Below, piece by piece: positions 1 through 64,000 of a DNA stretch of 64,000 nucleotides (position 1 is its first letter; every line of letters begins with the position of its first letter). The translations under genes and the position numbers were made by a program. Source of the stretch: Chlamydiia bacterium. GTDB taxonomy: Bacteria > Chlamydiota > Chlamydiia > Chlamydiales > Rhabdochlamydiaceae. The notes beneath the pieces were generated by a model that made no database searches, was not told the origin of the DNA, and was given only the letters and a program-made list of their open reading frames with translations. The stretch spans positions 160,001-224,000 of the forward strand of contig CAWDOQ010000017.1 in NCBI GenBank assembly GCA_963804085.1. Direction: 5' to 3'.

Positions 1-224
1 ATTTCGATGACACCTTCTTGTCTATCCCAATGGATTTCGCTGCCGATCTCTTTGCAAAGATCAACTGTAATCTCCACCTCGGCAATATTGGGCACATTGT
101 AGAAAGTGCAGCGTTTATCGGAGAGAAGCGAAGCCACGAGCATCTTGGTGATGGCGTTTTTTGCACCAGCTGCTTTGACGCTCCCTTCTAAGGGAAGCCC
201 GCCTTTGATTTTCAGGATGTCCAT
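1..224 (-). CDS. murA: UDP-N-acetylglucosamine 1-carboxyvinyltransferase, N-terminal part (runs off window)
   Basis: Manual translation MDILKIKGGLPLEGSVKAAGAKNAITKMLVASLL...NVPNIAEV matches the MurA N-terminus (GAKNA motif). Confidence 0.9.
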   Translation of the reverse strand, partial: MDILKIKGGLPLEGSVKAAGAKNAITKMLVASLLSDKRCTFYNVPNIAEVEITVDLCKEIGSEIHWDRQEGVIE

Positions 225-234
225 TACCACATTG

Positions 235-1296
235 TTAGCTCGAAAAATGATTAAAAGTAAACTGCAAACTCCGAGAAAAACCGGTTCGGTCTATGAGACT
301 GTCAGGGAGAAGATTTTTTTCCGACTTGCCGGGCACGTAGTGTAAAGTGAGTCTCTTATCGGGAAAATGACGCTCTCTTACAAGAAGAGCTACCCAGCCC
401 ATCGTCTTGCGTGCGTTGATCTCGACAATCGGATGCAGCTTGAGAGTTTGACCGTCTGTGTAGAGCATCGCATCGATTCCCACATGACCAAAGTATCCGA
501 GATCTGCCATCTCCTCTAAGACGTTCAGGACTATCTTTTTATGATTCTCAAGATGGGCAAGATGCGCGCCAAATAACTGCTGCTCGTCACCTACGCTATT
601 ATTCCGATAGGTACCTCTCTCATCATTTTCACAAAGTGTCGCTCCCACATACTCGATTCTCTTCTCTTTGGAAATTTTCCACTGCGTGCTGAAATCGAGC
701 ACTCTTGAGACCCACGGCTCTGCGATCACAGGACGCCCCTCTTTCCACTCATTTTGTAAAAATAGAAGAGATTCAGGTTTAAGAACTTCCACAAAGTGAT
801 GGCCACGCCCTGAGACTCCAAAACAAGTCTTCACCACCTTGAGCCCTTTTTGCTCTTCGAGCCATCTCGCCGCATCCTCTTGTTTGTAGAGAAGAGTCGC
901 GCCCGGAAGCTTGGGACCCTTTGTGAAAGAGAAGAGTTTGGAGTTTACCGTTTGCACACACTCCCAAGGAGGCATCTCATAGGAGAGCGCGCGCTCCTCT
1001 GCCCATTTGTGTACACTGAGAGAAGCTCCCCACGAGTCGATCGACGAGTAAGGTAGGTTTCTTTCAGATAAGAGATGTAGGCGTGGTATTTTTATCCCCA
1101 GACCTTCCAACAGACGAAAAAAAGAGTCTGTCGGTTTTTGGGTCACAGCCACTCCATCATCTGGCGCTGCATACAAAAAAGGGAGAAACTGCAGTTGCAA
1201 AAAAACCCGGTGTATCGAAAAACTCTCCTCGAGAACCGGAGTTTTTTTCTGAACAAGCTCCCATTCAAACTGCGTATTTGCTATATGTAGAGGCAT
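235..1296 (-). CDS. Conserved chlamydial ATP-grasp-like protein
   Basis: Likely start [11 protein letters not shown] (ATG at 1296); motifs [36 protein letters not shown] are ATP-grasp-like. Confidence 0.65.
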
Positions 1297-1318
1297 GCAA
1301 TCAATCTTAAGGAAAAGT

Positions 1319-2419
1319 ATGCATAAAAAGATACGCGTAGGAGTTGTTTTCGGAGGAAGATCTGCAGAGCATGAAGTCTCTCTTTTGTCTGCCAAGAACA
1401 TTGTAGCTGCTCTCGACAAGAAAAAGTATGAGCCCGTTCTGATTGCGATTACCAAAGAGGGAGAGTGGCACCTTTGCGACGCTAAGAAGTATCTTTTACA
1501 TGCGCACGACCCCAAACGCGTCCGCATTCAAAAACCCCAGAACAATGTCGCCCTAGTTGCAAAAGAGATGAAGCAAGAACTCGTAAGCCTCACCAAAAAA
1601 GAGAAGCATGCTCCCATCGATGTGATCTTTCCCGTTCTTCACGGAACCTATGGAGAGGATGGCGCGATCCAGGGACTTTTAAAGATGGCGGGCGTTCCTT
1701 TTGTAGGAGCAAGCGTCCTCGGTTCCGCAGTAGGCATGGACAAAGATGTGATGAAAAGATTACTCCGAGAGGCAAATATCCCGATCGCGCGCTTCATTAC
1801 TCTCGATACAAAAGCTGCCAAAATGAAGAGTTTTTCTGATGTGACCAAAGAGCTTGGCCTTCCATTCTTTGTAAAACCGGCGAATTTAGGCTCCTCTGTT
1901 GGCGTCTCAAAAGTGAAAAACAAACAGGATTATGTAAAAGCGATCAAGCTTGCATTCCAGTATGACCGCAAGATTCTGATCGAAGAGTTTATCGACGGAA
2001 GAGAGATCGAATGCTCTGTGCTCGGCAATGAGAACCCGATCGCCTCACTTCCCGGCGAGGTGATCGCCAAAGATGAGTTCTACTCCTACGATGCTAAGTA
2101 CATGGATGATAGCGGAACCGTGATGCATATCCCTGCAAAAGTGGACAAGAAAACGATCCAGAGAGTTCAAGCGATTTCCATCCAAGCCTACAAAACACTT
2201 TATTGCGAGGGAACAGCGCGCGTCGATCTTTTCTTAAAGAAGGATGGCACTGTCTACGTCAATGAGATCAACACCATTCCCGGCTTTACCAGCACCAGCG
2301 CTTATCCCAAGCTTTGGGCAGCAAGCGGAGTGTCGATGACAGAAATTGTCGATAAACTCATCCAATTTGCCATAGAGCGCTTCGAGATTGAAAAGAGCTT
2401 GAAGACCACATTCGTATGA
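1319..2419 (+). CDS. ddl: D-alanine--D-alanine ligase
   Basis: [49 protein letters not shown] motifs; start placed at MHKKIRV. Confidence 0.95.
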
Positions 2420-2916
2420 CCAAGAGCGCATACCCGCGAGTCCGCGTAGGCATTGGACAAGATAGCCACCGCTTTCTCTCTCCCGATTCTGCAAAGCCCT
2501 GTACAATTGGAGGCGTCATCTTTGAGGACACCCCGGGTCTTTCCGCCGACTCCGACGGTGATGTCGTCTTTCACGCGATCTGTAACGCGATAAGCTCCCT
2601 CTCCTGCGTGCCTATTCTAGATGGCATCGCAGACGACCTCTTAGAAAAAGATGGGATTACAGACAGCCAAGTCTATGTCGAAAAAGCCCTTCAAACACTC
2701 GGCAAGCAGAAGATCGAACATGTCGCACTCACCATCGAAGGCAAGCGCCCACGCCTCCAAGAAAAAAACCTCGAGATGCGCCAAAAAATAGCCCAAGTCC
2801 TGCGCCTAGACCTCTCCCAAGTCGGCCTGACCGCCACCACCGGCGACGGCCTCACCGACTTCGGCTGCGGCGACGGTCTGCAGTGCTTCTGCACCCTCAC
2901 CACTATAGAGGAGTGA
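2416..2916 (+). CDS. ispF: 2-C-methyl-D-erythritol 2,4-cyclodiphosphate synthase
   Basis: RVGIGQDSHRF, SDGDVVFHAICNA, TATTGDGL motifs; ATGA overlap with the ddl stop. Confidence 0.92.
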   Translation: MTKSAYPRVRVGIGQDSHRFLSPDSAKPCTIGGVIFEDTPGLSADSDGDVVFHAICNAISSLSCVPILDGIADDLLEKDGITDSQVYVEKALQTLGKQKIEHVALTIEGKRPRLQEKNLEMRQKIAQVLRLDLSQVGLTATTGDGLTDFGCGDGLQCFCTLTTIEE

Positions 2917-2923
2917 GAGAGGT

Positions 2924-3253
2924 TCAATGCGGATAATTATGTAGCTTATGTAGTACCCCGTCGAAATACCCTAAAGGTTCATTTCCAGCTCCAGCTGCGA
3001 GCTTTTGTATCTCTTGGTCTGATAGTTCTCGTGTATCCTGAGGAGGCAGGGGAATGACAAAATTGAAGTTATTTGGCTTATCTTCGAAAATATTGATCTT
3101 AATATTGTCTGGAAGTTTATAGCCTACCTCTGCAAGAGCAGCTCGTGGATTTTTTAACAGTTTCGCTTTGAAAGCGGGTTCTTGCCATGCGCGTGCGATA
3201 AGATTATCGCGAAGTTTTTGTTCATCTTTTATATTTACTTGCTTATTTGCCAT
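2924..3253 (-). CDS. NHLP (nitrile hydratase-like leader peptide) family RiPP precursor
   Basis: LIARAWQEPAFKAKLLKNPRAAL...FVIPLPP...ELSDQEIQKLAAG is the NHLP leader pattern, followed by a ~21-aa core; AAGGAG RBS upstream. Confidence 0.88.
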   Translation of the reverse strand: MANKQVNIKDEQKLRDNLIARAWQEPAFKAKLLKNPRAALAEVGYKLPDNIKINIFEDKPNNFNFVIPLPPQDTRELSDQEIQKLAAGAGNEPLGYFDGVLHKLHNYPH

Positions 3254-3320
3254 AGAAGAGTCTCCTTGTTTGTCTTCTTAATATTTTAGAAGTAACAGGT
3301 GCGGTATTTTTTTCACAGTC

Positions 3321-4337
3321 TTATCGTAATGGGGTATCGTAATGGAATACGCATGGATAGGCCTTGATATCAATAGGCATGCCTGGTTCGTAAACTATCT
3401 TGAAGTAGAAGTGCCTGATAAATGGATGTTCCTGTCCGTCAATGAAATATGCAGTGCCTCCGGGCCAACAAAGAAGGGAGCTTGCTTGCTTTTCGGTGAT
3501 CAATTTCTCTTGTACTAAGATTTCTAAAAAAGGAGCCCATTTATAAGCAAGATAAGGAGAGGATGGGTAGCATACTATGCTTATTTTTGCATGTATAGCA
3601 TCAGTAACATCAATTTGAAGATCGATGTCGCCCACAAATGGTCTAATTTTTTTGATCAGTTGAACAAGAGAAGAAACAGGATAGCCATAGGATATCTTCT
3701 GCAGAAAGGGTTCCAATGCGTTGGGAAGATGGGGTGACCGGAAGGCGAGTTTTATCCATTCAGATCTTCTTGCCGTCATGAAGCCTGTCGTTGTAAGGTC
3801 CAGGTCATACATTTGAGCAATATTCAAAATGGTAGCAACTTGTGCTGCTGCTAGTTTATCGCTAAAAAAATCTAGACCCGTATGAACAACATCCCGAGCG
3901 GCTAACTGTAGAAAAAATATGTTGGGAGAGGGAGGCCAATCCTCACAGCTTCCTATATCAAATTCGAGCTCAAGAGCAGTGATGCCGCTTCGCTTGAAGA
4001 ACAATTGTTCAGTTTCAAATTTTTTGATCAGCTCGCAAAATTGTTTCCAAGAAGCATTTTTTTTTAATGGAGCAGAAAGAGAATCATATTGAAAGCAGTC
4101 GGCTAGTAGGCTCTTCTTCTCCTCAGTGGATATATCGAGATGAAAACTTAAATCCATGGAACGTTTGCTCAAAGAACACTCAAAGATTAAATATCTAGAC
4201 CAGATGGATGCAGGGAGTAACTCTACAAACTTGAGTATACGGTCGATGTTTGCCCGAGGAGTTAATTCACTAGGGAGATAAGGGCACATCATTTGGCAAA
4301 ATTCCAAGGGCGCAAATGGAGCAAGTTGTGTCGTCAT
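3321..4337 (-). CDS. Putative RiPP maturase, probable ABBA-fold prenyltransferase
   Basis: IFECSL, LELEFD, PSPNIFF and C-terminal HFYFKIVYEPG..IKAY motifs recall NHLP-associated prenyltransferase domains; directly upstream of the precursor; AAGGAG RBS. Confidence 0.55.
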   Translation of the reverse strand: MTTQLAPFAPLEFCQMMCPYLPSELTPRANIDRILKFVELLPASIWSRYLIFECSLSKRSMDLSFHLDISTEEKKSLLADCFQYDSLSAPLKKNASWKQFCELIKKFETEQLFFKRSGITALELEFDIGSCEDWPPSPNIFFLQLAARDVVHTGLDFFSDKLAAAQVATILNIAQMYDLDLTTTGFMTARRSEWIKLAFRSPHLPNALEPFLQKISYGYPVSSLVQLIKKIRPFVGDIDLQIDVTDAIHAKISIVCYPSSPYLAYKWAPFLEILVQEKLITEKQASSLLCWPGGTAYFIDGQEHPFIRHFYFKIVYEPGMPIDIKAYPCVFHYDTPLR

Positions 4338-4353
4338 GCATCTCCTTATAGAA

Positions 4354-4797
4354 TTAAGTGTTCTTTAGAAAAGCGCGCAGCTTTTCGATGCGGGCGCGAT
4401 TGACTCCGAAATCCTTAGATCCCACGCGCGCACCAGAGCGGACTTGGACTTCGCCCTTCTGTCGGTCTACTTGAAATTCCAAGTCATCTTTAAATCGTAA
4501 AACAGGAGTCGTAACCACAACATGCAAATAGGTAGGGGTTATTTCTACCACTTGTGCGATGTAATTATTCGATAAAAATGCCTGAATCTGGCCTAAAGTT
4601 TTTTCAGATGCAAAAGGGAGGGGCGCAATATAATGTTGCCCATCCTCGTCACTAGAGCAGACGCAGTTAGGACTCTTTGGGCAAGGCTGGAGTTGACCCT
4701 CCATCAGTCCTGTCGTTTTCGGCATCTTCAAATTCTGCCAAAAGAGAAAGCCAACAAAACCAATGAGGACAATCGCTATCCAAACAAACCAGTGCAT
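4354..4797 (-). CDS. DUF1499 domain-containing protein
   Basis: N-terminal TM helix, PCPKSPNCVCS, FKDDLEF, VRSGARVG.KDFGVNRARIE. Confidence 0.88.
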   Translation of the reverse strand: MHWFVWIAIVLIGFVGFLFWQNLKMPKTTGLMEGQLQPCPKSPNCVCSSDEDGQHYIAPLPFASEKTLGQIQAFLSNNYIAQVVEITPTYLHVVVTTPVLRFKDDLEFQVDRQKGEVQVRSGARVGSKDFGVNRARIEKLRAFLKNT

Positions 4798-4862
4798 AAT
4801 CCTCTCCTATCTTGAGCGGACAGTAGCAACAGAACGTATTTCAGACAATAGATCTTGAGGTT

Positions 4863-5303
4863 CTATCTCTTAGAAAAGCAGCAAGCATAATCTAAGGGAT
4901 TATCTTCAATTGTCCGGGAAAAAATGTTGCGGACCAGTGCAACGAGGCAAAATAGAACATTTGCGCTACACATAATAGCGCCCTCGCCCATTAAACTTAC
5001 CCACACATAGTTACCTTTTGGATCACAGATTAGTGTGGCGATGAGAGTAGGTATAAAAAGAATAGCGCGCACAACAGCTTCCACAAGAGAGGCAACGGAC
5101 AGAACAGCATATCCGAGTTCGCCCAGTGCACGCCGTTTTGTGATCTCTAAACAATCCATCCGCTTTTCGCCATTGCGATAAAGCGTAAGGTTTAACGTAG
5201 CAAAAGTCGAACAAGAGATTGCGCATAGCATTGCTTCACAGCATTCGTCAACAAAATCAACCATATCGTTGGACGTATCTTTTTTTGAAACGCGCTTTGG
5301 CAT
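4863..5303 (-). CDS. Hypothetical membrane protein
   Basis: ORF with two hydrophobic segments; start uncertain. Confidence 0.5.
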   Translation of the reverse strand: MPKRVSKKDTSNDMVDFVDECCEAMLCAISCSTFATLNLTLYRNGEKRMDCLEITKRRALGELGYAVLSVASLVEAVVRAILFIPTLIATLICDPKGNYVWVSLMGEGAIMCSANVLFCLVALVRNIFSRTIEDNPLDYACCFSKR

Positions 5304-5519
5304 AAAACTCCTTAGTTTGAGCAAGTTAGTTTAAATAAATGCAGGCTTTAAAGCTACAGCGCAAAGGCGTTTATGCATCCCCCATTTCCAGCCATTCCAT
5401 CTGCTGGTTTATCCCCCTGTTTTAGCCAATCAAACGGCTAAAATTAATATTTTAATTGCATGATATTGATTATCAGTTAGTTAAGGTAAAATGGAAAAAG
5501 CAAGAAAAAGACAAGCCGA

Positions 5520-5576
5520 TTAAGTGCAAAGTCTATCTGTGCGCATTAGAAATTTAAGCCATTGTCTAGAAGACAT
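5520..5576 (-). pseudogene. Possible N-terminal remnant of a HEPN/DUF86 toxin
   Basis: ATG overlapping the MNT gene end gives MSSRQWLKF..., with a stop after 18 codons; position and MSSRxW start resemble DUF86 partners. Confidence 0.4.
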
Positions 5577-5856
5577 GCTTTGCCTCGCGTAAAATTCTCT
5601 TTTTCAGAGCAGGATGTAAGGCGTTTTTTGTGACCAAATCGACTTCGCAATGCAAAAGCTCTTCTAAGTAGTGTTTAACGCCTACAAAAGCAAACAGGCC
5701 TTGCTTTGCATCGAAATCAATCAGGATATCTATGTCGCTTTTGCGCGAGGCTTCGTCTCTTGCAACCGAGCCAAAAAGTGCGAGAGCACGAACACCCAAT
5801 TTTGATAGGTCTTTTTTGTGAGCACTAATAATTTTGCAGGCTTGCTTGAGGAGCAC
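5566..5856 (-). CDS. Minimal nucleotidyltransferase (MNT, MntA-type antitoxin)
   Basis: LFGSVARDEA...SDIDILID...VDLVT motifs in a 96-aa protein. Confidence 0.9.
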   Translation of the reverse strand: MLLKQACKIISAHKKDLSKLGVRALALFGSVARDEASRKSDIDILIDFDAKQGLFAFVGVKHYLEELLHCEVDLVTKNALHPALKKRILREAKHVF

Positions 5857-5904
5857 AGGTTTCTCCTGTTTATTTTTTTATAACATAATGCTCATTAGTT
5901 TTAG

Positions 5905-6086
5905 GCGCATATTCAGGAGGACGGAGCACTGAAATAAGCCTAGATGCATCTGTTACAATGAGACTTCAGAAACACTTGCGAGAGATTCCTCAGATCCACC
6001 CACTTCAGTTCCGGACGAGCAAGAGCTGAAATAGCATGGTAAAGATTGAGACCATCTATGAGGCAGACGACACGCTGACGATCCAT
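5905..6086 (-). pseudogene. NYN domain (PIN-like) protein, truncated
   Basis: MDRQRVVCLIDGLNLYHAI...KWVDL is an NYN N-terminus; continues as YFSA in another frame, then is lost. Confidence 0.7.
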
Positions 6087-6240
6087 AGACCCTCTAAAAA
6101 AACGTGCCACGAGCCGGAGCCCGTGGCTTTCGCATGATATATTAACCATGCGGGATGATGACAGAATCTTAGCGAGCTTCTAATATTTTTGCATACAAGA
6201 AAAATTATAAATATGCAAGCAGATGCGCATTAAGAAGAAG

Positions 6241-7461
6241 TCACGCTTCTTGTGCGTGCTTTTTGGTGAGCATAAACCAGGCGCCGTAGAGGGAGATGGC
6301 GGCGCCGATGAAGAGCATGGGGAGTGCGCCGAACAGGTCGCAGAGGAGGCCGCCGAGTATGGGTGCGACGGCACCGCGCAGGCCTACCATTAGAATGTTG
6401 GTGCTGGAGAAGGGGGCGCTGCTTTGTTCCTGCGCAAAGAGCGTTCCGGAGAGGTTCCAGAGGAGATGGCTTCCTGCTTGTGCTACGCCGTAGATGAAGA
6501 AGGCGACATAGAGGCAGCTTCTATTGAGCGGTGTCAAAAGAAGGGTGAGAGGGAAGAGGGCAAAGCCCATCAGTATCCAGGCGGTGAGGCGTGGGATGGC
6601 GATCTCTTGGATGCCGCGTCTCCACAACAAGGTGGAGAGGATGACGCCTATACCCATCAAGACAAAGCGTGCGGTCGCGATCTCTGCATGCGAAAGGAAG
6701 AGGACATCGGCGTAGAAGACGGCGAGCGCCGGTGCGATCAGCATGAGGCCGAAGCCCCCAATCATAAAGCCCCATTGAAACTGAGCAAAGTCTGGACGTG
6801 AACGCAGAAGAGAGAAGCAATCTTTCCACGGCTGGAGGAGGTAGTTTTTTATGGGGGCGGGTGCAGGAACCGGCTCCTCTTGCTCAAGAGGTGTGATGCG
6901 TCTTTGGATGAAGAGGCTGGTCAGACCGATGAGCGCGCTGACAAAAAAGAGCATCCTCCAACTTGTCCCGCTCCCATCCAAGATATCTGCGATAGAGATG
7001 CCGATCACGACGCTTTCAACAAAACGCAGAAGGTAGTAGAAGGAATAGGCTTTTTCTCGCGGCTGCTTGGGGATGTTGCGTTTTAAAATTTCGATAAGAG
7101 CAGGGATGCCTGCGCTGTTAAACAGCTGGTGGACGCCGGCTGCAAAGAGCAGGTACCAGACGTTATCGATCCAAGGGAGCAGAAGAAAGGGGAGGCGTGC
7201 AAAGAGCCAGGCTCCCATCAAGTTGGAGAGGAGCTTGTGTTTGCGATGGGAGATATAGGAGCTCCAGTAAAACGAGAAGACCGAGAGTACCGGCCTGAGT
7301 GTCACGAAAAGCGAGAGCTGCAGAGTCGATGCTGCGAGATCTTTACGCAGGATAAAGGGCAGAAGGGTATAGAGCGAGGTGAGGGGCTCGCTGGTGAGGT
7401 TCATCCAGAGGAGCGCAAGGCGTGTCTTTTTACAGCCTTTAGCTGTGTTTTCAGTAGACAT
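6241..7461 (-). CDS. MFS transporter
   Basis: About 12 hydrophobic segments; start MSTENT overlaps the upstream gene stop. Confidence 0.8.
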   Translation of the reverse strand: MSTENTAKGCKKTRLALLWMNLTSEPLTSLYTLLPFILRKDLAASTLQLSLFVTLRPVLSVFSFYWSSYISHRKHKLLSNLMGAWLFARLPFLLLPWIDNVWYLLFAAGVHQLFNSAGIPALIEILKRNIPKQPREKAYSFYYLLRFVESVVIGISIADILDGSGTSWRMLFFVSALIGLTSLFIQRRITPLEQEEPVPAPAPIKNYLLQPWKDCFSLLRSRPDFAQFQWGFMIGGFGLMLIAPALAVFYADVLFLSHAEIATARFVLMGIGVILSTLLWRRGIQEIAIPRLTAWILMGFALFPLTLLLTPLNRSCLYVAFFIYGVAQAGSHLLWNLSGTLFAQEQSSAPFSSTNILMVGLRGAVAPILGGLLCDLFGALPMLFIGAAISLYGAWFMLTKKHAQEA

Positions 7462-8620
7462 CGAGTAGGTAGCGTTTTTGCGCGCGCAGGCTCTTAAGAT
7501 AGGCTTTTGCCTCATCTACACTCATTTTGCCTTGCTCGCTGATGATTTTTATTAAGGAGGCTTCTACGTCTTTAGCCATCTGAGAGGCGTCGCCGCACAC
7601 ATAGAGATAGGCTCCCTCTTGGATCCACGCCCAAAGGTCGGAGGCCTGCTCTTCCATCTTGTGCTGCACGTAGATCTTTTCTTGTTGGTCGCGAGAAAAC
7701 GCGAGATCCAGACGTAATTTATTTTGTACAGAGAGCTCATTCCAGAACTCTTCGTAAAAGAAGTCGGTCTTTCTGTTGCGCTCTCCAAAGAAGAGCCAGT
7801 TTTTGCCTTTGTGCTCTAGTACCTGGCGCTCTTGCAAGAAGGCTCTGTAGGGAGCGATGCCCGTGCCCGGACCGATCATAATAATGGACGCGTCGGGATT
7901 ATCCGGCAGCGTGAAGTGATGGCCCGATTGGATATAGAAAGGGACGCTGGTTTTACCGATCTCTGCCAGATGGCATAAGAAGTGGCTCGCGACGCCATAT
8001 CTCTTTTCGCCTTTATGGATAAAGTCGGTGAGGCCAACAGTCAGATGCACCTCTTGAGCGTGCATTTTCTTCGATGAGGCAACTGAGTAAAAACGGGGAA
8101 GCAGCGGGCCGAATTGATTTACAAGCTCTTGCAGAGGGATCTTTGCTTCCGGATAGAGCTGCAAAACATCAAGAGGGTGGTGGCTTGCTAAGTAGTCCAA
8201 TAGAAGAGGTTTATTTTCCGGCTGGAGCAAGAGCTGGAGCGGCTGTTTCTTTTGAGCAATCGGCTCATATGTTTGCACTAGATTTAAGAGTGAGGAGGTA
8301 AGCCGGCTTAAATTGGCCTTATGCAAAAGAAAAGAGCGAAGAGAGAGCGTCTCTTTGGAGCGCGTATCGAGGACAAGCTCCTCGCCGGTTGCTTTCAGTG
8401 CACTTATGTAACGCTCCACAAGAATCGGATCGTTGTGCGCATAGATGCCCAAAGAGTCTCCCACGCGAAAAGATACCTCACCTTCTAACTCCAAAGCCAG
8501 ATGGTAGGTCTTTTTTGTCGACCCCTCTTTGGTCAAGAGCATCCTCTCTTTGATCTTACCTGAGAAGAGGCGTCTTTTACTCTCTTGCACTGTTTTATTT
8601 TCAGAAATAGTCATGGACAA
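7451..8620 (-). CDS. cysJ: Sulfite reductase flavoprotein-like FAD/NADPH oxidoreductase (no flavodoxin domain)
   Basis: PRFYSVASS, GVASHFL, MIGPGTGIAPYR, LFFGER, YVCGDA, RYLLDVY. Confidence 0.85.
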   Translation of the reverse strand: MSMTISENKTVQESKRRLFSGKIKERMLLTKEGSTKKTYHLALELEGEVSFRVGDSLGIYAHNDPILVERYISALKATGEELVLDTRSKETLSLRSFLLHKANLSRLTSSLLNLVQTYEPIAQKKQPLQLLLQPENKPLLLDYLASHHPLDVLQLYPEAKIPLQELVNQFGPLLPRFYSVASSKKMHAQEVHLTVGLTDFIHKGEKRYGVASHFLCHLAEIGKTSVPFYIQSGHHFTLPDNPDASIIMIGPGTGIAPYRAFLQERQVLEHKGKNWLFFGERNRKTDFFYEEFWNELSVQNKLRLDLAFSRDQQEKIYVQHKMEEQASDLWAWIQEGAYLYVCGDASQMAKDVEASLIKIISEQGKMSVDEAKAYLKSLRAQKRYLLDVY

Positions 8621-8653
8621 ATGCCCGATAAAAAGGTAAATATTCTCTTAGTT

Positions 8654-8815
8654 ATGCTTCACATTCCTATCTTGTTTTTTATTTTTCTCGCTCTACTCTC
8701 CGGATGTACCGACACCGGCTACCATCAGCCAGTCTATATCATCTCAGACACTGCGGAGATCTCCGACACTGCGCAGGAAGAGCAAGAAAAGGATGAAGAG
8801 ACGATCAAACCATAA
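8654..8815 (+). CDS. Small putative lipoprotein
   Basis: [18 protein letters not shown] lipobox followed by an acidic tail. Confidence 0.5.
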
Positions 8816-10307
8816 GATCTTTGCAATCGCGTTTAGCCCATCCCTTGCTCAAGAGGTCTGTCTTTTTGCCGGAGATGCCTCCTAAAAATTCGATCGCTTG
8901 CAAAAGTCTTGCGCGCGTGCGCTCTTTTCCTAAGATCTCTACAGATTCAAAAAGAGGCGGTCCAAAACGCTTGCCGGCAATCGCTCCGTATAAAAGCGGC
9001 ATCACCGTTTTTTTATGATTGGCTCCAAAGATTTCAGCAACATCATGAGACGCTTTTTCGATTCCCGGTTTACCCCAGTTCTCCTGCTCATCCATGCTCC
9101 AGATGCACGCTTGCAGAAGGTAGCAGGCCTTTTCTTTGGCGATCTTTCCGGGCGTAAGCAGCTCTTCTGAGTGGGGCAGGTGGTTGATGAAGAAGAAGTC
9201 GCACAGCTCCATAAATTCGCCAAAGGTCTTAATCCGTGTGTGGCAAAGAGGCATCAGCTTGTGCATGAAGGCGTCGTTAAAGCTCCAACCTTTGATGCGC
9301 TCCCATAATTTATCTTCGGGTACTTTGTTGATCAGATACTGCTGGTTCATCCACTCCAGTTTCTGCATGTCGAAGAAGGCGCCGGAGACGCCGATTCTTT
9401 TGGGATCGAAGGCGGGGATGATCTCGTCGAGTGAGTAGATCTCCTTGTCGTCCGGCATGCTATAGCCCATCAGCGTCATGAAGTTGACAAACGCTTCGGG
9501 AAGATAGCCGCTATCGCGGTAGTAGAAGATCGAGGTCGGGTTGCGTCTTTTGGAAAGCTTCTTGCCATCTTTTCCAAGCAGAAGAGGCATGTGCATAAAG
9601 GTGGGAGGCGTCCAGCCGAAGCTCTCATAGAGCATGATGTGTTTCGGTGTCGAGCTCATCCACTCATCGCCGCGGATCACGTGAGAGATCTGCATCAGAT
9701 GGTCATCGACCACGTTTGCCAGGTGATAGGTAGGAAAGCCGTCCGACTTGAGCAGAATCTGATCGTCGACATCTGCCCAAGGACAGGTGATGCGTCCTTT
9801 AATTCCATCCTCGTAAACGCACTCGCCGGTGAGAGGTACTTTTAGACGGATCACAAAGGGTTGGCCTTCGCGCTCACGTCTTTCGACCTCTTCCGCGCTG
9901 CAATTGCGGTATCTTCTGTCATAGCCTACGCGCTGACCTAGCTTTGCACTCATCTCGCGCATCTCGGCAAGCTCTTCAGGTGTCGCAAAACACTTGTATG
10001 CCTTTCCGTCGTCTAGAAGCTTTTGGCAGTATTTGCGGTAGATCTCTGTGCGCTCTGATTGGCGATACGGGCCGAAAGGTCCGCCCACATCAGGGCCCTC
10101 ATCCCAACGGATCCCTGCCCAATGCAGCGCATCGTAAATGCTCTTTTCATATTCGGGGCGCGAGCGTGTGCGATCGGTATCTTCGATCCTCAAAATAAAT
10201 TTACCCTTGAAATGGCGTGCAAATATCAAGTTGAAAAGAGCCATGTAGGCGGTCCCGACGTGGGGGTCGCCTGTGGGGGAAGGAGCAATACGGACGCGTA
10301 CGTTCAT
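8805..10307 (-). CDS. gltX: Glutamate--tRNA ligase
   Basis: [13 protein letters not shown] (HIGH-like), RIEDTD, KLSKR motifs. Confidence 0.97.
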
Positions 10308-10394
10308 TTTTTCACCTAAAATTTGCTCTCATTTTTCAGGTTTTTCGGAATGATTGCAAGGGAGAACGCAGTAGATGTTAAATTTAATTTTTAG

Positions 10395-10577
10395 AAGAAC
10401 CCCTAGTGGACGAAGTGGACAGAAGAGCTGTGGACTTTAGTGGACGAGGTGGACGGGGATCTCTTCCGACTCTTCTTCTTGGCGCTGTCCACTAAAGTCC
10501 ACATCGTCCACCAAGTCCACTTAGTCCATCCTCTTCTGCGCCACTCTTCTGTCCTCTTCGTCCACTAGGGGGTTCTT
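10395..10577. repeat. Long imperfect palindrome of GTGGAC/GTCCAC units (MITE/REP-like)
   Basis: Ends aagaacccctagtggacgaag and cttcgtccactagggggttctt are inverted; GTGGAC recurs in the left half and GTCCAC in the right half. Confidence 0.8.
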
Positions 10578-11560
10578 TCGAGAAGAGCTTTAAACCAAGA
10601 CACAATGGACGTCCACACATTCCAAAAGGCTTCGGAGAAGCTCTCCCAGCAGGTGGGAGGGACAAACGCCTCTTCGGGTAGGTAGAATAACTCTTTATCA
10701 ATGGCTGCAATTCCTGTTTTGCGTAGCGCATGAGGGATGCACGTGAAAGAGTTCCATCCCGCGCTGAATTCGGTGAGTGCTTTAAGTCCCTCAAGTTCTA
10801 CCGGAAGAGAGGTGAGTTTATTGTGATTGATCCAAAGCTTCTCTAGTCGCGTTAGTTGTCCAATCTCAGGAGGGAGAAAAGTGAGCTTATTTTTCTGCAG
10901 TCCGAGGAATCGAAGTTGCGTTAACTTGCCAATGCAAGAGGGTAAAAAAGAGAGCTTATTATCAGCGAGATCAAGGTGTGTCACGCTTGAAAAATAGGTG
11001 ATTTCTGGCGAAAGAAAAAAAAGGCAGCAACCTACTGGTGCAAGCCAACCGTGATCTCTTGCATCACCATCTTTTACAGCAGATGCATGTGTTGGTAGCC
11101 ACCGGCGGATCTCTTCTGCCTTTTCTACGCTATCCGAATTAGCTTTTTTTAAAATATTGTTGGCAAAAGAGATAATGCTCTCGCCATGAATATTCTTAGT
11201 GGCTATGCGAGTCAACTGACAGAGATCCTGAGTTACATACTCTGCAATTTGCGCTAAGTAAGGCGGATGAAGAGTAGAGCTAGGAAGTAGCGCTCCTCTT
11301 CCGTCTGCTTCTCCGGAGGCATCTTTTAATACGCCTCTTACAACACCGGCTGCGCGCTCCACGTAAGCGCTCTCATCCGGATGTGCGGCTTTTGCGCGAG
11401 CGACATAAAGCTTGAGATCGGGTTCTTTCTCGTAGCCTTGAAAGAGCAATGCAGAAACATTCAGCCGCCAGCCTCTGGAGGTCTGCATCAGGACATGCGG
11501 ACGCTCTGTGAACTCGGCAATGAACTTGTGAAGGCTATTATTTAATTTTGAAATCGTCAT
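10565..11560 (-). CDS. Leucine-rich repeat protein (candidate effector)
   Basis: Repeats LxxLxLxxNKLxxLPxxIGxL in the C-terminal third. Confidence 0.88.
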   Translation of the reverse strand: MTISKLNNSLHKFIAEFTERPHVLMQTSRGWRLNVSALLFQGYEKEPDLKLYVARAKAAHPDESAYVERAAGVVRGVLKDASGEADGRGALLPSSTLHPPYLAQIAEYVTQDLCQLTRIATKNIHGESIISFANNILKKANSDSVEKAEEIRRWLPTHASAVKDGDARDHGWLAPVGCCLFFLSPEITYFSSVTHLDLADNKLSFLPSCIGKLTQLRFLGLQKNKLTFLPPEIGQLTRLEKLWINHNKLTSLPVELEGLKALTEFSAGWNSFTCIPHALRKTGIAAIDKELFYLPEEAFVPPTCWESFSEAFWNVWTSIVSWFKALLERTP

Positions 11561-11595
11561 AACAATTAATTTGCTATAACGATAACAGATGGTTA

Positions 11596-13530
11596 TTATT
11601 TATGCATTAGAAAGATTAAGTCTTTCATAACGTTAACAGTTTCATCTAATTGAAGGTCAGACTGACCAAAGATCTCAGAAGGATCGGAAAGAGGCGCATC
11701 TTTTTTGCCGATCTCTTTTAAAAAATTTTGATAGTTTTTGTTGCTCTCCATGCGTGCGTGGGAGTTCAAACGCAATGTGGAAAGAAAGGGCTGGTAGGTG
11801 GCCATTATCTGTTGCAGATTGAACTTATAGAGACGCGCGATCTGGCTGCGATGAGAGGGCGGAATGTCGGAGAGATCGTCTTCGAAGCTCGCAGGGATCT
11901 GGTCATTGCCGAGTGGAAACTTTGCGAACTTCTCGCCGATATCAAGCTGAGAGTAGGCGCCGGGAACCACAATGTCTGTCTCAACGCCAGTCAGCTGCGG
12001 GCTTTTTCCGGAAACGGTGTAGTACCTTCCGCGCGTCACTTTAAACTCGCCTTTAGGATTCACCTTGCCGTAGTTAGCGGCTTCCAAAGTGAATGTCTGG
12101 AAAGTGCCTTTTCCATAGGTGAATGGATCGCCGACTAGAAGTGCTCTGCCATAATCTTGCAGCGTTTGCGCGACGATCTCTGCAGCGGATGCGCTAGTCT
12201 TGTTGGTAAGCACGAGAAGGGGGCCATCCCAAGCGATCTTGGTTTCAATATTACGCAAACGCTGGATGAATCCTGTGTTGTCCTTCACAGAGACCACAAC
12301 CCCTTTGTTGATAAAGAGGCCGGTGACTGTGACTGCTTGAGGGAGAAGCCCTCCCGCGTTATTACGTAGGTCTAAGATAATGCCTTTAAGATTGTGCTCT
12401 TTCTTTAACGTTTCGATCGCTTTGGCAAGATCACCCGAAGAAGAGGAGTTGGAATCTTGATAAAAAGAGAAGAGATGGAGGACGCCGATCACTCCATCGC
12501 CATAGGGCTCAAAATGGGTCTCTAGACGTGTCTCTTTTAAGACCACTTCGCCACGGACGATCTCGATTTCGAGCTTTTCCTCGTCTTTTTTCTCCCCTTC
12601 GCCGGTCGTCCTTAAAACCGTCAGATGGACGGGGGAGCCTTGCTGGCCGCGGATAAGCTCGACCGCTTCTGTGATATCGAGGCCTACGACCGGCTCCTTA
12701 TCTACAGCTATAATACGGTCGCCAACTTTAAGTTTATTACCCTTGCTGGCAGGACCCTCATCTAGGAGGCGCATGATGGTAAAACCGCTTAAATCGTCCC
12801 TGAGCTGAGCTCCAATACCGAAGAGCCGCTGCTGGACCTGGATCATGAACTGGTTGGCTTCTGCAGGGGTAAAATAGGCTGTTTGCGAGTCTAAGGCACT
12901 ACTAGTAGCCTTTAGTACATAAGATAGGATTAACTTAAGCCTGTCCCCTTTGGAAGAGGGTACAAGCTCGCTCTCTCTATTGAGCCTTCTTTTAGTCATC
13001 CTTTGGAGGAATTGGTCTCGTGTCTCCTGGTCGAGCTTATCGGCGGTTTCTACTTGAACCGCTTTAATTCGAACCAGACGCTCTAATAGCTCTTCTTCCG
13101 TCTTTGCCCATGCAAGGTCTTTAAATTCAGATGGTTGCACACCTTTTGGGGAAGGGATTTTTTCGACCTCTTTCTCCAAAACAGCACGTCTTTCAATGGC
13201 TCCGATCAGCTTATTATGGATCTCTTCAAAGACGGAAAAGTCCTCTTTTTTATACCCAGCAAGAGCGCTTACAAGAAGCTCTTCGGAGGGGGATGACCAC
13301 TTAAGTATCTCAGGCTCAGTAAAATACGTTTTTGCGGGGTCGAGCTCTTCTAAATAATTAACAAGAGCGCGCCCTACAAGCTCGGCATTTAATTCTTGAT
13401 GGGAGACGTGCGCCTTTAAGATCTCCTCGATTTTAACCCGGGTGTCATGGGGGGAAAGGGAGGGGGGTTTAGCTCCCCAGAGGAGGGGGGTAAGAGCAAA
13501 TAGGACGAAAAAAAGCAGTCTCTTGAGCAT
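11596..13530 (-). CDS. tsp: Tail-specific (S41) protease with PDZ domain
   Basis: GIGAQL (PDZ), LDLRNNAGG, SASAAEI, TYGKGT; signal peptide. Confidence 0.93.
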   Translation of the reverse strand: MLKRLLFFVLFALTPLLWGAKPPSLSPHDTRVKIEEILKAHVSHQELNAELVGRALVNYLEELDPAKTYFTEPEILKWSSPSEELLVSALAGYKKEDFSVFEEIHNKLIGAIERRAVLEKEVEKIPSPKGVQPSEFKDLAWAKTEEELLERLVRIKAVQVETADKLDQETRDQFLQRMTKRRLNRESELVPSSKGDRLKLILSYVLKATSSALDSQTAYFTPAEANQFMIQVQQRLFGIGAQLRDDLSGFTIMRLLDEGPASKGNKLKVGDRIIAVDKEPVVGLDITEAVELIRGQQGSPVHLTVLRTTGEGEKKDEEKLEIEIVRGEVVLKETRLETHFEPYGDGVIGVLHLFSFYQDSNSSSSGDLAKAIETLKKEHNLKGIILDLRNNAGGLLPQAVTVTGLFINKGVVVSVKDNTGFIQRLRNIETKIAWDGPLLVLTNKTSASAAEIVAQTLQDYGRALLVGDPFTYGKGTFQTFTLEAANYGKVNPKGEFKVTRGRYYTVSGKSPQLTGVETDIVVPGAYSQLDIGEKFAKFPLGNDQIPASFEDDLSDIPPSHRSQIARLYKFNLQQIMATYQPFLSTLRLNSHARMESNKNYQNFLKEIGKKDAPLSDPSEIFGQSDLQLDETVNVMKDLIFLMHK

Positions 13531-13827
13531 ATATTTGTCTTGGGGTATTTAGCCGTAGCTTACAGCAAATCAAAAGTTTATGGCCATTAAAAAAAAGGTT
13601 TTTACGCTTCTGACCCCCGAAATTTAACTGAAAAATTTGGATTCGCTGTTGATATCAAATGCTTTTCTATGTCATAATTATTAATCACTTAATACAAGCG
13701 TTGTCATAATAATAAAAAACACGCTCTTTTGAGCTTAGAAAGAAATGCAAAAACCGGCTCCTGCTGAAGTGGCAGATAGCCATGATTGACAAAATGTTAC
13801 TTATTTGATTTTAGGAGGAAATAGAAA

Positions 13828-14292
13828 ATGAATATGGATAATGATGGAACACAGGAAGCTAGGTGCGAGATTGTGGACAATCCTTCGCCTAACAAGAAAG
13901 TTGTTTCTATAACAGAAGCGGCGAGGATCAATAATGTCACGCGTCAAGCTATCTATGTTGCTATTAAGCAAAAAAAGCTTAAAGCTTCAAAAGATACGAC
14001 ACGCTGGACGATCCATCTGGATGATTTAGAAAACTACCGTAGACTAAAATATTCCAGAACTAAATCGATGTTTAATGGAGAGCTCTTATTTGATAATCTC
14101 AAAGGGTTCTACTCTGTTAACCAAGCTGCGAAAATATTGGGCGTTCCTGCTCAGAAGATCTACTACGCAACACGCGTAGGTCTTCTCAAGGCCGTCCGTA
14201 AGGGAGCTGCTTGGGTCATTCACTCGAATGACATCAAACAATACCAAGAAAATTACCTCAATAAAAAGACACAGAACTTCGAAGTTATGTAA
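13828..14292 (+). CDS. euo: Chlamydial EUO transcriptional repressor (tandem HTH)
   Basis: SITEAARINNVTRQAIYVAIKQKKLKA and YSVNQAAKILGVPAQKIYYATR; located beside recJ as in chlamydiae. Confidence 0.92.
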   Translation: MNMDNDGTQEARCEIVDNPSPNKKVVSITEAARINNVTRQAIYVAIKQKKLKASKDTTRWTIHLDDLENYRRLKYSRTKSMFNGELLFDNLKGFYSVNQAAKILGVPAQKIYYATRVGLLKAVRKGAAWVIHSNDIKQYQENYLNKKTQNFEVM

Positions 14293-14295
14293 ATA

Positions 14296-14322
14296 GGTCG
14301 ATCTTAGGATCGACCCGTTTTT
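14296..14322 (+). terminator. Intrinsic terminator after euo
   Basis: ggtcgatc-ttag-gatcgacc hairpin followed by a T run. Confidence 0.7.
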
Positions 14323-14364
14323 TGTCTTTTTAGTAAGGAGGGCATTTTCGTGCGCGTATTTTAG

Positions 14365-14400
14365 AATCACCCGATCTTGATCGGGTGATTTTTTGTTTTT
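14365..14400 (+). terminator. Second hairpin/terminator between euo and recJ
   Basis: aatcacccgatc-tt-gatcgggtgatt perfect 12-bp stem followed by T runs. Confidence 0.6.
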
Positions 14401-14410
14401 ACGCTTTTCT

Positions 14411-14518
14411 CCTTCTTCAACGTGCCCTTGCCCCTGCCCTTGCCTTTGCCCGATCCGGATTAATTCGGGCAAGGGCACGGGCAAGGGCAGGGGCAGGGGC
14501 AGGGGCAAGTGAAGAAGG
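14411..14518. repeat. Hexamer-arm palindromic element, copy A
   Basis: (nTGCCC)n - gatccggattaattc - (GGGCAn)n, with ccttcttc/gaagaagg outer ends. Confidence 0.85.
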
Positions 14519-14520
14519 CG

Positions 14521-16326
14521 CTACGCTTTTATTTTGAAGTCTCTGATCTGCAACTGAATGCTAGATTTATTCAGGAAGGTATTCACATGCGGAGTAAAGG
14601 CGATATGCAGCGTAAGGTTCTTTTTACAGAGCATGGCACGCTTGTCTGCCATGTTGAAGGCTATCCCTTCCAGCAAACGATCATTCTGCTCCAAATAGAG
14701 CTTTAAATGGGTTTTTCCGACCACTTTGGGAGGCCAGCACTGCTTGGCATCACAGTAGAGTATGGGTGCGGGATTCTCGTTACCAAAGGGTTCTAAAAGG
14801 CTGAGCGACTCCAAGAAGTCAAAGGTAAGCTCTCCGAAATGCACTTTTGCATCTAAGTGGAGTTTAGGTACTACATCGTTGTCTTTGAGCTGTTCTTGAG
14901 CTGCACGGATGAACCGTTCTTTGAATGCCTCGATATTCTCTTTTTTAATGGTCAGGCCTGCCGCAAAATCGTGGCCCCCAAAGTTGATAAGCAGGTCTGC
15001 ATTTTCACGCAAAATAGGAAGAAGAGGGAATTCGCGGATAGTGCGCATGGAGCCTTTGCCTATGCCATCTTCGATAGCGATCACGATTGTCGGACGGTTG
15101 TACTGTTTGGCGATGCGTGCCGTGATGATAGGAATGATGCCGGGATGCCACTTCTCCGAGTAGAGTACGATCGCTTTTTTGCTCAGAATATTTGGATGTT
15201 TTAGGATGTACTCTTCAACATCTTCAGAGTCTCTTCTTTCGATCTTTTGTCTTTCTATGTTGTTTAAGTCGAGCTCTTTTGCAAGGTTTTCTGCTGCCAC
15301 GGGATCGCGGATGAGAAGGAGTTCTACGCCTTTTTTGGGATCGGCAATTCGGCCCAAGCTATTTAGACGCGGCGCCACTTTGGAAGCGATATCAACGGGT
15401 GTGATCTCTCCTAGCTTTAACTCGCAGACAGCAAAGAGTTTGCTAAGACCGATACGCTTTGTTTTGCGCAGTTGTTTTAGCCCGTAACGCACTAGAATAC
15501 GGTTTTCTCCTCGCAGAGATCCCATATCGGCGATCGTGCCTAAAGCGACCAGGTCTAAGTAGCGTTTGAGGTCGACCTTAGTTGCGCTGATCTCACCATT
15601 TGCGATGAGCTGGTTTGTAAGGGCATGTGCTAATTTAAAAACGACGCCAACTCCCGTAAGCTCGCGGTTTGGGTAGGTGCTCCCTTTGAGTTTGGGGTTT
15701 AAAGTGGCGACGCAGTGTGGTAGCTGATCCGTTGGCTCATGGTGATCGGTGATGATCACATCGACATTTTGTTTCACACACTCTTTGATCTCATCGGCAG
15801 AGGTGATGCCGCAGTCGGCGGTGATCAAGAGAGTGCAGCCCTGTTTGATCGCATAGTCTAATGCATCGAGCATGAGGCTGTTTTTGAGCGATGTGCGATT
15901 GGGCACTAAAAAGAAGACCTTTGCCCCGATGAACTCTAAAAATTCTGTGAGAAGCGAGGCGGCGCTAATCCCATCTACATCGTTATCTCCATAGACGAGG
16001 ATCGCCTCACCACTTTTAATGGCGGATAAAACGCGATCAGTCGCTTTTGTCATCTCTGGAAAGAGGTGCGGATCTAGCAAATTTGGCAATTTTGCATAGA
16101 GATAATCGTGGATCTCATCTAGGTTGTCGAATCCCCTAGAAGCAAGCACTTGAGCGGTTACAGGATGAATGCTAAATTCGCTAATAATCGCTTGAACCCA
16201 TTCTGCATCCGTTTCCGGATATACCCAGAGAGGTTCTCGGTAAATCTGTGGTAGCGCTTTACGTGGCTTTGCACCCTTTTCATCCTCCGCTGATGCCCTA
16301 TGTTTTTCTACATCAGAGGTTCCCAT
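14521..16326 (-). CDS. recJ: Single-stranded DNA exonuclease RecJ
   Basis: YGDNDVDG, ITADCG, TDHH, LGTIAD, GGHDFAAG, LEPFG.ENP. Confidence 0.96.
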   Translation of the reverse strand: MGTSDVEKHRASAEDEKGAKPRKALPQIYREPLWVYPETDAEWVQAIISEFSIHPVTAQVLASRGFDNLDEIHDYLYAKLPNLLDPHLFPEMTKATDRVLSAIKSGEAILVYGDNDVDGISAASLLTEFLEFIGAKVFFLVPNRTSLKNSLMLDALDYAIKQGCTLLITADCGITSADEIKECVKQNVDVIITDHHEPTDQLPHCVATLNPKLKGSTYPNRELTGVGVVFKLAHALTNQLIANGEISATKVDLKRYLDLVALGTIADMGSLRGENRILVRYGLKQLRKTKRIGLSKLFAVCELKLGEITPVDIASKVAPRLNSLGRIADPKKGVELLLIRDPVAAENLAKELDLNNIERQKIERRDSEDVEEYILKHPNILSKKAIVLYSEKWHPGIIPIITARIAKQYNRPTIVIAIEDGIGKGSMRTIREFPLLPILRENADLLINFGGHDFAAGLTIKKENIEAFKERFIRAAQEQLKDNDVVPKLHLDAKVHFGELTFDFLESLSLLEPFGNENPAPILYCDAKQCWPPKVVGKTHLKLYLEQNDRLLEGIAFNMADKRAMLCKKNLTLHIAFTPHVNTFLNKSSIQLQIRDFKIKA

Positions 16327-16396
16327 TGGCAATAAATCTTTTTTTTAACTTATCGGGATTATAGCAGGGGGTGGAATTACCTACACATCTCTTTTT

Positions 16397-16453
16397 AACG
16401 TGCCCGTGCCCCCTGCCCGTGCCCGATCCGGATTAATTTGGAAACGGACACGT
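16397..16453. repeat. Hexamer-arm palindromic element, copy B
   Basis: aacgtgcccgtgccccctgcccgtgcccgatccggattaatt...cacgt; same core as copy A. Confidence 0.8.
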
Positions 16454-16535
16454 ATAATTTATTCTTCCTGAGTGAGAATTTCGTTGATTTCACTGTTGAA
16501 ATAATAATATTAAGACAGATCAACCGGAGTGCAAC

Positions 16536-17768
16536 ATGATCTCTCTTTCCTCTTTTCAATGGAAGATCTTGACGCTTGTCGGCCTCATCACAATTCTTAA
16601 CTATATTGACAGAAGTTCGATCTCTTTTGCTATTCAGCCGATTAAAATTTCCTTTGGAATTGACAATGCTGAGTTTGGTGTTATTGCAGCTGCATTTGGA
16701 TTGGGGTACATTTTGATGGCCATCTATGGAGGGATTCTAGTCGACAAATTTGGTACAGTCGGGCTCTGGGCAGTTGCCGCAGCTGCATGGTCTGTGATAA
16801 CTATGCTAATGGGATTGGCTGAAGGCTTCTGGTCATTTTTCTGGCTTAGAATCTTGTTAGGAATTGGAGAAGGGGTTCACTTTCCTGCTTTATTAAAAAC
16901 TGTCACAAATTGGCTTCCTCCTTCTTCTCGAGCACGCGCCATTTCTATCAGTCTATCGGGAGTGCCATTTGCATCAATCGTCGGGGCCCCACTTACGACC
17001 TATTTGATCGCTTACTTTGGCTGGCAAGCGATGTTTGTCATTCTAGGTAGCTTAGGGGTTATTTGGGCAATCGCATGGTTAATCCTTTTTCGCAAACATC
17101 CCCAAGCTCTCTTTTCTTCGAATAAGATCGAAATGCCTTTGAAAAAGGAGATACCTTGGAAAGCCCTTCTGTGCAATCGCTCGCTGCTGCTTGCTGGTGC
17201 AGTCTATTTTGCTTTTGGATATACCATCGCCTTTGCTCTCTTGTGGCTTCCCGGCTATTTACAGCAAATGTTTGCAGCATCGATTTTAAGCACGGGATAT
17301 TTAGTCCTTCCTCCCTGGATTGCTGCTGCCATTTTTTTGCTTTTCGGGGGTTGGCTCTCCGACTATTTGCTGAAACGTACAAAATCTTTACGGCTTGCAC
17401 GTAGTAGCGTTATGGGAGTCAGCCTGCTCCTGTCCGGATTCTCTTTTCTAGCACTCGCCTTTTCGAATGAGCTTTCAACTTCACTTATTTGGATGACATT
17501 GGGCCTTGGGATTATTTATCTTCTAAACGCTCCCGTCTTTGCTCTGGTTGGAGATCTATTTAAACCTTTCGCAGGAACAGTGCTGGGTATTTTAAGTGCC
17601 GCAGCTACAGTGGCAGGGATCATCTCACCTGCCCTAACCGGATGGTTGGTGCAAAGTACAGGGAGCTTTCAAAGCGCCTTTTTTCTTGCCGCTGCGCTTT
17701 CTATCACGGTTGGAAGCATGCAGCTCTTGTTTCACAATCCTGACAAGGAAAAGCAAAAGTTTTTATGA
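16536..17768 (+). CDS. MFS transporter (anion:cation symporter-like)
   Basis: LNYIDRSSIS, GGILVDKFG, RILLGIGEG, GGWLSD motifs. Confidence 0.88.
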   Translation: MISLSSFQWKILTLVGLITILNYIDRSSISFAIQPIKISFGIDNAEFGVIAAAFGLGYILMAIYGGILVDKFGTVGLWAVAAAAWSVITMLMGLAEGFWSFFWLRILLGIGEGVHFPALLKTVTNWLPPSSRARAISISLSGVPFASIVGAPLTTYLIAYFGWQAMFVILGSLGVIWAIAWLILFRKHPQALFSSNKIEMPLKKEIPWKALLCNRSLLLAGAVYFAFGYTIAFALLWLPGYLQQMFAASILSTGYLVLPPWIAAAIFLLFGGWLSDYLLKRTKSLRLARSSVMGVSLLLSGFSFLALAFSNELSTSLIWMTLGLGIIYLLNAPVFALVGDLFKPFAGTVLGILSAAATVAGIISPALTGWLVQSTGSFQSAFFLAAALSITVGSMQLLFHNPDKEKQKFL

Positions 17769-17784
17769 GTATTGGGCGCTTTGT

Positions 17785-17834
17785 AACGTGCACGTGCCCG
17801 AAATTAATCCGGATCGGGCACGGGCACGCACGCG
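17785..17834. repeat. Hexamer-arm palindromic element, copy C (left part; inverted; interrupted by IS66)
   Basis: aacgtgcacgtgcccgaaattaatccggatcgggcacgggcacgcacgcg; the arm resumes at 19833. Confidence 0.8.
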
Positions 17835-17909
17835 GTAAGCGTCAAATGAGGCCATATTTTTTCAAGTAGCCGGCTTTTGTAAGATGATTCCTTTTATTCA
17901 AGGAGTCAT

Positions 17910-18242
17910 ATGCTCGCTATCCCTGAACATGCTTTCATCTATCTCTGCGGTATTCCTGTAGACCTAAGAAAAGGCTTCGAGGGCCTGGGTGCCATTTCTA
18001 CTTCTCTAGTCAATGAGATTCCACCCGAAGCATATTTTATTTTTCTGAACCGCAAGCGTAATCGTGTAAAGATACTCCATTGGACATCGCATAATTTGTC
18101 TTACTGGTTTGTCCGATCAAGAAAAGGTGTTTTCGCACCTAAATGCTTTACGACCTCGACGATTTCTTGTTCCGATCTCGAAATGATTTTGCATGGCAAT
18201 TTCCCAGAGCATTTGCGCACAAAAAAAATTAAAAAAATGTAG
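17910..18242 (+). CDS. tnpB: IS66 accessory protein TnpB (Orf2)
   Basis: PVDLRKGFEGL...FIFLNRKRNRVKILHW. Confidence 0.9.
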   Translation: MLAIPEHAFIYLCGIPVDLRKGFEGLGAISTSLVNEIPPEAYFIFLNRKRNRVKILHWTSHNLSYWFVRSRKGVFAPKCFTTSTISCSDLEMILHGNFPEHLRTKKIKKM

Positions 18243-18276
18243 GATTTAATGCGGAAATTATGCTAACGTTCTGATC

Positions 18277-19779
18277 ATGAACGCCTTAGAAGAATTATCG
18301 GATCTGAAAACGGAAAATCAAAAACTACGCGAGACAGTCGATGCTCTTAAAGAGCAACTGGAATGGTTGCGTCGTCAGATTTTTGGCAGGCGCTCGGAAA
18401 AAGATCTTCGTAATCTCGATGAATCTCAACTGAGTTTTAATGGATTTGCTTTAGAAAAATCCATTCCAGAAAAGCAAGTTATCAAAAGCCATGAACGTGT
18501 AAAGCAATGTCGTAACGGTCAAGATAAAATCACCCTTCCTCCTGACTTGCCCGTGGAACGCACTGTCATCGACCTACCAGAAGAGCAAAAGAAGTGCCAA
18601 GAGACAGGGACACCTCTTGTTAAGATCGGAGAGGAAGTGTCTCGTAAATTAGCCCATAAGCCTGGCTCTTATTTTATCAAAGAAATCGTCCGACCCAAAT
18701 ATGCTCATCCTCAAAGAAGCGAAGAGGGAATCAAGATAGCCGATCTTCCATCTTCTCTTTTATCACGCTGTCAAGTAGATGATAGTTTTTTAGCTGAGCT
18801 TTTAGTTAAGAAATATGCAGACCACAATCCTCTTAATCGCATCTCAGAAATCATGTCTAGAGATGGGATTTTTATCAGCCGCCAATTGTTGTCCCAATGG
18901 GTTATAAAATGTGGCATTGCGTTAAAATCCTTATGCGATGAGATGACTCGCCTGATACTGAGCAGTGAAAATGTCTTCATCGATGAAGTGCCCATCAAAA
19001 TGCTCGATCCTGGGATGGGACAAACCAAAATCACTTACATGTGGGTCCTAAGTGGAGGCAAAGAAAGCAATCCCTCTTGCAGAGTTTATAACTTTAGAAC
19101 TAATAGACAACACCATCAAGCTGCAGAGCTTTTGAAGGGTTATCGTGGTGTAGTGCACTCTGACAAATATGGAGCCTATGAAAAGCTGGCTGCAACAAAG
19201 CAATTTACTTGGTGTCCATGTTGGGTCCATATTCGCAGAAAATTTATAGAAGCCGAGCATGGCGATAAAGACCTTCGCGACACAGTGTTGCATAAGATAC
19301 AAAAACTTTTTCAAATAGAAGAAATCGCATGGACAAAGTCGCCTGAAGAGCGACTACAAATAAGACAAGAACTTGAAGTTCCCATTATTGATGAACTCAC
19401 AGAACTAATCAAAACTCGGCTGCTATCAGGAACAGTATTGCCTAAATCCAATTTTAAAGAAGCATTAGGGTACTACTGCAGCTTGATCTCATACTTAAAA
19501 AATTACACCCTTCACCCTTGGGCCCGGTTGGACAATAATGTCGCAGAGCGAGCCGTGAGACCGCTTGTATTGGGTCGTAAGAACTGGCTCTTTCTAGGAA
19601 GTAATGATGGTGGGGAAGCAGCAGGGGTCATTTTATCTCTGGTGCAGACCTGCCGGGCATTGCATATAAATCCTCGCGTGTATCTCGAAGACATAATGCG
19701 TCGTCTCATGGACCACAATGCGCAAAAGCTGGAAGAGCTTTTGCCTCATAACTGGATCAAGAACATACCCAATAACTGA
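18277..19779 (+). CDS. tnpC: IS66 DDE transposase TnpC
   Basis: Leucine-zipper N-terminus FGRRSEK, IDE, HSDKYGAY, CWVHIRRKF, DNNVAERAVRP, GRKNWLF. Confidence 0.95.
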   Translation: MNALEELSDLKTENQKLRETVDALKEQLEWLRRQIFGRRSEKDLRNLDESQLSFNGFALEKSIPEKQVIKSHERVKQCRNGQDKITLPPDLPVERTVIDLPEEQKKCQETGTPLVKIGEEVSRKLAHKPGSYFIKEIVRPKYAHPQRSEEGIKIADLPSSLLSRCQVDDSFLAELLVKKYADHNPLNRISEIMSRDGIFISRQLLSQWVIKCGIALKSLCDEMTRLILSSENVFIDEVPIKMLDPGMGQTKITYMWVLSGGKESNPSCRVYNFRTNRQHHQAAELLKGYRGVVHSDKYGAYEKLAATKQFTWCPCWVHIRRKFIEAEHGDKDLRDTVLHKIQKLFQIEEIAWTKSPEERLQIRQELEVPIIDELTELIKTRLLSGTVLPKSNFKEALGYYCSLISYLKNYTLHPWARLDNNVAERAVRPLVLGRKNWLFLGSNDGGEAAGVILSLVQTCRALHINPRVYLEDIMRRLMDHNAQKLEELLPHNWIKNIPNN

Positions 19780-19832
19780 TCAGTCATATCTGAATTAAAT
19801 TTTTATTCAATATGGCCTCATTTGACGCATAC

Positions 19833-19853
19833 CGCACGCGGGCACGGGCACGT
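19833..19853. repeat. Hexamer-arm palindromic element, copy C (right part)
   Basis: cgcacgcgggcacgggcacgt completes the arm. Confidence 0.75.
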
Positions 19854-19858
19854 ATAGT

Positions 19859-22800
19859 TTATTCTTGATGAGTGAGAAGCTCGGTCTCTTTGCGCTCTTC
19901 GCGCTTATGGAAGTATTCCAGAAGCGGAGCAGCAATGAAGAGAGACGAAAGGGTACCAAATACCACCCCAACGCCCATCACAAGAGCAAAGCCGAACAGG
20001 GTGCTACCACCCAATGCGACTAAGGGGATAAGGACAAGCAGCGTAATGCCGGATGTCATCATCGTGCGGCTCAAGGTGACGTTTAGCGCGTGGTTGATTA
20101 CCTCTTTGAAGGAGGCTTTGTGGATCAGGCGCAGGTCTTCGCGGATTCTGTCAAAGATGATGATCGTGTCGTTCAGCGAGTAGCCGACGATTGTCATCAA
20201 TGCTGCAACAGTATTTAGATCGATTTGTATCGGCACTCCAAACGCATGCAAGGCCGCAAGAACTGCTATCGTGAAGATGACGTCGTGCGCCAAGCAAATG
20301 GTGGCAGAGATCGCATATTTAAACTCAAAGCGTGCAGTGATGTAGAGCAGGATGCACAAAAGAGCAATCATAAGACCGATGATTGCGCTATTTCGCATCG
20401 AATCGGACATCTGGCCGCTCACCTCTGCCCAGTTGGTGTTGAGTGTCTCAAGAGAAGCGGGGGTCGGACTTAAGCCAGCTTTTGAGAGTGCTTGTACAAT
20501 CCAGACGATCCGAGGATTGTTTTCGTATAGATAGCCCAACTCTTTTGTTTCGGTCTCTAGCGGCATGCCAAAGAAGGGTCTACCCGATTCTTGCATACTG
20601 CGGCTTAGAAAGAGGCGGATATTGTTGGCGGGAGTGAGCTCTCGAATCTGAAAATCTTGAGCGGTCGCGCCTGCTTGGACAAGGGCAGTTTCTACAGCTT
20701 TGCGGTAGTCGCTTCCCTGTTTTGGCGTAAGCTCAAAGCTAACAGCATATCCTCCGGTAAAATCCATACCCAAAATGGTGTGGCGTTGAGAGAGGAAGAA
20801 GTAGCCGCCCACGAGGATGACAAGTGTCGAGAAGATGAGCGTGGGTTTAGAAAATTTCAAGAAATTAAACTGGCTCGATTTGATCCAATTGGACATCTTG
20901 AGTGCTTTGTGCTCAGGATTTTGTACCCATCCGGCAAAGAAGTAGCGCGTTAAAAAGAGTGCGGTGAACATCGAGGAGACGATACCGATGATCAGCGTGA
21001 CAGCAAAGCCTTTGATTGGTCCCGAATCAAAATGGAGAAGAATCAGCGCTGCGATGATTGTGGTGGTGTTAGAGTCGATAATCGCAGAAAAAGCCTTGCG
21101 GTAGCCTGCGTGGACAGCCTGTGCGATGCGTCCTGAGAGTTGAAACTCTTCGCGAATCCTTTCAAAGACGAGGACGTTAGCATCGACTGCCATCGCGACA
21201 GTCAGAATGAGTCCCGCTATCGATGCGAGCGTGAGAGTTGCTTGTAAGTTTTGCAGTGTCGCCCACATGATCAGCAGGTTGAAAATAACGGCAACAGATG
21301 CGACAAGGCCGCCAAAACGGTAGTAGGCGATCATGACGCCGATGACAAGAGCTAGCGCTATCGCCATTGCCCAAATGCCTAAGCTTCTTTCGTGTGCGCC
21401 GAGCTCCGGGCTTACATTCTTCTCAGAGAGAATATGAGGTGTAAAGCTCAAGGATCCCGCTTTTAAATCGGCTTCTAGCTGATTGACTTCGCGCTGCGTG
21501 AAGCTGCCGGTGATCATCGCGCTATCTTTTAATGCAGAATCTAGCGTCGGAGAGCTGATGATCGAGCCGTTTAAAATAACGGCCATGCGCCAGCCTCTTC
21601 CCTTTGAAAAATTCTCTTTGGGAGTGCCCGTGATCTTTTCCTTGGCAAATTGGGAGGTCCATGCGTAAAGCTCGTCTCGAGCTTGGCCGCTTTTTACGCT
21701 AAAGCCGAGGAAGTTGCCCTTGGATGGATCGTAGGAGGCGTGGACATCATTTAAGTTGGATCCTTCGAGTGCAAAGTTGCGGAAAACAATCATGAGGGGA
21801 TGGGTCTGTCCTTGCCAATCCGTAAAATCATCACCGCGGATAATCGCAAGTCGCGAAAAGGAGTCGTTGAAAGCGCTGCTGCTACTTGGATCGAGAGGGG
21901 ACGCGAGTTTGAGACCATTGTCGTGCAGGGCTTTAGCAGCGTCTGAGCGTGGTTTTACCACTTCAGGGTCGAAGGAGTCGCCATGGATATGTTTCCACGC
22001 GATCATCTGGATCTGTTCGGCATCTTTTCGGTTGGTGACGACCGCTTCATTCCAGACATCTTGCAAAAAGCGGTTCACGTTTTCGGCAAGCGCCGGGTTG
22101 TTAAGAGAGAACTGTTCGTTGACGATGTGGAAGTACATCGAAGAGGCTTTTACAAGCTCTGCAGCAGAAAGTCCTTGAGAGCCGGGGAAATCAAGAGTGA
22201 TCGTGTTGCCCTCTTGACGGATGCTCACTTCTGAGACGCCCATCTTATTGACGCGCTTGTAGAGTTCGTTGACACCTTGCTTGAGATCTTCTTCTGCAGT
22301 TACAACTCGGTTGTTTCTGTCACGCAGCTCGATTTGGACGGTTTTACCACCCGAAAGGTCCAAGCCCCAGTGTAGGATCTTGCGCTCGTCGCCACGGAAA
22401 TATTTAACAAAGCTTAAACAGAAGTTGCTCCAGAGAGGGCTCTTAGTCGGCTTGGGCACGTCGTAGCGCGAAACGCCTTTGATATCGAGCTCGGCTGCGT
22501 TGTAGTCGTCGCGCCATTTGAGGAGATCTTCGTGAATGCGTGTGTCGATCTTGTTCTCTGTAAGAAGGCGCTGCTCGACATCGGTAAATTCTAGAACCGC
22601 AAAGCGTTTGGTCCCGTGGACAGTGAAATCTTCGCGCGTCGCTTTGAGAATCGTCTGAAAGTAGTCCTCTTTTTCAAAGATAAAGTCGCTAGCATATTCA
22701 GGGCCAAGGGCATAAGAGGAGCCTGCATAGCCAAAAAAGCCATTCTTTTGTAGCAGATCACGCAGAGCGTAAAAGTCGAACAAAAATTGCTTAGCTTCTT

Positions 22801-24364
22801 CCGATTCGGGGTTTTGGCGCACGCGTTCTAAAATTTTATCCAGCCCTTTGGCGATGACGTAGAGAGAGTTCATCCGGAAGCCCTTAGGAGGCATCTTGTT
22901 GTACTGAGAGGGGGCGTAGATAACAAGCCCGAGCTTCTGTTGATCTAGGGGGAGAGACTGATAGGTATTATAGTCCAAAACAGGGAACGCCTTGCGGCTT
23001 AAATCCTGGTGTTTAGGGAGCCAGTTAGCGCTAAGAGCGGTTTGAACCTGAGTCGCTTCTGCTTGTGCCACGCTTCCCAAACGCATCGCTAAAAAGCTCT
23101 TGCTATTTGGCAGCTGGTTGAGCGCAATTTCAAACTGTCCTTCTGTGGGAGAGATCGTCTCACGGGTCTGACGAGAAGTGGTCGCGATCTGATTAAAGAT
23201 AAATTGATCGACCTGGTCGGAGAGATAGCTTTTCTCTTTGTTTTTCTCGAGAGTGGTCTTGAGTGCGAGGATATCGGCGTAAGGGCGCAGATAGATCTTT
23301 TCGTTTGCCCAATCGATCACGATCTGTTCGATAAACGGGTTGCGATTCTGAAGAGAGATTACTTGCAGATTGCTCGCCTGCTTAAGAGCGCTCTCTTGCA
23401 GAACGGCGCCAAAGGAGTTGTAGTTCCAAGGAGTCGCTCCTGCAGACATTGCATGCGTCTGTCTTTTCACGATGGCTTCTGCGGAAGTAAGGGTCTCCTC
23501 AAAGGAGGAGAGCTGCTCTAAACGCAGCTTTTTAACGCCGTCTGCTGTCTGTCCTTGAAGCGCGACCTTCTCCAATCGGAGCTGGTCCTTCATCTGTTGC
23601 ATGGCGAGTAAAAGATCTTGGATGCTCTTGGCGTGGTTGCCCGTCTCGCTTTGTGTGAAGCTTGCGAAATAACGTGCTGCAATCGGGCCCTTCTCTCCAA
23701 ATGTTTTAACAAATGAAAGAATGTTTTGCGAAAGCTGGAGGATAAGCTCTTGTACTTGAGGATCGCGGACACTACCTGCTGCACCGCGGACATACTCAGC
23801 ATTTTCGCTTGCGCCACCCAAAGAGATTCCCACTTCCAGAGCGCGGTCATTAACAAGTGCGCGATAGAGGTCGGTAATTTTTCCTTGAGCATCTGTTTTA
23901 GTTGAAAATTGGAAGAACTGGCTAGCTTGTTTTGCATCGAAATGTAAGGGAATGCGTCTTTGGACTGTCACACTCTTGCTTGAAGAATCATCATTGTAGA
24001 GACCTAGCTGCGCGGGAGCAAAAGAGATCAGAGCGCCGGCTCTTGTAAGATGCTGGCGGAAAAGACCCGCTTCTGTGCTGTTTTTAAAGGTGAGCGTAAC
24101 GAATTCGGGCTGCTTCTCATCGAACGCGATCGTCTGGGGTTTTAGCCGCAAAAGAGAGCAGTAGGAGCGAAGCCAGGAGAGAGAGTCGTTTTCTAAGCTG
24201 TTGACGCGCTGGCCGATAGCGACGGAGATCTCATTCGCCTTCTTCTCATCGACCGATTTGTGCAGCGGTTTTGCATAATAAAAAAGGGTAGGAAGGATGT
24301 TGTAAATCGTTAAAACTACAACGGCGCAAATCAAAAAGAACTGCCAACGCTTTTGTTTTTCCAT
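19859..24364 (-). CDS. secDF: Fused SecD-SecF translocase subunit (chlamydial long form)
   Basis: WGLDLSGG, MAVDANVLVFERIREE, GMDFTGG, GYSLNDTIIIFDRIRE; 1501 aa. Confidence 0.96.
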   Translation of the reverse strand: MEKQKRWQFFLICAVVVLTIYNILPTLFYYAKPLHKSVDEKKANEISVAIGQRVNSLENDSLSWLRSYCSLLRLKPQTIAFDEKQPEFVTLTFKNSTEAGLFRQHLTRAGALISFAPAQLGLYNDDSSSKSVTVQRRIPLHFDAKQASQFFQFSTKTDAQGKITDLYRALVNDRALEVGISLGGASENAEYVRGAAGSVRDPQVQELILQLSQNILSFVKTFGEKGPIAARYFASFTQSETGNHAKSIQDLLLAMQQMKDQLRLEKVALQGQTADGVKKLRLEQLSSFEETLTSAEAIVKRQTHAMSAGATPWNYNSFGAVLQESALKQASNLQVISLQNRNPFIEQIVIDWANEKIYLRPYADILALKTTLEKNKEKSYLSDQVDQFIFNQIATTSRQTRETISPTEGQFEIALNQLPNSKSFLAMRLGSVAQAEATQVQTALSANWLPKHQDLSRKAFPVLDYNTYQSLPLDQQKLGLVIYAPSQYNKMPPKGFRMNSLYVIAKGLDKILERVRQNPESEEAKQFLFDFYALRDLLQKNGFFGYAGSSYALGPEYASDFIFEKEDYFQTILKATREDFTVHGTKRFAVLEFTDVEQRLLTENKIDTRIHEDLLKWRDDYNAAELDIKGVSRYDVPKPTKSPLWSNFCLSFVKYFRGDERKILHWGLDLSGGKTVQIELRDRNNRVVTAEEDLKQGVNELYKRVNKMGVSEVSIRQEGNTITLDFPGSQGLSAAELVKASSMYFHIVNEQFSLNNPALAENVNRFLQDVWNEAVVTNRKDAEQIQMIAWKHIHGDSFDPEVVKPRSDAAKALHDNGLKLASPLDPSSSSAFNDSFSRLAIIRGDDFTDWQGQTHPLMIVFRNFALEGSNLNDVHASYDPSKGNFLGFSVKSGQARDELYAWTSQFAKEKITGTPKENFSKGRGWRMAVILNGSIISSPTLDSALKDSAMITGSFTQREVNQLEADLKAGSLSFTPHILSEKNVSPELGAHERSLGIWAMAIALALVIGVMIAYYRFGGLVASVAVIFNLLIMWATLQNLQATLTLASIAGLILTVAMAVDANVLVFERIREEFQLSGRIAQAVHAGYRKAFSAIIDSNTTTIIAALILLHFDSGPIKGFAVTLIIGIVSSMFTALFLTRYFFAGWVQNPEHKALKMSNWIKSSQFNFLKFSKPTLIFSTLVILVGGYFFLSQRHTILGMDFTGGYAVSFELTPKQGSDYRKAVETALVQAGATAQDFQIRELTPANNIRLFLSRSMQESGRPFFGMPLETETKELGYLYENNPRIVWIVQALSKAGLSPTPASLETLNTNWAEVSGQMSDSMRNSAIIGLMIALLCILLYITARFEFKYAISATICLAHDVIFTIAVLAALHAFGVPIQIDLNTVAALMTIVGYSLNDTIIIFDRIREDLRLIHKASFKEVINHALNVTLSRTMMTSGITLLVLIPLVALGGSTLFGFALVMGVGVVFGTLSSLFIAAPLLEYFHKREERKETELLTHQE

Positions 24365-24441
24365 GCTTATAAGTGTCCAGTTTAAACTAGCAGAGAATAC
24401 GACCCGACAGCGATTCTGTCCAGTTAAATAACTAAAAGTTC

Positions 24442-24543
24442 TTAACGTGCCTGTGCCTCTGCCCGTGCCCGTGCCTGGGTTGAGAGATTATTGAAAAAAA
24501 GTAAGATCGGGCACAGGCAGAGGCACAGGCAAAGGCACGTTAA
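24442..24543. repeat. Hexamer-arm palindromic element, copy D
   Basis: ttaacgtgcctgtgcctctgcccgtgccc...gatcgggcacaggcagaggcacaggcaaaggcacgttaa; AT-rich spacer differs from copies A-C. Confidence 0.85.
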
Positions 24544-24627
24544 AGAGTTATACAATTTAATTCTTTGCCATTAAAAAAAATTAGGTGGGCAAATACCCCT
24601 TCGGTTATGCTATACCGTTGAGCCTAA

Positions 24628-25944
<1,317 letters not shown>

Positions 25945-25947
25945 ATT

Positions 25948-26736
25948 ATGGAAACACTCGTCGAAGAAATGATGGAAGAGATGACGCTTACTCAAGAGTC
26001 TCTCTTTTCTCCACAAGAGTTCTCTCTTCTCGATCCCACGCGTATCCCGCGCCATGTCGCAATTGCGATGGATGGCAATCGTCGGTGGGCAAAAAAACGG
26101 TTTCTTCCTGCAGTGGCAGGACATTGGAAGGGAGCAGATGCGCTCATGCGCACTGTGCGCGCCGCTTCTAATTTAGGCATCAAAGTGCTCACTGTCTACA
26201 GCTTCTCTACAGAGAATTGGAACAGATCACCTGATGAAGTGCATGAGCTAATGCACCTCTTTAAGGTCTATTTACGACGTCAAAGAGAGAGCATGATTAA
26301 AGAAGGGGTAAAACTGGATGCGATCGGAGACATCTCCCGCTTTCCCCAAGAGGTACAAGATGTGCTGCAAGAGAGCAAAGAGGCGACAGCAGGCGGCGAT
26401 AAGATCGAACTGGTCCTCGCATTAAATTACGGGGGACGAGACGAACTAAAAAGAGCCGTTGTGGGATTGGTAGAAGATATCGAAAAGGGACTCGTCTGTA
26501 AAAATGATGTAACCGAAAGTCTCATCGCGCGCTATTTAGATACCGCCAAATGGGGAGATCCCGATCTACTGATTCGCACAAGCGGAGAGTATCGCCTTAG
26601 CAACTTCTTGCTCTGGCAGCTCTCTTATGCAGAGGTCTATTTCACACAAACATTATGGCCGGATTTTAAACCAAAAGATCTATTGGGAGCTGTTTTAGAT
26701 TACCAGCAGCGTGGCCGTAGATTAGGAGGCGGGTAA
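25948..26736 (+). CDS. uppS: Undecaprenyl/isoprenyl diphosphate synthase
   Basis: HVAIAMDGNRRWA, FSTENWNRS, LNYGGR, IRTSGEYRLSNFLLWQ. Confidence 0.96.
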   Translation: METLVEEMMEEMTLTQESLFSPQEFSLLDPTRIPRHVAIAMDGNRRWAKKRFLPAVAGHWKGADALMRTVRAASNLGIKVLTVYSFSTENWNRSPDEVHELMHLFKVYLRRQRESMIKEGVKLDAIGDISRFPQEVQDVLQESKEATAGGDKIELVLALNYGGRDELKRAVVGLVEDIEKGLVCKNDVTESLIARYLDTAKWGDPDLLIRTSGEYRLSNFLLWQLSYAEVYFTQTLWPDFKPKDLLGAVLDYQQRGRRLGGG

Positions 26737-27611
26737 TGAAAACAAGATTTAGAAGGCTTGCAGACCTCAATCGTAGGCTGGTCGTCTCCATCATCACTAT
26801 TTTTTTTGTCTTCTGGCTAATCGCCTTCTCTTCACAGCCCTGGGTGAGCGTTATTCTCGTGCTTACTGTCGCGGCCCTTGCCGGAGTGGGTGTGTGGGAG
26901 TATGCCCAGCTCGCTATTGCTAAAGATCTCAAACCGGCAGTGCGACTGATGATTCTTCTCGGGTTTTTCGAGGTGATCGCCTTTTTTATTGCGCACAAGT
27001 TCTCTAGCTTCTCGCTTCTACCTCTTCTGATTCTGCTCTTAGGCGTGCTGCTCTTCTTTCTTTTTCATTTTAGAGACAAGACAAATGCTTTAATCCATAT
27101 TGCTGTGGAGTCTTTTGGCGTCGCCTACGTCTCGATCCCACTCTGCTTCATGCTGGCTCTTCTCTACCCGGTGACCGGCCACGTTCTTCCACAAGATGGC
27201 AGATGGTGGCTCGGCTACCTGATCATCGTGACCAAGATCACCGATGTGAGCGCTTATTTTGTCGGCAAACTCTGGGGACGCCATCGCCTGGCTCCCGTTT
27301 TAAGCCCAAAGAAGACAGTAGAAGGAGCCGTTGCTGGCTTCTTATGCGCAGCTATCACGAGCGTCCTCTTATCCTATTTTGGCAAACACTTTTCTCATGG
27401 TGTCTTTCAGCTCGGACTTTTCGATGCGATTTGGCTTGGAATGACGCTCGGCGTGCTCGGTCAACTCGGCGATCTTGCCGAATCACTCCTCAAACGCGAT
27501 GCGTTTGTAAAAGATAGCAACAGACTGCCCGGTATTGGAGGAGTGCTCGACATGTTAGACTCCCTTCTCTTCACAGGTCCTATGATCTACTTATTTTTAA
27601 AAATGCAATGA
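26736..27611 (+). CDS. cdsA: Phosphatidate cytidylyltransferase
   Basis: SPKKTVEG, GDLAESLLKRDAFVKDS..LPG.GGVLD. Confidence 0.95.
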   Translation: MKTRFRRLADLNRRLVVSIITIFFVFWLIAFSSQPWVSVILVLTVAALAGVGVWEYAQLAIAKDLKPAVRLMILLGFFEVIAFFIAHKFSSFSLLPLLILLLGVLLFFLFHFRDKTNALIHIAVESFGVAYVSIPLCFMLALLYPVTGHVLPQDGRWWLGYLIIVTKITDVSAYFVGKLWGRHRLAPVLSPKKTVEGAVAGFLCAAITSVLLSYFGKHFSHGVFQLGLFDAIWLGMTLGVLGQLGDLAESLLKRDAFVKDSNRLPGIGGVLDMLDSLLFTGPMIYLFLKMQ

Positions 27612-28936
27612 TTGTCACCATTGATGGCCCTGCGGGCACAGGAAAAACCACAGTTGCAAGACGAGTAGCAGAGGCCCTCTCTTTTTCCTATTTCGACACG
27701 GGGGCAATGTACCGCGCCTTCACCTGGCTTGTTCTAGAAAATAAAATCGAGCTCACCAATCTGAAAGCCATCGAACAGCTGCTCGACTCTTTTTCCTTTA
27801 ACATAAAAAAGGTCAATCAAGAGAAGCGCTATTTTGTAAATGATATCGATGTAACAGAGCCAATCCGCTCTCAAGAGGTGACGGGTGCAGTTTCTGCAGT
27901 AGCTGCACTTCTTCCTGTAAGACAAGCTCTTTGGAAGATCCAGCGCGCTTTTGCAGAAAACAGCGATGCTGTGTTCGAAGGACGCGATCTGGGCACAGTC
28001 GTCTTCCCTAAAGCCGAGATCAAGATCTTTTTAACCGCACGTCCAGAAGTGAGAGCCGAGCGCAGACTTAAAGAGATTATCGCAAAAACTCCTGCAAACG
28101 CAGCTCGCCTCAATCAAGATCTGATGCTGCAAGATATCATGCGAAGAGATGAGATCGACTCCACACGCGAACACGCTCCTTTGAAATGTCCTGAAGATGC
28201 TCTTACTATCGACACTTCAGATCTTACGCTCGAGCAGGTAGTCCAACGCGTCTTAGAGTACAAAAAAAGCAAATACCCCGAGAAGTATGAGAAGGGTAAC
28301 CTTCTCTATCGCGCAATTCTCACAGGCGCCAAACTCTACTTCAAAATCTTCTACCGCCACAAAGTCTACGGAAGAGAGCACTTCTGCCCGGGCGGAGCGA
28401 TCATCGCAGGCAACCACGCCTCCTTCTTCGACCCACCCATTGCTGCGATCTCCTCCCCGCAAGAGGTTCACTTCTTAGCGCGCGAGACACTCTTTAAAAA
28501 TCCTCTCTTTGGCGGGCTGATCCGCGCTTTAAACTCCCATCCTGTGAGCGGCGACCCCAGCGACATCGGTGTCTTTAGACTGATCACCTCGCTCCTAAAA
28601 GAAGGAAAAAAAGTCATTCTCTTCCCTGAAGGTCAACGCGCAAGCCAAGATGCGCTCGGAGTCATCAAGCCCGGCATCGGCATGCTCTTGTCACGCAGTG
28701 GCGCTTTTGTCCTTCCGATCTATATCCATGGAACGTTTCAAGTCTGGAACCGTTTTATGCGCCTGCCCAAACTCTTTGGCAAGACCGCAAGCGTCTTCGG
28801 CTCGCCCATTCGCTGGGAGGAGTTTGCACACCTAGAGAAAAAAGAGGCGCAGCGCGCCTTTGCAGAAAGACTCACAGATAGCCTCACCCGCCTGCGCAAC
28901 TGGTACGAAGAGGGTGCCCACGGCACACCTCCCTAA
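27608..28936 (+). CDS. cmk-plsC: Fused cytidylate kinase / 1-acyl-sn-glycerol-3-phosphate acyltransferase
   Basis: N-terminal IDGPAGTGKTT, DTGAMYR, EGRDLGT; C-terminal NHASFFD, FPEG; single open frame. Confidence 0.9.
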   Translation: MIVTIDGPAGTGKTTVARRVAEALSFSYFDTGAMYRAFTWLVLENKIELTNLKAIEQLLDSFSFNIKKVNQEKRYFVNDIDVTEPIRSQEVTGAVSAVAALLPVRQALWKIQRAFAENSDAVFEGRDLGTVVFPKAEIKIFLTARPEVRAERRLKEIIAKTPANAARLNQDLMLQDIMRRDEIDSTREHAPLKCPEDALTIDTSDLTLEQVVQRVLEYKKSKYPEKYEKGNLLYRAILTGAKLYFKIFYRHKVYGREHFCPGGAIIAGNHASFFDPPIAAISSPQEVHFLARETLFKNPLFGGLIRALNSHPVSGDPSDIGVFRLITSLLKEGKKVILFPEGQRASQDALGVIKPGIGMLLSRSGAFVLPIYIHGTFQVWNRFMRLPKLFGKTASVFGSPIRWEEFAHLEKKEAQRAFAERLTDSLTRLRNWYEEGAHGTPP

Positions 28937-28939
28937 ATT

Positions 28940-29574
28940 TTAAGTGAAAAACAAGGTCTGAATCATGAAAGTGCTGTTGTTGGCGATATGCGCAGCGCTA
29001 GGGGCGATGATATCGCCTGTTGTCTCTCGCAAGATGGAAAGAACGCAACCCCAGAGAAAAGTAAATACAAACATAATAACGTTTGTCCATCCCTGCTCTG
29101 GAAGATAGATGTATGGATCGTGAAGGCAAGACCGTTTAGTAGAACCATTTCCACTTTGCCCCAAAAAGTATCGGGACCATGGCCAATTCCGTGCACAATT
29201 GTTGCAGATAAATCTCTAAACAACTCTCGGAATATGAATTCCTCGAAAATCGGACCCAGAGCCACGATGTAAACACCCAAGACCGTCTTTAGAGGAATCG
29301 AGAAAAAAGCAGGGAGTTCACCGAGCTGATCCCATATTTGCATCGCATCCTGTTTAGGCGATATGTCGCATCCATAGGAGACCAAAAGGTCAGATACACC
29401 CTTAACGGCCAGGCCTATCAGCGGCGTTACCACTACAAAAGCTAAAACGCCGAGCGCCACCTTTCCAATCTTGATCGCACTCTCTTCCGAGATGCAGTCG
29501 CAAGAGAAAAAAGAGCAGGCTTTCTCCAGTTTGCGGAATGCGTACGGAGTATGATTATTTGTTACAGCTGTCAT
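28940..29574 (-). pseudogene. CPBP (Abi/CAAX-protease) family membrane protein, frameshifted
   Basis: GPIFEEFIFR in one frame and HD...AHIANN in another; shift near 29125. Confidence 0.75.
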
Positions 29575-29645
29575 AATAAAAATAATTTACGCAATTATAC
29601 GGCATTTGCATTTTAATTAGTATTAAATGAATTAATATAAAGAAG

Positions 29646-29729
29646 TGCGGCTAAGATGACTCGAACATCCACCGGGTTGCCCCGACTAGAACCTGAATCT
29701 AGCGCGTCTGCCAATTCCGCCATAGCCGC
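29646..29729 (-). tRNA. tRNA-Leu (CAG)
   Basis: GCGGCTATGGCGGAATTGGCAGACGCGCTAGATTCAGGTTCTAG...GTTCGAGTC..TAGCCGCA folds as a cloverleaf with a long variable arm; CCA not encoded. Confidence 0.95.
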
Positions 29730-29970
29730 ATAAAAACGAGAAGTATAGCCCGCTCCCCCTCCTCATTTCAAGAGAAGAGTCACCATCCTCTTTTGCCAGA
29801 AGAGCAAGAAACATATAAGAGAGACTGAAGTAAAATCTTAATTACGGATGGTGAGAAAGCATCAATCTCATTGTTTAAACTTTTTGTTATTAATATTTAT
29901 AAATAAAATCAGCATTTGTTTGTTTTATTTTTATTATTTTGTTATAATTGCTGGAAATTACGAGGCAATC

Positions 29971-31458
29971 ATGGTAAGTCCAATTAAACTTCAGCCAAAT
30001 CTTCAGCAGATTTCGACTCATTGTCGTCCGATAACAAATAAAATATTCAATTTTCTCACGGGCAATAACATCCCTCTGAACCAGGTTATGGGGCATCTTC
30101 GAGATCTCGGAAGGTGCAGGCAGGTCAATCGCACATGGAGAGAGATCGGCGAATCTCAGCAGACAGATCTCTTAGAACAGGTGCGCGCTTCCGCCTTTCC
30201 TTCGATTCCACAAGGCCCAAATCTGATCGCTCGATGTACGCAATTTTTCCAAACTATTATGCAAAATATGCAAAACGGAGTCTGCGCAGGAAGATTCGAA
30301 GTCAATCAGCTGATCGGTAACGTGAAGCCTTCTGTACATCGCGGGAACTTATTTACAAAAGTGCAGGCCGTAGAGTTTGGACGCAATCAGGACGTGATGG
30401 AAATTTACATGGGAAGTCTTGCGGATCATCAGATTCGCCGTACATTTAGAGCAGCGGCTCAAGAGACAGCGAGACTAAATGTTCAAGACATAGCACATTT
30501 CCGTGTGTCAGAAGATGGGAAACTTGTCGCGCATAAAAGAGACGATGACAACCGGGAGCTATTAACCTGGGATAACGCGATTGAGGATCTACGACCTGTG
30601 CGCACAGTACAAACACCGTCATACTTTACGCGATTTTGTCTGATCAAAGAGAGGGCCGCTTGTGTAGGCACACGCGAGATCTTTTTCCTAGATCTTAATT
30701 CCGGAGCTGAGTCGGGAGCAAGGATCGAAATTCCTGACGAACTAGAGCCTTTTGGAGTGATCGAGGCAACAACAACCAAGCTCTATTTTGCAAGAGAAAA
30801 TGCAGTCGATGTCTTTGATCACATACAACGAAGATACGAGCGCCGCATTGCATTGCCCGAAGGGGTGACTAATCCCATTCCTATCCCCTTTAACGATCGG
30901 CTGTTTTTACTCGCACAAGACAGGTTGTATGCTGTAGATCCTATGAATTTTTCTATAAACTTGATCACCCAGAATGTAGAAGTCGATGCAGCACCTTTAG
31001 GAATCGTTAGACCTCAAGAACTACTGGATCGTCGCACTCCTGAGTACTACACACACCGGCAATTTAATAGGCAAAATTTTTCCGAATCCTGGTTTAGACA
31101 GGACTATGCCGTTCTCTTAGATAAGATCGCTGTGACAACGCATCCACATACAAGAATCTACGACCTTCGTACCCAGAGGCATCTTACGACGCTAAAACAC
31201 GATAATTTTGACAATTTTTCTTACACTGCGCTCTTTGATGGGAAACTTCACGTTGCTGGTTGCATTAATCGATATGTTGCGGGACTTGGGCCAGCACATA
31301 CTAATGAGTTTGAAGTCGAAATCTACGACTTTAACCCTCCGGAGGGAGCACCTCTTTTGGAAGTGCAAGAGCAGAATTGCTTCTACCAGTTCATGCATTA
31401 TGTCGGGGATTTCTTCACACGGCTCTGGGTCTCCCTGCGCAATTGCCTGGGCATCTGA
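29971..31458 (+). CDS. F-box-like / beta-rich repeat protein (candidate effector)
   Basis: KIFNFL...LRDLGRCRQVNRTWREI resembles an F-box; the downstream part is beta-propeller-like; GAGG RBS before MVSPIK. Confidence 0.55.
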   Translation: MVSPIKLQPNLQQISTHCRPITNKIFNFLTGNNIPLNQVMGHLRDLGRCRQVNRTWREIGESQQTDLLEQVRASAFPSIPQGPNLIARCTQFFQTIMQNMQNGVCAGRFEVNQLIGNVKPSVHRGNLFTKVQAVEFGRNQDVMEIYMGSLADHQIRRTFRAAAQETARLNVQDIAHFRVSEDGKLVAHKRDDDNRELLTWDNAIEDLRPVRTVQTPSYFTRFCLIKERAACVGTREIFFLDLNSGAESGARIEIPDELEPFGVIEATTTKLYFARENAVDVFDHIQRRYERRIALPEGVTNPIPIPFNDRLFLLAQDRLYAVDPMNFSINLITQNVEVDAAPLGIVRPQELLDRRTPEYYTHRQFNRQNFSESWFRQDYAVLLDKIAVTTHPHTRIYDLRTQRHLTTLKHDNFDNFSYTALFDGKLHVAGCINRYVAGLGPAHTNEFEVEIYDFNPPEGAPLLEVQEQNCFYQFMHYVGDFFTRLWVSLRNCLGI

Positions 31459-31641
31459 ATAAATTTTGGCAGGTCTTTCGGCGAGAAAATTCAAGTAATA
31501 ATCAACGTTTATTGGCTGTTTTCGATCGCTACTCATGTAAGAAATACTTGGGTGTTTTTCTTACAAGAGCAATTGAATACTCAAGATTCGTAAGCCAACT
31601 GATGGGCTTCGATCAACTCCTTTAATTTGATCGGATTTCCT

Positions 31642-34501
31642 TTATTTTTTTGCTCCATGTGAACCCATTGTTTTGTTTATTAAGTGCAGTTTATTTTTCT
31701 GATGTCTGCTTAAGGCCCGAAGAATAGAATCCAAGACCTCATCAAGACGTTTGCCCACATCGTCAGTTAAAAAACGCAGAACTGTGTAGCCGTTCTCCTG
31801 TAACAAAGCATCTTTTCTTCGATCTCGGCGATAAGCTTCTGCATTAGCAAGATGCTGGGCACCGTCAAGTTCAACTGCAAGATGAGCTTCGGTACAGAGT
31901 AGATCTACCTCCATTCGGCCCCAACCATCGAATGGAATATCGAGTTCTGTATTCAGCCGAAATCGTCCTGCTGTCTCAGGTAGTGTTTCAAGGCGACGAA
32001 ATAAAAAGCTTTCAGTTGCGCTTCGAGCACGATTCACTCCTTCTGCCTCAGGAGGAAGAATCGAAGCGACTTGAACAAATAAATGTGCAAGGGGCATGTC
32101 CACTCCATCACGAATGAGCCGTCTGACGCTACCTGCATAGTCTGCCTTCCAAGCAGGGTCGACGGGAAGCGGTATTTGGGTAGGCCATCCAGGAACTGCG
32201 CTAGCAGGGAGCAGAATCTTATATCCTACTGCCTCATAACCTTGGCAGCGTCGGTTAAACATACGCTCTAACATGGGTACGCCGAGATCAGCATAGTCAT
32301 ACACCTGTGCTTCCTTCTTGTCCGCATATAGACGATGCAGTCTGCCAACGTATTGTGCGATAGTTCCTTTCCATGAGATGGGCATTGTAAGAAATAGAGT
32401 ATCCAGGCGCGCGTCATCAAAGCCTTCACCGACAAACTTGCCAGTCGCAAGCAGAACCCGAGGTTCATTTGCGGGGATAGCAGCCAATCGGCTGGTCACT
32501 TGAGCAATTTCTTTTGAGCTCATGCCACCTCGAAGCACAACGAGATGGTGAATATGGGGAGAAAGTCTTCCAAACAAACAGTCTAGATGTTCATTTCGTT
32601 CAGTTAATACTAGCGGCGACCTGCCGCTTTGAACGGCGTAAGCAACATCATTGCAGATCAGCTGGTTCCGCTCTTCGTCGCGAATGAGCTCATCATATAA
32701 ATCATTAAATTGAAAACGCAGATCCTCATGGGCTGGTTTAATGGGACAAAACGCAGTTGGCCTGACAAACACAGTATGCTCAAATGGGCGCAGCTGAGCT
32801 GCAGCCTTGGCATCTACTCGATAACGCACCGGGCCGCACCTCATCAGAATGATCGGGTGGTGGCCATCTTTTCGTGTCAGAGTGGCTGTGAGTCCTGTAA
32901 TAAATTTAGCTTTTGACTGGCGAGCTACCTGCTCAAAACTAAACGCTGGCAAATGGTGGCATTCATCTACAATTAAATGACCATATTGCGAGACAATATC
33001 ATCGACGACTCCCTTGCGCACAAGACTCTGAATTACCGCCACATCAATCAGACCCGAAGGCTTTCTCTTCCCACCACCGATACGACCTATGGCATTTTTG
33101 GGCAGTTCAAGAAATGTGGAAAGTCTCTCTATCCATTGCTCTTGCAATTGCTTGCGATGCACAAGGATCAGAGTGTTTACCTTTCGCTTTGAGATGAGCC
33201 AGGCGCCAATGACGGTTTTACCAAATGCGGTTGTTGCTGATAGAACACCAAAGTTTGTTTTAAGCATTGCTGCTGCAGCTGCCTTTTGCTCAGGCCGTAA
33301 TTCGCCCAGGAATTTTGCTTTAAGGGATGCCCCTGCCTGTAGCTCATCCTGAACAATCAATTTGATTTTCAGATCAGAAAGTAGGTCGCAAATGTCCTCA
33401 AAACAGCCTCGTGGTAGTCCTAGATGATCAGAGTGCTCTGTGACACATGAAATTATTCTAGGTTTTTCATGGGTAGGGAGCCTCATAGCCTGAGCTTTAT
33501 AGAATTCGGGATTTGGAAATGCTGCAAGTCGCATTAATCGATTTCTTAGCCAAGGAGATAGCCCCTTTTTGGGGATATAGATCTCATTTCCAACAACGAT
33601 TTCCAAACTTTCCGGTAGGTCAATAGAGGGAGGGATTGCTTTGTTGTTAGTGACTGGTCTATTCCATGGGGTAATATCATCTTCTTCACTTAACTTGAAA
33701 TGCACTCCAACAATGCGGCCTGTTCCTTCTGCACGACGCACAATCGCCTCAGTCTCTTGACGAGAAATCTTTTGCAAGTCCTGACAGAAACGCCCATTGA
33801 TCTTCATAAGCAATTAAATCCTCATTCACAAATATGCTATTCCCTTGATCGCGAGCTTTTTTTTGCAAAGGGAGCGCAATGAGATTCCCAAATCCACCTT
33901 GAGGCAATGTGTCTTGATTTGGAAAGAATCGATCATAAGAATCTAGTCCGACATCTGGCCGATGCTCCATCGTTTCAGTTAGGATGTGACACCCCAGCTT
34001 TCGTGCAAGTATTGCTGGGATTGCTTCAGCAAAAAACAACCAGACGTGAGCGCCTTTGCCAGAACGAGAACGCTCCAACGCTGCGGGCAAATTTAATTGA
34101 TGACAAGTTCTGAGAAAGGCGCGTGCATCCTCTTCCCAGTTGGACTTATCAAAATCTGCTGCAAGAAAGAAACAAGTTTCGTCGAGCAGCATCGGATACA
34201 GCCCCATGACGAAGTCTTTGCCAAAATCATCTTGGCCAGAAAGATGCCATTTTACCACATCATCACTTACGGGCAGGAATTTGCGATGCCTGCATTCAGA
34301 GCATTTGATTTTTGGCTTTTCGCAAATGCCTCGTATCCATTCATTCCCGCACACGGGTGAATAGCCTGATCTCCCGGTCTTTCGGCTTTCAAATCGTCGA
34401 GGGTATAGATCTTCGCGACCTCGAAATAAAGAACGAAAGAGAGCGATTTTGGTGCAAGAGGGTGATTTTTGGGTAAGCTGGAGTCTCTTTTCCATGCGCA
34501 A
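31642..34501 (-). pseudogene. AEP-type (TOTE-like) primase domain - SF2 helicase - DUF559/Vsr-like nuclease fusion, one frameshift
   Basis: N-terminal LFRGRED, Cys cluster, ADFD, ERSRSGKGAHVW, GNLIALPLQ; helicase TAFGKT, DECH, TAT, GEGFD, QYVGR; C-terminal EVDLL..AVELDG.QH; shift near 33780. Confidence 0.8.
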
Positions 34502-34641
34502 GCCAATAAATTTAAAAGAAAGTGTAGAGGGTTTGGCTTGTCTTTACAAGTTCTTAAATGTAATAACGTTCGTGCAAAAAGGCGGTCTGTAGATCAATAA
34601 AGAGAATCGGCTAGCGCAATCAACCTAGAAAAGTTGGGCTT

Positions 34642-35355
34642 CTAGGTTTTTCTAGGTTGATTTCTAGGTTCGCTCAAAATAAAGGTTTTATAAGGGTCAA
34701 AAGGGCCAGTAGAAAGTTCAACGAGCAGCCCTTCCTGACACATCTTTTTCAGGCGACTAGTAGCGGTTCTGCGAGTTAATTTCCAAATCTTTTCAGCTTC
34801 CATAGCGGAGATTTTGCCATGTTGTTGGATGTACTCAATAATGGGGACATGCCACGATTGAGAGGGTACGACTTTTGCTGTTCGTGGATAGAGAGTGACG
34901 CGGAAAAAATGATCCAACTCTTCAAATTTTGGGGCGGTAATATTTTGTTGTTGGCAGATACTACTAATGCGATTCAGTCCTGATCCCCACTGCTCGATGA
35001 GTTGCAATTCTCGAAACACTCTACCCAGTACCTTATTGCGAAGCTGAGAAACGCCAGATAAAGCGGTTTCTAGGCTTAGTCCAAAGGGTAGTGGTCCTGG
35101 GTTAGTGACTTCTAGCCGATTGTCAAAAATGGCCACTTGTATTGGAGATCGTTGAGTTGAATAGTCTGTGTGTAGAATTGCATTGATCACGGTTTCTCTC
35201 ACTGCGGCAGGAGGGTATTCGGGGATATCTTCTCTGCGAGCAGAATGAATTTTAGCTCCCAGAGAAGTATTCCGTTGGATGAAGGCCAGAATTTCATCGA
35301 TAGCGAGAGGAAGAGAGCTTTTAATTTCAGCTTGATCAATTACTTCACTTTTTGA
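34642..35355 (-). pseudogene. 5'-truncated ATP-binding (HATPase_c_4 / RecG-C-like) protein with C-terminal HTH
   Basis: EYPPAAVRETVINAILHTDY, DNRLEVTNPG, LRNK, LIEQWGSG; the frame opens after a stop near 35356 with no N-terminal domain. Confidence 0.75.
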
Positions 35356-35467
35356 CTAAGAGTTAAGAGCAGCGGCCTGACATCATATAATTTTTTCCGT
35401 TTTGCAATGTTCACTTGCAGAATTCCTACATTGCTTGGTAATCTATATGGCCAAAAGGATTGTTTAT

Positions 35468-36922
35468 ATGTTCAAAAAGGCATTTACTTACGATGACTCA
35501 ACGGTTTTCTATTTTGACAGGCATGACAATAAGTATGTCGCCAAAGGTGGAGGCCTTGCATGGCGATTGAACAATCCTGGATTGATTTCTTCTCATAGTA
35601 TGATTGCCAAAGAATTTAGGTCTATTGGTTCGCATAAGCAACATGCCATTTTTTGCGATCAACTTATAGGAAACGATGCTCATCGTGCGTGGTTAGTCTC
35701 TTCAAAATATTGTGACTCTCCACTCGTAGAAATTTGTAAATATTATCAACCAAATGATTCGGAAGGGTTCTTACAAAAGCTTTGCGCAGCGACTTCATTA
35801 CAGCAAAAAACAAAACCGCGAACACTTTCAGGTCAAGATTTTGAGCGTCTGTTAAAAGCGATTCAGAAATTGCTTGGGTTTGGTAGTGACCATAGAGGAG
35901 AATTTTATCTTCTACCCAAAATCACATCGCGCTTCTGCTCTCGTGATCGAAATGTAGAATACTACCTTGTGGGTCATGAAAATCTACTGATGCCAAAAGA
36001 AGCTCTGAAGTGGGTTGAAACACATAGACTAGATGCCGTTATTGTTCATAAAAAAAATGGAACGATTTACCTTAGATCTAGGCCTGGACATCATTTTAAC
36101 CAAATCCATCTCGCCGATGAAGAATATGGACAAGAGAATGAATTTGAAGATGCTATTCGAGATATAGGCAAAAAACAACCTGGACAATGCATTTGGGGGT
36201 ATGTCAATGGGATATCTACTCCGCCATCAAGAGCTCAAGAGTGTGCTGCTCTCATTGAGAAATATGCAAGTGGGCAGCAAATATGGAGCTTAATTAATGA
36301 CGCCACACCAGGAACCTTTGGAAGGTTGTTCGATGCTTTAGGACAAAAGTTCAACCTGCCGTCAGATACTGTAAAAAACGGGGTCCATTTTCTTAAATTT
36401 CTTATTAATCTATCAAATCAAGATTCCTCGTCTCCCCCGGTGGTAATTTTTGCGCATAGTCAAGGGGCCCTCATCATGAATTTGGCATTAGAGCAGCTGA
36501 ATCCAGATGAGCGAAATAGAGTCCATATTTTTACCTTTGGGGCAGCCAAGTTTGTGTCTCCAGGAAAAGCTCATGTTTCTCATAACTATCTTAGCATTGC
36601 GGATCCAGTTCCGATGTTTGCGTCTAAAGATACTTACCGATTTCTCCTTCACTTGCATGAAGGTAAAAAAAGGGGATTGACTCCTGCAGATATAATTCAG
36701 GAGTGTGTCAAGCAAGATCTGATCTGTGATTATCAAGAATTTTCCACAGACACGCCTCTTGAATTCCTCAAGGAACGCCAAATACACTACGAAAACGAGC
36801 TTATAAAAACTCAAAATATCACCTTATTGGAATCTACGGAATCTGATTTTTGGGAACATAGTTTTGATCTGCCTTCCTATCAATCTATTATTAAGGAAAT
36901 TGTCGAACGCTATAACAAATAA
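35468..36922 (+). CDS. Multidomain protein with C-terminal alpha/beta hydrolase (DUF687-like)
   Basis: AWRLNNPG N-terminal motif, YLRSRP module, then YVNGI, AHSQG, TFGA, DPVP, EHSF. Confidence 0.65.
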   Translation: MFKKAFTYDDSTVFYFDRHDNKYVAKGGGLAWRLNNPGLISSHSMIAKEFRSIGSHKQHAIFCDQLIGNDAHRAWLVSSKYCDSPLVEICKYYQPNDSEGFLQKLCAATSLQQKTKPRTLSGQDFERLLKAIQKLLGFGSDHRGEFYLLPKITSRFCSRDRNVEYYLVGHENLLMPKEALKWVETHRLDAVIVHKKNGTIYLRSRPGHHFNQIHLADEEYGQENEFEDAIRDIGKKQPGQCIWGYVNGISTPPSRAQECAALIEKYASGQQIWSLINDATPGTFGRLFDALGQKFNLPSDTVKNGVHFLKFLINLSNQDSSSPPVVIFAHSQGALIMNLALEQLNPDERNRVHIFTFGAAKFVSPGKAHVSHNYLSIADPVPMFASKDTYRFLLHLHEGKKRGLTPADIIQECVKQDLICDYQEFSTDTPLEFLKERQIHYENELIKTQNITLLESTESDFWEHSFDLPSYQSIIKEIVERYNK

Positions 36923-36932
36923 CGGGGCAACC

Positions 36933-37703
36933 ATGGATCGTAAAAGTTGGCTAGTTTTAGCAATTACTTTCGCCTGGACGTGGATTTTGATGAAATGGAT
37001 GGCGATGGCTCTTTCTGATGGAAAACTAAAAGCTTCTTACTTTTTTTGTATTCTTTTCTTCACGTGGATTCCAGGATGCATTGGGCTCATTTCTGCCAAA
37101 TTCGAAAGGATTAAAATACCTATTTTGAGTGAGCCGATCCCCATCCTTCTTTTATCTTATTTTTTTGCTTTATTTTTAGGGATTTGGATTAACTACCGGC
37201 CAGGACCCGATGCTCATTGGTTTTTTGACTTAGTGGTTTTATACCCTTTGTGCTCTTTGATATGGGTTATAAATGTCTGTGGTGCGACAATTTTTTGGTG
37301 GGGATATCTTTATAAAAAACTGGAGAAATTCCATCCGCTCTTAACAATGTTGATCATTGGAGTGTCATGGGGATTGTGGTATGCGCCGCTCATATTAATG
37401 GCCGAGGGATACTATTATGCAAGACATCGTTTGGAAGGCATTGTCATGATGACTCTTTTGACAACTGTCGTCAGCCCATTGATGTTCTATTTTCGGCGGA
37501 ATGGAAAAAATATCTTCGCCCCAGCTCTTTTTTTTGCAGCATTGATTGCATCCGAGATGTTCGGTCCTGAATTTGGCAAAAATGATCTTATTGATGGCGT
37601 TACAGGTATCTACGGGATAAAAGTGCTGCTTTTTTTTTCTTGTATTGCTCTCGCACTCTTATGGAAACAAGGCGCACTGAAAAGGCAACAAAGCACCGTA
37701 TAA
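36933..37703 (+). CDS. CPBP/Abi-family membrane protein with degenerate catalytic motifs
   Basis: Multi-TM; WWGYLY, GVSWGLWYAPLI; the canonical EE and H residues are replaced. Confidence 0.65.
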   Translation: MDRKSWLVLAITFAWTWILMKWMAMALSDGKLKASYFFCILFFTWIPGCIGLISAKFERIKIPILSEPIPILLLSYFFALFLGIWINYRPGPDAHWFFDLVVLYPLCSLIWVINVCGATIFWWGYLYKKLEKFHPLLTMLIIGVSWGLWYAPLILMAEGYYYARHRLEGIVMMTLLTTVVSPLMFYFRRNGKNIFAPALFFAALIASEMFGPEFGKNDLIDGVTGIYGIKVLLFFSCIALALLWKQGALKRQQSTV

Positions 37704-37842
37704 AACTCGGCGTTCGTACAAATGCCCGTTTCTGATCAAAAGTTCATTCAATTATTAAGTGCAGTTCAAAGCGTAACTTTTCGAGCAAGAAACGCCAGGA
37801 ATCACCTGTGCTTTTTCGCCACTGACAGACTCACTACTGAAA

Positions 37843-37898
37843 AATAAGGCGGAATAAGGCGGAAATTTCCGCCTTATTCCGCCTTATTCCGCCTTATT
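37843..37898. repeat. Inverted tandem 10-mer repeat (AATAAGGCGG x2 / CCGCCTTATT x3)
   Basis: Read directly from the sequence; forms a ~22-bp stem. Confidence 0.9.
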
Positions 37899-37980
37899 CA
37901 TGTATGCTGTTGAATGTTAGCAACTTAAAATAAAATTATTGCGGTTTATCGTCCAAGCCAGTTAATAGAAGGGGTATAGA

Positions 37981-38004
37981 AACGGGCGCAGGCACGCGCA
38001 CGTA
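37981..38004. repeat. Degenerate half copy of the hexamer-arm element (copy E)
   Basis: acgggcgcaggcacgcgcacgta ends like the right arms of copies B and C. Confidence 0.5.
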
Positions 38005-38029
38005 TTTAAATAAACAAGCAGGTAGGGGT

Positions 38030-38226
38030 ATGTCCAAGTTTTTTGAAGATAAAGGGTATCAGGCGTTTCGTCTATTGCAACTGGCGTTTGTTGTGGCGCC
38101 GATCGTTGCGGGGTTGGATAAGTTTTTTAATCTACCGGTAAATACTTTGATATCGCATTACGCGACTTAGGGCTCTTTTTGGGAGCTTTGGCTTTAGGCA
38201 GTTTGAGCCAGAAGTATAGAAACTAA
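38030..38226 (+). pseudogene. Internally deleted small DoxX-like membrane protein
   Basis: N-terminus ...APIVAGLDKFFNL is joined out of frame to C-terminus GKYFDIALRDLGLFLGALAL... Confidence 0.6.
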
Positions 38227-38268
38227 TCCGGCAAAAGTTGTAGGATTGGTGTAAACAGGAGAAAATCG

Positions 38269-38595
38269 ATGAGCGACGAGATCCACACCATCACAGAAGA
38301 GTCTTTTGAAAAAGAGGTGTCCAAAGGGACGACTCTCGTCGATTTTTATGCAGACTGGTGCGGTCCGTGCCGCATGATGACGCCGGTTCTAGAGCAGCTA
38401 GCAAAAGAGATGAAGGGCAAGGCTAAGGTGGCCAAGCTCGATGTCGACCGTGCACAAAAGATCGCCTCTTCTTTTCGCGTGACCTCTATTCCTACTGTGA
38501 TTCTTTTCCATGATGGTCAAGAGGTGGGACGTCTTGTCGGCCTAAAAGATGGCAAGACACTCAAAGACTTTATTCTTTCTGCTGCTCACAAATAA
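38269..38595 (+). CDS. trxA: Thioredoxin
   Basis: DFYADWCGPC; SIPT. Confidence 0.97.
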   Translation: MSDEIHTITEESFEKEVSKGTTLVDFYADWCGPCRMMTPVLEQLAKEMKGKAKVAKLDVDRAQKIASSFRVTSIPTVILFHDGQEVGRLVGLKDGKTLKDFILSAAHK

Positions 38596-38597
38596 GA

Positions 38598-40760
38598 TTA
38601 TTTTGCTAAGTGCAGAACGTCTTGGAGAATCGACCAGCGCCGCTCAGGCGTAATGGACGATTCGCTTTTGCCTAAAACCCATCTGTCATACTGCTTCTTT
38701 GTAAAGCCATCCTGATCTTTTAGCTGCAGCCACTGGTCTAAGTAGGCTAAAAACCGGTTGGCAGAGGGATTGATCGCATAGGCAAGTCTATCAACACCTA
38801 AAGAGGGTTTGGGGTAGATAACCAAGAAGCGAGGATGGCGCAGCACCCAAGAGATAGCCTCTTGCTCTTCCCAAAGGGCCACATCTGCGACTTCTGGATT
38901 TGCTGCAAATGCCTCGTAGTTTTCCACGAGCACGATCTCTTTATCGGGAAAGAGTGTGCGCGCCTGTGTGATGAGAGAGGAGCCTTTCATTATTGCGATT
39001 CGGACGCTAGAGCTTCTCAAAATGCTCGAGAGGTTTGGAAACTGCTTTCTTTGCGTGTCTTCTACCAGAAAGACCAGTTGTGCCGTGACGTAAGGGGTAG
39101 TGAAGTAGAGTCCTTTTAATCGCTCTTCAGAGATAGAGAGGGCAGACATTGCGATATCATACAGGTTGCTCTGCAGCTCTTGCGTCACCTTGCCATAACT
39201 CATCGGAACAAACTCTAGATCACAGCCCAGATCATTTGCGAGCTCATAGGCAAAGGCGATATCAAAGCCGACAAGCTGCCGGTGCGAGTTGTAAAAGCAG
39301 AAGGGGATGACGTTTGGGTTGTAGCCTACGCGCAGTTTTTTCGTGCGCAGGATGCGATCAAAAGTGTCTTCGCGAGAGAGGCTTGAGCTTGCTCGTGTCA
39401 CGTCTGTCAAAATCCTGACCTTTACGTCAGATTGCATCTCGAGGTCGCAAATGGTTTTGCCTATGGATTCGATAGGAGGCAAAATGGGCACTACTTTGAC
39501 AAATGCGAAGATCAAAAAGACAGGAATAGCCGTGATAACAGCGCCGCGAATTATTTTAGACCAGTCGAGGGTGAGAAGCTTGCGGCAAGCCAGAGTGATA
39601 AAAAGAGAGACCGTGGTGATCTCCATAGCAGAGAGCATCGCCTGAAATCCTGAGATAAACGGGAGTGTGGCAATGTACAGATGCACGGCATCCAGAGGAA
39701 GGCTGAGCGAGTCGAGGAGGAAGGTGAGGTTGTTGATCCAAGATCCAAGGCTCACTGCCCCTAAGCTTGTGATAAAAGTGGCGACAAATAGCTGGCCCTG
39801 GGCAAGCAGCGATAGAGGAATGTTATAGAGGATCGATACGAAAAAGATGAAGACGGTGATGAAAAGAGTCGAGAAAGGGAGGTTAAAGACGATAGAGACG
39901 ATACCCTGGCTTTGACTCTCGGCTTTCTCCTCGTTCGGAAAGTACTTTTTGGTCTCGCGCGAAAGTAGCTGGATGATATAGGGCAAGCAGACGATCACGG
40001 TATTGGTCGTATAGGCGAGCAGCAGGATGGGCAAAAGGTCTTTGAGCCATTGATAAAAGGTAAGTGAGGTGAGCATGCTCGCCAGACGAGGGAAGATCCA
40101 AAAGGTGATGATCAGCAAAGTAAGGACGTAGAGGATGATGTAGGAGCTCATCTGCTTCATGATTGAAATTTCTGTCGTGCCTACCTGATAAGCGATGATC
40201 ACAAAAGTTCCGATAGGCGTTATGCGGCTGATCCATATGGTGATGCGGGTAAGGGCATCGACAAAGGTGGAAAACACTCCCATGAGGGTCTGTTTTTCTT
40301 TCAAGTGGATGAGAGCGATCCCCACTAGAAGGCAAAAGATGACGATAGCCGGCACAATGTTGTTAGAAAGAGCGTAGAAGATATTTTCCGGGATGAGCAG
40401 CTCTGCAAAATTAAGCGATATCGACTCCTGGCCGGTAAAGCTGCCAAAATGGACCCCTTTTGCATGAGGAAAGGAGAAGGCGGTAAGGTAGATCATGAAA
40501 ATATTGATCACCCACGCGATGGCGATAAAAAGAATGCCCTTTTTTAAAATTTCTAGCGCCTGTCCTGCATGGAGCATGCCCACGCCGTGGATGATAGCGC
40601 AGAAGAGGTAGGGGATGATCGTCACCTTAAGCAGCATGATGTAGGCTTGGCCCCAAGGCGCAAACACTTCACACAGATCGCCAAAAAACAAGCCGACGAA
40701 GACACCCAAAAGGGTGGCAAAGATCATCTGGCTGGTAAGAGACATCTTAAATAGTTTCAT
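38598..40760 (-). CDS. Cation:dicarboxylate symporter fused to an amino-acid substrate-binding domain
   Basis: N-terminal DAACS-type TM region; C-terminal LRVGY...GFDIAFAYELA...DIAMSALS..EER...FT.PY. Confidence 0.85.
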   Translation of the reverse strand: MKLFKMSLTSQMIFATLLGVFVGLFFGDLCEVFAPWGQAYIMLLKVTIIPYLFCAIIHGVGMLHAGQALEILKKGILFIAIAWVINIFMIYLTAFSFPHAKGVHFGSFTGQESISLNFAELLIPENIFYALSNNIVPAIVIFCLLVGIALIHLKEKQTLMGVFSTFVDALTRITIWISRITPIGTFVIIAYQVGTTEISIMKQMSSYIILYVLTLLIITFWIFPRLASMLTSLTFYQWLKDLLPILLLAYTTNTVIVCLPYIIQLLSRETKKYFPNEEKAESQSQGIVSIVFNLPFSTLFITVFIFFVSILYNIPLSLLAQGQLFVATFITSLGAVSLGSWINNLTFLLDSLSLPLDAVHLYIATLPFISGFQAMLSAMEITTVSLFITLACRKLLTLDWSKIIRGAVITAIPVFLIFAFVKVVPILPPIESIGKTICDLEMQSDVKVRILTDVTRASSSLSREDTFDRILRTKKLRVGYNPNVIPFCFYNSHRQLVGFDIAFAYELANDLGCDLEFVPMSYGKVTQELQSNLYDIAMSALSISEERLKGLYFTTPYVTAQLVFLVEDTQRKQFPNLSSILRSSSVRIAIMKGSSLITQARTLFPDKEIVLVENYEAFAANPEVADVALWEEQEAISWVLRHPRFLVIYPKPSLGVDRLAYAINPSANRFLAYLDQWLQLKDQDGFTKKQYDRWVLGKSESSITPERRWSILQDVLHLAK

Positions 40761-40763
40761 GGG

Positions 40764-41216
40764 TCACGAGGGCGAAAACTGTTTTTGGCGCCAAGCTTCG
40801 TATATCACGATCGAAGCTGCGTTAGCAAGATTTAGACAACGCGCACCTGTTTTCATGGGGATAGTATAGAACTTTTCGGGCCATCTCTCCCAGAAAAAAG
40901 AGGAAAGGCCTGCTGTCTCCGAGCCAAAAATAAGATGATCGTCGCTTTCGTAGGGGATCTCTGTGTAGAGCTTTGTTCCACGGCTAGAAAAGAAGTAGAA
41001 GTTGGAAGAAAGAGATTCGAGGTAGACGTATAGATCGTCTAGAAAAGTTACAGAGACACCCTCCCAGTAATCGAGACCCGCACGCTTGAGCATGCGAGAG
41101 GAGGTGCTAAAGCCCAAAGGTTTGACTAAGATTAGATCGGAGCCGGTGACGGCACAGGTGCGGACGATATTGCCGGTATTCTGGGGAATTTGAGGCTGAA
41201 AAAGTACAACTTTCAC
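40764..41216 (-). CDS. trmL: tRNA (cytidine(34)-2'-O)-methyltransferase
   Basis: PQIPQNTGNI.RTC, RAGLDYW, FGSET.GL, RCLNLAN. Confidence 0.93.
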   Translation of the reverse strand: MKVVLFQPQIPQNTGNIVRTCAVTGSDLILVKPLGFSTSSRMLKRAGLDYWEGVSVTFLDDLYVYLESLSSNFYFFSSRGTKLYTEIPYESDDHLIFGSETAGLSSFFWERWPEKFYTIPMKTGARCLNLANAASIVIYEAWRQKQFSPS

Positions 41217-41230
41217 AGCCCCTCAGCTAA

Positions 41231-41989
41231 TTAACGGATATGCTCAGGTGTCTCAGGAGAAGCGATCTCATGGTGTGCCTCTTTCATCTTAGGAGAGGTG
41301 GTCGTAGAGAGAGACTCTTGCGCAGGCGACTGGTTTTTGATCACTTCCACTTCGAAGGTCAGAAGCGAGTTGGGAGGGAGGTATCCTGCCGTGCCGTAAG
41401 CAAGCGTTGGGTGGATGTAGATCACTCTCTTTTCGCCCTCTTTCATGCCGATCAGTCCCTCTTTTAAGCCGGGGATAGTCTCGTCGATAGAAACTAGCTC
41501 ATCTTCTTTAGAAGAGCCAAAAACAGTTCCATCCAAATACTTGCCGGTGTAGCGGATAAGAGGAGTGAAGTGGGGTTGCACTTCTGAACCGGTTCCTTGC
41601 TTTTCAATCTTGTACTGCAGTTTGCCCTCTTCAAGCGAGACCACGCCTTCTACTTTGGCGTTATCACTTAAGAAGTTTTCCGCTTTTTGCAAGTTGTCAG
41701 CAGCTGCTTTTTCAAACTGTGCTTCTTGAACGGAGGTGAGCGCTTCTACGCACTCCTCTTCAGACATCGGAGATTTTTTGCCGGACACTTCGTCTTTCAG
41801 GCCTTTCACGACCTTGTCTAAATCAAAGCCAACACCGAGAGTGTCGAGATTTTTTGCGAGCATATGGCCAAATGCTTCAGAGATCTTGGCGATATCCGCC
41901 TCTTTCATCTCTTTTGGTTCTTCTTGCTGCGTGCCATCGCCCAGAAGGGGAGAAGCCAGTAGAAGAGATGCAATCAAGTAGTGTTTCAT
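41231..41989 (-). CDS. mip: FKBP-type peptidyl-prolyl isomerase (Mip)
   Basis: Signal peptide, SEAFGH, YTGKYLDGTVF, IPGLKEG, LPPNSLLTFEVE. Confidence 0.92.
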   Translation of the reverse strand: MKHYLIASLLLASPLLGDGTQQEEPKEMKEADIAKISEAFGHMLAKNLDTLGVGFDLDKVVKGLKDEVSGKKSPMSEEECVEALTSVQEAQFEKAAADNLQKAENFLSDNAKVEGVVSLEEGKLQYKIEKQGTGSEVQPHFTPLIRYTGKYLDGTVFGSSKEDELVSIDETIPGLKEGLIGMKEGEKRVIYIHPTLAYGTAGYLPPNSLLTFEVEVIKNQSPAQESLSTTTSPKMKEAHHEIASPETPEHIR

Positions 41990-42034
41990 AAATTACCTCA
42001 CCTTTGTAAATTACAAAATTAAGAGATTCCTCTA

Positions 42035-43822
42035 TTAATACCAAGTAATTTCGGTGGGTTCGGCCCTTACTTTAAGTTCATGCAATTGCTGGGGTGACAC
42101 GGGAGAGGGGCATTGCATCATTAGGTCACTGGCTTTCTGTGTCTTAGGGAAGGCGATCACATCGCGGATATTCTCTGTTTTAGCCAGCAGCATAACGATA
42201 CGGTCCAGCCCAAAAGCAAAGCCAAGATGGGGGGGAGTCCCATATTTCAACGCTTCGACAAAGAAACCAAATTTTTGTTTAATCTCTTCCTGCGTGAGGC
42301 TTAAAGTTTCAAAAATCTTTTCCTGCAGTGCGCTCTGATGGATTCTCTGTGAGCCGCCGCCAATCTCGTAGCCATTTAAGACAAGATCATAAGCAAGAGC
42401 GCGCGCTTTGAGCGGCTCGCTGTCTAGAAGAGCGATGTCGTCGAAATGCGGCGACGTGAAGGGGTGGTGCTCGCTCTCCAGTCTTTGCTTCTCCTCGTCA
42501 TAGCGCAGCAGAGGAAAGTCGGTGACCCAGAGAAACTCAAGAGCATCGGGCGGTATCATGTTGCGCTCTTTTGCAATGTGGCGGCGTAGGTGATCGAGCG
42601 CTTGGTTAACACGCGCTTCCGGCCCTGCCGCGATTAAGATGAGGTCGCCCGTTTCAACCGCATGCACCCGCTCGATCTCTTTTAATAGATCTTCAGAGAA
42701 AAACTTTGCGATGTTTGAGCTGAGACCTTCGGCTTGTTTCTTCATCCAAGCAAGACCATTCATCCCAAAAGCGCTGACATATTGCGTATAGCCATCGATA
42801 TCTTTTCGCGAGATGTCTCCCCCGTTTTTCACGCAGATTGACTTGACCAGACCCCCGTTTTGCAGAATTTCCAAAAAGATAGAAAACGAAGAGCGTTTGA
42901 CAATCTCATCTAAGCGCACAAGAGGCATACCAAAGCGCATATCTGGCCTATCGGTCCCATAGTGCTCCACGCACTCTTTGTAGGGCACATGCCGAAAGGT
43001 GTGAGGCACATCGATATCCACGCAATCTTTAAACAGATTTCGTACAAGACCTTCGAGCAGATGCATCAGATCTTTTGGCGTGCCAAAACTCATCTCGATG
43101 TCGATCTGAGTGAACTCCGGCTGCCTGTCTGCTCGCAAATCCTCGTCGCGGAAGCAGGGCGCGATCTGAAAGTATCTATCCATGCCGGAGACCATCAGGA
43201 GCTGCTTGAAAATCTGAGGAGATTGAGGAAGGGCAAAGAAGTTTCCGGGATAGGTGCGCGAGGGGACAAGATAGTCGCGAGCGCCTTCTGGCGTGGATTT
43301 CGCCAAAATCGGCGTTGAGATCTCCAAAAACCCGTTTTTGTCCATGTAGTTGCGCGTGACCAGCATCGCCTTGTGGCGCAGCGCTAAATTTTCGGCGATC
43401 TGACCCCTGCGGATATCCAAGTAGCGGTATTTGAGACGCAACTCCTCGTGCACCTCGATCTGCTCATCCGAGATAGAAAAGGGAGGCGTCTTAGCAGGAG
43501 ATAGGATCGCAAGCTCACTCACCTGAATCTCGATCTCGCCCGTCGCCATTTTGGGGTTGGTCATCCCTTTAGCACGAGGGATCACCGTCCCTCTTACCGA
43601 GATCACCCACTCAGAGCGCAGCTTAGATGCCTGCTCCAAAAGCTCTTTAGAGATATCCGGATCGAAGAGCAGCTGCGTCAGGCCAAAGCGGTCCCTCAAG
43701 TCGATAAAGATCAACCCGCCATGGTCGCGTCTACGATGGACCCAACCGGACAAGGTGACCTCTTTGCCGACAAATGAGCTATTTAATGCCCCGCACGTGT
43801 GCGTTCTTCTATAATCAAACAT
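42035..43822 (-). CDS. aspS: Aspartate--tRNA ligase
   Basis: RTHTCG, STPEGARDY, FRDEDLRADRQPEF, GTPPH.G...GLDR. Confidence 0.97.
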   Translation of the reverse strand: MFDYRRTHTCGALNSSFVGKEVTLSGWVHRRRDHGGLIFIDLRDRFGLTQLLFDPDISKELLEQASKLRSEWVISVRGTVIPRAKGMTNPKMATGEIEIQVSELAILSPAKTPPFSISDEQIEVHEELRLKYRYLDIRRGQIAENLALRHKAMLVTRNYMDKNGFLEISTPILAKSTPEGARDYLVPSRTYPGNFFALPQSPQIFKQLLMVSGMDRYFQIAPCFRDEDLRADRQPEFTQIDIEMSFGTPKDLMHLLEGLVRNLFKDCVDIDVPHTFRHVPYKECVEHYGTDRPDMRFGMPLVRLDEIVKRSSFSIFLEILQNGGLVKSICVKNGGDISRKDIDGYTQYVSAFGMNGLAWMKKQAEGLSSNIAKFFSEDLLKEIERVHAVETGDLILIAAGPEARVNQALDHLRRHIAKERNMIPPDALEFLWVTDFPLLRYDEEKQRLESEHHPFTSPHFDDIALLDSEPLKARALAYDLVLNGYEIGGGSQRIHQSALQEKIFETLSLTQEEIKQKFGFFVEALKYGTPPHLGFAFGLDRIVMLLAKTENIRDVIAFPKTQKASDLMMQCPSPVSPQQLHELKVRAEPTEITWY

Positions 43823-45113
43823 GAATTCTCTTTAAGTTTTGAAGATGAGATTCTAGATCGCTTAATTTTATCGTTTGGCTATCGCGCTTGAGCATATCTT
43901 TGATTTTTACCTCGCGCGAAGCAAGCTCCTCTTCACCAATCACAACAGTGTACTCCGCACGAAGAGCATTAGCAAGCTGCAGCCCATGCTGCACCTTTTT
44001 GCCCGAGAGATCCACCTCGACAGGAATCTGACTGTGGCGCAGTTTGGCAGCGAGCAAAAAGCAGTACTCTTTAGCCGCATCGCCAAGAGGAACCAAAAAG
44101 ACAAGAGGGTGACTAGATTCAGGAAAGCCCACATTTTGCTTCAGCATCGTCTGCAAAATACGCTCGATCCCCGTCGCAAAACCAACGGCCGGCAAGTTTG
44201 GCCCGCCCAGATCCGCAAGAAGCCCATCGAATCTACCGCCCGCACCAATCGTGTTGTGCGCGCCAAGATCTCCCGATATAATCTCAAAGACCGTCTTGTT
44301 GTAGTAGTCCAGCCCGCGCACAAGCTTTGGCGTGATCACATACTTGTGTCCCAGCTTTTTCAAAAGCTCCTGCGCACGCTCAAAGTGGACACGGCACTCC
44401 TCGTTCAAACAGTCCAAGATCGAAGGAGCGCCTTCCAAAAGCTTCTGATCATTCGCATCTTTTGAATCTAAAATCCGCAGCACATTCTTCGAAAAGCGCG
44501 CCTGACTCTCAGGAGATAACTCATTCAGATGAGGACGCAAGTGCTCCATCAAGCGAGCGCGATAAGGCTCCCTGCAAGAAGCATCGCCCACGCTATTGAT
44601 CATCACAACCAAATTTTGAAGCCCCAGACGCTTGTAGAGCTCGCACATCATGTCGATCATCTCCACATCCTGCTCAGGAGTAGAAGCTCCAATTGCCTCT
44701 GCCCCAAACTGGTAGTGCTGACGATACCGCCCCGCCTGCTGCCGCTCATAGCGGAACATCGGACCAATGTAAAATAACTTCTGCGCCCCGGGCACAAGGT
44801 GCAGCTTCTCTTCGACAAAAGAGCGCATAGCAGGAGCCGTCCCTTCAGGCCGCAGCGTCATAGACCTGTCCGCCTTGTCCAAGAACGTGTACATCTCCTT
44901 CGTGACAATGTCCGAACTCTCGCCCACGCTCCGCACAAACAGCTCCGTACGTTCGAACATCGGCGTGCGTATCTCCTTGAAGCCGTAATCGTGAGCCGTC
45001 TTGCGCATCACCGCCTCGACATACTCCCAGCGATACGAAACCCGCCAAGCCTCCTCCGGACTCTTCTCCTCCGGCAAAATGTCATACACCCCTTTCGGGA
45101 TCGAATACTGCAT
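43815..45113 (-). CDS. hisS: Histidine--tRNA ligase
   Basis: LRPEGTA, FRYERQQAGRYRQ, LVRGLDYY, GGRFD, GIER. Confidence 0.97.
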   Translation of the reverse strand: MQYSIPKGVYDILPEEKSPEEAWRVSYRWEYVEAVMRKTAHDYGFKEIRTPMFERTELFVRSVGESSDIVTKEMYTFLDKADRSMTLRPEGTAPAMRSFVEEKLHLVPGAQKLFYIGPMFRYERQQAGRYRQHYQFGAEAIGASTPEQDVEMIDMMCELYKRLGLQNLVVMINSVGDASCREPYRARLMEHLRPHLNELSPESQARFSKNVLRILDSKDANDQKLLEGAPSILDCLNEECRVHFERAQELLKKLGHKYVITPKLVRGLDYYNKTVFEIISGDLGAHNTIGAGGRFDGLLADLGGPNLPAVGFATGIERILQTMLKQNVGFPESSHPLVFLVPLGDAAKEYCFLLAAKLRHSQIPVEVDLSGKKVQHGLQLANALRAEYTVVIGEEELASREVKIKDMLKRDSQTIKLSDLESHLQNLKRIHV

Positions 45114-45145
45114 CTAATCCTCAGTTCAAAAATAGTGGATTCATC

Positions 45146-46492
45146 CTAGAGCATACCCGCTTTTTCGTCCATGCGGTTAGCACGCGTGAGCCCCATGGGG
45201 AATCGGCTCACAAAATAAAGTGGATAATTACAAACGTTGCCATCTTTTTTTAGATTCATCAAAGACGAGCGAGAGAGCAGGGGAGGGTGATATTTTTCTT
45301 GGTACACTAAAAGACTCTTTTTTTTCGTCGAAGTGCCCGATTTTACTTCCAAAGGAAAAAGTTGTTCCTTCCCACTCAACAAGAAAATCGACTTCGGCCT
45401 CTCTTTCGCTAGCCCAATAATAAAGAGGCCTTCTCAAAGCCGCTTTCAATGCCTGTGCAACATAATTTTCTGTGAATGAGCCTTTGAATTCCACAAATAA
45501 TTGATCGCCATCGACAATCACACGAGCGGGTAACCGACACATGGCTGCAAGCAAACCAACGTCTAAAAGGTAAATTTTAAATACCTCATGATCTGCCATA
45601 ACTCTTTAAAGGCAATTTAGGTGTAGTGACTTGATGAACCTTATAAATTAATTCCGCATCCAAAAGCCATTGCAAAGATTCTTCATAATCCCGGGCTCGA
45701 GCGCTTTTTTTAATGGCTGAAAAAACAAATTTCTTATTTTCCTTTCCTAAATGAATAGGAATGGAATCCCATATCTGCGTAATTTTCATAACTAGGGAAG
45801 GAGGAGCATGTTTTGCGAAATCATGTAATATAGGCCTTGAGAAGATCTTCTTGTGTTTCTCGGACCACATCGAGATCTGCTGTCTGTATATAACGCAGCA
45901 CAGGTTTAGGCATTCCTCCAACATAGAAATACAGCTTAAGCAATTCCAATAATTGCTGGTGATGAGGCGCAGAAAGTGGCTCAAACGTTTCAATTTCTTC
46001 CATCATCGTTCTTAACATGGGCCTGCCTATCGCATCGAGAAATTCAAAAAAGCTCATTGGAAAAAGATGGCAAAAATGCACTTTCCCAACTGGGAAACCT
46101 CGAGCACCGGATAATTTGACTCCTAGTAATGATCCAGCCGCAGCCACGAAATACTCAGGAGCGTGCTCACAAAAATATTTCAAACTTGTTAAAGCATTGG
46201 GGCATTCCTGAATTTCATCGAAAATAATCAAGGTTGTTTCCGGATCTATTTTCATTTCCAAATGGATACTGAGATCTCGCAAAATACGATGCGGCTTGAG
46301 GTCCGCTTCGAAAAAAGCTTTGCAGGCCGGCATTTCTTCAAAATTTACATAGCAGCAATTTTTGTATTCCTGAGAGCCAAACTCTTTTAAAAGGTATGTC
46401 TTTCCTACCTGTCGGGCGCCCTGAACTAAAAGGGGCTGACGGGCAGGATCTTTTTTCCATAAAAGTAGCTGTTTATACAGGTCTCTCTTCAT
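45146..46492 (-). pseudogene. AAA_14 ATPase + DUF4143 protein, three frameshifts
   Basis: GARQVGKT, DEIQ, GGMP, DVGLL, ENYV, EVDF, EVKSG spread over successive frames; shifts near 45830, 45596, 45369. Confidence 0.85.
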
Positions 46493-46763
46493 GATTTTTA
46501 TTGTATCATGTTCACATTTTTCCCTGTATAAAATGTGTTTATTTTCACATATTTTACAGGGAATAATGTGAAAAACGACTGCATTTTAAGCAAAAGCCTC
46601 TCTATTTCAAGGAGTTATAAAAATCATCGATTTTGATTGTTTTTAAAGCACTTAGAACTTTCATTCCGAGTGCTAAAGCTTCAAAAGCGACGGTAAGTGC
46701 CTCAACAAGAGATTGACCGGAGGCTAACAGGGTTGCCATTGACATTCATTTTTCGTCCATGCG
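45161..46763. repeat. 15-bp direct repeat TTTTTCGTCCATGCG bracketing the AAA ATPase gene
   Basis: Identical copies at 45161-45175 and 46749-46763. Confidence 0.8.
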
Positions 46764-47888
46764 ACCGTCATATGCCATAATCAAATCGCCTAACTTTCTC
46801 GGCAAAAAGAGATTCAACACCCCTACTCCTAGAAAGTCTAGATGCTTGCTAGGGAAAGGATCTCTTAGAATAATAGCATGCTTTCCCGAGTCTTTCACCT
46901 GATTCGCCTCAATTTTTAAGCCCAGCCCCCGCAGTTCATCCGCAATCCATGTGATCTCCCTAGCATCCCCCCTCGACCAGATCATCCACTCGACCTTCGC
47001 CATGTCAAATTTTGATTTCCACGCGGTGTTCGGAAAAATTCTTTTTAATACGCCAACCATGGGATCCAAAATGTCACTCTCTACCTTAGTTGCTAAAAAG
47101 TTGTATAGTTCTTGCAAACACTTGTTTTTTATCGGCTGATTTATCAACTGAGCCGCTAATTTGTGAATCTCTTCCGCCTCTTTAAAACCCTTATCGAAAG
47201 CATCTTTCACACGAGGAGAATAAGAGCGCTCCTCAGAAATGAAATGAGTCCCAAATGCTTTCGTGTACTTTAAAAGAGGTTTTGCCTTTGTTTGATACTC
47301 TGCGATTGGGCAAGCAACGCTCAAAAAAACATCTAGAATCACTCCTCCACTTTTTTGCAAACCGTCAAAGAGCCGCGTGACTGTCCTTACAACACGACAA
47401 AGCTCTTGGAATTTTTTATGCTCCACTCCAAGCAGGACAAAATTGTGCTCGGGAGCAGTATGAGCAGCAAGCTCTTCTAAGCTCTTGGCAGCTGTCAAAG
47501 AGACAACGATTGGATTGAATTGCAGCAGCCGAGTAGCTGCAAGTATTGAAACACATACACACTCACCCCTACCAAATTGCACCTGAGCGAGAATAGGCGA
47601 CTCCTGGAGCTCCATCTTCCCTATTGCCTGTAGCGACCTTGCAGCTACATTAATCGCGGCCTGCTCCAGCACCCTTCGAATGTCATATTGCAAATAACTC
47701 AGAAAGTGAACCCCGAATTTCTTATAATTCGTCTCCAGTCCCTCAGGCACCTTCAAAGGACCCATCTTAGTCACATCCAGCATATCAGAAGACGAAACCA
47801 CCTGCTTCTTGCTCTGCTCCAACACCACCTGCGCTTGCTCCAAACACCCAGAAGAAACAGAACGAACAGCCATAAGATCCCCCATCAT
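46746..47888 (-). CDS. Hypothetical protein
   Basis: 380-aa ORF with no recognised family. Confidence 0.65.
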   Translation of the reverse strand: MMGDLMAVRSVSSGCLEQAQVVLEQSKKQVVSSSDMLDVTKMGPLKVPEGLETNYKKFGVHFLSYLQYDIRRVLEQAAINVAARSLQAIGKMELQESPILAQVQFGRGECVCVSILAATRLLQFNPIVVSLTAAKSLEELAAHTAPEHNFVLLGVEHKKFQELCRVVRTVTRLFDGLQKSGGVILDVFLSVACPIAEYQTKAKPLLKYTKAFGTHFISEERSYSPRVKDAFDKGFKEAEEIHKLAAQLINQPIKNKCLQELYNFLATKVESDILDPMVGVLKRIFPNTAWKSKFDMAKVEWMIWSRGDAREITWIADELRGLGLKIEANQVKDSGKHAIILRDPFPSKHLDFLGVGVLNLFLPRKLGDLIMAYDGRMDEK

Positions 47889-48111
47889 TTAAAAGTGCAA
47901 GATTGTACTCTCCTCAGCCATTTTGCACATCCATTAAGCACCCCGCGCGAATAAGTCCTGGCAAAAGAAATCGTCCTTGGTACAAAACTTCCGCTTCTTT
48001 AAAACCCCTATCAAAAAAACATCTAGAATCACCCCTGCGCCAGATAGTTTGCTTGGAGGCAAAAACAAAGGGTTCTCGTCAAAAATCCTGAATTTCTATA
48101 TCTGATAATTT

Positions 48112-48270
48112 ATGATGATCAGCGCTTTTGCACTCTATCTGTTCGCCATGGTTTTCATTCTCGCAGGAAAGAGAAGCTTGGCCTTCATATTCACAGCGCT
48201 TGGACTTTTGCTCGCCGCATTCATTGTCTGGTACCATGCAACCAGCTCCTTGGGAATTAATCTTTCATGA
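48112..48270 (+). CDS. Small membrane protein (DUF5993-like) coupled to the DsbB-family gene
   Basis: Manual translation MMISAFALYLF...WYHATSSLGINLS (52 aa); ATGA overlap with the next gene. Confidence 0.7.
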   Translation: MMISAFALYLFAMVFILAGKRSLAFIFTALGLLLAAFIVWYHATSSLGINLS

Positions 48271-48788
48271 CACAGCATTTAAGCCGCATCATCTCCGCCC
48301 TGCTCGTGATCGTCTTGAGCGGAATCATTACAGCTGGATTCGGTTATCAATATGCTTTAAATGAACAGCCTTGCCCTCTCTGCTTCCTCCAAAGACTTGC
48401 TATGATCGGAATTGCCACAGGACAACTGCTCAACTTCCGTTTCGGTATCAAGATGTCACACCATGCCATTTCCCTCTTCCACTGCATTTTTGGCGCTGCC
48501 GTTTCGCTGAGACAAATCGGGCTCCACATCTGTCCCACCTTTGGAAAATTTGGCACTCCCATCTTAGGCTTTTCACTCTACACCTGGGCCTTTATCGCCT
48601 TTGCCTGTGCGTTGATAACGATCGGAGTCTTGATGTTCCTTTACAATCCCAAATGGAAACCAGAACATTCCAAAACAATCACCTATCTAGAACGCTTTGC
48701 CTTTTATTACATCCTCCTAATTGTCATCGCCGATATCATTGCCGTTGCCACCATCTGCGGCATCGGGCCCTGCCCTGAGAATCCCTGA
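48267..48788 (+). CDS. dsbB: Disulfide bond formation protein B family
   Basis: EQPCPLCFLQR, RQIGLHICP, G.SLYTWA. Confidence 0.85.
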   Translation: MTQHLSRIISALLVIVLSGIITAGFGYQYALNEQPCPLCFLQRLAMIGIATGQLLNFRFGIKMSHHAISLFHCIFGAAVSLRQIGLHICPTFGKFGTPILGFSLYTWAFIAFACALITIGVLMFLYNPKWKPEHSKTITYLERFAFYYILLIVIADIIAVATICGIGPCPENP

Positions 48789-49016
48789 TCATACCTCCCT
48801 CGTTTCCAATAGAATTAAATTTTTTATTAAAAAATAAACTTTATATTTTAATATTATTTGCTTTTAAGTTTAGGTGATTTAGAGACTGTTGTTTAACATG
48901 TTGCTCGAGCGCAATCTCGCCCCTTGCCATTCAAGAGAAATCCCCCCTTGGTGCAAAACTCACAATAAGCTAAAAAACAGACTCAGCAGGCTGTCTGCAA
49001 ACATTCACCGGTGCGC

Positions 49017-50324
49017 ATGCTTAAAGTGATTTCGCGATTTTTTGACACTTTAGCTTTGACCAAGACAGAGCGTAATGTCATTTTTGTAGTCACCCTTGGA
49101 AGCATCTTAGAGTGGCACGAGATATTTCTATTCGTTTACTGGGAACCCATTGTTGCCCATCCCACCTATACGTTGGCCCTACCCTCAGTTGCTCTGATCA
49201 ATACGGTGCTAATCATCCTGACAGCTTGGGTAGCAAGACCATTCGGAGGAGTCCTTTTTGGATACATCGGCGATAGATGGGGCAGGAAAACTGCTTTTAT
49301 ACTATCCATCCTGCTCGTCTCTTTGCCCAGCCTCCTAATGTGGGTAGCCTCCTCATTTTTGGCATGGGGAGTTTTTACCATCGTTTTCTTCGGGCTGATG
49401 AGATTTTTTCAAGGCATCCCCGCAGGTAGCGAGGCACCCGGCGCCATTTGCTACTTTGCAGAAAGCTCCGCCGAAACAAGAAGAACATACATTTGCAGCT
49501 ACGTGTTTTTTGGCTCCCAGCTAGGTCAGCTGATAAGCATGATCGAATGCCTCCTCATGAAAAAGTATCTTCCCCCAGCAGATCTTTTAACCTGGGGATG
49601 GAAATTATCCTTTCTCGTAGGAGGAGCACTAGGCCTCTTCGGCTTCGTTCTTCGGCGTAAAATGCGCGAAAGCCACTCGTTTGCTAGCATCAAGGAGAAG
49701 AATAAAACAGTCGCAAACCCCATCCAATTTGCCTTCCAACACCATTGGCAAAGAATGCTCCTTTGCGTAGGCCTCTCACTTTACGAAGTGACAGGCTTTT
49801 TCCTCGTAGCCGTATTCCCCATGGAGCAGTTCTCAAAAATATTCAACCTCAGCGCTAACCAGAACATACTGATCGTCGTATGCTCCCTCGTTCTAGGAAC
49901 CATCCTCCTGCCCATCTTTGGAACAATCAAAAAAAACCGCCCACGAATACTCCGAAACAGCGTCATCGCAGCAGCGCTCACAGCGCTCCTCCTCTACGCA
50001 TCCATCCATCAGCAATCCCTCGCTTGGACAATAACATTCCAAGCACTCCTGATATTTTTTCTCTCCATCGCCTTCGCCTTTTTCCCCGCCCTCATAGCAG
50101 AGCTCTTCCCCACAACAGTCCGCTACACATGCTTAGGATTCAGCTTCAACATCTGCGACAGCCTAATCGTCGGCGCCTCTCCCATACTCATCCACAGCCT
50201 AATCAAAACCACAGGCCAACCCGCCAGCTTCATCCTCATTCTTCCCCTCACAGCCCTCATCTTCCTCGCCTGCCTCCACCTCAAAAACAGAAAAGGCTAC
50301 CTCTTCGCCCCCAGCAGCCTCTAA
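49017..50324 (+). CDS. MFS transporter (ProP-like)
   Basis: GSILEWHE, ARPFGG.LFGYIGDRWGRK, RFFQG...G.E, ELFPTTVRY. Confidence 0.88.
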   Translation: MLKVISRFFDTLALTKTERNVIFVVTLGSILEWHEIFLFVYWEPIVAHPTYTLALPSVALINTVLIILTAWVARPFGGVLFGYIGDRWGRKTAFILSILLVSLPSLLMWVASSFLAWGVFTIVFFGLMRFFQGIPAGSEAPGAICYFAESSAETRRTYICSYVFFGSQLGQLISMIECLLMKKYLPPADLLTWGWKLSFLVGGALGLFGFVLRRKMRESHSFASIKEKNKTVANPIQFAFQHHWQRMLLCVGLSLYEVTGFFLVAVFPMEQFSKIFNLSANQNILIVVCSLVLGTILLPIFGTIKKNRPRILRNSVIAAALTALLLYASIHQQSLAWTITFQALLIFFLSIAFAFFPALIAELFPTTVRYTCLGFSFNICDSLIVGASPILIHSLIKTTGQPASFILILPLTALIFLACLHLKNRKGYLFAPSSL

Positions 50325-50530
50325 TTGTCTATGCAGCCCCTAGCAGCGTAAAAGCTCATTCGAATGGTGTAGCGTTTGTTCCTACGCGTGCCACAGCAAA
50401 GCTATTAAAAAGGCAGTGAGGCAGCTATCAAAAATACAGTTGAGGAATTTCAAGAGGAAAGATATATCTTGAGAGAGGCAGCGTTAAATAAAACAAATAC
50501 CAATATAAATTTGTAGAATTTGGGAATAAA

Positions 50531-51667
50531 ATGATTGTAAATGCCCTCATTTTTTTAAGCGAAGTTACAAAGTTAGGGTTGCTCTACTTAGCTAATGACT
50601 ATGGACTAAATTCCACAATTACATTGATATTTTGTTGGCTAATTTGGGAGTTTGCATTTGCAATAATACTTGGAAAGTTTTCCGATGTTAAAGGCAGAAA
50701 ATTAATGCTTGTGATTACTGTTTGTGCTTCTGTTCTTGTTAGTCTGCTCGGGAGGACGAAAAATTTATTCATTTATTCTCTTTTTGTAGATGGAATACTT
50801 GCATCTGCGACTTTGCCTATAGCGTTTGCTGCTAAAAACGACGAAAATCCAACTAGGAGTAAACGGTTAACTTATGCAGAAGCATTTCAATATAGATCGC
50901 TTCCTTGGATCATAGTTCCTTTAGCTTGTTTAGTCTTAAAGTTTCCTGAAAATTTTTGGAAGGATGTTGCTTTATATGCATCTTTAATTAGTTTTGTGCT
51001 GGTTATTTTTCTAAAAGACAAAAAGGATAAGGATCTAGAATATATAACAAAGAAAACGAACTTAATTAAGCCAGCGAGGGTTTTTAAAACAGTTATATTT
51101 GCAAGCATACTGGCTTTTTTTATTGCGGAATGTTCTTATCAATCTGTTTCTTATCTGGTAGAGGCCAGTGAAAACATTGTATTTTTAACTAAATCATATA
51201 TTCTTTTCGGTCTTGGATTGTTTTTAACCGCAAGCTTACATAGGTTTATACCAAATTTAAGAAATATAAGCCTTTCTGAACTGTGCAGCATAATATTTTT
51301 TTCAACGTTTTTTTATTTTTTGATAAAATTTCTTTCTTTCTCATGGGAGGATTCCAGAACGGTTTTAAATTACACGGAAAAAGCGGTGTTGGGAGCTTCT
51401 AGCGGAGTGTACATCCCATTGGTGTACTCTATAGTGTGTGATAAGTTTAAAACACACCAACAAGGAATTTTATGTGGGATATTGGAAGCTACCACGACGG
51501 CGGCTGAAATCATAGCTCCTGGGCTTGCTTTTGTTCTCATTAAATTAAATTTTCCATCGAATGTTATTTTTTTAATAATAGGCCTTGGGTTTTTTCTGGC
51601 ATTCTGTATAATAAGAGGACGCAAAAATAAATTTATGAACTTTTTAAGAAGGCGTTTCTTTTCTTAA
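50531..51667 (+). CDS. MFS transporter (low GC)
   Basis: LGKFSDVKGRK motif A; multi-TM. Confidence 0.75.
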   Translation: MIVNALIFLSEVTKLGLLYLANDYGLNSTITLIFCWLIWEFAFAIILGKFSDVKGRKLMLVITVCASVLVSLLGRTKNLFIYSLFVDGILASATLPIAFAAKNDENPTRSKRLTYAEAFQYRSLPWIIVPLACLVLKFPENFWKDVALYASLISFVLVIFLKDKKDKDLEYITKKTNLIKPARVFKTVIFASILAFFIAECSYQSVSYLVEASENIVFLTKSYILFGLGLFLTASLHRFIPNLRNISLSELCSIIFFSTFFYFLIKFLSFSWEDSRTVLNYTEKAVLGASSGVYIPLVYSIVCDKFKTHQQGILCGILEATTTAAEIIAPGLAFVLIKLNFPSNVIFLIIGLGFFLAFCIIRGRKNKFMNFLRRRFFS

Positions 51668-51679
51668 TGGAAGACCAGT

Positions 51680-52516
51680 ATGAAAGCTTTAACAGAGAAT
51701 TCCGTAATTGACCTAACTGAGAATCTTACTAGTATAGAATCTCTTTATGGTGAGCAAGATCTTGCTTCCTCGGTATTGTTTGCAGGTGGGTTTATCAATT
51801 TTGGTTATTGGAAGAACATTAAATATAAAGTTAAAATTTCATACAAAACAAGAGCTTTAAGTTCTCAAAGATTATATGAAGCAATATTTCAAGCTCTTAA
51901 TTTAGGAAAAGATGATAAGATTGCAGAAATTGGATGTGGTTTAGGTAATGGTTGCGTTTTATTACAAAAAAAATATCATCCGAAATTCATTGTAGGTATT
52001 GATTCTTCTCCACATCAGATTGAAAGAGCAATCCAAAAGCACAAGCTGTTTTTGTTGGAAAACGCTGATGTTAAGTTCGTACAAGCTCCGGCAGAAGATC
52101 TCCCCTTGAAAGCAAATAGTTTAACAAAAGTATATTCCATAGAAGCTTTGCAGCATTTTCGTTCTGTACCAGCTTTTTTAGAATCGGTCTTTGATGTTTT
52201 GAGACCTAATGGGAAATTAATAATTTCAACGTTTTTTTTCCTGACCCCACCTGATCCAGAGTTCTTTAAAATGTTTCCAAACTTTGCTTGTGGAATTGAC
52301 AAAGTTATTCTAATTGATAAATTTGTAAAAATGTTGAAATTGGTAGGATTCAATAACATCCGTGTGCAAAGCATAGGCAAATACGTCTGGCAAGGATTTG
52401 ATAAATGGATAAATCAAACAGAATTTCGAGATACATGGGATAGAAATTGGCTTACAGCCTACGAAAATGGTATTCTTGATTATTTTATTATCGAGGCAGA
52501 AAAGGGAGGGCGATAG
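51680..52516 (+). CDS. Class I SAM-dependent methyltransferase
   Basis: FINFGYW, EIGCGLG, VGID.S, AEDLP, SIEALQHF, LRPNG. Confidence 0.9.
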   Translation: MKALTENSVIDLTENLTSIESLYGEQDLASSVLFAGGFINFGYWKNIKYKVKISYKTRALSSQRLYEAIFQALNLGKDDKIAEIGCGLGNGCVLLQKKYHPKFIVGIDSSPHQIERAIQKHKLFLLENADVKFVQAPAEDLPLKANSLTKVYSIEALQHFRSVPAFLESVFDVLRPNGKLIISTFFFLTPPDPEFFKMFPNFACGIDKVILIDKFVKMLKLVGFNNIRVQSIGKYVWQGFDKWINQTEFRDTWDRNWLTAYENGILDYFIIEAEKGGR

Positions 52517-52570
52517 CGTGTATTCCAATTCGTTTTTTAAAATGTTAAATAATGACATTCTTTTTTTGCT

Positions 52571-53176
52571 ATGATATCAGAAAGTAAAATCAAAAAACTG
52601 CTTGTTTTTCTACACCAAACCGAAAAACTGAAAGATACTTTGCGTCACGGCTGGACTTCAACCGGTAGACAAGAGAGTGTTGCTGAACACTCTTGGAGGT
52701 TGTGTCTTATGGTCATTTTATGTGCTCCTCATTTTAAATCAAAAATTGATGTCGCTCGAGCTCTTGAAATCGCTCTTGTACATGATATTTGTGAAATAAT
52801 TACTGGAGACTTGCCTTTTTTTGAAGTATTAAATCCGTTAGATAAACAAAAAAAGAATTTAGATGAAGAACGAGCAATGAGCCAAATTCGAGACTCTATT
52901 GATGGTGAGATGGGGCAAAGAATCTATGAATATTGGCATGAATATCAAAAAGGAGAAAGTCCTGAAGCGAAATTTGTGTGTGCTCTGGATAAACTAGAAG
53001 CCCAGATACAACAAAATGAGGCTGATATCTCTACTTGGAATGAGTTTGAAAAACTAAGCATTTTTAATCATTTGGATCCATTTTGTGATTACGACGATTT
53101 TCTTGCTTTATTTAAAGTAATTGTAAGAAGGGAGTCCGTAGAAAAATTAAAATCATTTCAGAATAGTCAAGTGTAA
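52571..53176 (+). CDS. HD-domain phosphohydrolase (HD_3 / YfbR-HDDC2-like)
   Basis: LK...R.GW, ESVAEHSWR, HDICE..TGD, DKLE. Confidence 0.9.
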   Translation: MISESKIKKLLVFLHQTEKLKDTLRHGWTSTGRQESVAEHSWRLCLMVILCAPHFKSKIDVARALEIALVHDICEIITGDLPFFEVLNPLDKQKKNLDEERAMSQIRDSIDGEMGQRIYEYWHEYQKGESPEAKFVCALDKLEAQIQQNEADISTWNEFEKLSIFNHLDPFCDYDDFLALFKVIVRRESVEKLKSFQNSQV

Positions 53177-53255
53177 ACTTTAGCATCTCGCAAAGACGTT
53201 CCGATTTCAGCATTTTGATTCCTTTTTTTAAGACTTCTACTATGCTACTTGCCTT

Positions 53256-54746
53256 ATGACAACAAGATCACAAGCAGTAAAGCCTGCGGACATGCTCGCT
53301 TTGACGCAGAGGATGCACAGAGTGTCGGAAGAATGGGATCATGGAAGTCTGGTTGCAGACGCGGTTTTAGCTGGCCCTATTAATCAAGACTTGTTGGACA
53401 AGCATTGGTGTAGCAGAAGGACGATCAAGGTTGTCTGTTTTGGAGTTTCAGCGAGTGCAAAAGTTCCGTACATCCCAATAGCATTAACATTACCCGGGGG
53501 AGCGTTTTTGGCATTTGCCAATTGTGCTGCATTTTTGGGATTAGAATATTGGGCTATCGAGGGAACCATTGATGATTTTTTGGGGCCTAGGAGTACGCAT
53601 GAAGTTGTTATGTTGCAGAAAGGACCAAAAGGTAAATGCTACAGGGTAGCTACGCTTAGCACTGCAGTAGTGCTTTCACTGATCTCGCAAATTCCTGTTG
53701 CTTTTCCCGCTCTTGATTATGACGGCGCATACGCCAAGTTGGGTTTTGGCGTATTGTTGGTTGCCGGGTCTTTGCTGCCCATTCGATCGATCCAACTTTC
53801 TGTGGACAGGAGCTTGCAATTACAATGTTTGCGGGGAGAAATAGGCAAAAAAATTGAAGTAGTCCGAGCGGATATGGTCAGCTTTATTGATGACCATGGC
53901 GAATTATTTACGACGATGGACTTTCTCCAGCAGATTCAGCTTCTGACTAAAATGTCAGAAATACGTACAGGAGATGTTGTTGACAAAGTCAATGCATACA
54001 CCAAACTTGTGTTGGCGCGCACTCATATGCAACCTGCGGCTCAAAAGAGTTCGCTATGCGACCGTGTTTCTTATGTTACCGGTCTTTTGATCACATCTAC
54101 ATTTCAAGTGGCGCTTACAATGTATACGTGGTCGAAGACAAAAGAACACATTGCGGATGATAATGCTACTGCGGCTTCATTTGCTGGTTTAGTGCTTTGT
54201 AGCGGAATTTATTTAACGGGTAAATCGATCATTCAGACCACGCAACGCATGACAAGATCTATTGTGGATTTTTTCCGCTGTAGGCAACAAAGAACGATCG
54301 CTGAACAGGTGAATCCAGCGCTTTGTTTTTCTCTTAAGACGATAGGAATGGTGATCAATTTAGCTGCTTTGGGTCCAACTGTTAGGATTTGGGGAGATTT
54401 TTATAAAGATAATCCTGCTCAAACCTATATGGAAGTGACAATGTGCGCTGCCATTTTCCTATTTCTTTCCACAGCAACATTGGCTTTAGCAGAAAAAGTT
54501 GTAAGGGATATCGTCTGTTCTGGAAACCATCGGGGTAAAAAAGAGATTGTCCAATACCATCAAGAGCTTGGGCAGTTTGCAAAGATTTTGCAGGAAAGCC
54601 CTCTCGTCGATTTTAGTATCTTCGTTATGAAGTGTCCAGAGGACGTTAAGGGCGAACTTTTGGAAAGAGTAGAGCTTGCCGAAGAAGCTCTTAGAAACTA
54701 CATCAATCAAAACAATCTTCTTCAATTAGAGCTTAGCGAAGTTTAA
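53256..54746 (+). CDS. Hypothetical multi-TM protein
   Basis: 496-aa ORF with paired hydrophobic segments. Confidence 0.65.
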   Translation: MTTRSQAVKPADMLALTQRMHRVSEEWDHGSLVADAVLAGPINQDLLDKHWCSRRTIKVVCFGVSASAKVPYIPIALTLPGGAFLAFANCAAFLGLEYWAIEGTIDDFLGPRSTHEVVMLQKGPKGKCYRVATLSTAVVLSLISQIPVAFPALDYDGAYAKLGFGVLLVAGSLLPIRSIQLSVDRSLQLQCLRGEIGKKIEVVRADMVSFIDDHGELFTTMDFLQQIQLLTKMSEIRTGDVVDKVNAYTKLVLARTHMQPAAQKSSLCDRVSYVTGLLITSTFQVALTMYTWSKTKEHIADDNATAASFAGLVLCSGIYLTGKSIIQTTQRMTRSIVDFFRCRQQRTIAEQVNPALCFSLKTIGMVINLAALGPTVRIWGDFYKDNPAQTYMEVTMCAAIFLFLSTATLALAEKVVRDIVCSGNHRGKKEIVQYHQELGQFAKILQESPLVDFSIFVMKCPEDVKGELLERVELAEEALRNYINQNNLLQLELSEV

Positions 54747-55110
54747 GAGGTATGCAGCCTATTGCTCCATAGCGGAGGATAAAGAAGAGAATCTGTTTGC
54801 TTTTCTTTATGCGATATTCACTTTATCGCACTCTTAAGTTAATTGCTTTTCAACGGATAGGGCGGAACCACGGGGAAGCTATTGGTGGATCAGATACATC
54901 TGCCCGAGGAGGGCGAAGAGATATTGGGCAAGGCAGATTATAGAAAAGAAGATGCTGATTCTGCGGAGGCGATTTTCGAATCGGTTCTTTTTGTCTGGGG
55001 TAGGGTGCGAGAGAGATGGTTGCGGGTACTTTGGTATGAAAAATTGATCGACTAAATGAGGGGTTTTTTCTAGAGTATGAGGATCTTTCTAAGAAGCGAG
55101 GAGTAAGCAG

Positions 55111-55554
55111 ATGAATTTTTCGAGTGATATGGTTAATACATCAGAAATTAGCACACGCAAGCAGTGGCTTTTGTCCTCCTTGTGTTGGTTAGTTCTTTAT
55201 CCGTTTGCTGTATGTACCATTTTTTTCAGCCTATCAATATGGATTCAAATGCCTGACGATGTGATTACTGCACCTTTATCTCGGGCAGTTGGTGGGCTTA
55301 TTTCAATGCCGCTGATCTGGTATTTTGCTTATAAAAAGCTGGGAACAAAACTTCTTATATTTTGGCTAGTTATTTCTCCAGGAATACAGCTGACAAATAG
55401 CATTGAATCCTTGATGGCGACACGTAGCTCTTGGATGATAATGTATGTTGCTATTGATGCTGGCGTTTTCCTCTGGTGGTATCTGATGAGTCTTAAAGTC
55501 AGAAAAGTTAATAAAACAATTCGAGAAAGAAAAGCGCAGTTAGGCGTTAGTTGA
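55111..55554 (+). CDS. Hypothetical membrane protein
   Basis: GAGGAG RBS; four hydrophobic helices. Confidence 0.65.
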   Translation: MNFSSDMVNTSEISTRKQWLLSSLCWLVLYPFAVCTIFFSLSIWIQMPDDVITAPLSRAVGGLISMPLIWYFAYKKLGTKLLIFWLVISPGIQLTNSIESLMATRSSWMIMYVAIDAGVFLWWYLMSLKVRKVNKTIRERKAQLGVS

Positions 55555-55649
55555 TTTTTCTTCCTGACCAACTTTTCGGAGAAAATCTTAGCCGTTAAAC
55601 AGGGCATCAGTATTCGTGCGAACAAAGATAGAGGTGTGGCCACTTACTA

Positions 55650-56063
55650 TTATTTTTTAGAGGGTTTGAATTTAGGGTTGTGTAATTTATTACTGCATCT
55701 TGGGCAGCGCACCATCCCATATTTAGAATGATTTTCCCAAACCTCCTGGCAGAGGGGACACATTACCCAATCGCCTTCCAGCTCTTGAACAGTTTCTTTT
55801 ATTTCCAGTACTGGTTGGGATAGCTCTTCTTTTTCTCCTTCAGAAATGAGTTTATCAGCCAAAATAGAAAGATCGCCTTCAGTCAATTCAAATTGCCGAT
55901 CATCTTCCATTGCAGCTATTTTTTCTAAAGTGTCTTTCAAAAATGGATCTAGAGATTTAATATTTTCAGAAAAAATGCGAAAGGCCCAACGAGAAATTCT
56001 AACGACATCGTATCCCTTTGATAGTTCAGCTTTTAATGCTTTCCCAATAACGTCTTTATTCAT
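55650..56063 (-). CDS. Putative immunity protein with C-terminal zinc ribbon
   Basis: Start overlaps the end of a toxin-like fragment; CPLC...CPRC motif. Confidence 0.5.
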   Translation of the reverse strand: MNKDVIGKALKAELSKGYDVVRISRWAFRIFSENIKSLDPFLKDTLEKIAAMEDDRQFELTEGDLSILADKLISEGEKEELSQPVLEIKETVQELEGDWVMCPLCQEVWENHSKYGMVRCPRCSNKLHNPKFKPSKK

Positions 56064-56243
56064 ACATGCTTAATTCTCTCGCTGTGGGTGGATAATGAGG
56101 AGAAACGAGATTTTGTCCATTAATCTGCTTTGGATGCACACGATTTACCACTCCATAATGATCATAACATTCCATCCACGTTCTTACTCGTGATTTAGAT
56201 GAGTCAAATTCTGTCACAAAGGTTCTTCCGCGTGTTGGTCCTG
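56056..56243 (-). CDS. C-terminal fragment of a polymorphic-toxin-like domain, cut at the junction
   Basis: GPTRGRTFVTEFD...RTWMECYDH.G.VNRVHPK.INGQ...HYPPT resembles Rhs/Cdi-type toxin tips; low-GC codons. Confidence 0.5.
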
Positions 56244-56250
56244 CCTTGGC
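56240..56250. other. Abrupt junction between chlamydial-like and high-GC actinobacterial-like DNA
   Basis: Step change in GC and codon use inside two genes; no IS, att site or tRNA at the join. Confidence 0.9.
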
Positions 56251-56770
56251 CACCCCGCCACCGATCCACCATTCGGTCCCTTCCGGCGGGAGCGGAGCGA
56301 CCCGGGCCCCTTTGACGGTCCAGAGGTCGCTGTCGGCCACCTCACCCCGCAACAAGGCCTGGGCGACGAGGATGCCCTGCTCCAGCCGGGCTGCTCGCTG
56401 CGTGAGGTCGGCGCCCATGGCCTCGAACTGCGCGGCGCCCCCACCGAGGCCCACCTGGACGATGAACGGCCCCGATGACAGGGCGGCCAATGTCCCGATC
56501 TGCTCGGCCATCAGGACGGGGTTCCACAGCGGCACGAGGAAGAGGCAGCCGGCGGGCCGGTCCGTCCACTCCGCCAGAAGGCGACCGAGCATCGGGACGT
56601 TCTGCACGTAGCCGCCCGGACCGGTCGAGTGGTGGTCGCCCGAGCGTCAACGAATCGAGACCGGCGCGAGCGGCCGCCCGCATCTGGCCCAGCACCGAGG
56701 CCGGCCCCTCCCGCTGTCCCCGCGGGCCGTTGGTCGAGAAGGCGGTGCCGATGGAGATGCCGATGCGCAT
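56244..56770 (-). pseudogene. LLM-class flavin-dependent oxidoreductase, frameshifted and cut at the junction
   Basis: MRIGISIG...GLDSLTLG/DHH...PLWNPVLMAEQIGTL...WWIGG; extra G near 56640. Confidence 0.8.
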
Positions 56771-56858
56771 GGGGACGGTCTACCCGATCAGCATCAGCGC
56801 CACGCTGTCGTGGCACCACACCAGCGAAGAACCCGCACCAGGCCCCGCACCGGAAGAA

Positions 56859-57047
56859 TCAGCCGGCCAGCCCGGTGTCGGCGCCGATGCGGGCGACCAG
56901 GCGCTCGAGCTCGGCCGGAAGGCCGTCGGGAATGTGCTTCGCCGCCTCCCCGTCGTCTCCCACGGCGTCGATGGCCTTGATCAGCCCGCTCATTGCGTGC
57001 GTCAATTCCGCTGCGGCCGTCGCGACGGCCTCCGTCTCGTTGCTCAT
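56859..57047 (-). CDS. Small hypothetical protein
   Basis: GGGAG RBS; MSNETEAVATAAAEL...; GC3-rich codons. Confidence 0.5.
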   Translation of the reverse strand: MSNETEAVATAAAELTHAMSGLIKAIDAVGDDGEAAKHIPDGLPAELERLVARIGADTGLAG

Positions 57048-57119
57048 GGCACTCCCTTCCTGATGTCTCACGCACGCTAGCTGGGCCGTGCCGTCCAGCA
57101 CCCGGCTGGAGACATGGCC

Positions 57120-58676
57120 TCAGGGGATGACGCTGCGCGCCGCGGGCGGGCGGGGTGCCCCGGTCATGGCCGAGAGGCGTGCCGAAGGTCGGGCTGAAAG
57201 GGGCTGTGCGATGTCCTCGAGCGACTTCTGCTCGGCATCGACCCCGAAGAAGATGGCGACGATACCGCCGAGGGCCATGACCCCGGCGCCGATGAGGTAG
57301 CCGATGAACAGCTTGAAGTGGTCCTGGCCGTTCCCGATCAGCTCGCCGTAGAGCCAAGGGCCGAAGGCGCCGAAGCTCTGGGCGATGGCGAAGAAGACGG
57401 CGATGGCCTTGGCGCGCACCTCGACCGGGAAGATCTCGCTCACGGTGAGATAGGCGGACGATGCGCCGGCCGAGGCGAAGAAGAAGATCACGCACCAGCA
57501 CGCCGTCTGCGTCACGGCGTTGAGGGCCCCGGCGTTGAACAGGAGCGCACTGATGGCGAGCAGTACGCCGGAGAGGATGTAGGTCCCGGCGATCATCTTC
57601 CGGCGCCCGATCGTGTCGAAGAGATGGCCGATGGTGAGCGGCCCGATGAGGTTCCCCAGGGCGAAGAAGATGAAGTAGTAGGCCGTGTCGGTCGCCGGGA
57701 CGTTGTAGATCTTGGTCAGCACCAGCGCATAGGTGAAGAAGATGGCGTTGTAGAGAAACGACTGGGTGATCATCAGGGTGGCCCCGAGGATGGCCCGCCT
57801 CGGGTAATGGACGAACAGGGTCCGGGCCAGCGCGATGAAGCCGATGTCGTTCGCCGGGGTGATCTCAATGGCCTTGGACTCGTCGATCTCTCCGAGGGTG
57901 CCGCCTCCGTGTTCGGTTGCCTGTTCAATGCGCCTGACGGCCTCCTCTGCCTCCTGTTCGCGCCCGTGCATGAGGAGCCAGCGCGGGCTCTCCGGAAGGT
58001 TCTTGCGCACGAAGAGGATGACGAAGCCCAGTGCCGGCCCGACCAGGAAGGCCACCCGCCAGGAGTAGCTCACCGGAAGGTGGTTCACCACGAAGATGAA
58101 GAACATGGTGCCGATCAATGCGCCGCCCCAGTAGGTCCCGTTGACGGCGATATCGACTCGGCCCCGGAATTTGGCGGGGATGAGCTCGTCGATGGCCGAG
58201 TTGATGGCCGCGTATTCGCCACCGATACCCATACCGGCGATGAACCGGGAAGCCCAGACCCAGTAGACCCAGCCTTGCGAATGCCCGAGGGTGAACGCGG
58301 TCATCACGCCACCGAACAGGTACACACCCAGGGTGATCATGAACAGGTTGCGGCGGCCGAACTTGTCCGACATCCGACCGAAGAACAGCGCGCCGACCAC
58401 CTCACCGAGGAGGTACACCGTGCCGACGGCGAACGCCACCTCGGAGGACGAGAGGTTCAGCGCCGCCTTCTGGCTGATCAGACCTTCCGCGTTGCTGGCG
58501 ATCGTGATCTCGAGGCCGTCGAGCACCCACGCCACGCCGAGTGCAATGACCAGGTGGGTATGGAACCGCGACCAGCCCAGACGGTCGAGCCGGGCCGGTA
58601 TCAGGCTCCGGATCATGCCTTCGGGACGGCCGTCCCCGTTCGTCCTCCCCAGCTCGTCCGTGGTAGTCGTCGCCAC
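57120..58676 (-). CDS. MFS transporter
   Basis: ARLDRL.WSRFH, FGRMSDKFGRR, GGEYAAINSAIDE.IP, PESPRWL; GTG start after GGAGGGG. Confidence 0.9.
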   Translation of the reverse strand: MATTTTDELGRTNGDGRPEGMIRSLIPARLDRLGWSRFHTHLVIALGVAWVLDGLEITIASNAEGLISQKAALNLSSSEVAFAVGTVYLLGEVVGALFFGRMSDKFGRRNLFMITLGVYLFGGVMTAFTLGHSQGWVYWVWASRFIAGMGIGGEYAAINSAIDELIPAKFRGRVDIAVNGTYWGGALIGTMFFIFVVNHLPVSYSWRVAFLVGPALGFVILFVRKNLPESPRWLLMHGREQEAEEAVRRIEQATEHGGGTLGEIDESKAIEITPANDIGFIALARTLFVHYPRRAILGATLMITQSFLYNAIFFTYALVLTKIYNVPATDTAYYFIFFALGNLIGPLTIGHLFDTIGRRKMIAGTYILSGVLLAISALLFNAGALNAVTQTACWCVIFFFASAGASSAYLTVSEIFPVEVRAKAIAVFFAIAQSFGAFGPWLYGELIGNGQDHFKLFIGYLIGAGVMALGGIVAIFFGVDAEQKSLEDIAQPLSARPSARLSAMTGAPRPPAARSVIP

Positions 58677-58892
58677 GTCCCCTCCCCTTTCAACCGGAAT
58701 CCTCAAAAGACAACCTGCACACTTCGTACCCACGATCACGCCGTGTCATGCACCACGCGTTTGAAAGCACCTCCGTCGCATCCCTCGCCATGCCCGTGCG
58801 GACACACTGAACTGAAAGATTGCCGTGGGAGTCGTGCCACGCAGCCTCTCGAGCGAGCGCGTGGACGTCCGGCTGCCGTTAACGTGAGCCCC

Positions 58893-59360
58893 ATGCCTCG
58901 CTCCATCGCGACGCAGACCGACGTCGACCGCTCCGCGTTGGAGGAGTTCGTGCGTCCGCGCCATCACGCCGTCCTGGGCACCGTCCGGTCGGACGGCGGT
59001 ATCCAGATGTCACCGGTCACCATGGGGCTGGGCCCGGACGGATCGGTCCTGGTCTCGAGCTATCCGGAGCGGGCCAAAGTCCGCAATCTGCGGCGGCGCC
59101 CCCAGGCCTCGGTCTGCGTGCTCTCGGACTCCTTCAGCGATGCGTGGGTGCAGCTCACCGGCACGGCCACCGTCGTCGATCTCCCGGACGCCCTCGACGG
59201 TCTGGTCGAGTACTTCCGCTCCATCATCGGCGAGCACCCTGATTGGGACGAGTACCGCCAGGCGATGATCACGCAGGGCAAGGTGCTCCTCAAGATCGAC
59301 ATCGAGCGGTGGGGACCGATCAGCACTGGGGGTTTTCCTCCCCGGCTCGCCGAGCCTTGA
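58893..59360 (+). CDS. PPOX-class F420-dependent oxidoreductase
   Basis: R.DG.IQMSPV, RAKVRNLRR.P, GEHPDWDEYR.AM..QGK. Confidence 0.9.
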   Translation: MPRSIATQTDVDRSALEEFVRPRHHAVLGTVRSDGGIQMSPVTMGLGPDGSVLVSSYPERAKVRNLRRRPQASVCVLSDSFSDAWVQLTGTATVVDLPDALDGLVEYFRSIIGEHPDWDEYRQAMITQGKVLLKIDIERWGPISTGGFPPRLAEP

Positions 59361-59483
59361 TCCGGCGACGTCCCCGCAGCTGGGCGCGGTGACGACTCCG
59401 GCGCTCTGACTCCGACCGTGCCAGCACATCAAATCACCCGATCAGGTGATCCTGCGTGCGGAACTCGTCGTAGGGTGGGGCCC

Positions 59484-60135
59484 GTGGCCAAGCCAATCCG
59501 TGTTGCACTCGTCAACGACTACATGATCGTCCTCGAGGGTCTACGCGCGCTCCTGGAGTCCAGCGACTCCGGGATCGAGGTGGTCGAGCTCGACATCAAG
59601 CAGGGGGCCGAAGCGGACGGTCGACGTCACCCTGCTCGACACCTACGGAGAGGCAGACGCACTCGGCGAGCGCGTGCGCTTCCTCGGCGCCGATCCCAGC
59701 AACGGCGCCATCGTGGTGTTCAGCTTCTCGGACCAGCCCGGGGCCGTGCGCCACGCCATCGATGCGGGCGCGCAGGGATTCATCTCCAAAGCGGTGCCCC
59801 GGCAACAGATCATCGACGGGCTGAAGGCCGCTGCGGGGGGCGACCGCGTCGTCCTGACCCAGCGATCGCAGCACGCACGGATAGACGAGGCTGTGCGCTG
59901 GCCCGGTCGAGACGCCGGCCTGACCGAGCGTGAGAGCGAACTCTTGTCGCTGCTCTCGACGGGGATGACGAATCGAGAGCTGGGTGCCCACCTCTACATC
60001 AGCGAGAACACGGTCAAGACGCAGCTGCGCCACCTCTACGCCAAGCTCGGTGTGCGAAACCGTGCGCAGGCGGCCTCTCTCGCAGCAGCGGGCTACCTCG
60101 GAGAGCGGCGCCGCCAGTCCAAACAGGTCGACTGA
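59484..60135 (+). CDS. NarL/LuxR-family response regulator (apparent +1 frameshift)
   Basis: IRVALVNDYMIVLEGL receiver; LTERE..LL.LL..G.TNRE...LYISENTVKT HTH; extra G in the G run at 59603-59607. Confidence 0.85.
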
Positions 60136-60193
60136 CAGCCCCCGTCGCGCACGGCTGCGGAGCGAACGACGCGACGCTGCGGTACGACCTGCG

Positions 60194-60529
60194 TCAGGAG
60201 TCCGTGTGGGACGAATCCGTGTGGGACGAATCCGTGTGGGACGAATCCGTGTGGGAAGACGCAGCCCGTCGGAGCTGCAGAATGCGCGCGATTGCGACGA
60301 TCACCACAATCAGAGCACCCGCCGCCGCAGCAATGAGAAGCACGACAGCCGTGGGCGCGCCCCCATGGAGCCAGAGGAAATTGACCGACGAATGTTGGGT
60401 GTTCTCCGCGATGAAGATGATCAGCAGAACGAGGACCAGTGCGGCCACGACGACGGCGGTCCAACTTGCGCTCACCCGTGTCCGGAGGGCACTGGAACGC
60501 TTGGACTCCTGTCTGCTCGTCAGTGGCAT
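60194..60529 (-). CDS. LapA-domain (DUF1049-like) membrane protein
   Basis: RTRVSASW...LLIIFIAENT...VNFL...ARILQLRR. Confidence 0.8.
   Translation of the reverse strand: MPLTSRQESKRSSALRTRVSASWTAVVVAALVLVLLIIFIAENTQHSSVNFLWLHGGAPTAVVLLIAAAAGALIVVIVAIARILQLRRAASSHTDSSHTDSSHTDSSHTDS
60201..60255. repeat. 15-bp coding tandem repeat (TCCGTGTGGGACGAA, ~3.7 copies) encoding SSHTD
   Basis: Read directly from the sequence. Confidence 0.9.
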
Positions 60530-60641
60530 TCGACATCGCAGAATCCCTCTACCCGGTTGGTTGTCATCAAAACCGGGCACCCTCACCTTAGGACCCGATC
60601 GGCTCGAGGCAATCAGATCCTGGAATCTCGAGCGAGCGGCG

Positions 60642-61785
60642 TCAAGAGTTCCGGCAGGAGTCGTCCCACGGCTGCTCGCCATCGGCCTGGTACAGCGCGA
60701 TGGCGAGGTCGTCCTGCTCGGCGGGCGTGGCGCGTTCGGCGGGACATTGATCAGTTGGGGCATGCCCGCCAGCTGAGCCGCCTCGTTCCAAGTCGGTTGG
60801 CTGAACTGAAAGCCACCCATATAGGCGCCCCCCGGCGAGACGGCGGCGTAGTTGCCGCCTGACTCGACCCTGAGAACGCATTGCAGGAAGGGCGGAAGCG
60901 AAGGGTCGCCGCCACTCGGGCCCGTGGCAGCCCCCTGGGGAGCGGGGGCCGGGGCAGAAGGCGACGGAGTCGTGGTCTTGCTGCCCCGCCGAAGAGGCAA
61001 CGGCGGCCGCGTGCGGCCGCTGGGCCGCCCGAACGGCTCGGGCCGCTGCCGCGGCCTGTAACGCCTGCTGCTGCGCAACGGCCGCGGCGAGCTGACCGGT
61101 GATCTCAGACTGCTTGGAACTGAGCTCCATCTGGGTCTGTCGCGCCGCGTTGCCCTGCGCCGCTTCTTCACCGGTGGTGACTTGGTCCTGGGCCTCCTGC
61201 TGCTGCAGTGTGGCCACGCTCGGCCTGGAGTTGGCTCTCGTCGGTGTGGCGGACGTTGTCGCCAGAGCTCGTGTCACCGCTCGTCACTTGTTCGTACTCT
61301 GCTCGCAGGAACGCACTCGGACTCGTTCCCCGAAGCGAGCCTGATTGCCCGCCGCTGAGGATCCATGTGGATGTACGCGGGAGACCGCTTCAGACTCGAG
61401 CCGGCGGCGATCACGACTGGACTCGTTGCACGTCAGAAGAAATCTGCTTCTGCGTCGACCCGATCTCTGCGTCGTCTTGTTGGACCTTGGCGCTGTCAAC
61501 GGCGTACTGCTGCTGATGCGCGCCGATCTGCAATTGTTCCAGCACGAGATCCTGTGAGAGCTGAGCCGCTTGCGTCTTGAGGTTCGAGACCTGGTCCGCA
61601 CCCGCCTGCGCGGGCGACACAACCATCGTCGTCGCCACCGTGGTGATGACGACCAAGGCCACCGGTCTCAACCCAGCACTGGCGAGCCTCCCCACCAGGC
61701 ATCGAAGATCTGACCGTGTCGACCGACACATTCCGACACTCGTCACGATTCCGGACATTTTTGTCGGTGTTCCGACGAGGCGCAA
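60642..61785 (-). CDS. Secreted coiled-coil protein with C-terminal Rpf-like transglycosylase (several frameshifts; start uncertain)
   Basis: Signal peptide ..AQA, Gln-rich coiled coil, C...ESGGNY....G.YMGGFQF...TW, then A.PAEQD..A..LY...G.QPW. Confidence 0.75.
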
Positions 61786-61890
61786 CCTGCGTGCCCCACA
61801 CGCACGCTGTTGTTGACGTGATGATCTTCCTCCGCATCACTCCATCCTGTCCGCCGGCTCCCTCCCGCTCCGACTCGCCAGGGACATCGC

Positions 61891-62707
61891 CTAGTCCTGG
61901 GCGGCGAGGAGCAGTGCAGCGAGTGGCTCGAGGACCTCCACGAGCTCTTCGAGCTCCTCCGGCTCGAGACCCTCGTAGGGCTTCGCCGCCAGGTCGTCAG
62001 TGCGCGACTCGACCCGCTGCTTGACGCCTCGACCCTGTTCGCTCAGCCACCCGTCCTCCCCGATCAGACCGCGCACGCAACCCGTCCGTCACGTCGGCGA
62101 TCTGCGCGGCCGGAAGGTGATGCATGCGTCCGAACTTCTCGGCCGGCATGCCCATGTCGAGAGCGACGAGCGCATGCGCCTCGAGGCCACCGACGTCTTC
62201 GCTCACCAAAGCTGCGATGTGGCCGTCCCCACGGTGCTCGCGTAGCAACGAGGCCGCATGAAAGAGCCGCTCCACCTTGTCGTTGGGGATCGGGAGCGCT
62301 CGCAGCGCGGCGTACATGGGTCGACCCTCGAAGGGAGCGCTCGTCCCCGCCTTGGTCAACAGTTCGGTGGCGCGGGTGAAGTCCGCCGAGTCGACGCGTT
62401 CGCCGAGGATCCGCCGCAGGGCTCTCGCACTGCCGAGCCGACGCGCTGCGATGGCGGCATCGGGCGTGGTGGTCTCCCACACTTTGGGGATGTGCCGACC
62501 CACTTCGCCGGGAGCGAAGTTGTAGAACAGCGCGTCCACCACCTCCGCCGGAATGAGCCCGAGAGGCGCCGCCCGTCCGGCGAAATAGGTGTCCCAGTAG
62601 TCGGTGAACCCGAGGGCGAACATCGCCTCATTGGGTTCATCGGCTGAGTACGGGATGACCCCGATCGGCTCGACGAGTTCGAACATCCGGCGGGCCATTG
62701 CGTTCAT
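61891..62707 (-). CDS. SCO6745-family protein (one frameshift)
   Basis: YFAGRAAPLG, FYNFAP, LREHRGDGH; C-terminus RGLI...E..TDDLA in another frame, shift near 62072. Confidence 0.75.
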
Positions 62708-62783
62708 CGCCCACAAAACCTAACCAGGGCGTCGCGCCCGGACGCAGGAGGTTCACCGGGCTTGATGGCGGCGCCCTGGCAGA

Positions 62784-62797
62784 CGAACACCTGTTCG
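62784..62797. promoter_or_regulatory. LexA (SOS) box upstream of dinB
   Basis: CGAAC-ACCT-GTTCG matches the Gram-positive/actinobacterial CGAAC-N4-GTTCG box; TACATT -10-like hexamer at 62800-62805. Confidence 0.85.
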
Positions 62798-62811
62798 CTT
62801 ACATTGGCACC

Positions 62812-64000
62812 GTGGAGTCCCACCCGGCCCTGCGAGCGACCATCCTGCATGCAGACCTCGACGCCTTCTACGCATCGGTCGAGCAGCTGTTGGACCCGAC
62901 GCTGCGGAACCGGCCGATCGCCGTCGGCGGCAGTGTGGTGCTGGCAGCCTCGTATGAAGCCAGGAACTATGGCGTCCACGGCGGCATGCCCGGCTGGCGG
63001 GCCCGCCAGCTCTGCGGCGATCTCCTCTTCGTCGGCGGCCATTTCGGCCGTTACCAGGAGTTCGGCGACGAGGTCATGTCGGTCTTTCACGACTTCACTC
63101 CCAGAGTCGAAAGGGTGTCGATCGATGAGGCCTTTCTCGATGTTGCGGGCGCGGTCCATCTCTTCGGCGAACCCACAGCGATAGCGGCGGCCATTCGTCG
63201 ACGAGTGCGCGCCGAAATCGGACTGCCGCTCTCGGTCGGCGTCGCACGCACCAAGCACCTCGCCAAGGTGGCATCGCAGGTGGCCAAACCCGACGGCCTC
63301 GTCGCCGTGGCTCCCGCCGACGAACGGGAATTTCTCGACCCGCTCCCCATCCGGTTGATCTGGGGTGTCGGGGCAACGACGGAGCGGCGCCTGCACGAGG
63401 CGGGGATCTTCACCATCGGCCAACTGGCCGACGCCGGCAGCCCGATTCTGCGCAACCTGCTGGGCCAAGCAACCGGTGCAAAGCTCAGCGCCCTCTCGGC
63501 CAACGTCGATGAGCGGGCAGTACAGACGCCGGCCCGGTCCAAGTCCATGGGCGCCCAAGCCGCCCTCGGGCGTCGGACGGCAACGCCCGAGCTCATTCGA
63601 GAGACGCTCGGTTATCTGGCTGACCGAGTCGCCGGCCGCCTCCGAAAGGCGAACCTGGCCGGGCGAACGGTGACCGTACGAATCCGCTTCCCTCAACTGC
63701 GTTCTGTGACCCGGTCCGTCACGCTGTCAGTTGCGACCTCCACCACGCTGACGTTGGCCGAAGTGGCTGAAAGGCTTGCCTGGGCCGCCCTCCGTGACAA
63801 CAATCGGGAACGCGAAGTCACACTGCTCGGCGTCTCGGTCTCCCACCTTCGACCAGAGCACTCCTTACAGCTCGAACTCCCGCTCGACCCGCCCGACCTG
63901 CCAAGGACGGCGGACGACCGACCCGGATCTGCCGTCGAAGCCTCCCGGTGGGGCGTGGACAGGTCCGTGGACGCCATACGAGAGAAGTTCGGGAGGACCG
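62812..64000 (+). CDS. dinB: DNA polymerase IV (runs off window)
   Basis: Manual translation: ILHADLDAFYASVE, AASYEAR.YG, SIDEAFLD, KHLAKVAS..AKPDG, IWGVG; open to the window end. Confidence 0.95.
   Translation, partial: MESHPALRATILHADLDAFYASVEQLLDPTLRNRPIAVGGSVVLAASYEARNYGVHGGMPGWRARQLCGDLLFVGGHFGRYQEFGDEVMSVFHDFTPRVERVSIDEAFLDVAGAVHLFGEPTAIAAAIRRRVRAEIGLPLSVGVARTKHLAKVASQVAKPDGLVAVAPADEREFLDPLPIRLIWGVGATTERRLHEAGIFTIGQLADAGSPILRNLLGQATGAKLSALSANVDERAVQTPARSKSMGAQAALGRRTATPELIRETLGYLADRVAGRLRKANLAGRTVTVRIRFPQLRSVTRSVTLSVATSTTLTLAEVAERLAWAALRDNNREREVTLLGVSVSHLRPEHSLQLELPLDPPDLPRTADDRPGSAVEASRWGVDRSVDAIREKFGRT

Follow-up and report, generated by a model that had tools for sequence, protein, structure and literature searches.

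Two adjacent genes in the genome of a chlamydia-like bacterium, one encoding a 109-aa protein with the features of a RiPP precursor and the other a 338-aa protein matching no annotated family, raise the question of whether they form a peptide-modifying pathway and, if so, what the enzyme does to the peptide. The pair lies in the window, i.e., the whole 64,000-nucleotide stretch of DNA that was analysed. The reading preferred here, with a probability of roughly 0.6, is a two-gene RiPP cassette composed of an NHLP precursor and a soluble ABBA (PT-barrel) prenyltransferase. Since the precursor gene adjoins an enzyme with the predicted fold of aromatic prenyltransferases, the probable product of this intracellular-type bacterium is a ribosomal peptide with a lipid tag, which would represent a recently described chemistry in stripped-down form.

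The precursor gene and its genomic setting

The features of the locus are as follows.

2924..3253, minus strand: NHLP-leader RiPP precursor gene (ORF of 109 aa plus stop; TIGR03793 match)
2990..3253, minus strand: leader (residues 1-88), which has ELSDQEIQKLAAG at its end, an L(X)4I motif and a cleavage site of the Gly type
2927..2989, minus strand: predicted core peptide, residues 89-109, AGNEPLGYFDGVLHKLHNYPH, i.e., the sequence beyond the end of the leader model
3262..3267, minus strand: AAGGAG ribosome-binding site of the precursor gene, read from the sequence; 8-nt spacer
3321..4337, minus strand: 338-aa ABBA/PT-barrel protein, predicted peptide prenyltransferase (ORF, model and structural matches)
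4342..4347, minus strand: AAGGAG ribosome-binding site of the enzyme gene; 4-nt spacer, lying in the 16 nt that separate the enzyme gene from the DUF1499 gene
4354..4797: DUF1499 gene, in the variable island beside the enzyme gene
2917..7450, no strand: variable 4.5-kb island between ispF and an FAD/NAD reductase gene

The 109-aa protein matched the TIGR03793 model (leader_NHLP) at 74.4 bits (curated cut-off 50.9, E 4.6e-21) and was recovered at 74.6 bits in a TIGR03793 search of its own genome; the Pfam model NHase_alpha scored 44.1 bits on it. Model positions 3-77 (of 77) align to precursor residues 12-88, so the end of the model coincides with ...KLAAG, a Gly-Gly-type leader end (residue 88) that is followed by a short core of 21 variable residues. 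Judging from the sequence, cleavage of the leader is predicted after G88 or G90. The predicted core contains no Cys and no Trp, and its candidate acceptors are Tyr96, Tyr107 and His102/105/109. When the leader was aligned with those of 11 other precursors, the motif L77-SDQE-I82 was read as L(X)4I, as compared with the L(X)4L of MppC-type leaders (see below); L(X)4L occurs in six of the other eight prenyltransferase-linked precursors, the remaining two having M(X)4L and L(X)4T.

The gene is convergent with ispF (TIGR00151, 137 bits), which ends at 2916, 7 nt from the precursor stop. The GC content is 0.38-0.435 in 400-nt intervals starting at 3001-4001 (span 3001-4400) versus 0.49-0.535 in those starting at 2201-2801 (span 2201-3200). 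The preliminary description had portrayed the locus as an AT-richer insert convergent on ispF, with a full NHLP leader and two AAGGAG-preceded reading frames on one strand, and each of these points was borne out. The insert forms part of the variable island, which contains the RiPP pair, the DUF1499 gene, a 153-aa ORF, a small nucleotidyltransferase-like ORF and an MFS transporter gene. ispF lies only 4-58 nt from the reductase gene in three of five related genomes, and the DUF1499 gene was found in none of 15 genomes of the same family.

The window was scanned for protein families, with 48 ORFs searched at E<=1e-15 and four others of at least 110 aa, together with the 109-aa precursor, at E<=1. 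As had been stated earlier, window ORFs of at least 110 aa yielded no match to a LanM, YcaO or radical SAM family; genes for PatA/PatG-type cyanobactin proteases or a macrocyclase were not seen in general Pfam scans of the window. A scan for promoters and terminators remained at chance level (4 promoter-like signals vs 5.3 expected and 6 terminator-like vs 3.2). Among sequencing runs, no RNA run was listed for the stretch, and the best DNA run contained 0.23 of the sampled words.

The possibility that the contig is a contaminant (contamination estimate of 4.97%) was rejected on the grounds of synteny with genomes of the same family, which is shared by ddl, ispF, the reductase gene and gltX at amino acid identities of 58-61%, 65-78%, 48-60% and 75-81%, respectively. 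The "chlamydial" label of the preliminary description is consistent with the gene content; a search of the genome for Chlam_OMP6 and Chlam_PMP, two Pfam families specific to chlamydiae, gave no match and hence no taxonomic guidance.

Fold and family of the 338-aa protein

The AlphaFold2 model of the 338-aa protein (pLDDT 93.4, pTM 0.92) displays alternating helix-pair/strand-pair repeats (alpha-alpha-beta-beta). VIA-align superimposed it on MpnD with a Z score of 18.7 (300 residues aligned, rmsd 3.8), and the 50 matches listed were all aromatic prenyltransferases; those listed by Foldseek were likewise aromatic prenyltransferases only, e.g., EpzP (E 1.5e-7), AmbP1 and NphB, with a probability of 1.00. 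The ABBA/PT-barrel fold of aromatic prenyltransferases, previously guessed from short motifs, was thereby confirmed in the structural model. The best structural matches are small-molecule ABBA/DMATS enzymes, namely MpnD (4yla), CymD (6os5), FunA (9iia), NphB (1zb6) and EpzP (4ee7), with Z scores of 15-18.7 over ~260-310 residues; they differ from the window enzyme in sharing only 7-12% identity with it, in using free indole, phenazine or naphthalene substrates and in having no linkage to a precursor-peptide gene.

At the sequence level no Pfam or NCBIfam family scored above threshold on the 338-aa protein. The prenyltransferase models PTase_Orf2 (PF11468), Trp_DMAT (PF11991) and DUF5838 (PF19156) gave no match to it at E<=1 and none in 85 family members at E<=0.01, being carried only by language-model neighbours of the enzyme (scores 0.90-0.92), and a profile search of PDB sequences returned chance matches only (E 0.33). 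As no sequence model of known prenyltransferases and no PDB profile matches, the assignment depends on the predicted fold.

The protein had been called an orphan, which holds as regards annotation and fails as regards relatives: phmmer retrieved 400 representatives at E<=1e-3, and the enzyme is a member of a large, unannotated, RiPP-associated family without a database name, so that many phyla would be better annotated if a curated model existed. Other searches reached less far. A word-index homologue search returned only the protein itself and one relative of 84% identity, two metagenome scans (with the single protein and with family alignment A6) retrieved no relatives, and a pattern search for related loci with alignment A3 gave 42 pattern matches and no relatives.

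The motifs singled out in the preliminary description (FECSL, LEFD, PSPNIFF and FKIVY...KAY) turned out to be the conserved blocks of this family, which in the window enzyme correspond to E53, E125/D127, P138/N139, K313 and K325/Y327. Conserved positions located on predicted strands include R190, K/R196, K/R251, R308, K313, K325 and Y327. The window enzyme departs from the family at four positions that are conserved in 142-168 of 181 sequences: G253S and E255V, both on predicted strand beta-8 (Gly in 168/181 and Glu in 154/181, respectively), H311Y (His in 160/181) and W123E. On account of these departures the enzyme could be altered or inactive.

It was considered whether the gene is a decaying or non-catalytic copy, maybe an inactive homologue resembling PatF that would at most bind the leader, the peptide being left unmodified or not made at all. 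Inactive ABBA homologues such as PatF do exist, the closest relative (P0002, 84% identical) keeps both G253 and E255, the locus sits in a variable island of mixed composition, and the C39-ABC exporter and LanM genes located elsewhere in the genome are each split over two frames. However, the reading frame is intact over 338 codons behind its own ribosome-binding site, the strictly invariant E53, D127, K313, K325 and Y327 and the nearly invariant R190 are retained, position 255 is occupied by N, S, D or R in other members that are still paired with a precursor, and the confidence of the model equals that for a conserved enzyme. Loss of activity is considered unlikely on this evidence.

Linkage to precursor genes and nature of the substrate

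Members of the enzyme family were found in five of 400 scored genomes of the phylum. All nine gene copies in these five genomes directly adjoin a gene that passes TIGR03793, and they do so in at least five different chromosomal contexts. A related-loci search with alignment A4 yielded 38 distant named loci, distributed among cyanobacteria (23), Acidobacteriota (7), Chloroflexota (4), Bacteroidota (3) and Rubrobacter (1). An NHLP or Nif11 precursor was present within 4 kb in only 12 of these 38 loci, and the neighbouring genes comprised LanM (four loci, or five including a fragment), YcaO, radical SAM and NHLP-type C39-ABC exporters. Homologues of the window enzyme adjoin LanM genes both in Acidobacteriota and in its own genome. 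The co-occurrence with NHLP precursors that the preliminary description anticipated is complete for the nine copies found in the phylum and partial in the distant loci. The family tree separates the chlamydia-like copies, at the level of major branches, from the loci of cyanobacteria and Acidobacteriota.

According to the structure descriptions, small molecules are the substrates of most ABBA enzymes that have been solved, and the window enzyme might accordingly prenylate a small aromatic metabolite, its adjacency to the precursor gene being incidental. Such a role is very improbable given the NHLP adjacency of every copy in the phylum across these contexts and the presence of relatives in RiPP clusters of distant phyla. 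The predicted enzyme-precursor complex also scored above its controls, though weakly: its ipSAE of 0.54, compared with 0.00 for the best control, was graded as "weak support". Of 157 solved complexes, 116 had reached the mark applied, as had 2 of 215 mismatched pairs; only 18 of the 157, but both of the passing mismatches, did so at an ipSAE of 0.60 or below. At least 54% of the contacts agreed between prediction runs, with a partner pLDDT of at least 67.

With regard to the acceptor, a Tyr or Trp is found 4-11 residues past the Gly site in eight of the nine cores of the phylum. The ninth, that of G117 (NADTECCCS), has no aromatic residue, and the acceptor is thus not uniform. A core that offers only Cys, Ser and Thr could point to a modification other than simple aromatic prenylation, namely use of another alkyl or geranyl-type donor, a His, Ser, Thr or terminal acceptor, or transfer combined with cyclisation. 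The window core, in addition, lacks the Trp that serves as acceptor of MppC (PMC12715784), and the family forms a sequence group of its own outside the Pfam prenyltransferase models. Varied chemistry is suggested by the FAD oxidase, 2OG oxygenase, sulfotransferase or cyclase domains to which some members are joined; in one of them, P0146, the domain is SQHop_cyclase_C (squalene-hopene-cyclase-like), which also connects the family with isoprenoids. A departure of this kind is nevertheless improbable for the window enzyme, as all structural matches listed use a prenyl diphosphate and eight of the nine cores place Tyr or Trp at a similar distance from the leader. The activity that we rather favour is leader-dependent prenylation of a linear core without Cys, with Tyr or His as the probable acceptor.

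Known systems, proposed route and other clusters of the genome

To our knowledge, ABBA peptide prenylation that reads a folded leader has been shown only in 2024-2025, on lanthipeptides. In the system described for Moorena producens PAL, MppC acts with MppE and MppM as a leader-dependent ABBA lanthipeptide prenyltransferase that modifies Trp, and the MppE leader, in which an L(X)4L-type motif occurs, is Nif11-class, long and folded (Wakeel, McShan and Agarwal, JACS 2025, PMC12715784). The window enzyme is likened to MppC by predicted fold and gene layout, not by sequence: both are soluble alpha-beta-beta-alpha barrel proteins encoded beside a precursor with a long leader of the Nif11/NHLP class. 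Unlike the MppC system as described there, the window locus contains no LanM, its leader is NHLP rather than Nif11 and its core has neither Cys nor Trp; in the absence of LanM, Cys and Trp, only a linear substrate would come into question, and Trp is excluded as its acceptor.

The minimal gene arrangement has a parallel in PalX/PalQ of Paenibacillus alvei, described as a minimal cluster in which one enzyme prenylates the short linear core of an adjacent NHLP-type precursor, the reaction being enhanced by the PalX leader (Miyata, Ito and Fujinami, Adv Sci 2023, PMC10853753). By the same account PalQ has an isoprene-synthase (ComQ-like) fold and not an ABBA fold, uses a C-terminal Trp as acceptor and has a histidine kinase alongside it. 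ABBA barrels are also found in the cyanobactin prenyltransferases (PagF type), which prenylate Tyr, Trp, His, Ser/Thr or Arg on ribosomal peptides and in which the core presumably closes the barrel at one end; they differ in being promiscuous and acting after leader removal (PMC12715784). The window enzyme is not matched by a prenyltransferase sequence model. The preliminary description knew of no chlamydial RiPP of this type. The kind is now described through MppC (PMC12715784) and PalQ (PMC10853753). A chlamydial genome survey mentions, in the passage concerned, only "RiPP-like" clusters (PMC9666466).

In the proposed route, residues 1-88 of the precursor would form a folded leader resembling nitrile hydratase, followed by a linear Cys-free core of 19-21 residues. 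The enzyme would dock on the leader, as for MppC, and the core would be threaded into the barrel from one end. A prenyl group (C5 to C15) would then be transferred from a diphosphate held by the conserved Arg, Lys and Tyr residues, probably with Mg2+, to an electron-rich side chain, of which Tyr96 is the likeliest candidate, followed by Tyr107 or a His. The leader may be removed at the AAG/AG site after prenylation, and the lipopeptide could be exported by products of genes on another contig, where a single C39-ABC exporter gene with HlyD- and TolC-like neighbours was found beside another NHLP gene; the C39-peptidase ABC transporter would act there with HlyD and an outer-membrane factor. Isoprenoid genes detected in the genome, which could supply the donor, comprise ispF, a UPP synthase and two polyprenyl synthases; no IspH was detected in the 91%-complete assembly.

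We tentatively propose that environmental chlamydia-like bacteria hold a distinct leader-dependent ABBA branch, which would be macrocyclase-free, with short linear NHLP-led cores prenylated on Tyr or His and not on Trp, and with export through C39-ABC/HlyD/TolC. If the preferred reading is true, leader-dependent ABBA prenylation would be seen at its simplest in this stand-alone pair of a precursor with a linear Tyr/His core and an enzyme; the pair would be a compact tool for peptide lipidation and would widen the acceptor range of the leader-dependent branch, and the peptide would be a concrete natural product from a chlamydia-like lineage. As the genome encodes seven NHLP genes and three prenyltransferases in total, an obligate intracellular lineage would, under the tentative proposal of a distinct branch, possess a family of secreted, membrane-seeking peptides, possibly directed against host or inclusion membranes or against competitors.

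The designation "minimal two-gene" locus applies to the window itself and does not extend to the genome, in which other contigs carry the exporter and a paralogous cluster with a LanM. This cluster, which accounts for the only LanC-like match of the genome, consists of the split LanM, an NHLP precursor with the core SGHCLPTTVSWGGGCI and a fusion of a prenyltransferase with an FAD oxidase. Its layout of LanM, precursor and prenyltransferase matches that described for MppM/MppE/MppC (PMC12715784), and the core of its precursor contains Trp.

The gene pair and its chromosomal setting

The two genes are read as encoding a prenyltransferase, predicted to modify a peptide in a leader-dependent manner, and the peptide on which it would act. 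The preliminary description made a real finding and interpreted it largely correctly. Both genes lie on the minus strand where it had placed them, each behind the AAGGAG ribosome-binding site claimed for it.

2924-3253, minus strand: precursor ORF, 109 aa (ORF call)
3262-3267, minus strand: AAGGAG ahead of the precursor ORF (read from the sequence)
3321-4337, minus strand: enzyme ORF, 338 aa (ORF call)
4342-4347, minus strand: AAGGAG ahead of the enzyme ORF (read from the sequence)

The proposed NHLP leader was borne out by the curated leader model TIGR03793, which matches the precursor at 74.4 bits (E 4.6e-21; cut-off 50.9) and reaches its final position at residue 88, the G of ...ELSDQEIQKLAAG. 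The predicted core that follows, AGNEPLGYFDGVLHKLHNYPH, contains two Tyr and three His and has neither Cys nor Trp.

The pair had also been suspected to be an AT-richer insert convergent on ispF. GC falls to 0.38-0.435 across 3001-4400, and the convergent ispF ends at 2916, 7 nt from the precursor stop. The interval between ispF and a FAD/NAD reductase gene (7451-8620) is 4.5 kb in the window versus 4-58 nt in three of five same-family genomes, and 1.4 kb and 7.3 kb in the remaining two; since this gap varies between genomes, the RiPP pair sits in a variable island. In the window the interval holds, besides the gene pair, a DUF1499 gene that none of 15 same-family genomes was found to carry, an ORF of 153 aa, an MFS transporter gene and a small nucleotidyltransferase-like ORF. 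A 96-aa ORF that carries a nucleotidyltransferase-like motif lies in this island next to a 69-aa ORF (together 5566-6149), and the two may form a toxin-antitoxin-type pair.

Contamination of the contig was ruled out because the genes on either side of the island show synteny with same-family genomes, at amino-acid identities of 58-61% (ddl), 65-78% (ispF), 48-60% (reductase) and 75-81% (gltX). The genome of the window has five TLC (ATP/ADP-translocase family) matches, against none in 14 controls, and the window itself encodes a 1501-aa SecD/SecF fusion (19859-24364), a tail-specific protease and a Mip-like FKBP; these features presumably fit an environmental chlamydia. The window further carries an IS66 transposase (18277-19779), a fused cytidylate kinase and acyltransferase gene (27608-28936, 442 aa) and, at 31642-34501, a TOTE conflict-system archaeo-eukaryotic primase domain protein (325 bits) adjoining a ResIII helicase-like gene, which looks like a defence-type module.

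An unnamed enzyme family with a predicted prenyltransferase fold

The 338-aa protein matched no Pfam or NCBIfam family, nor did any of 85 aligned members of its family, and a profile search of PDB sequences gave nothing real. Scanning 1.84 billion representative proteins in full with HMMER recovered 400 relatives at E<=1e-3 (83 at <=1e-10, 8 at <=1e-30), and those with a source name are called 'hypothetical protein'. The AlphaFold2 model built on the 85-sequence alignment (mean pLDDT 93.4, pTM 0.92) consists of repeated helix-helix-strand-strand units. Among the matches listed, Foldseek against the PDB returned ABBA aromatic prenyltransferases throughout (EpzP at E 1.5e-7, and AmbP1/AmbP3, NphB/Orf2, FamD1, FgaPT2 and CloQ), and VIA-align returned 50 of 50 aromatic prenyltransferases at 7-12% identity, with Z 18.7 to MpnD (300 residues, rmsd 3.8) and 17.2 to CymD and FunA. 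The nearest ESM Atlas neighbours are unnamed clusters of Myxococcota and Pseudomonadota (score 0.96), followed by clusters carrying Trp_DMAT (0.92), DUF5838 (0.91) and PTase_Orf2 (0.90). Judged by these structural and ESM Atlas matches, the PT-barrel fold previously guessed from motifs holds for the predicted structure, and the motifs themselves are conserved blocks of the family.

In metagenome proteins the barrel is fused to a squalene-hopene-cyclase-like domain (P0146), 2OG-Fe(II) oxygenases (P0096, P0113) or a sulfotransferase (P0041), and both P0010 and the copy on contig C19 of the window's own genome (G000) are fused to FAD_binding_4 oxidases. The cyclase fusion of P0146 gives independent support for isoprenoid chemistry. 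A midpoint-rooted FastTree phylogeny of 181 sequences has two major branches: one contains all nine chlamydia-like copies, interleaved with unnamed metagenome sequences, and the other all 36 of the 38 named loci from other phyla that could be placed.

Pairing with precursors within the phylum

The family occurs in three of 41 genomes (G000, which has three copies, and 40 relatives) and in five of 400 scored genomes of the phylum, one further genome having not been scorable. Co-occurrence with NHLP precursors was found for all nine gene copies in these five genomes, each directly adjoined by a small gene that passes TIGR03793: the precursors beside the three copies in G000 scored 74.6, 74.5 and 66.2 bits and those beside the six other copies 59.7-63.4 bits. 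The nine pairs stand in differing chromosomal neighbourhoods and so are not copies of one inherited block.

Predicted cores of the nine phylum precursors
G000 C17 (window): AGNEPLGYFDGVLHKLHNYPH
G000 C19: SGHCLPTTVSWGGGCI
G000 C12: VGGGVTKGGYSVDPGCNWC
G014: VGTQKYIWDK
G013 C6: AKQEALKGYHDCSSSCRGTS
G013 C3: GSKTDYTYGCYGC
G129a: (G)DDYFPH
G129b: GEGPSDYISDKYIHYGK
G117: NADTECCCS

A Tyr or Trp lies 4-11 residues past the Gly site in eight of the nine cores, the exception being that of G117, whose enzyme is the most divergent. At one locus of the related genome G013 (L003, G013:C6:157142-161077), genes for an MbnB/TglH/ChrH-family (DUF692) enzyme (333 bits) and a possible partner protein come after the pair, and a CxxxCxxC radical-SAM-like ORF lies upstream; these neighbours suggest a richer modification set.

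Seven genes pass TIGR03793 in G000, versus none in 14 control genomes, and three of them are paired with a barrel enzyme.

G000 C2:337526, C19:110054, C19:198175 and C22:74268: NHLP genes (TIGR03793-passing) without an adjoining prenyltransferase gene
L081 (G000:C19:68000-84500), 7637-14499: paralogous cluster
L054 (G000:C22:68981-72364) and L060 (G000:C22:72768-75980): C39-ABC transporter locus

The C19 cluster encodes a class II lanthionine synthetase (LanM) in two overlapping ORFs of 460 aa (DUF4135 half) and 502 aa (LanC half), which both match TIGR03897 above its cut-off, at model positions 3-428 and 448-931. It also includes a 441-aa FAD_binding_3 protein, a 105-aa NHLP precursor with Ser/Thr, two Cys and one Trp in its core, and a 740-aa fusion of the barrel with the FAD_binding_4 oxidase. 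A search of G000 for YcaO found none. The single C39-peptidase ABC transporter gene of this genome is divided between two reading frames (300 aa and 348+ aa, with ~30 nt of overlap), which may reflect a frameshift or sequencing error; neighbouring genes are HlyD-like and TolC-like, with an unpaired NHLP precursor beside the latter. Prenyl donor supply is plausible, as G000 has ispF together with genes for UPP synthase and two polyprenyl synthases; IspH (LYTB, PF02401) was not found in G000, possibly owing to a gap in the assembly, whose completeness is 91%.

Predicted activity, known systems and distant loci

The window enzyme keeps the strictly invariant polar residues of the family (E53, D127, K313, K325, Y327) and the nearly invariant D62, R190 and D243. 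In known ABBA enzymes a basic/Tyr set on the barrel strands binds diphosphate, a part that the conserved basic and Tyr residues may also play here. Complex prediction of enzyme and precursor gave ipSAE 0.54 versus 0.00 for three controls, rated by the tool as weak support, with at least 54% of contacts agreeing between runs and partner pLDDT of at least 67. Of 157 solved complexes 116 came up to the ipSAE mark, as did 2 of 215 mismatches; those that did so with a score of 0.60 or under were only 18 of the solved complexes but both of these mismatches. Several substitutions count against a working enzyme: G253S and E255V on strand beta-8, at positions that are G in 168 and E in 154 of 181 family sequences and are both kept in an 84%-identical relative, and also H311Y and W123E. 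Among sequencing runs, none of RNA was listed as containing the stretch.

The known system that is probably closest in enzyme type is MppC of Moorena producens, an ABBA enzyme whose geranylation of Trp C5 on a LanM-cyclised core requires an attached Nif11-like leader (PMC12715784); the published MppM/MppE/MppC layout is matched by the C19 cluster (LanM, precursor, barrel fusion). The closest in architecture is PalX/PalQ of Paenibacillus alvei, in which an NHLP precursor is served by a single prenyltransferase that has an isoprene-synthase fold and takes a C-terminal Trp as acceptor (PMC10853753), whereas an ABBA fold is predicted in the window. The window locus combines a predicted ABBA enzyme, as in MppC, with the minimal linear-core layout of PalX/PalQ, and its core lacks the Trp that serves as acceptor in both. 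It is a variation on a type of system described recently, not separate in kind. No description of a chlamydial prenylated RiPP was found in the literature on NHLP/ABBA prenyltransferases or chlamydial RiPP clusters; a passage of one survey of chlamydial genomes (PMC9666466) speaks just of 'RiPP-like' clusters.

The 38 named loci came from a pattern scan that took a single genome for each species, with tblastn confirmation, and lie in cyanobacteria (23), Acidobacteriota (7), Chloroflexota (4), Bacteroidota (3) and Rubrobacter (1). A long-leader precursor lies within 4 kb in 12 of them: NHLP-like in 10 by our own profile (the six re-checked pass TIGR03793) and Nif11-type in three, one overlapping the NHLP set. 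Many distant cores end C-terminally in Trp or Tyr. Flanking genes were scanned at one gene >200 aa per side where present (69 proteins of 148 large ORFs called); LanM flanks the enzyme gene in four loci (a fifth by a fragment), and YcaO, radical SAM, a WelO5-like halogenase, FkbM methyltransferases and C39-ABC/NHLP exporters also occur. Directly downstream of the prenyltransferase gene, 14 loci (L016-L021, L023, L027, L035, L036, L042, L049, L052, L053) encode a ~600-aa protein without a Pfam family; twelve are cyanobacterial, one is from Anaerolineae (L023) and one from Cytophagales (L052), and the protein looks like a conserved, unannotated partner.
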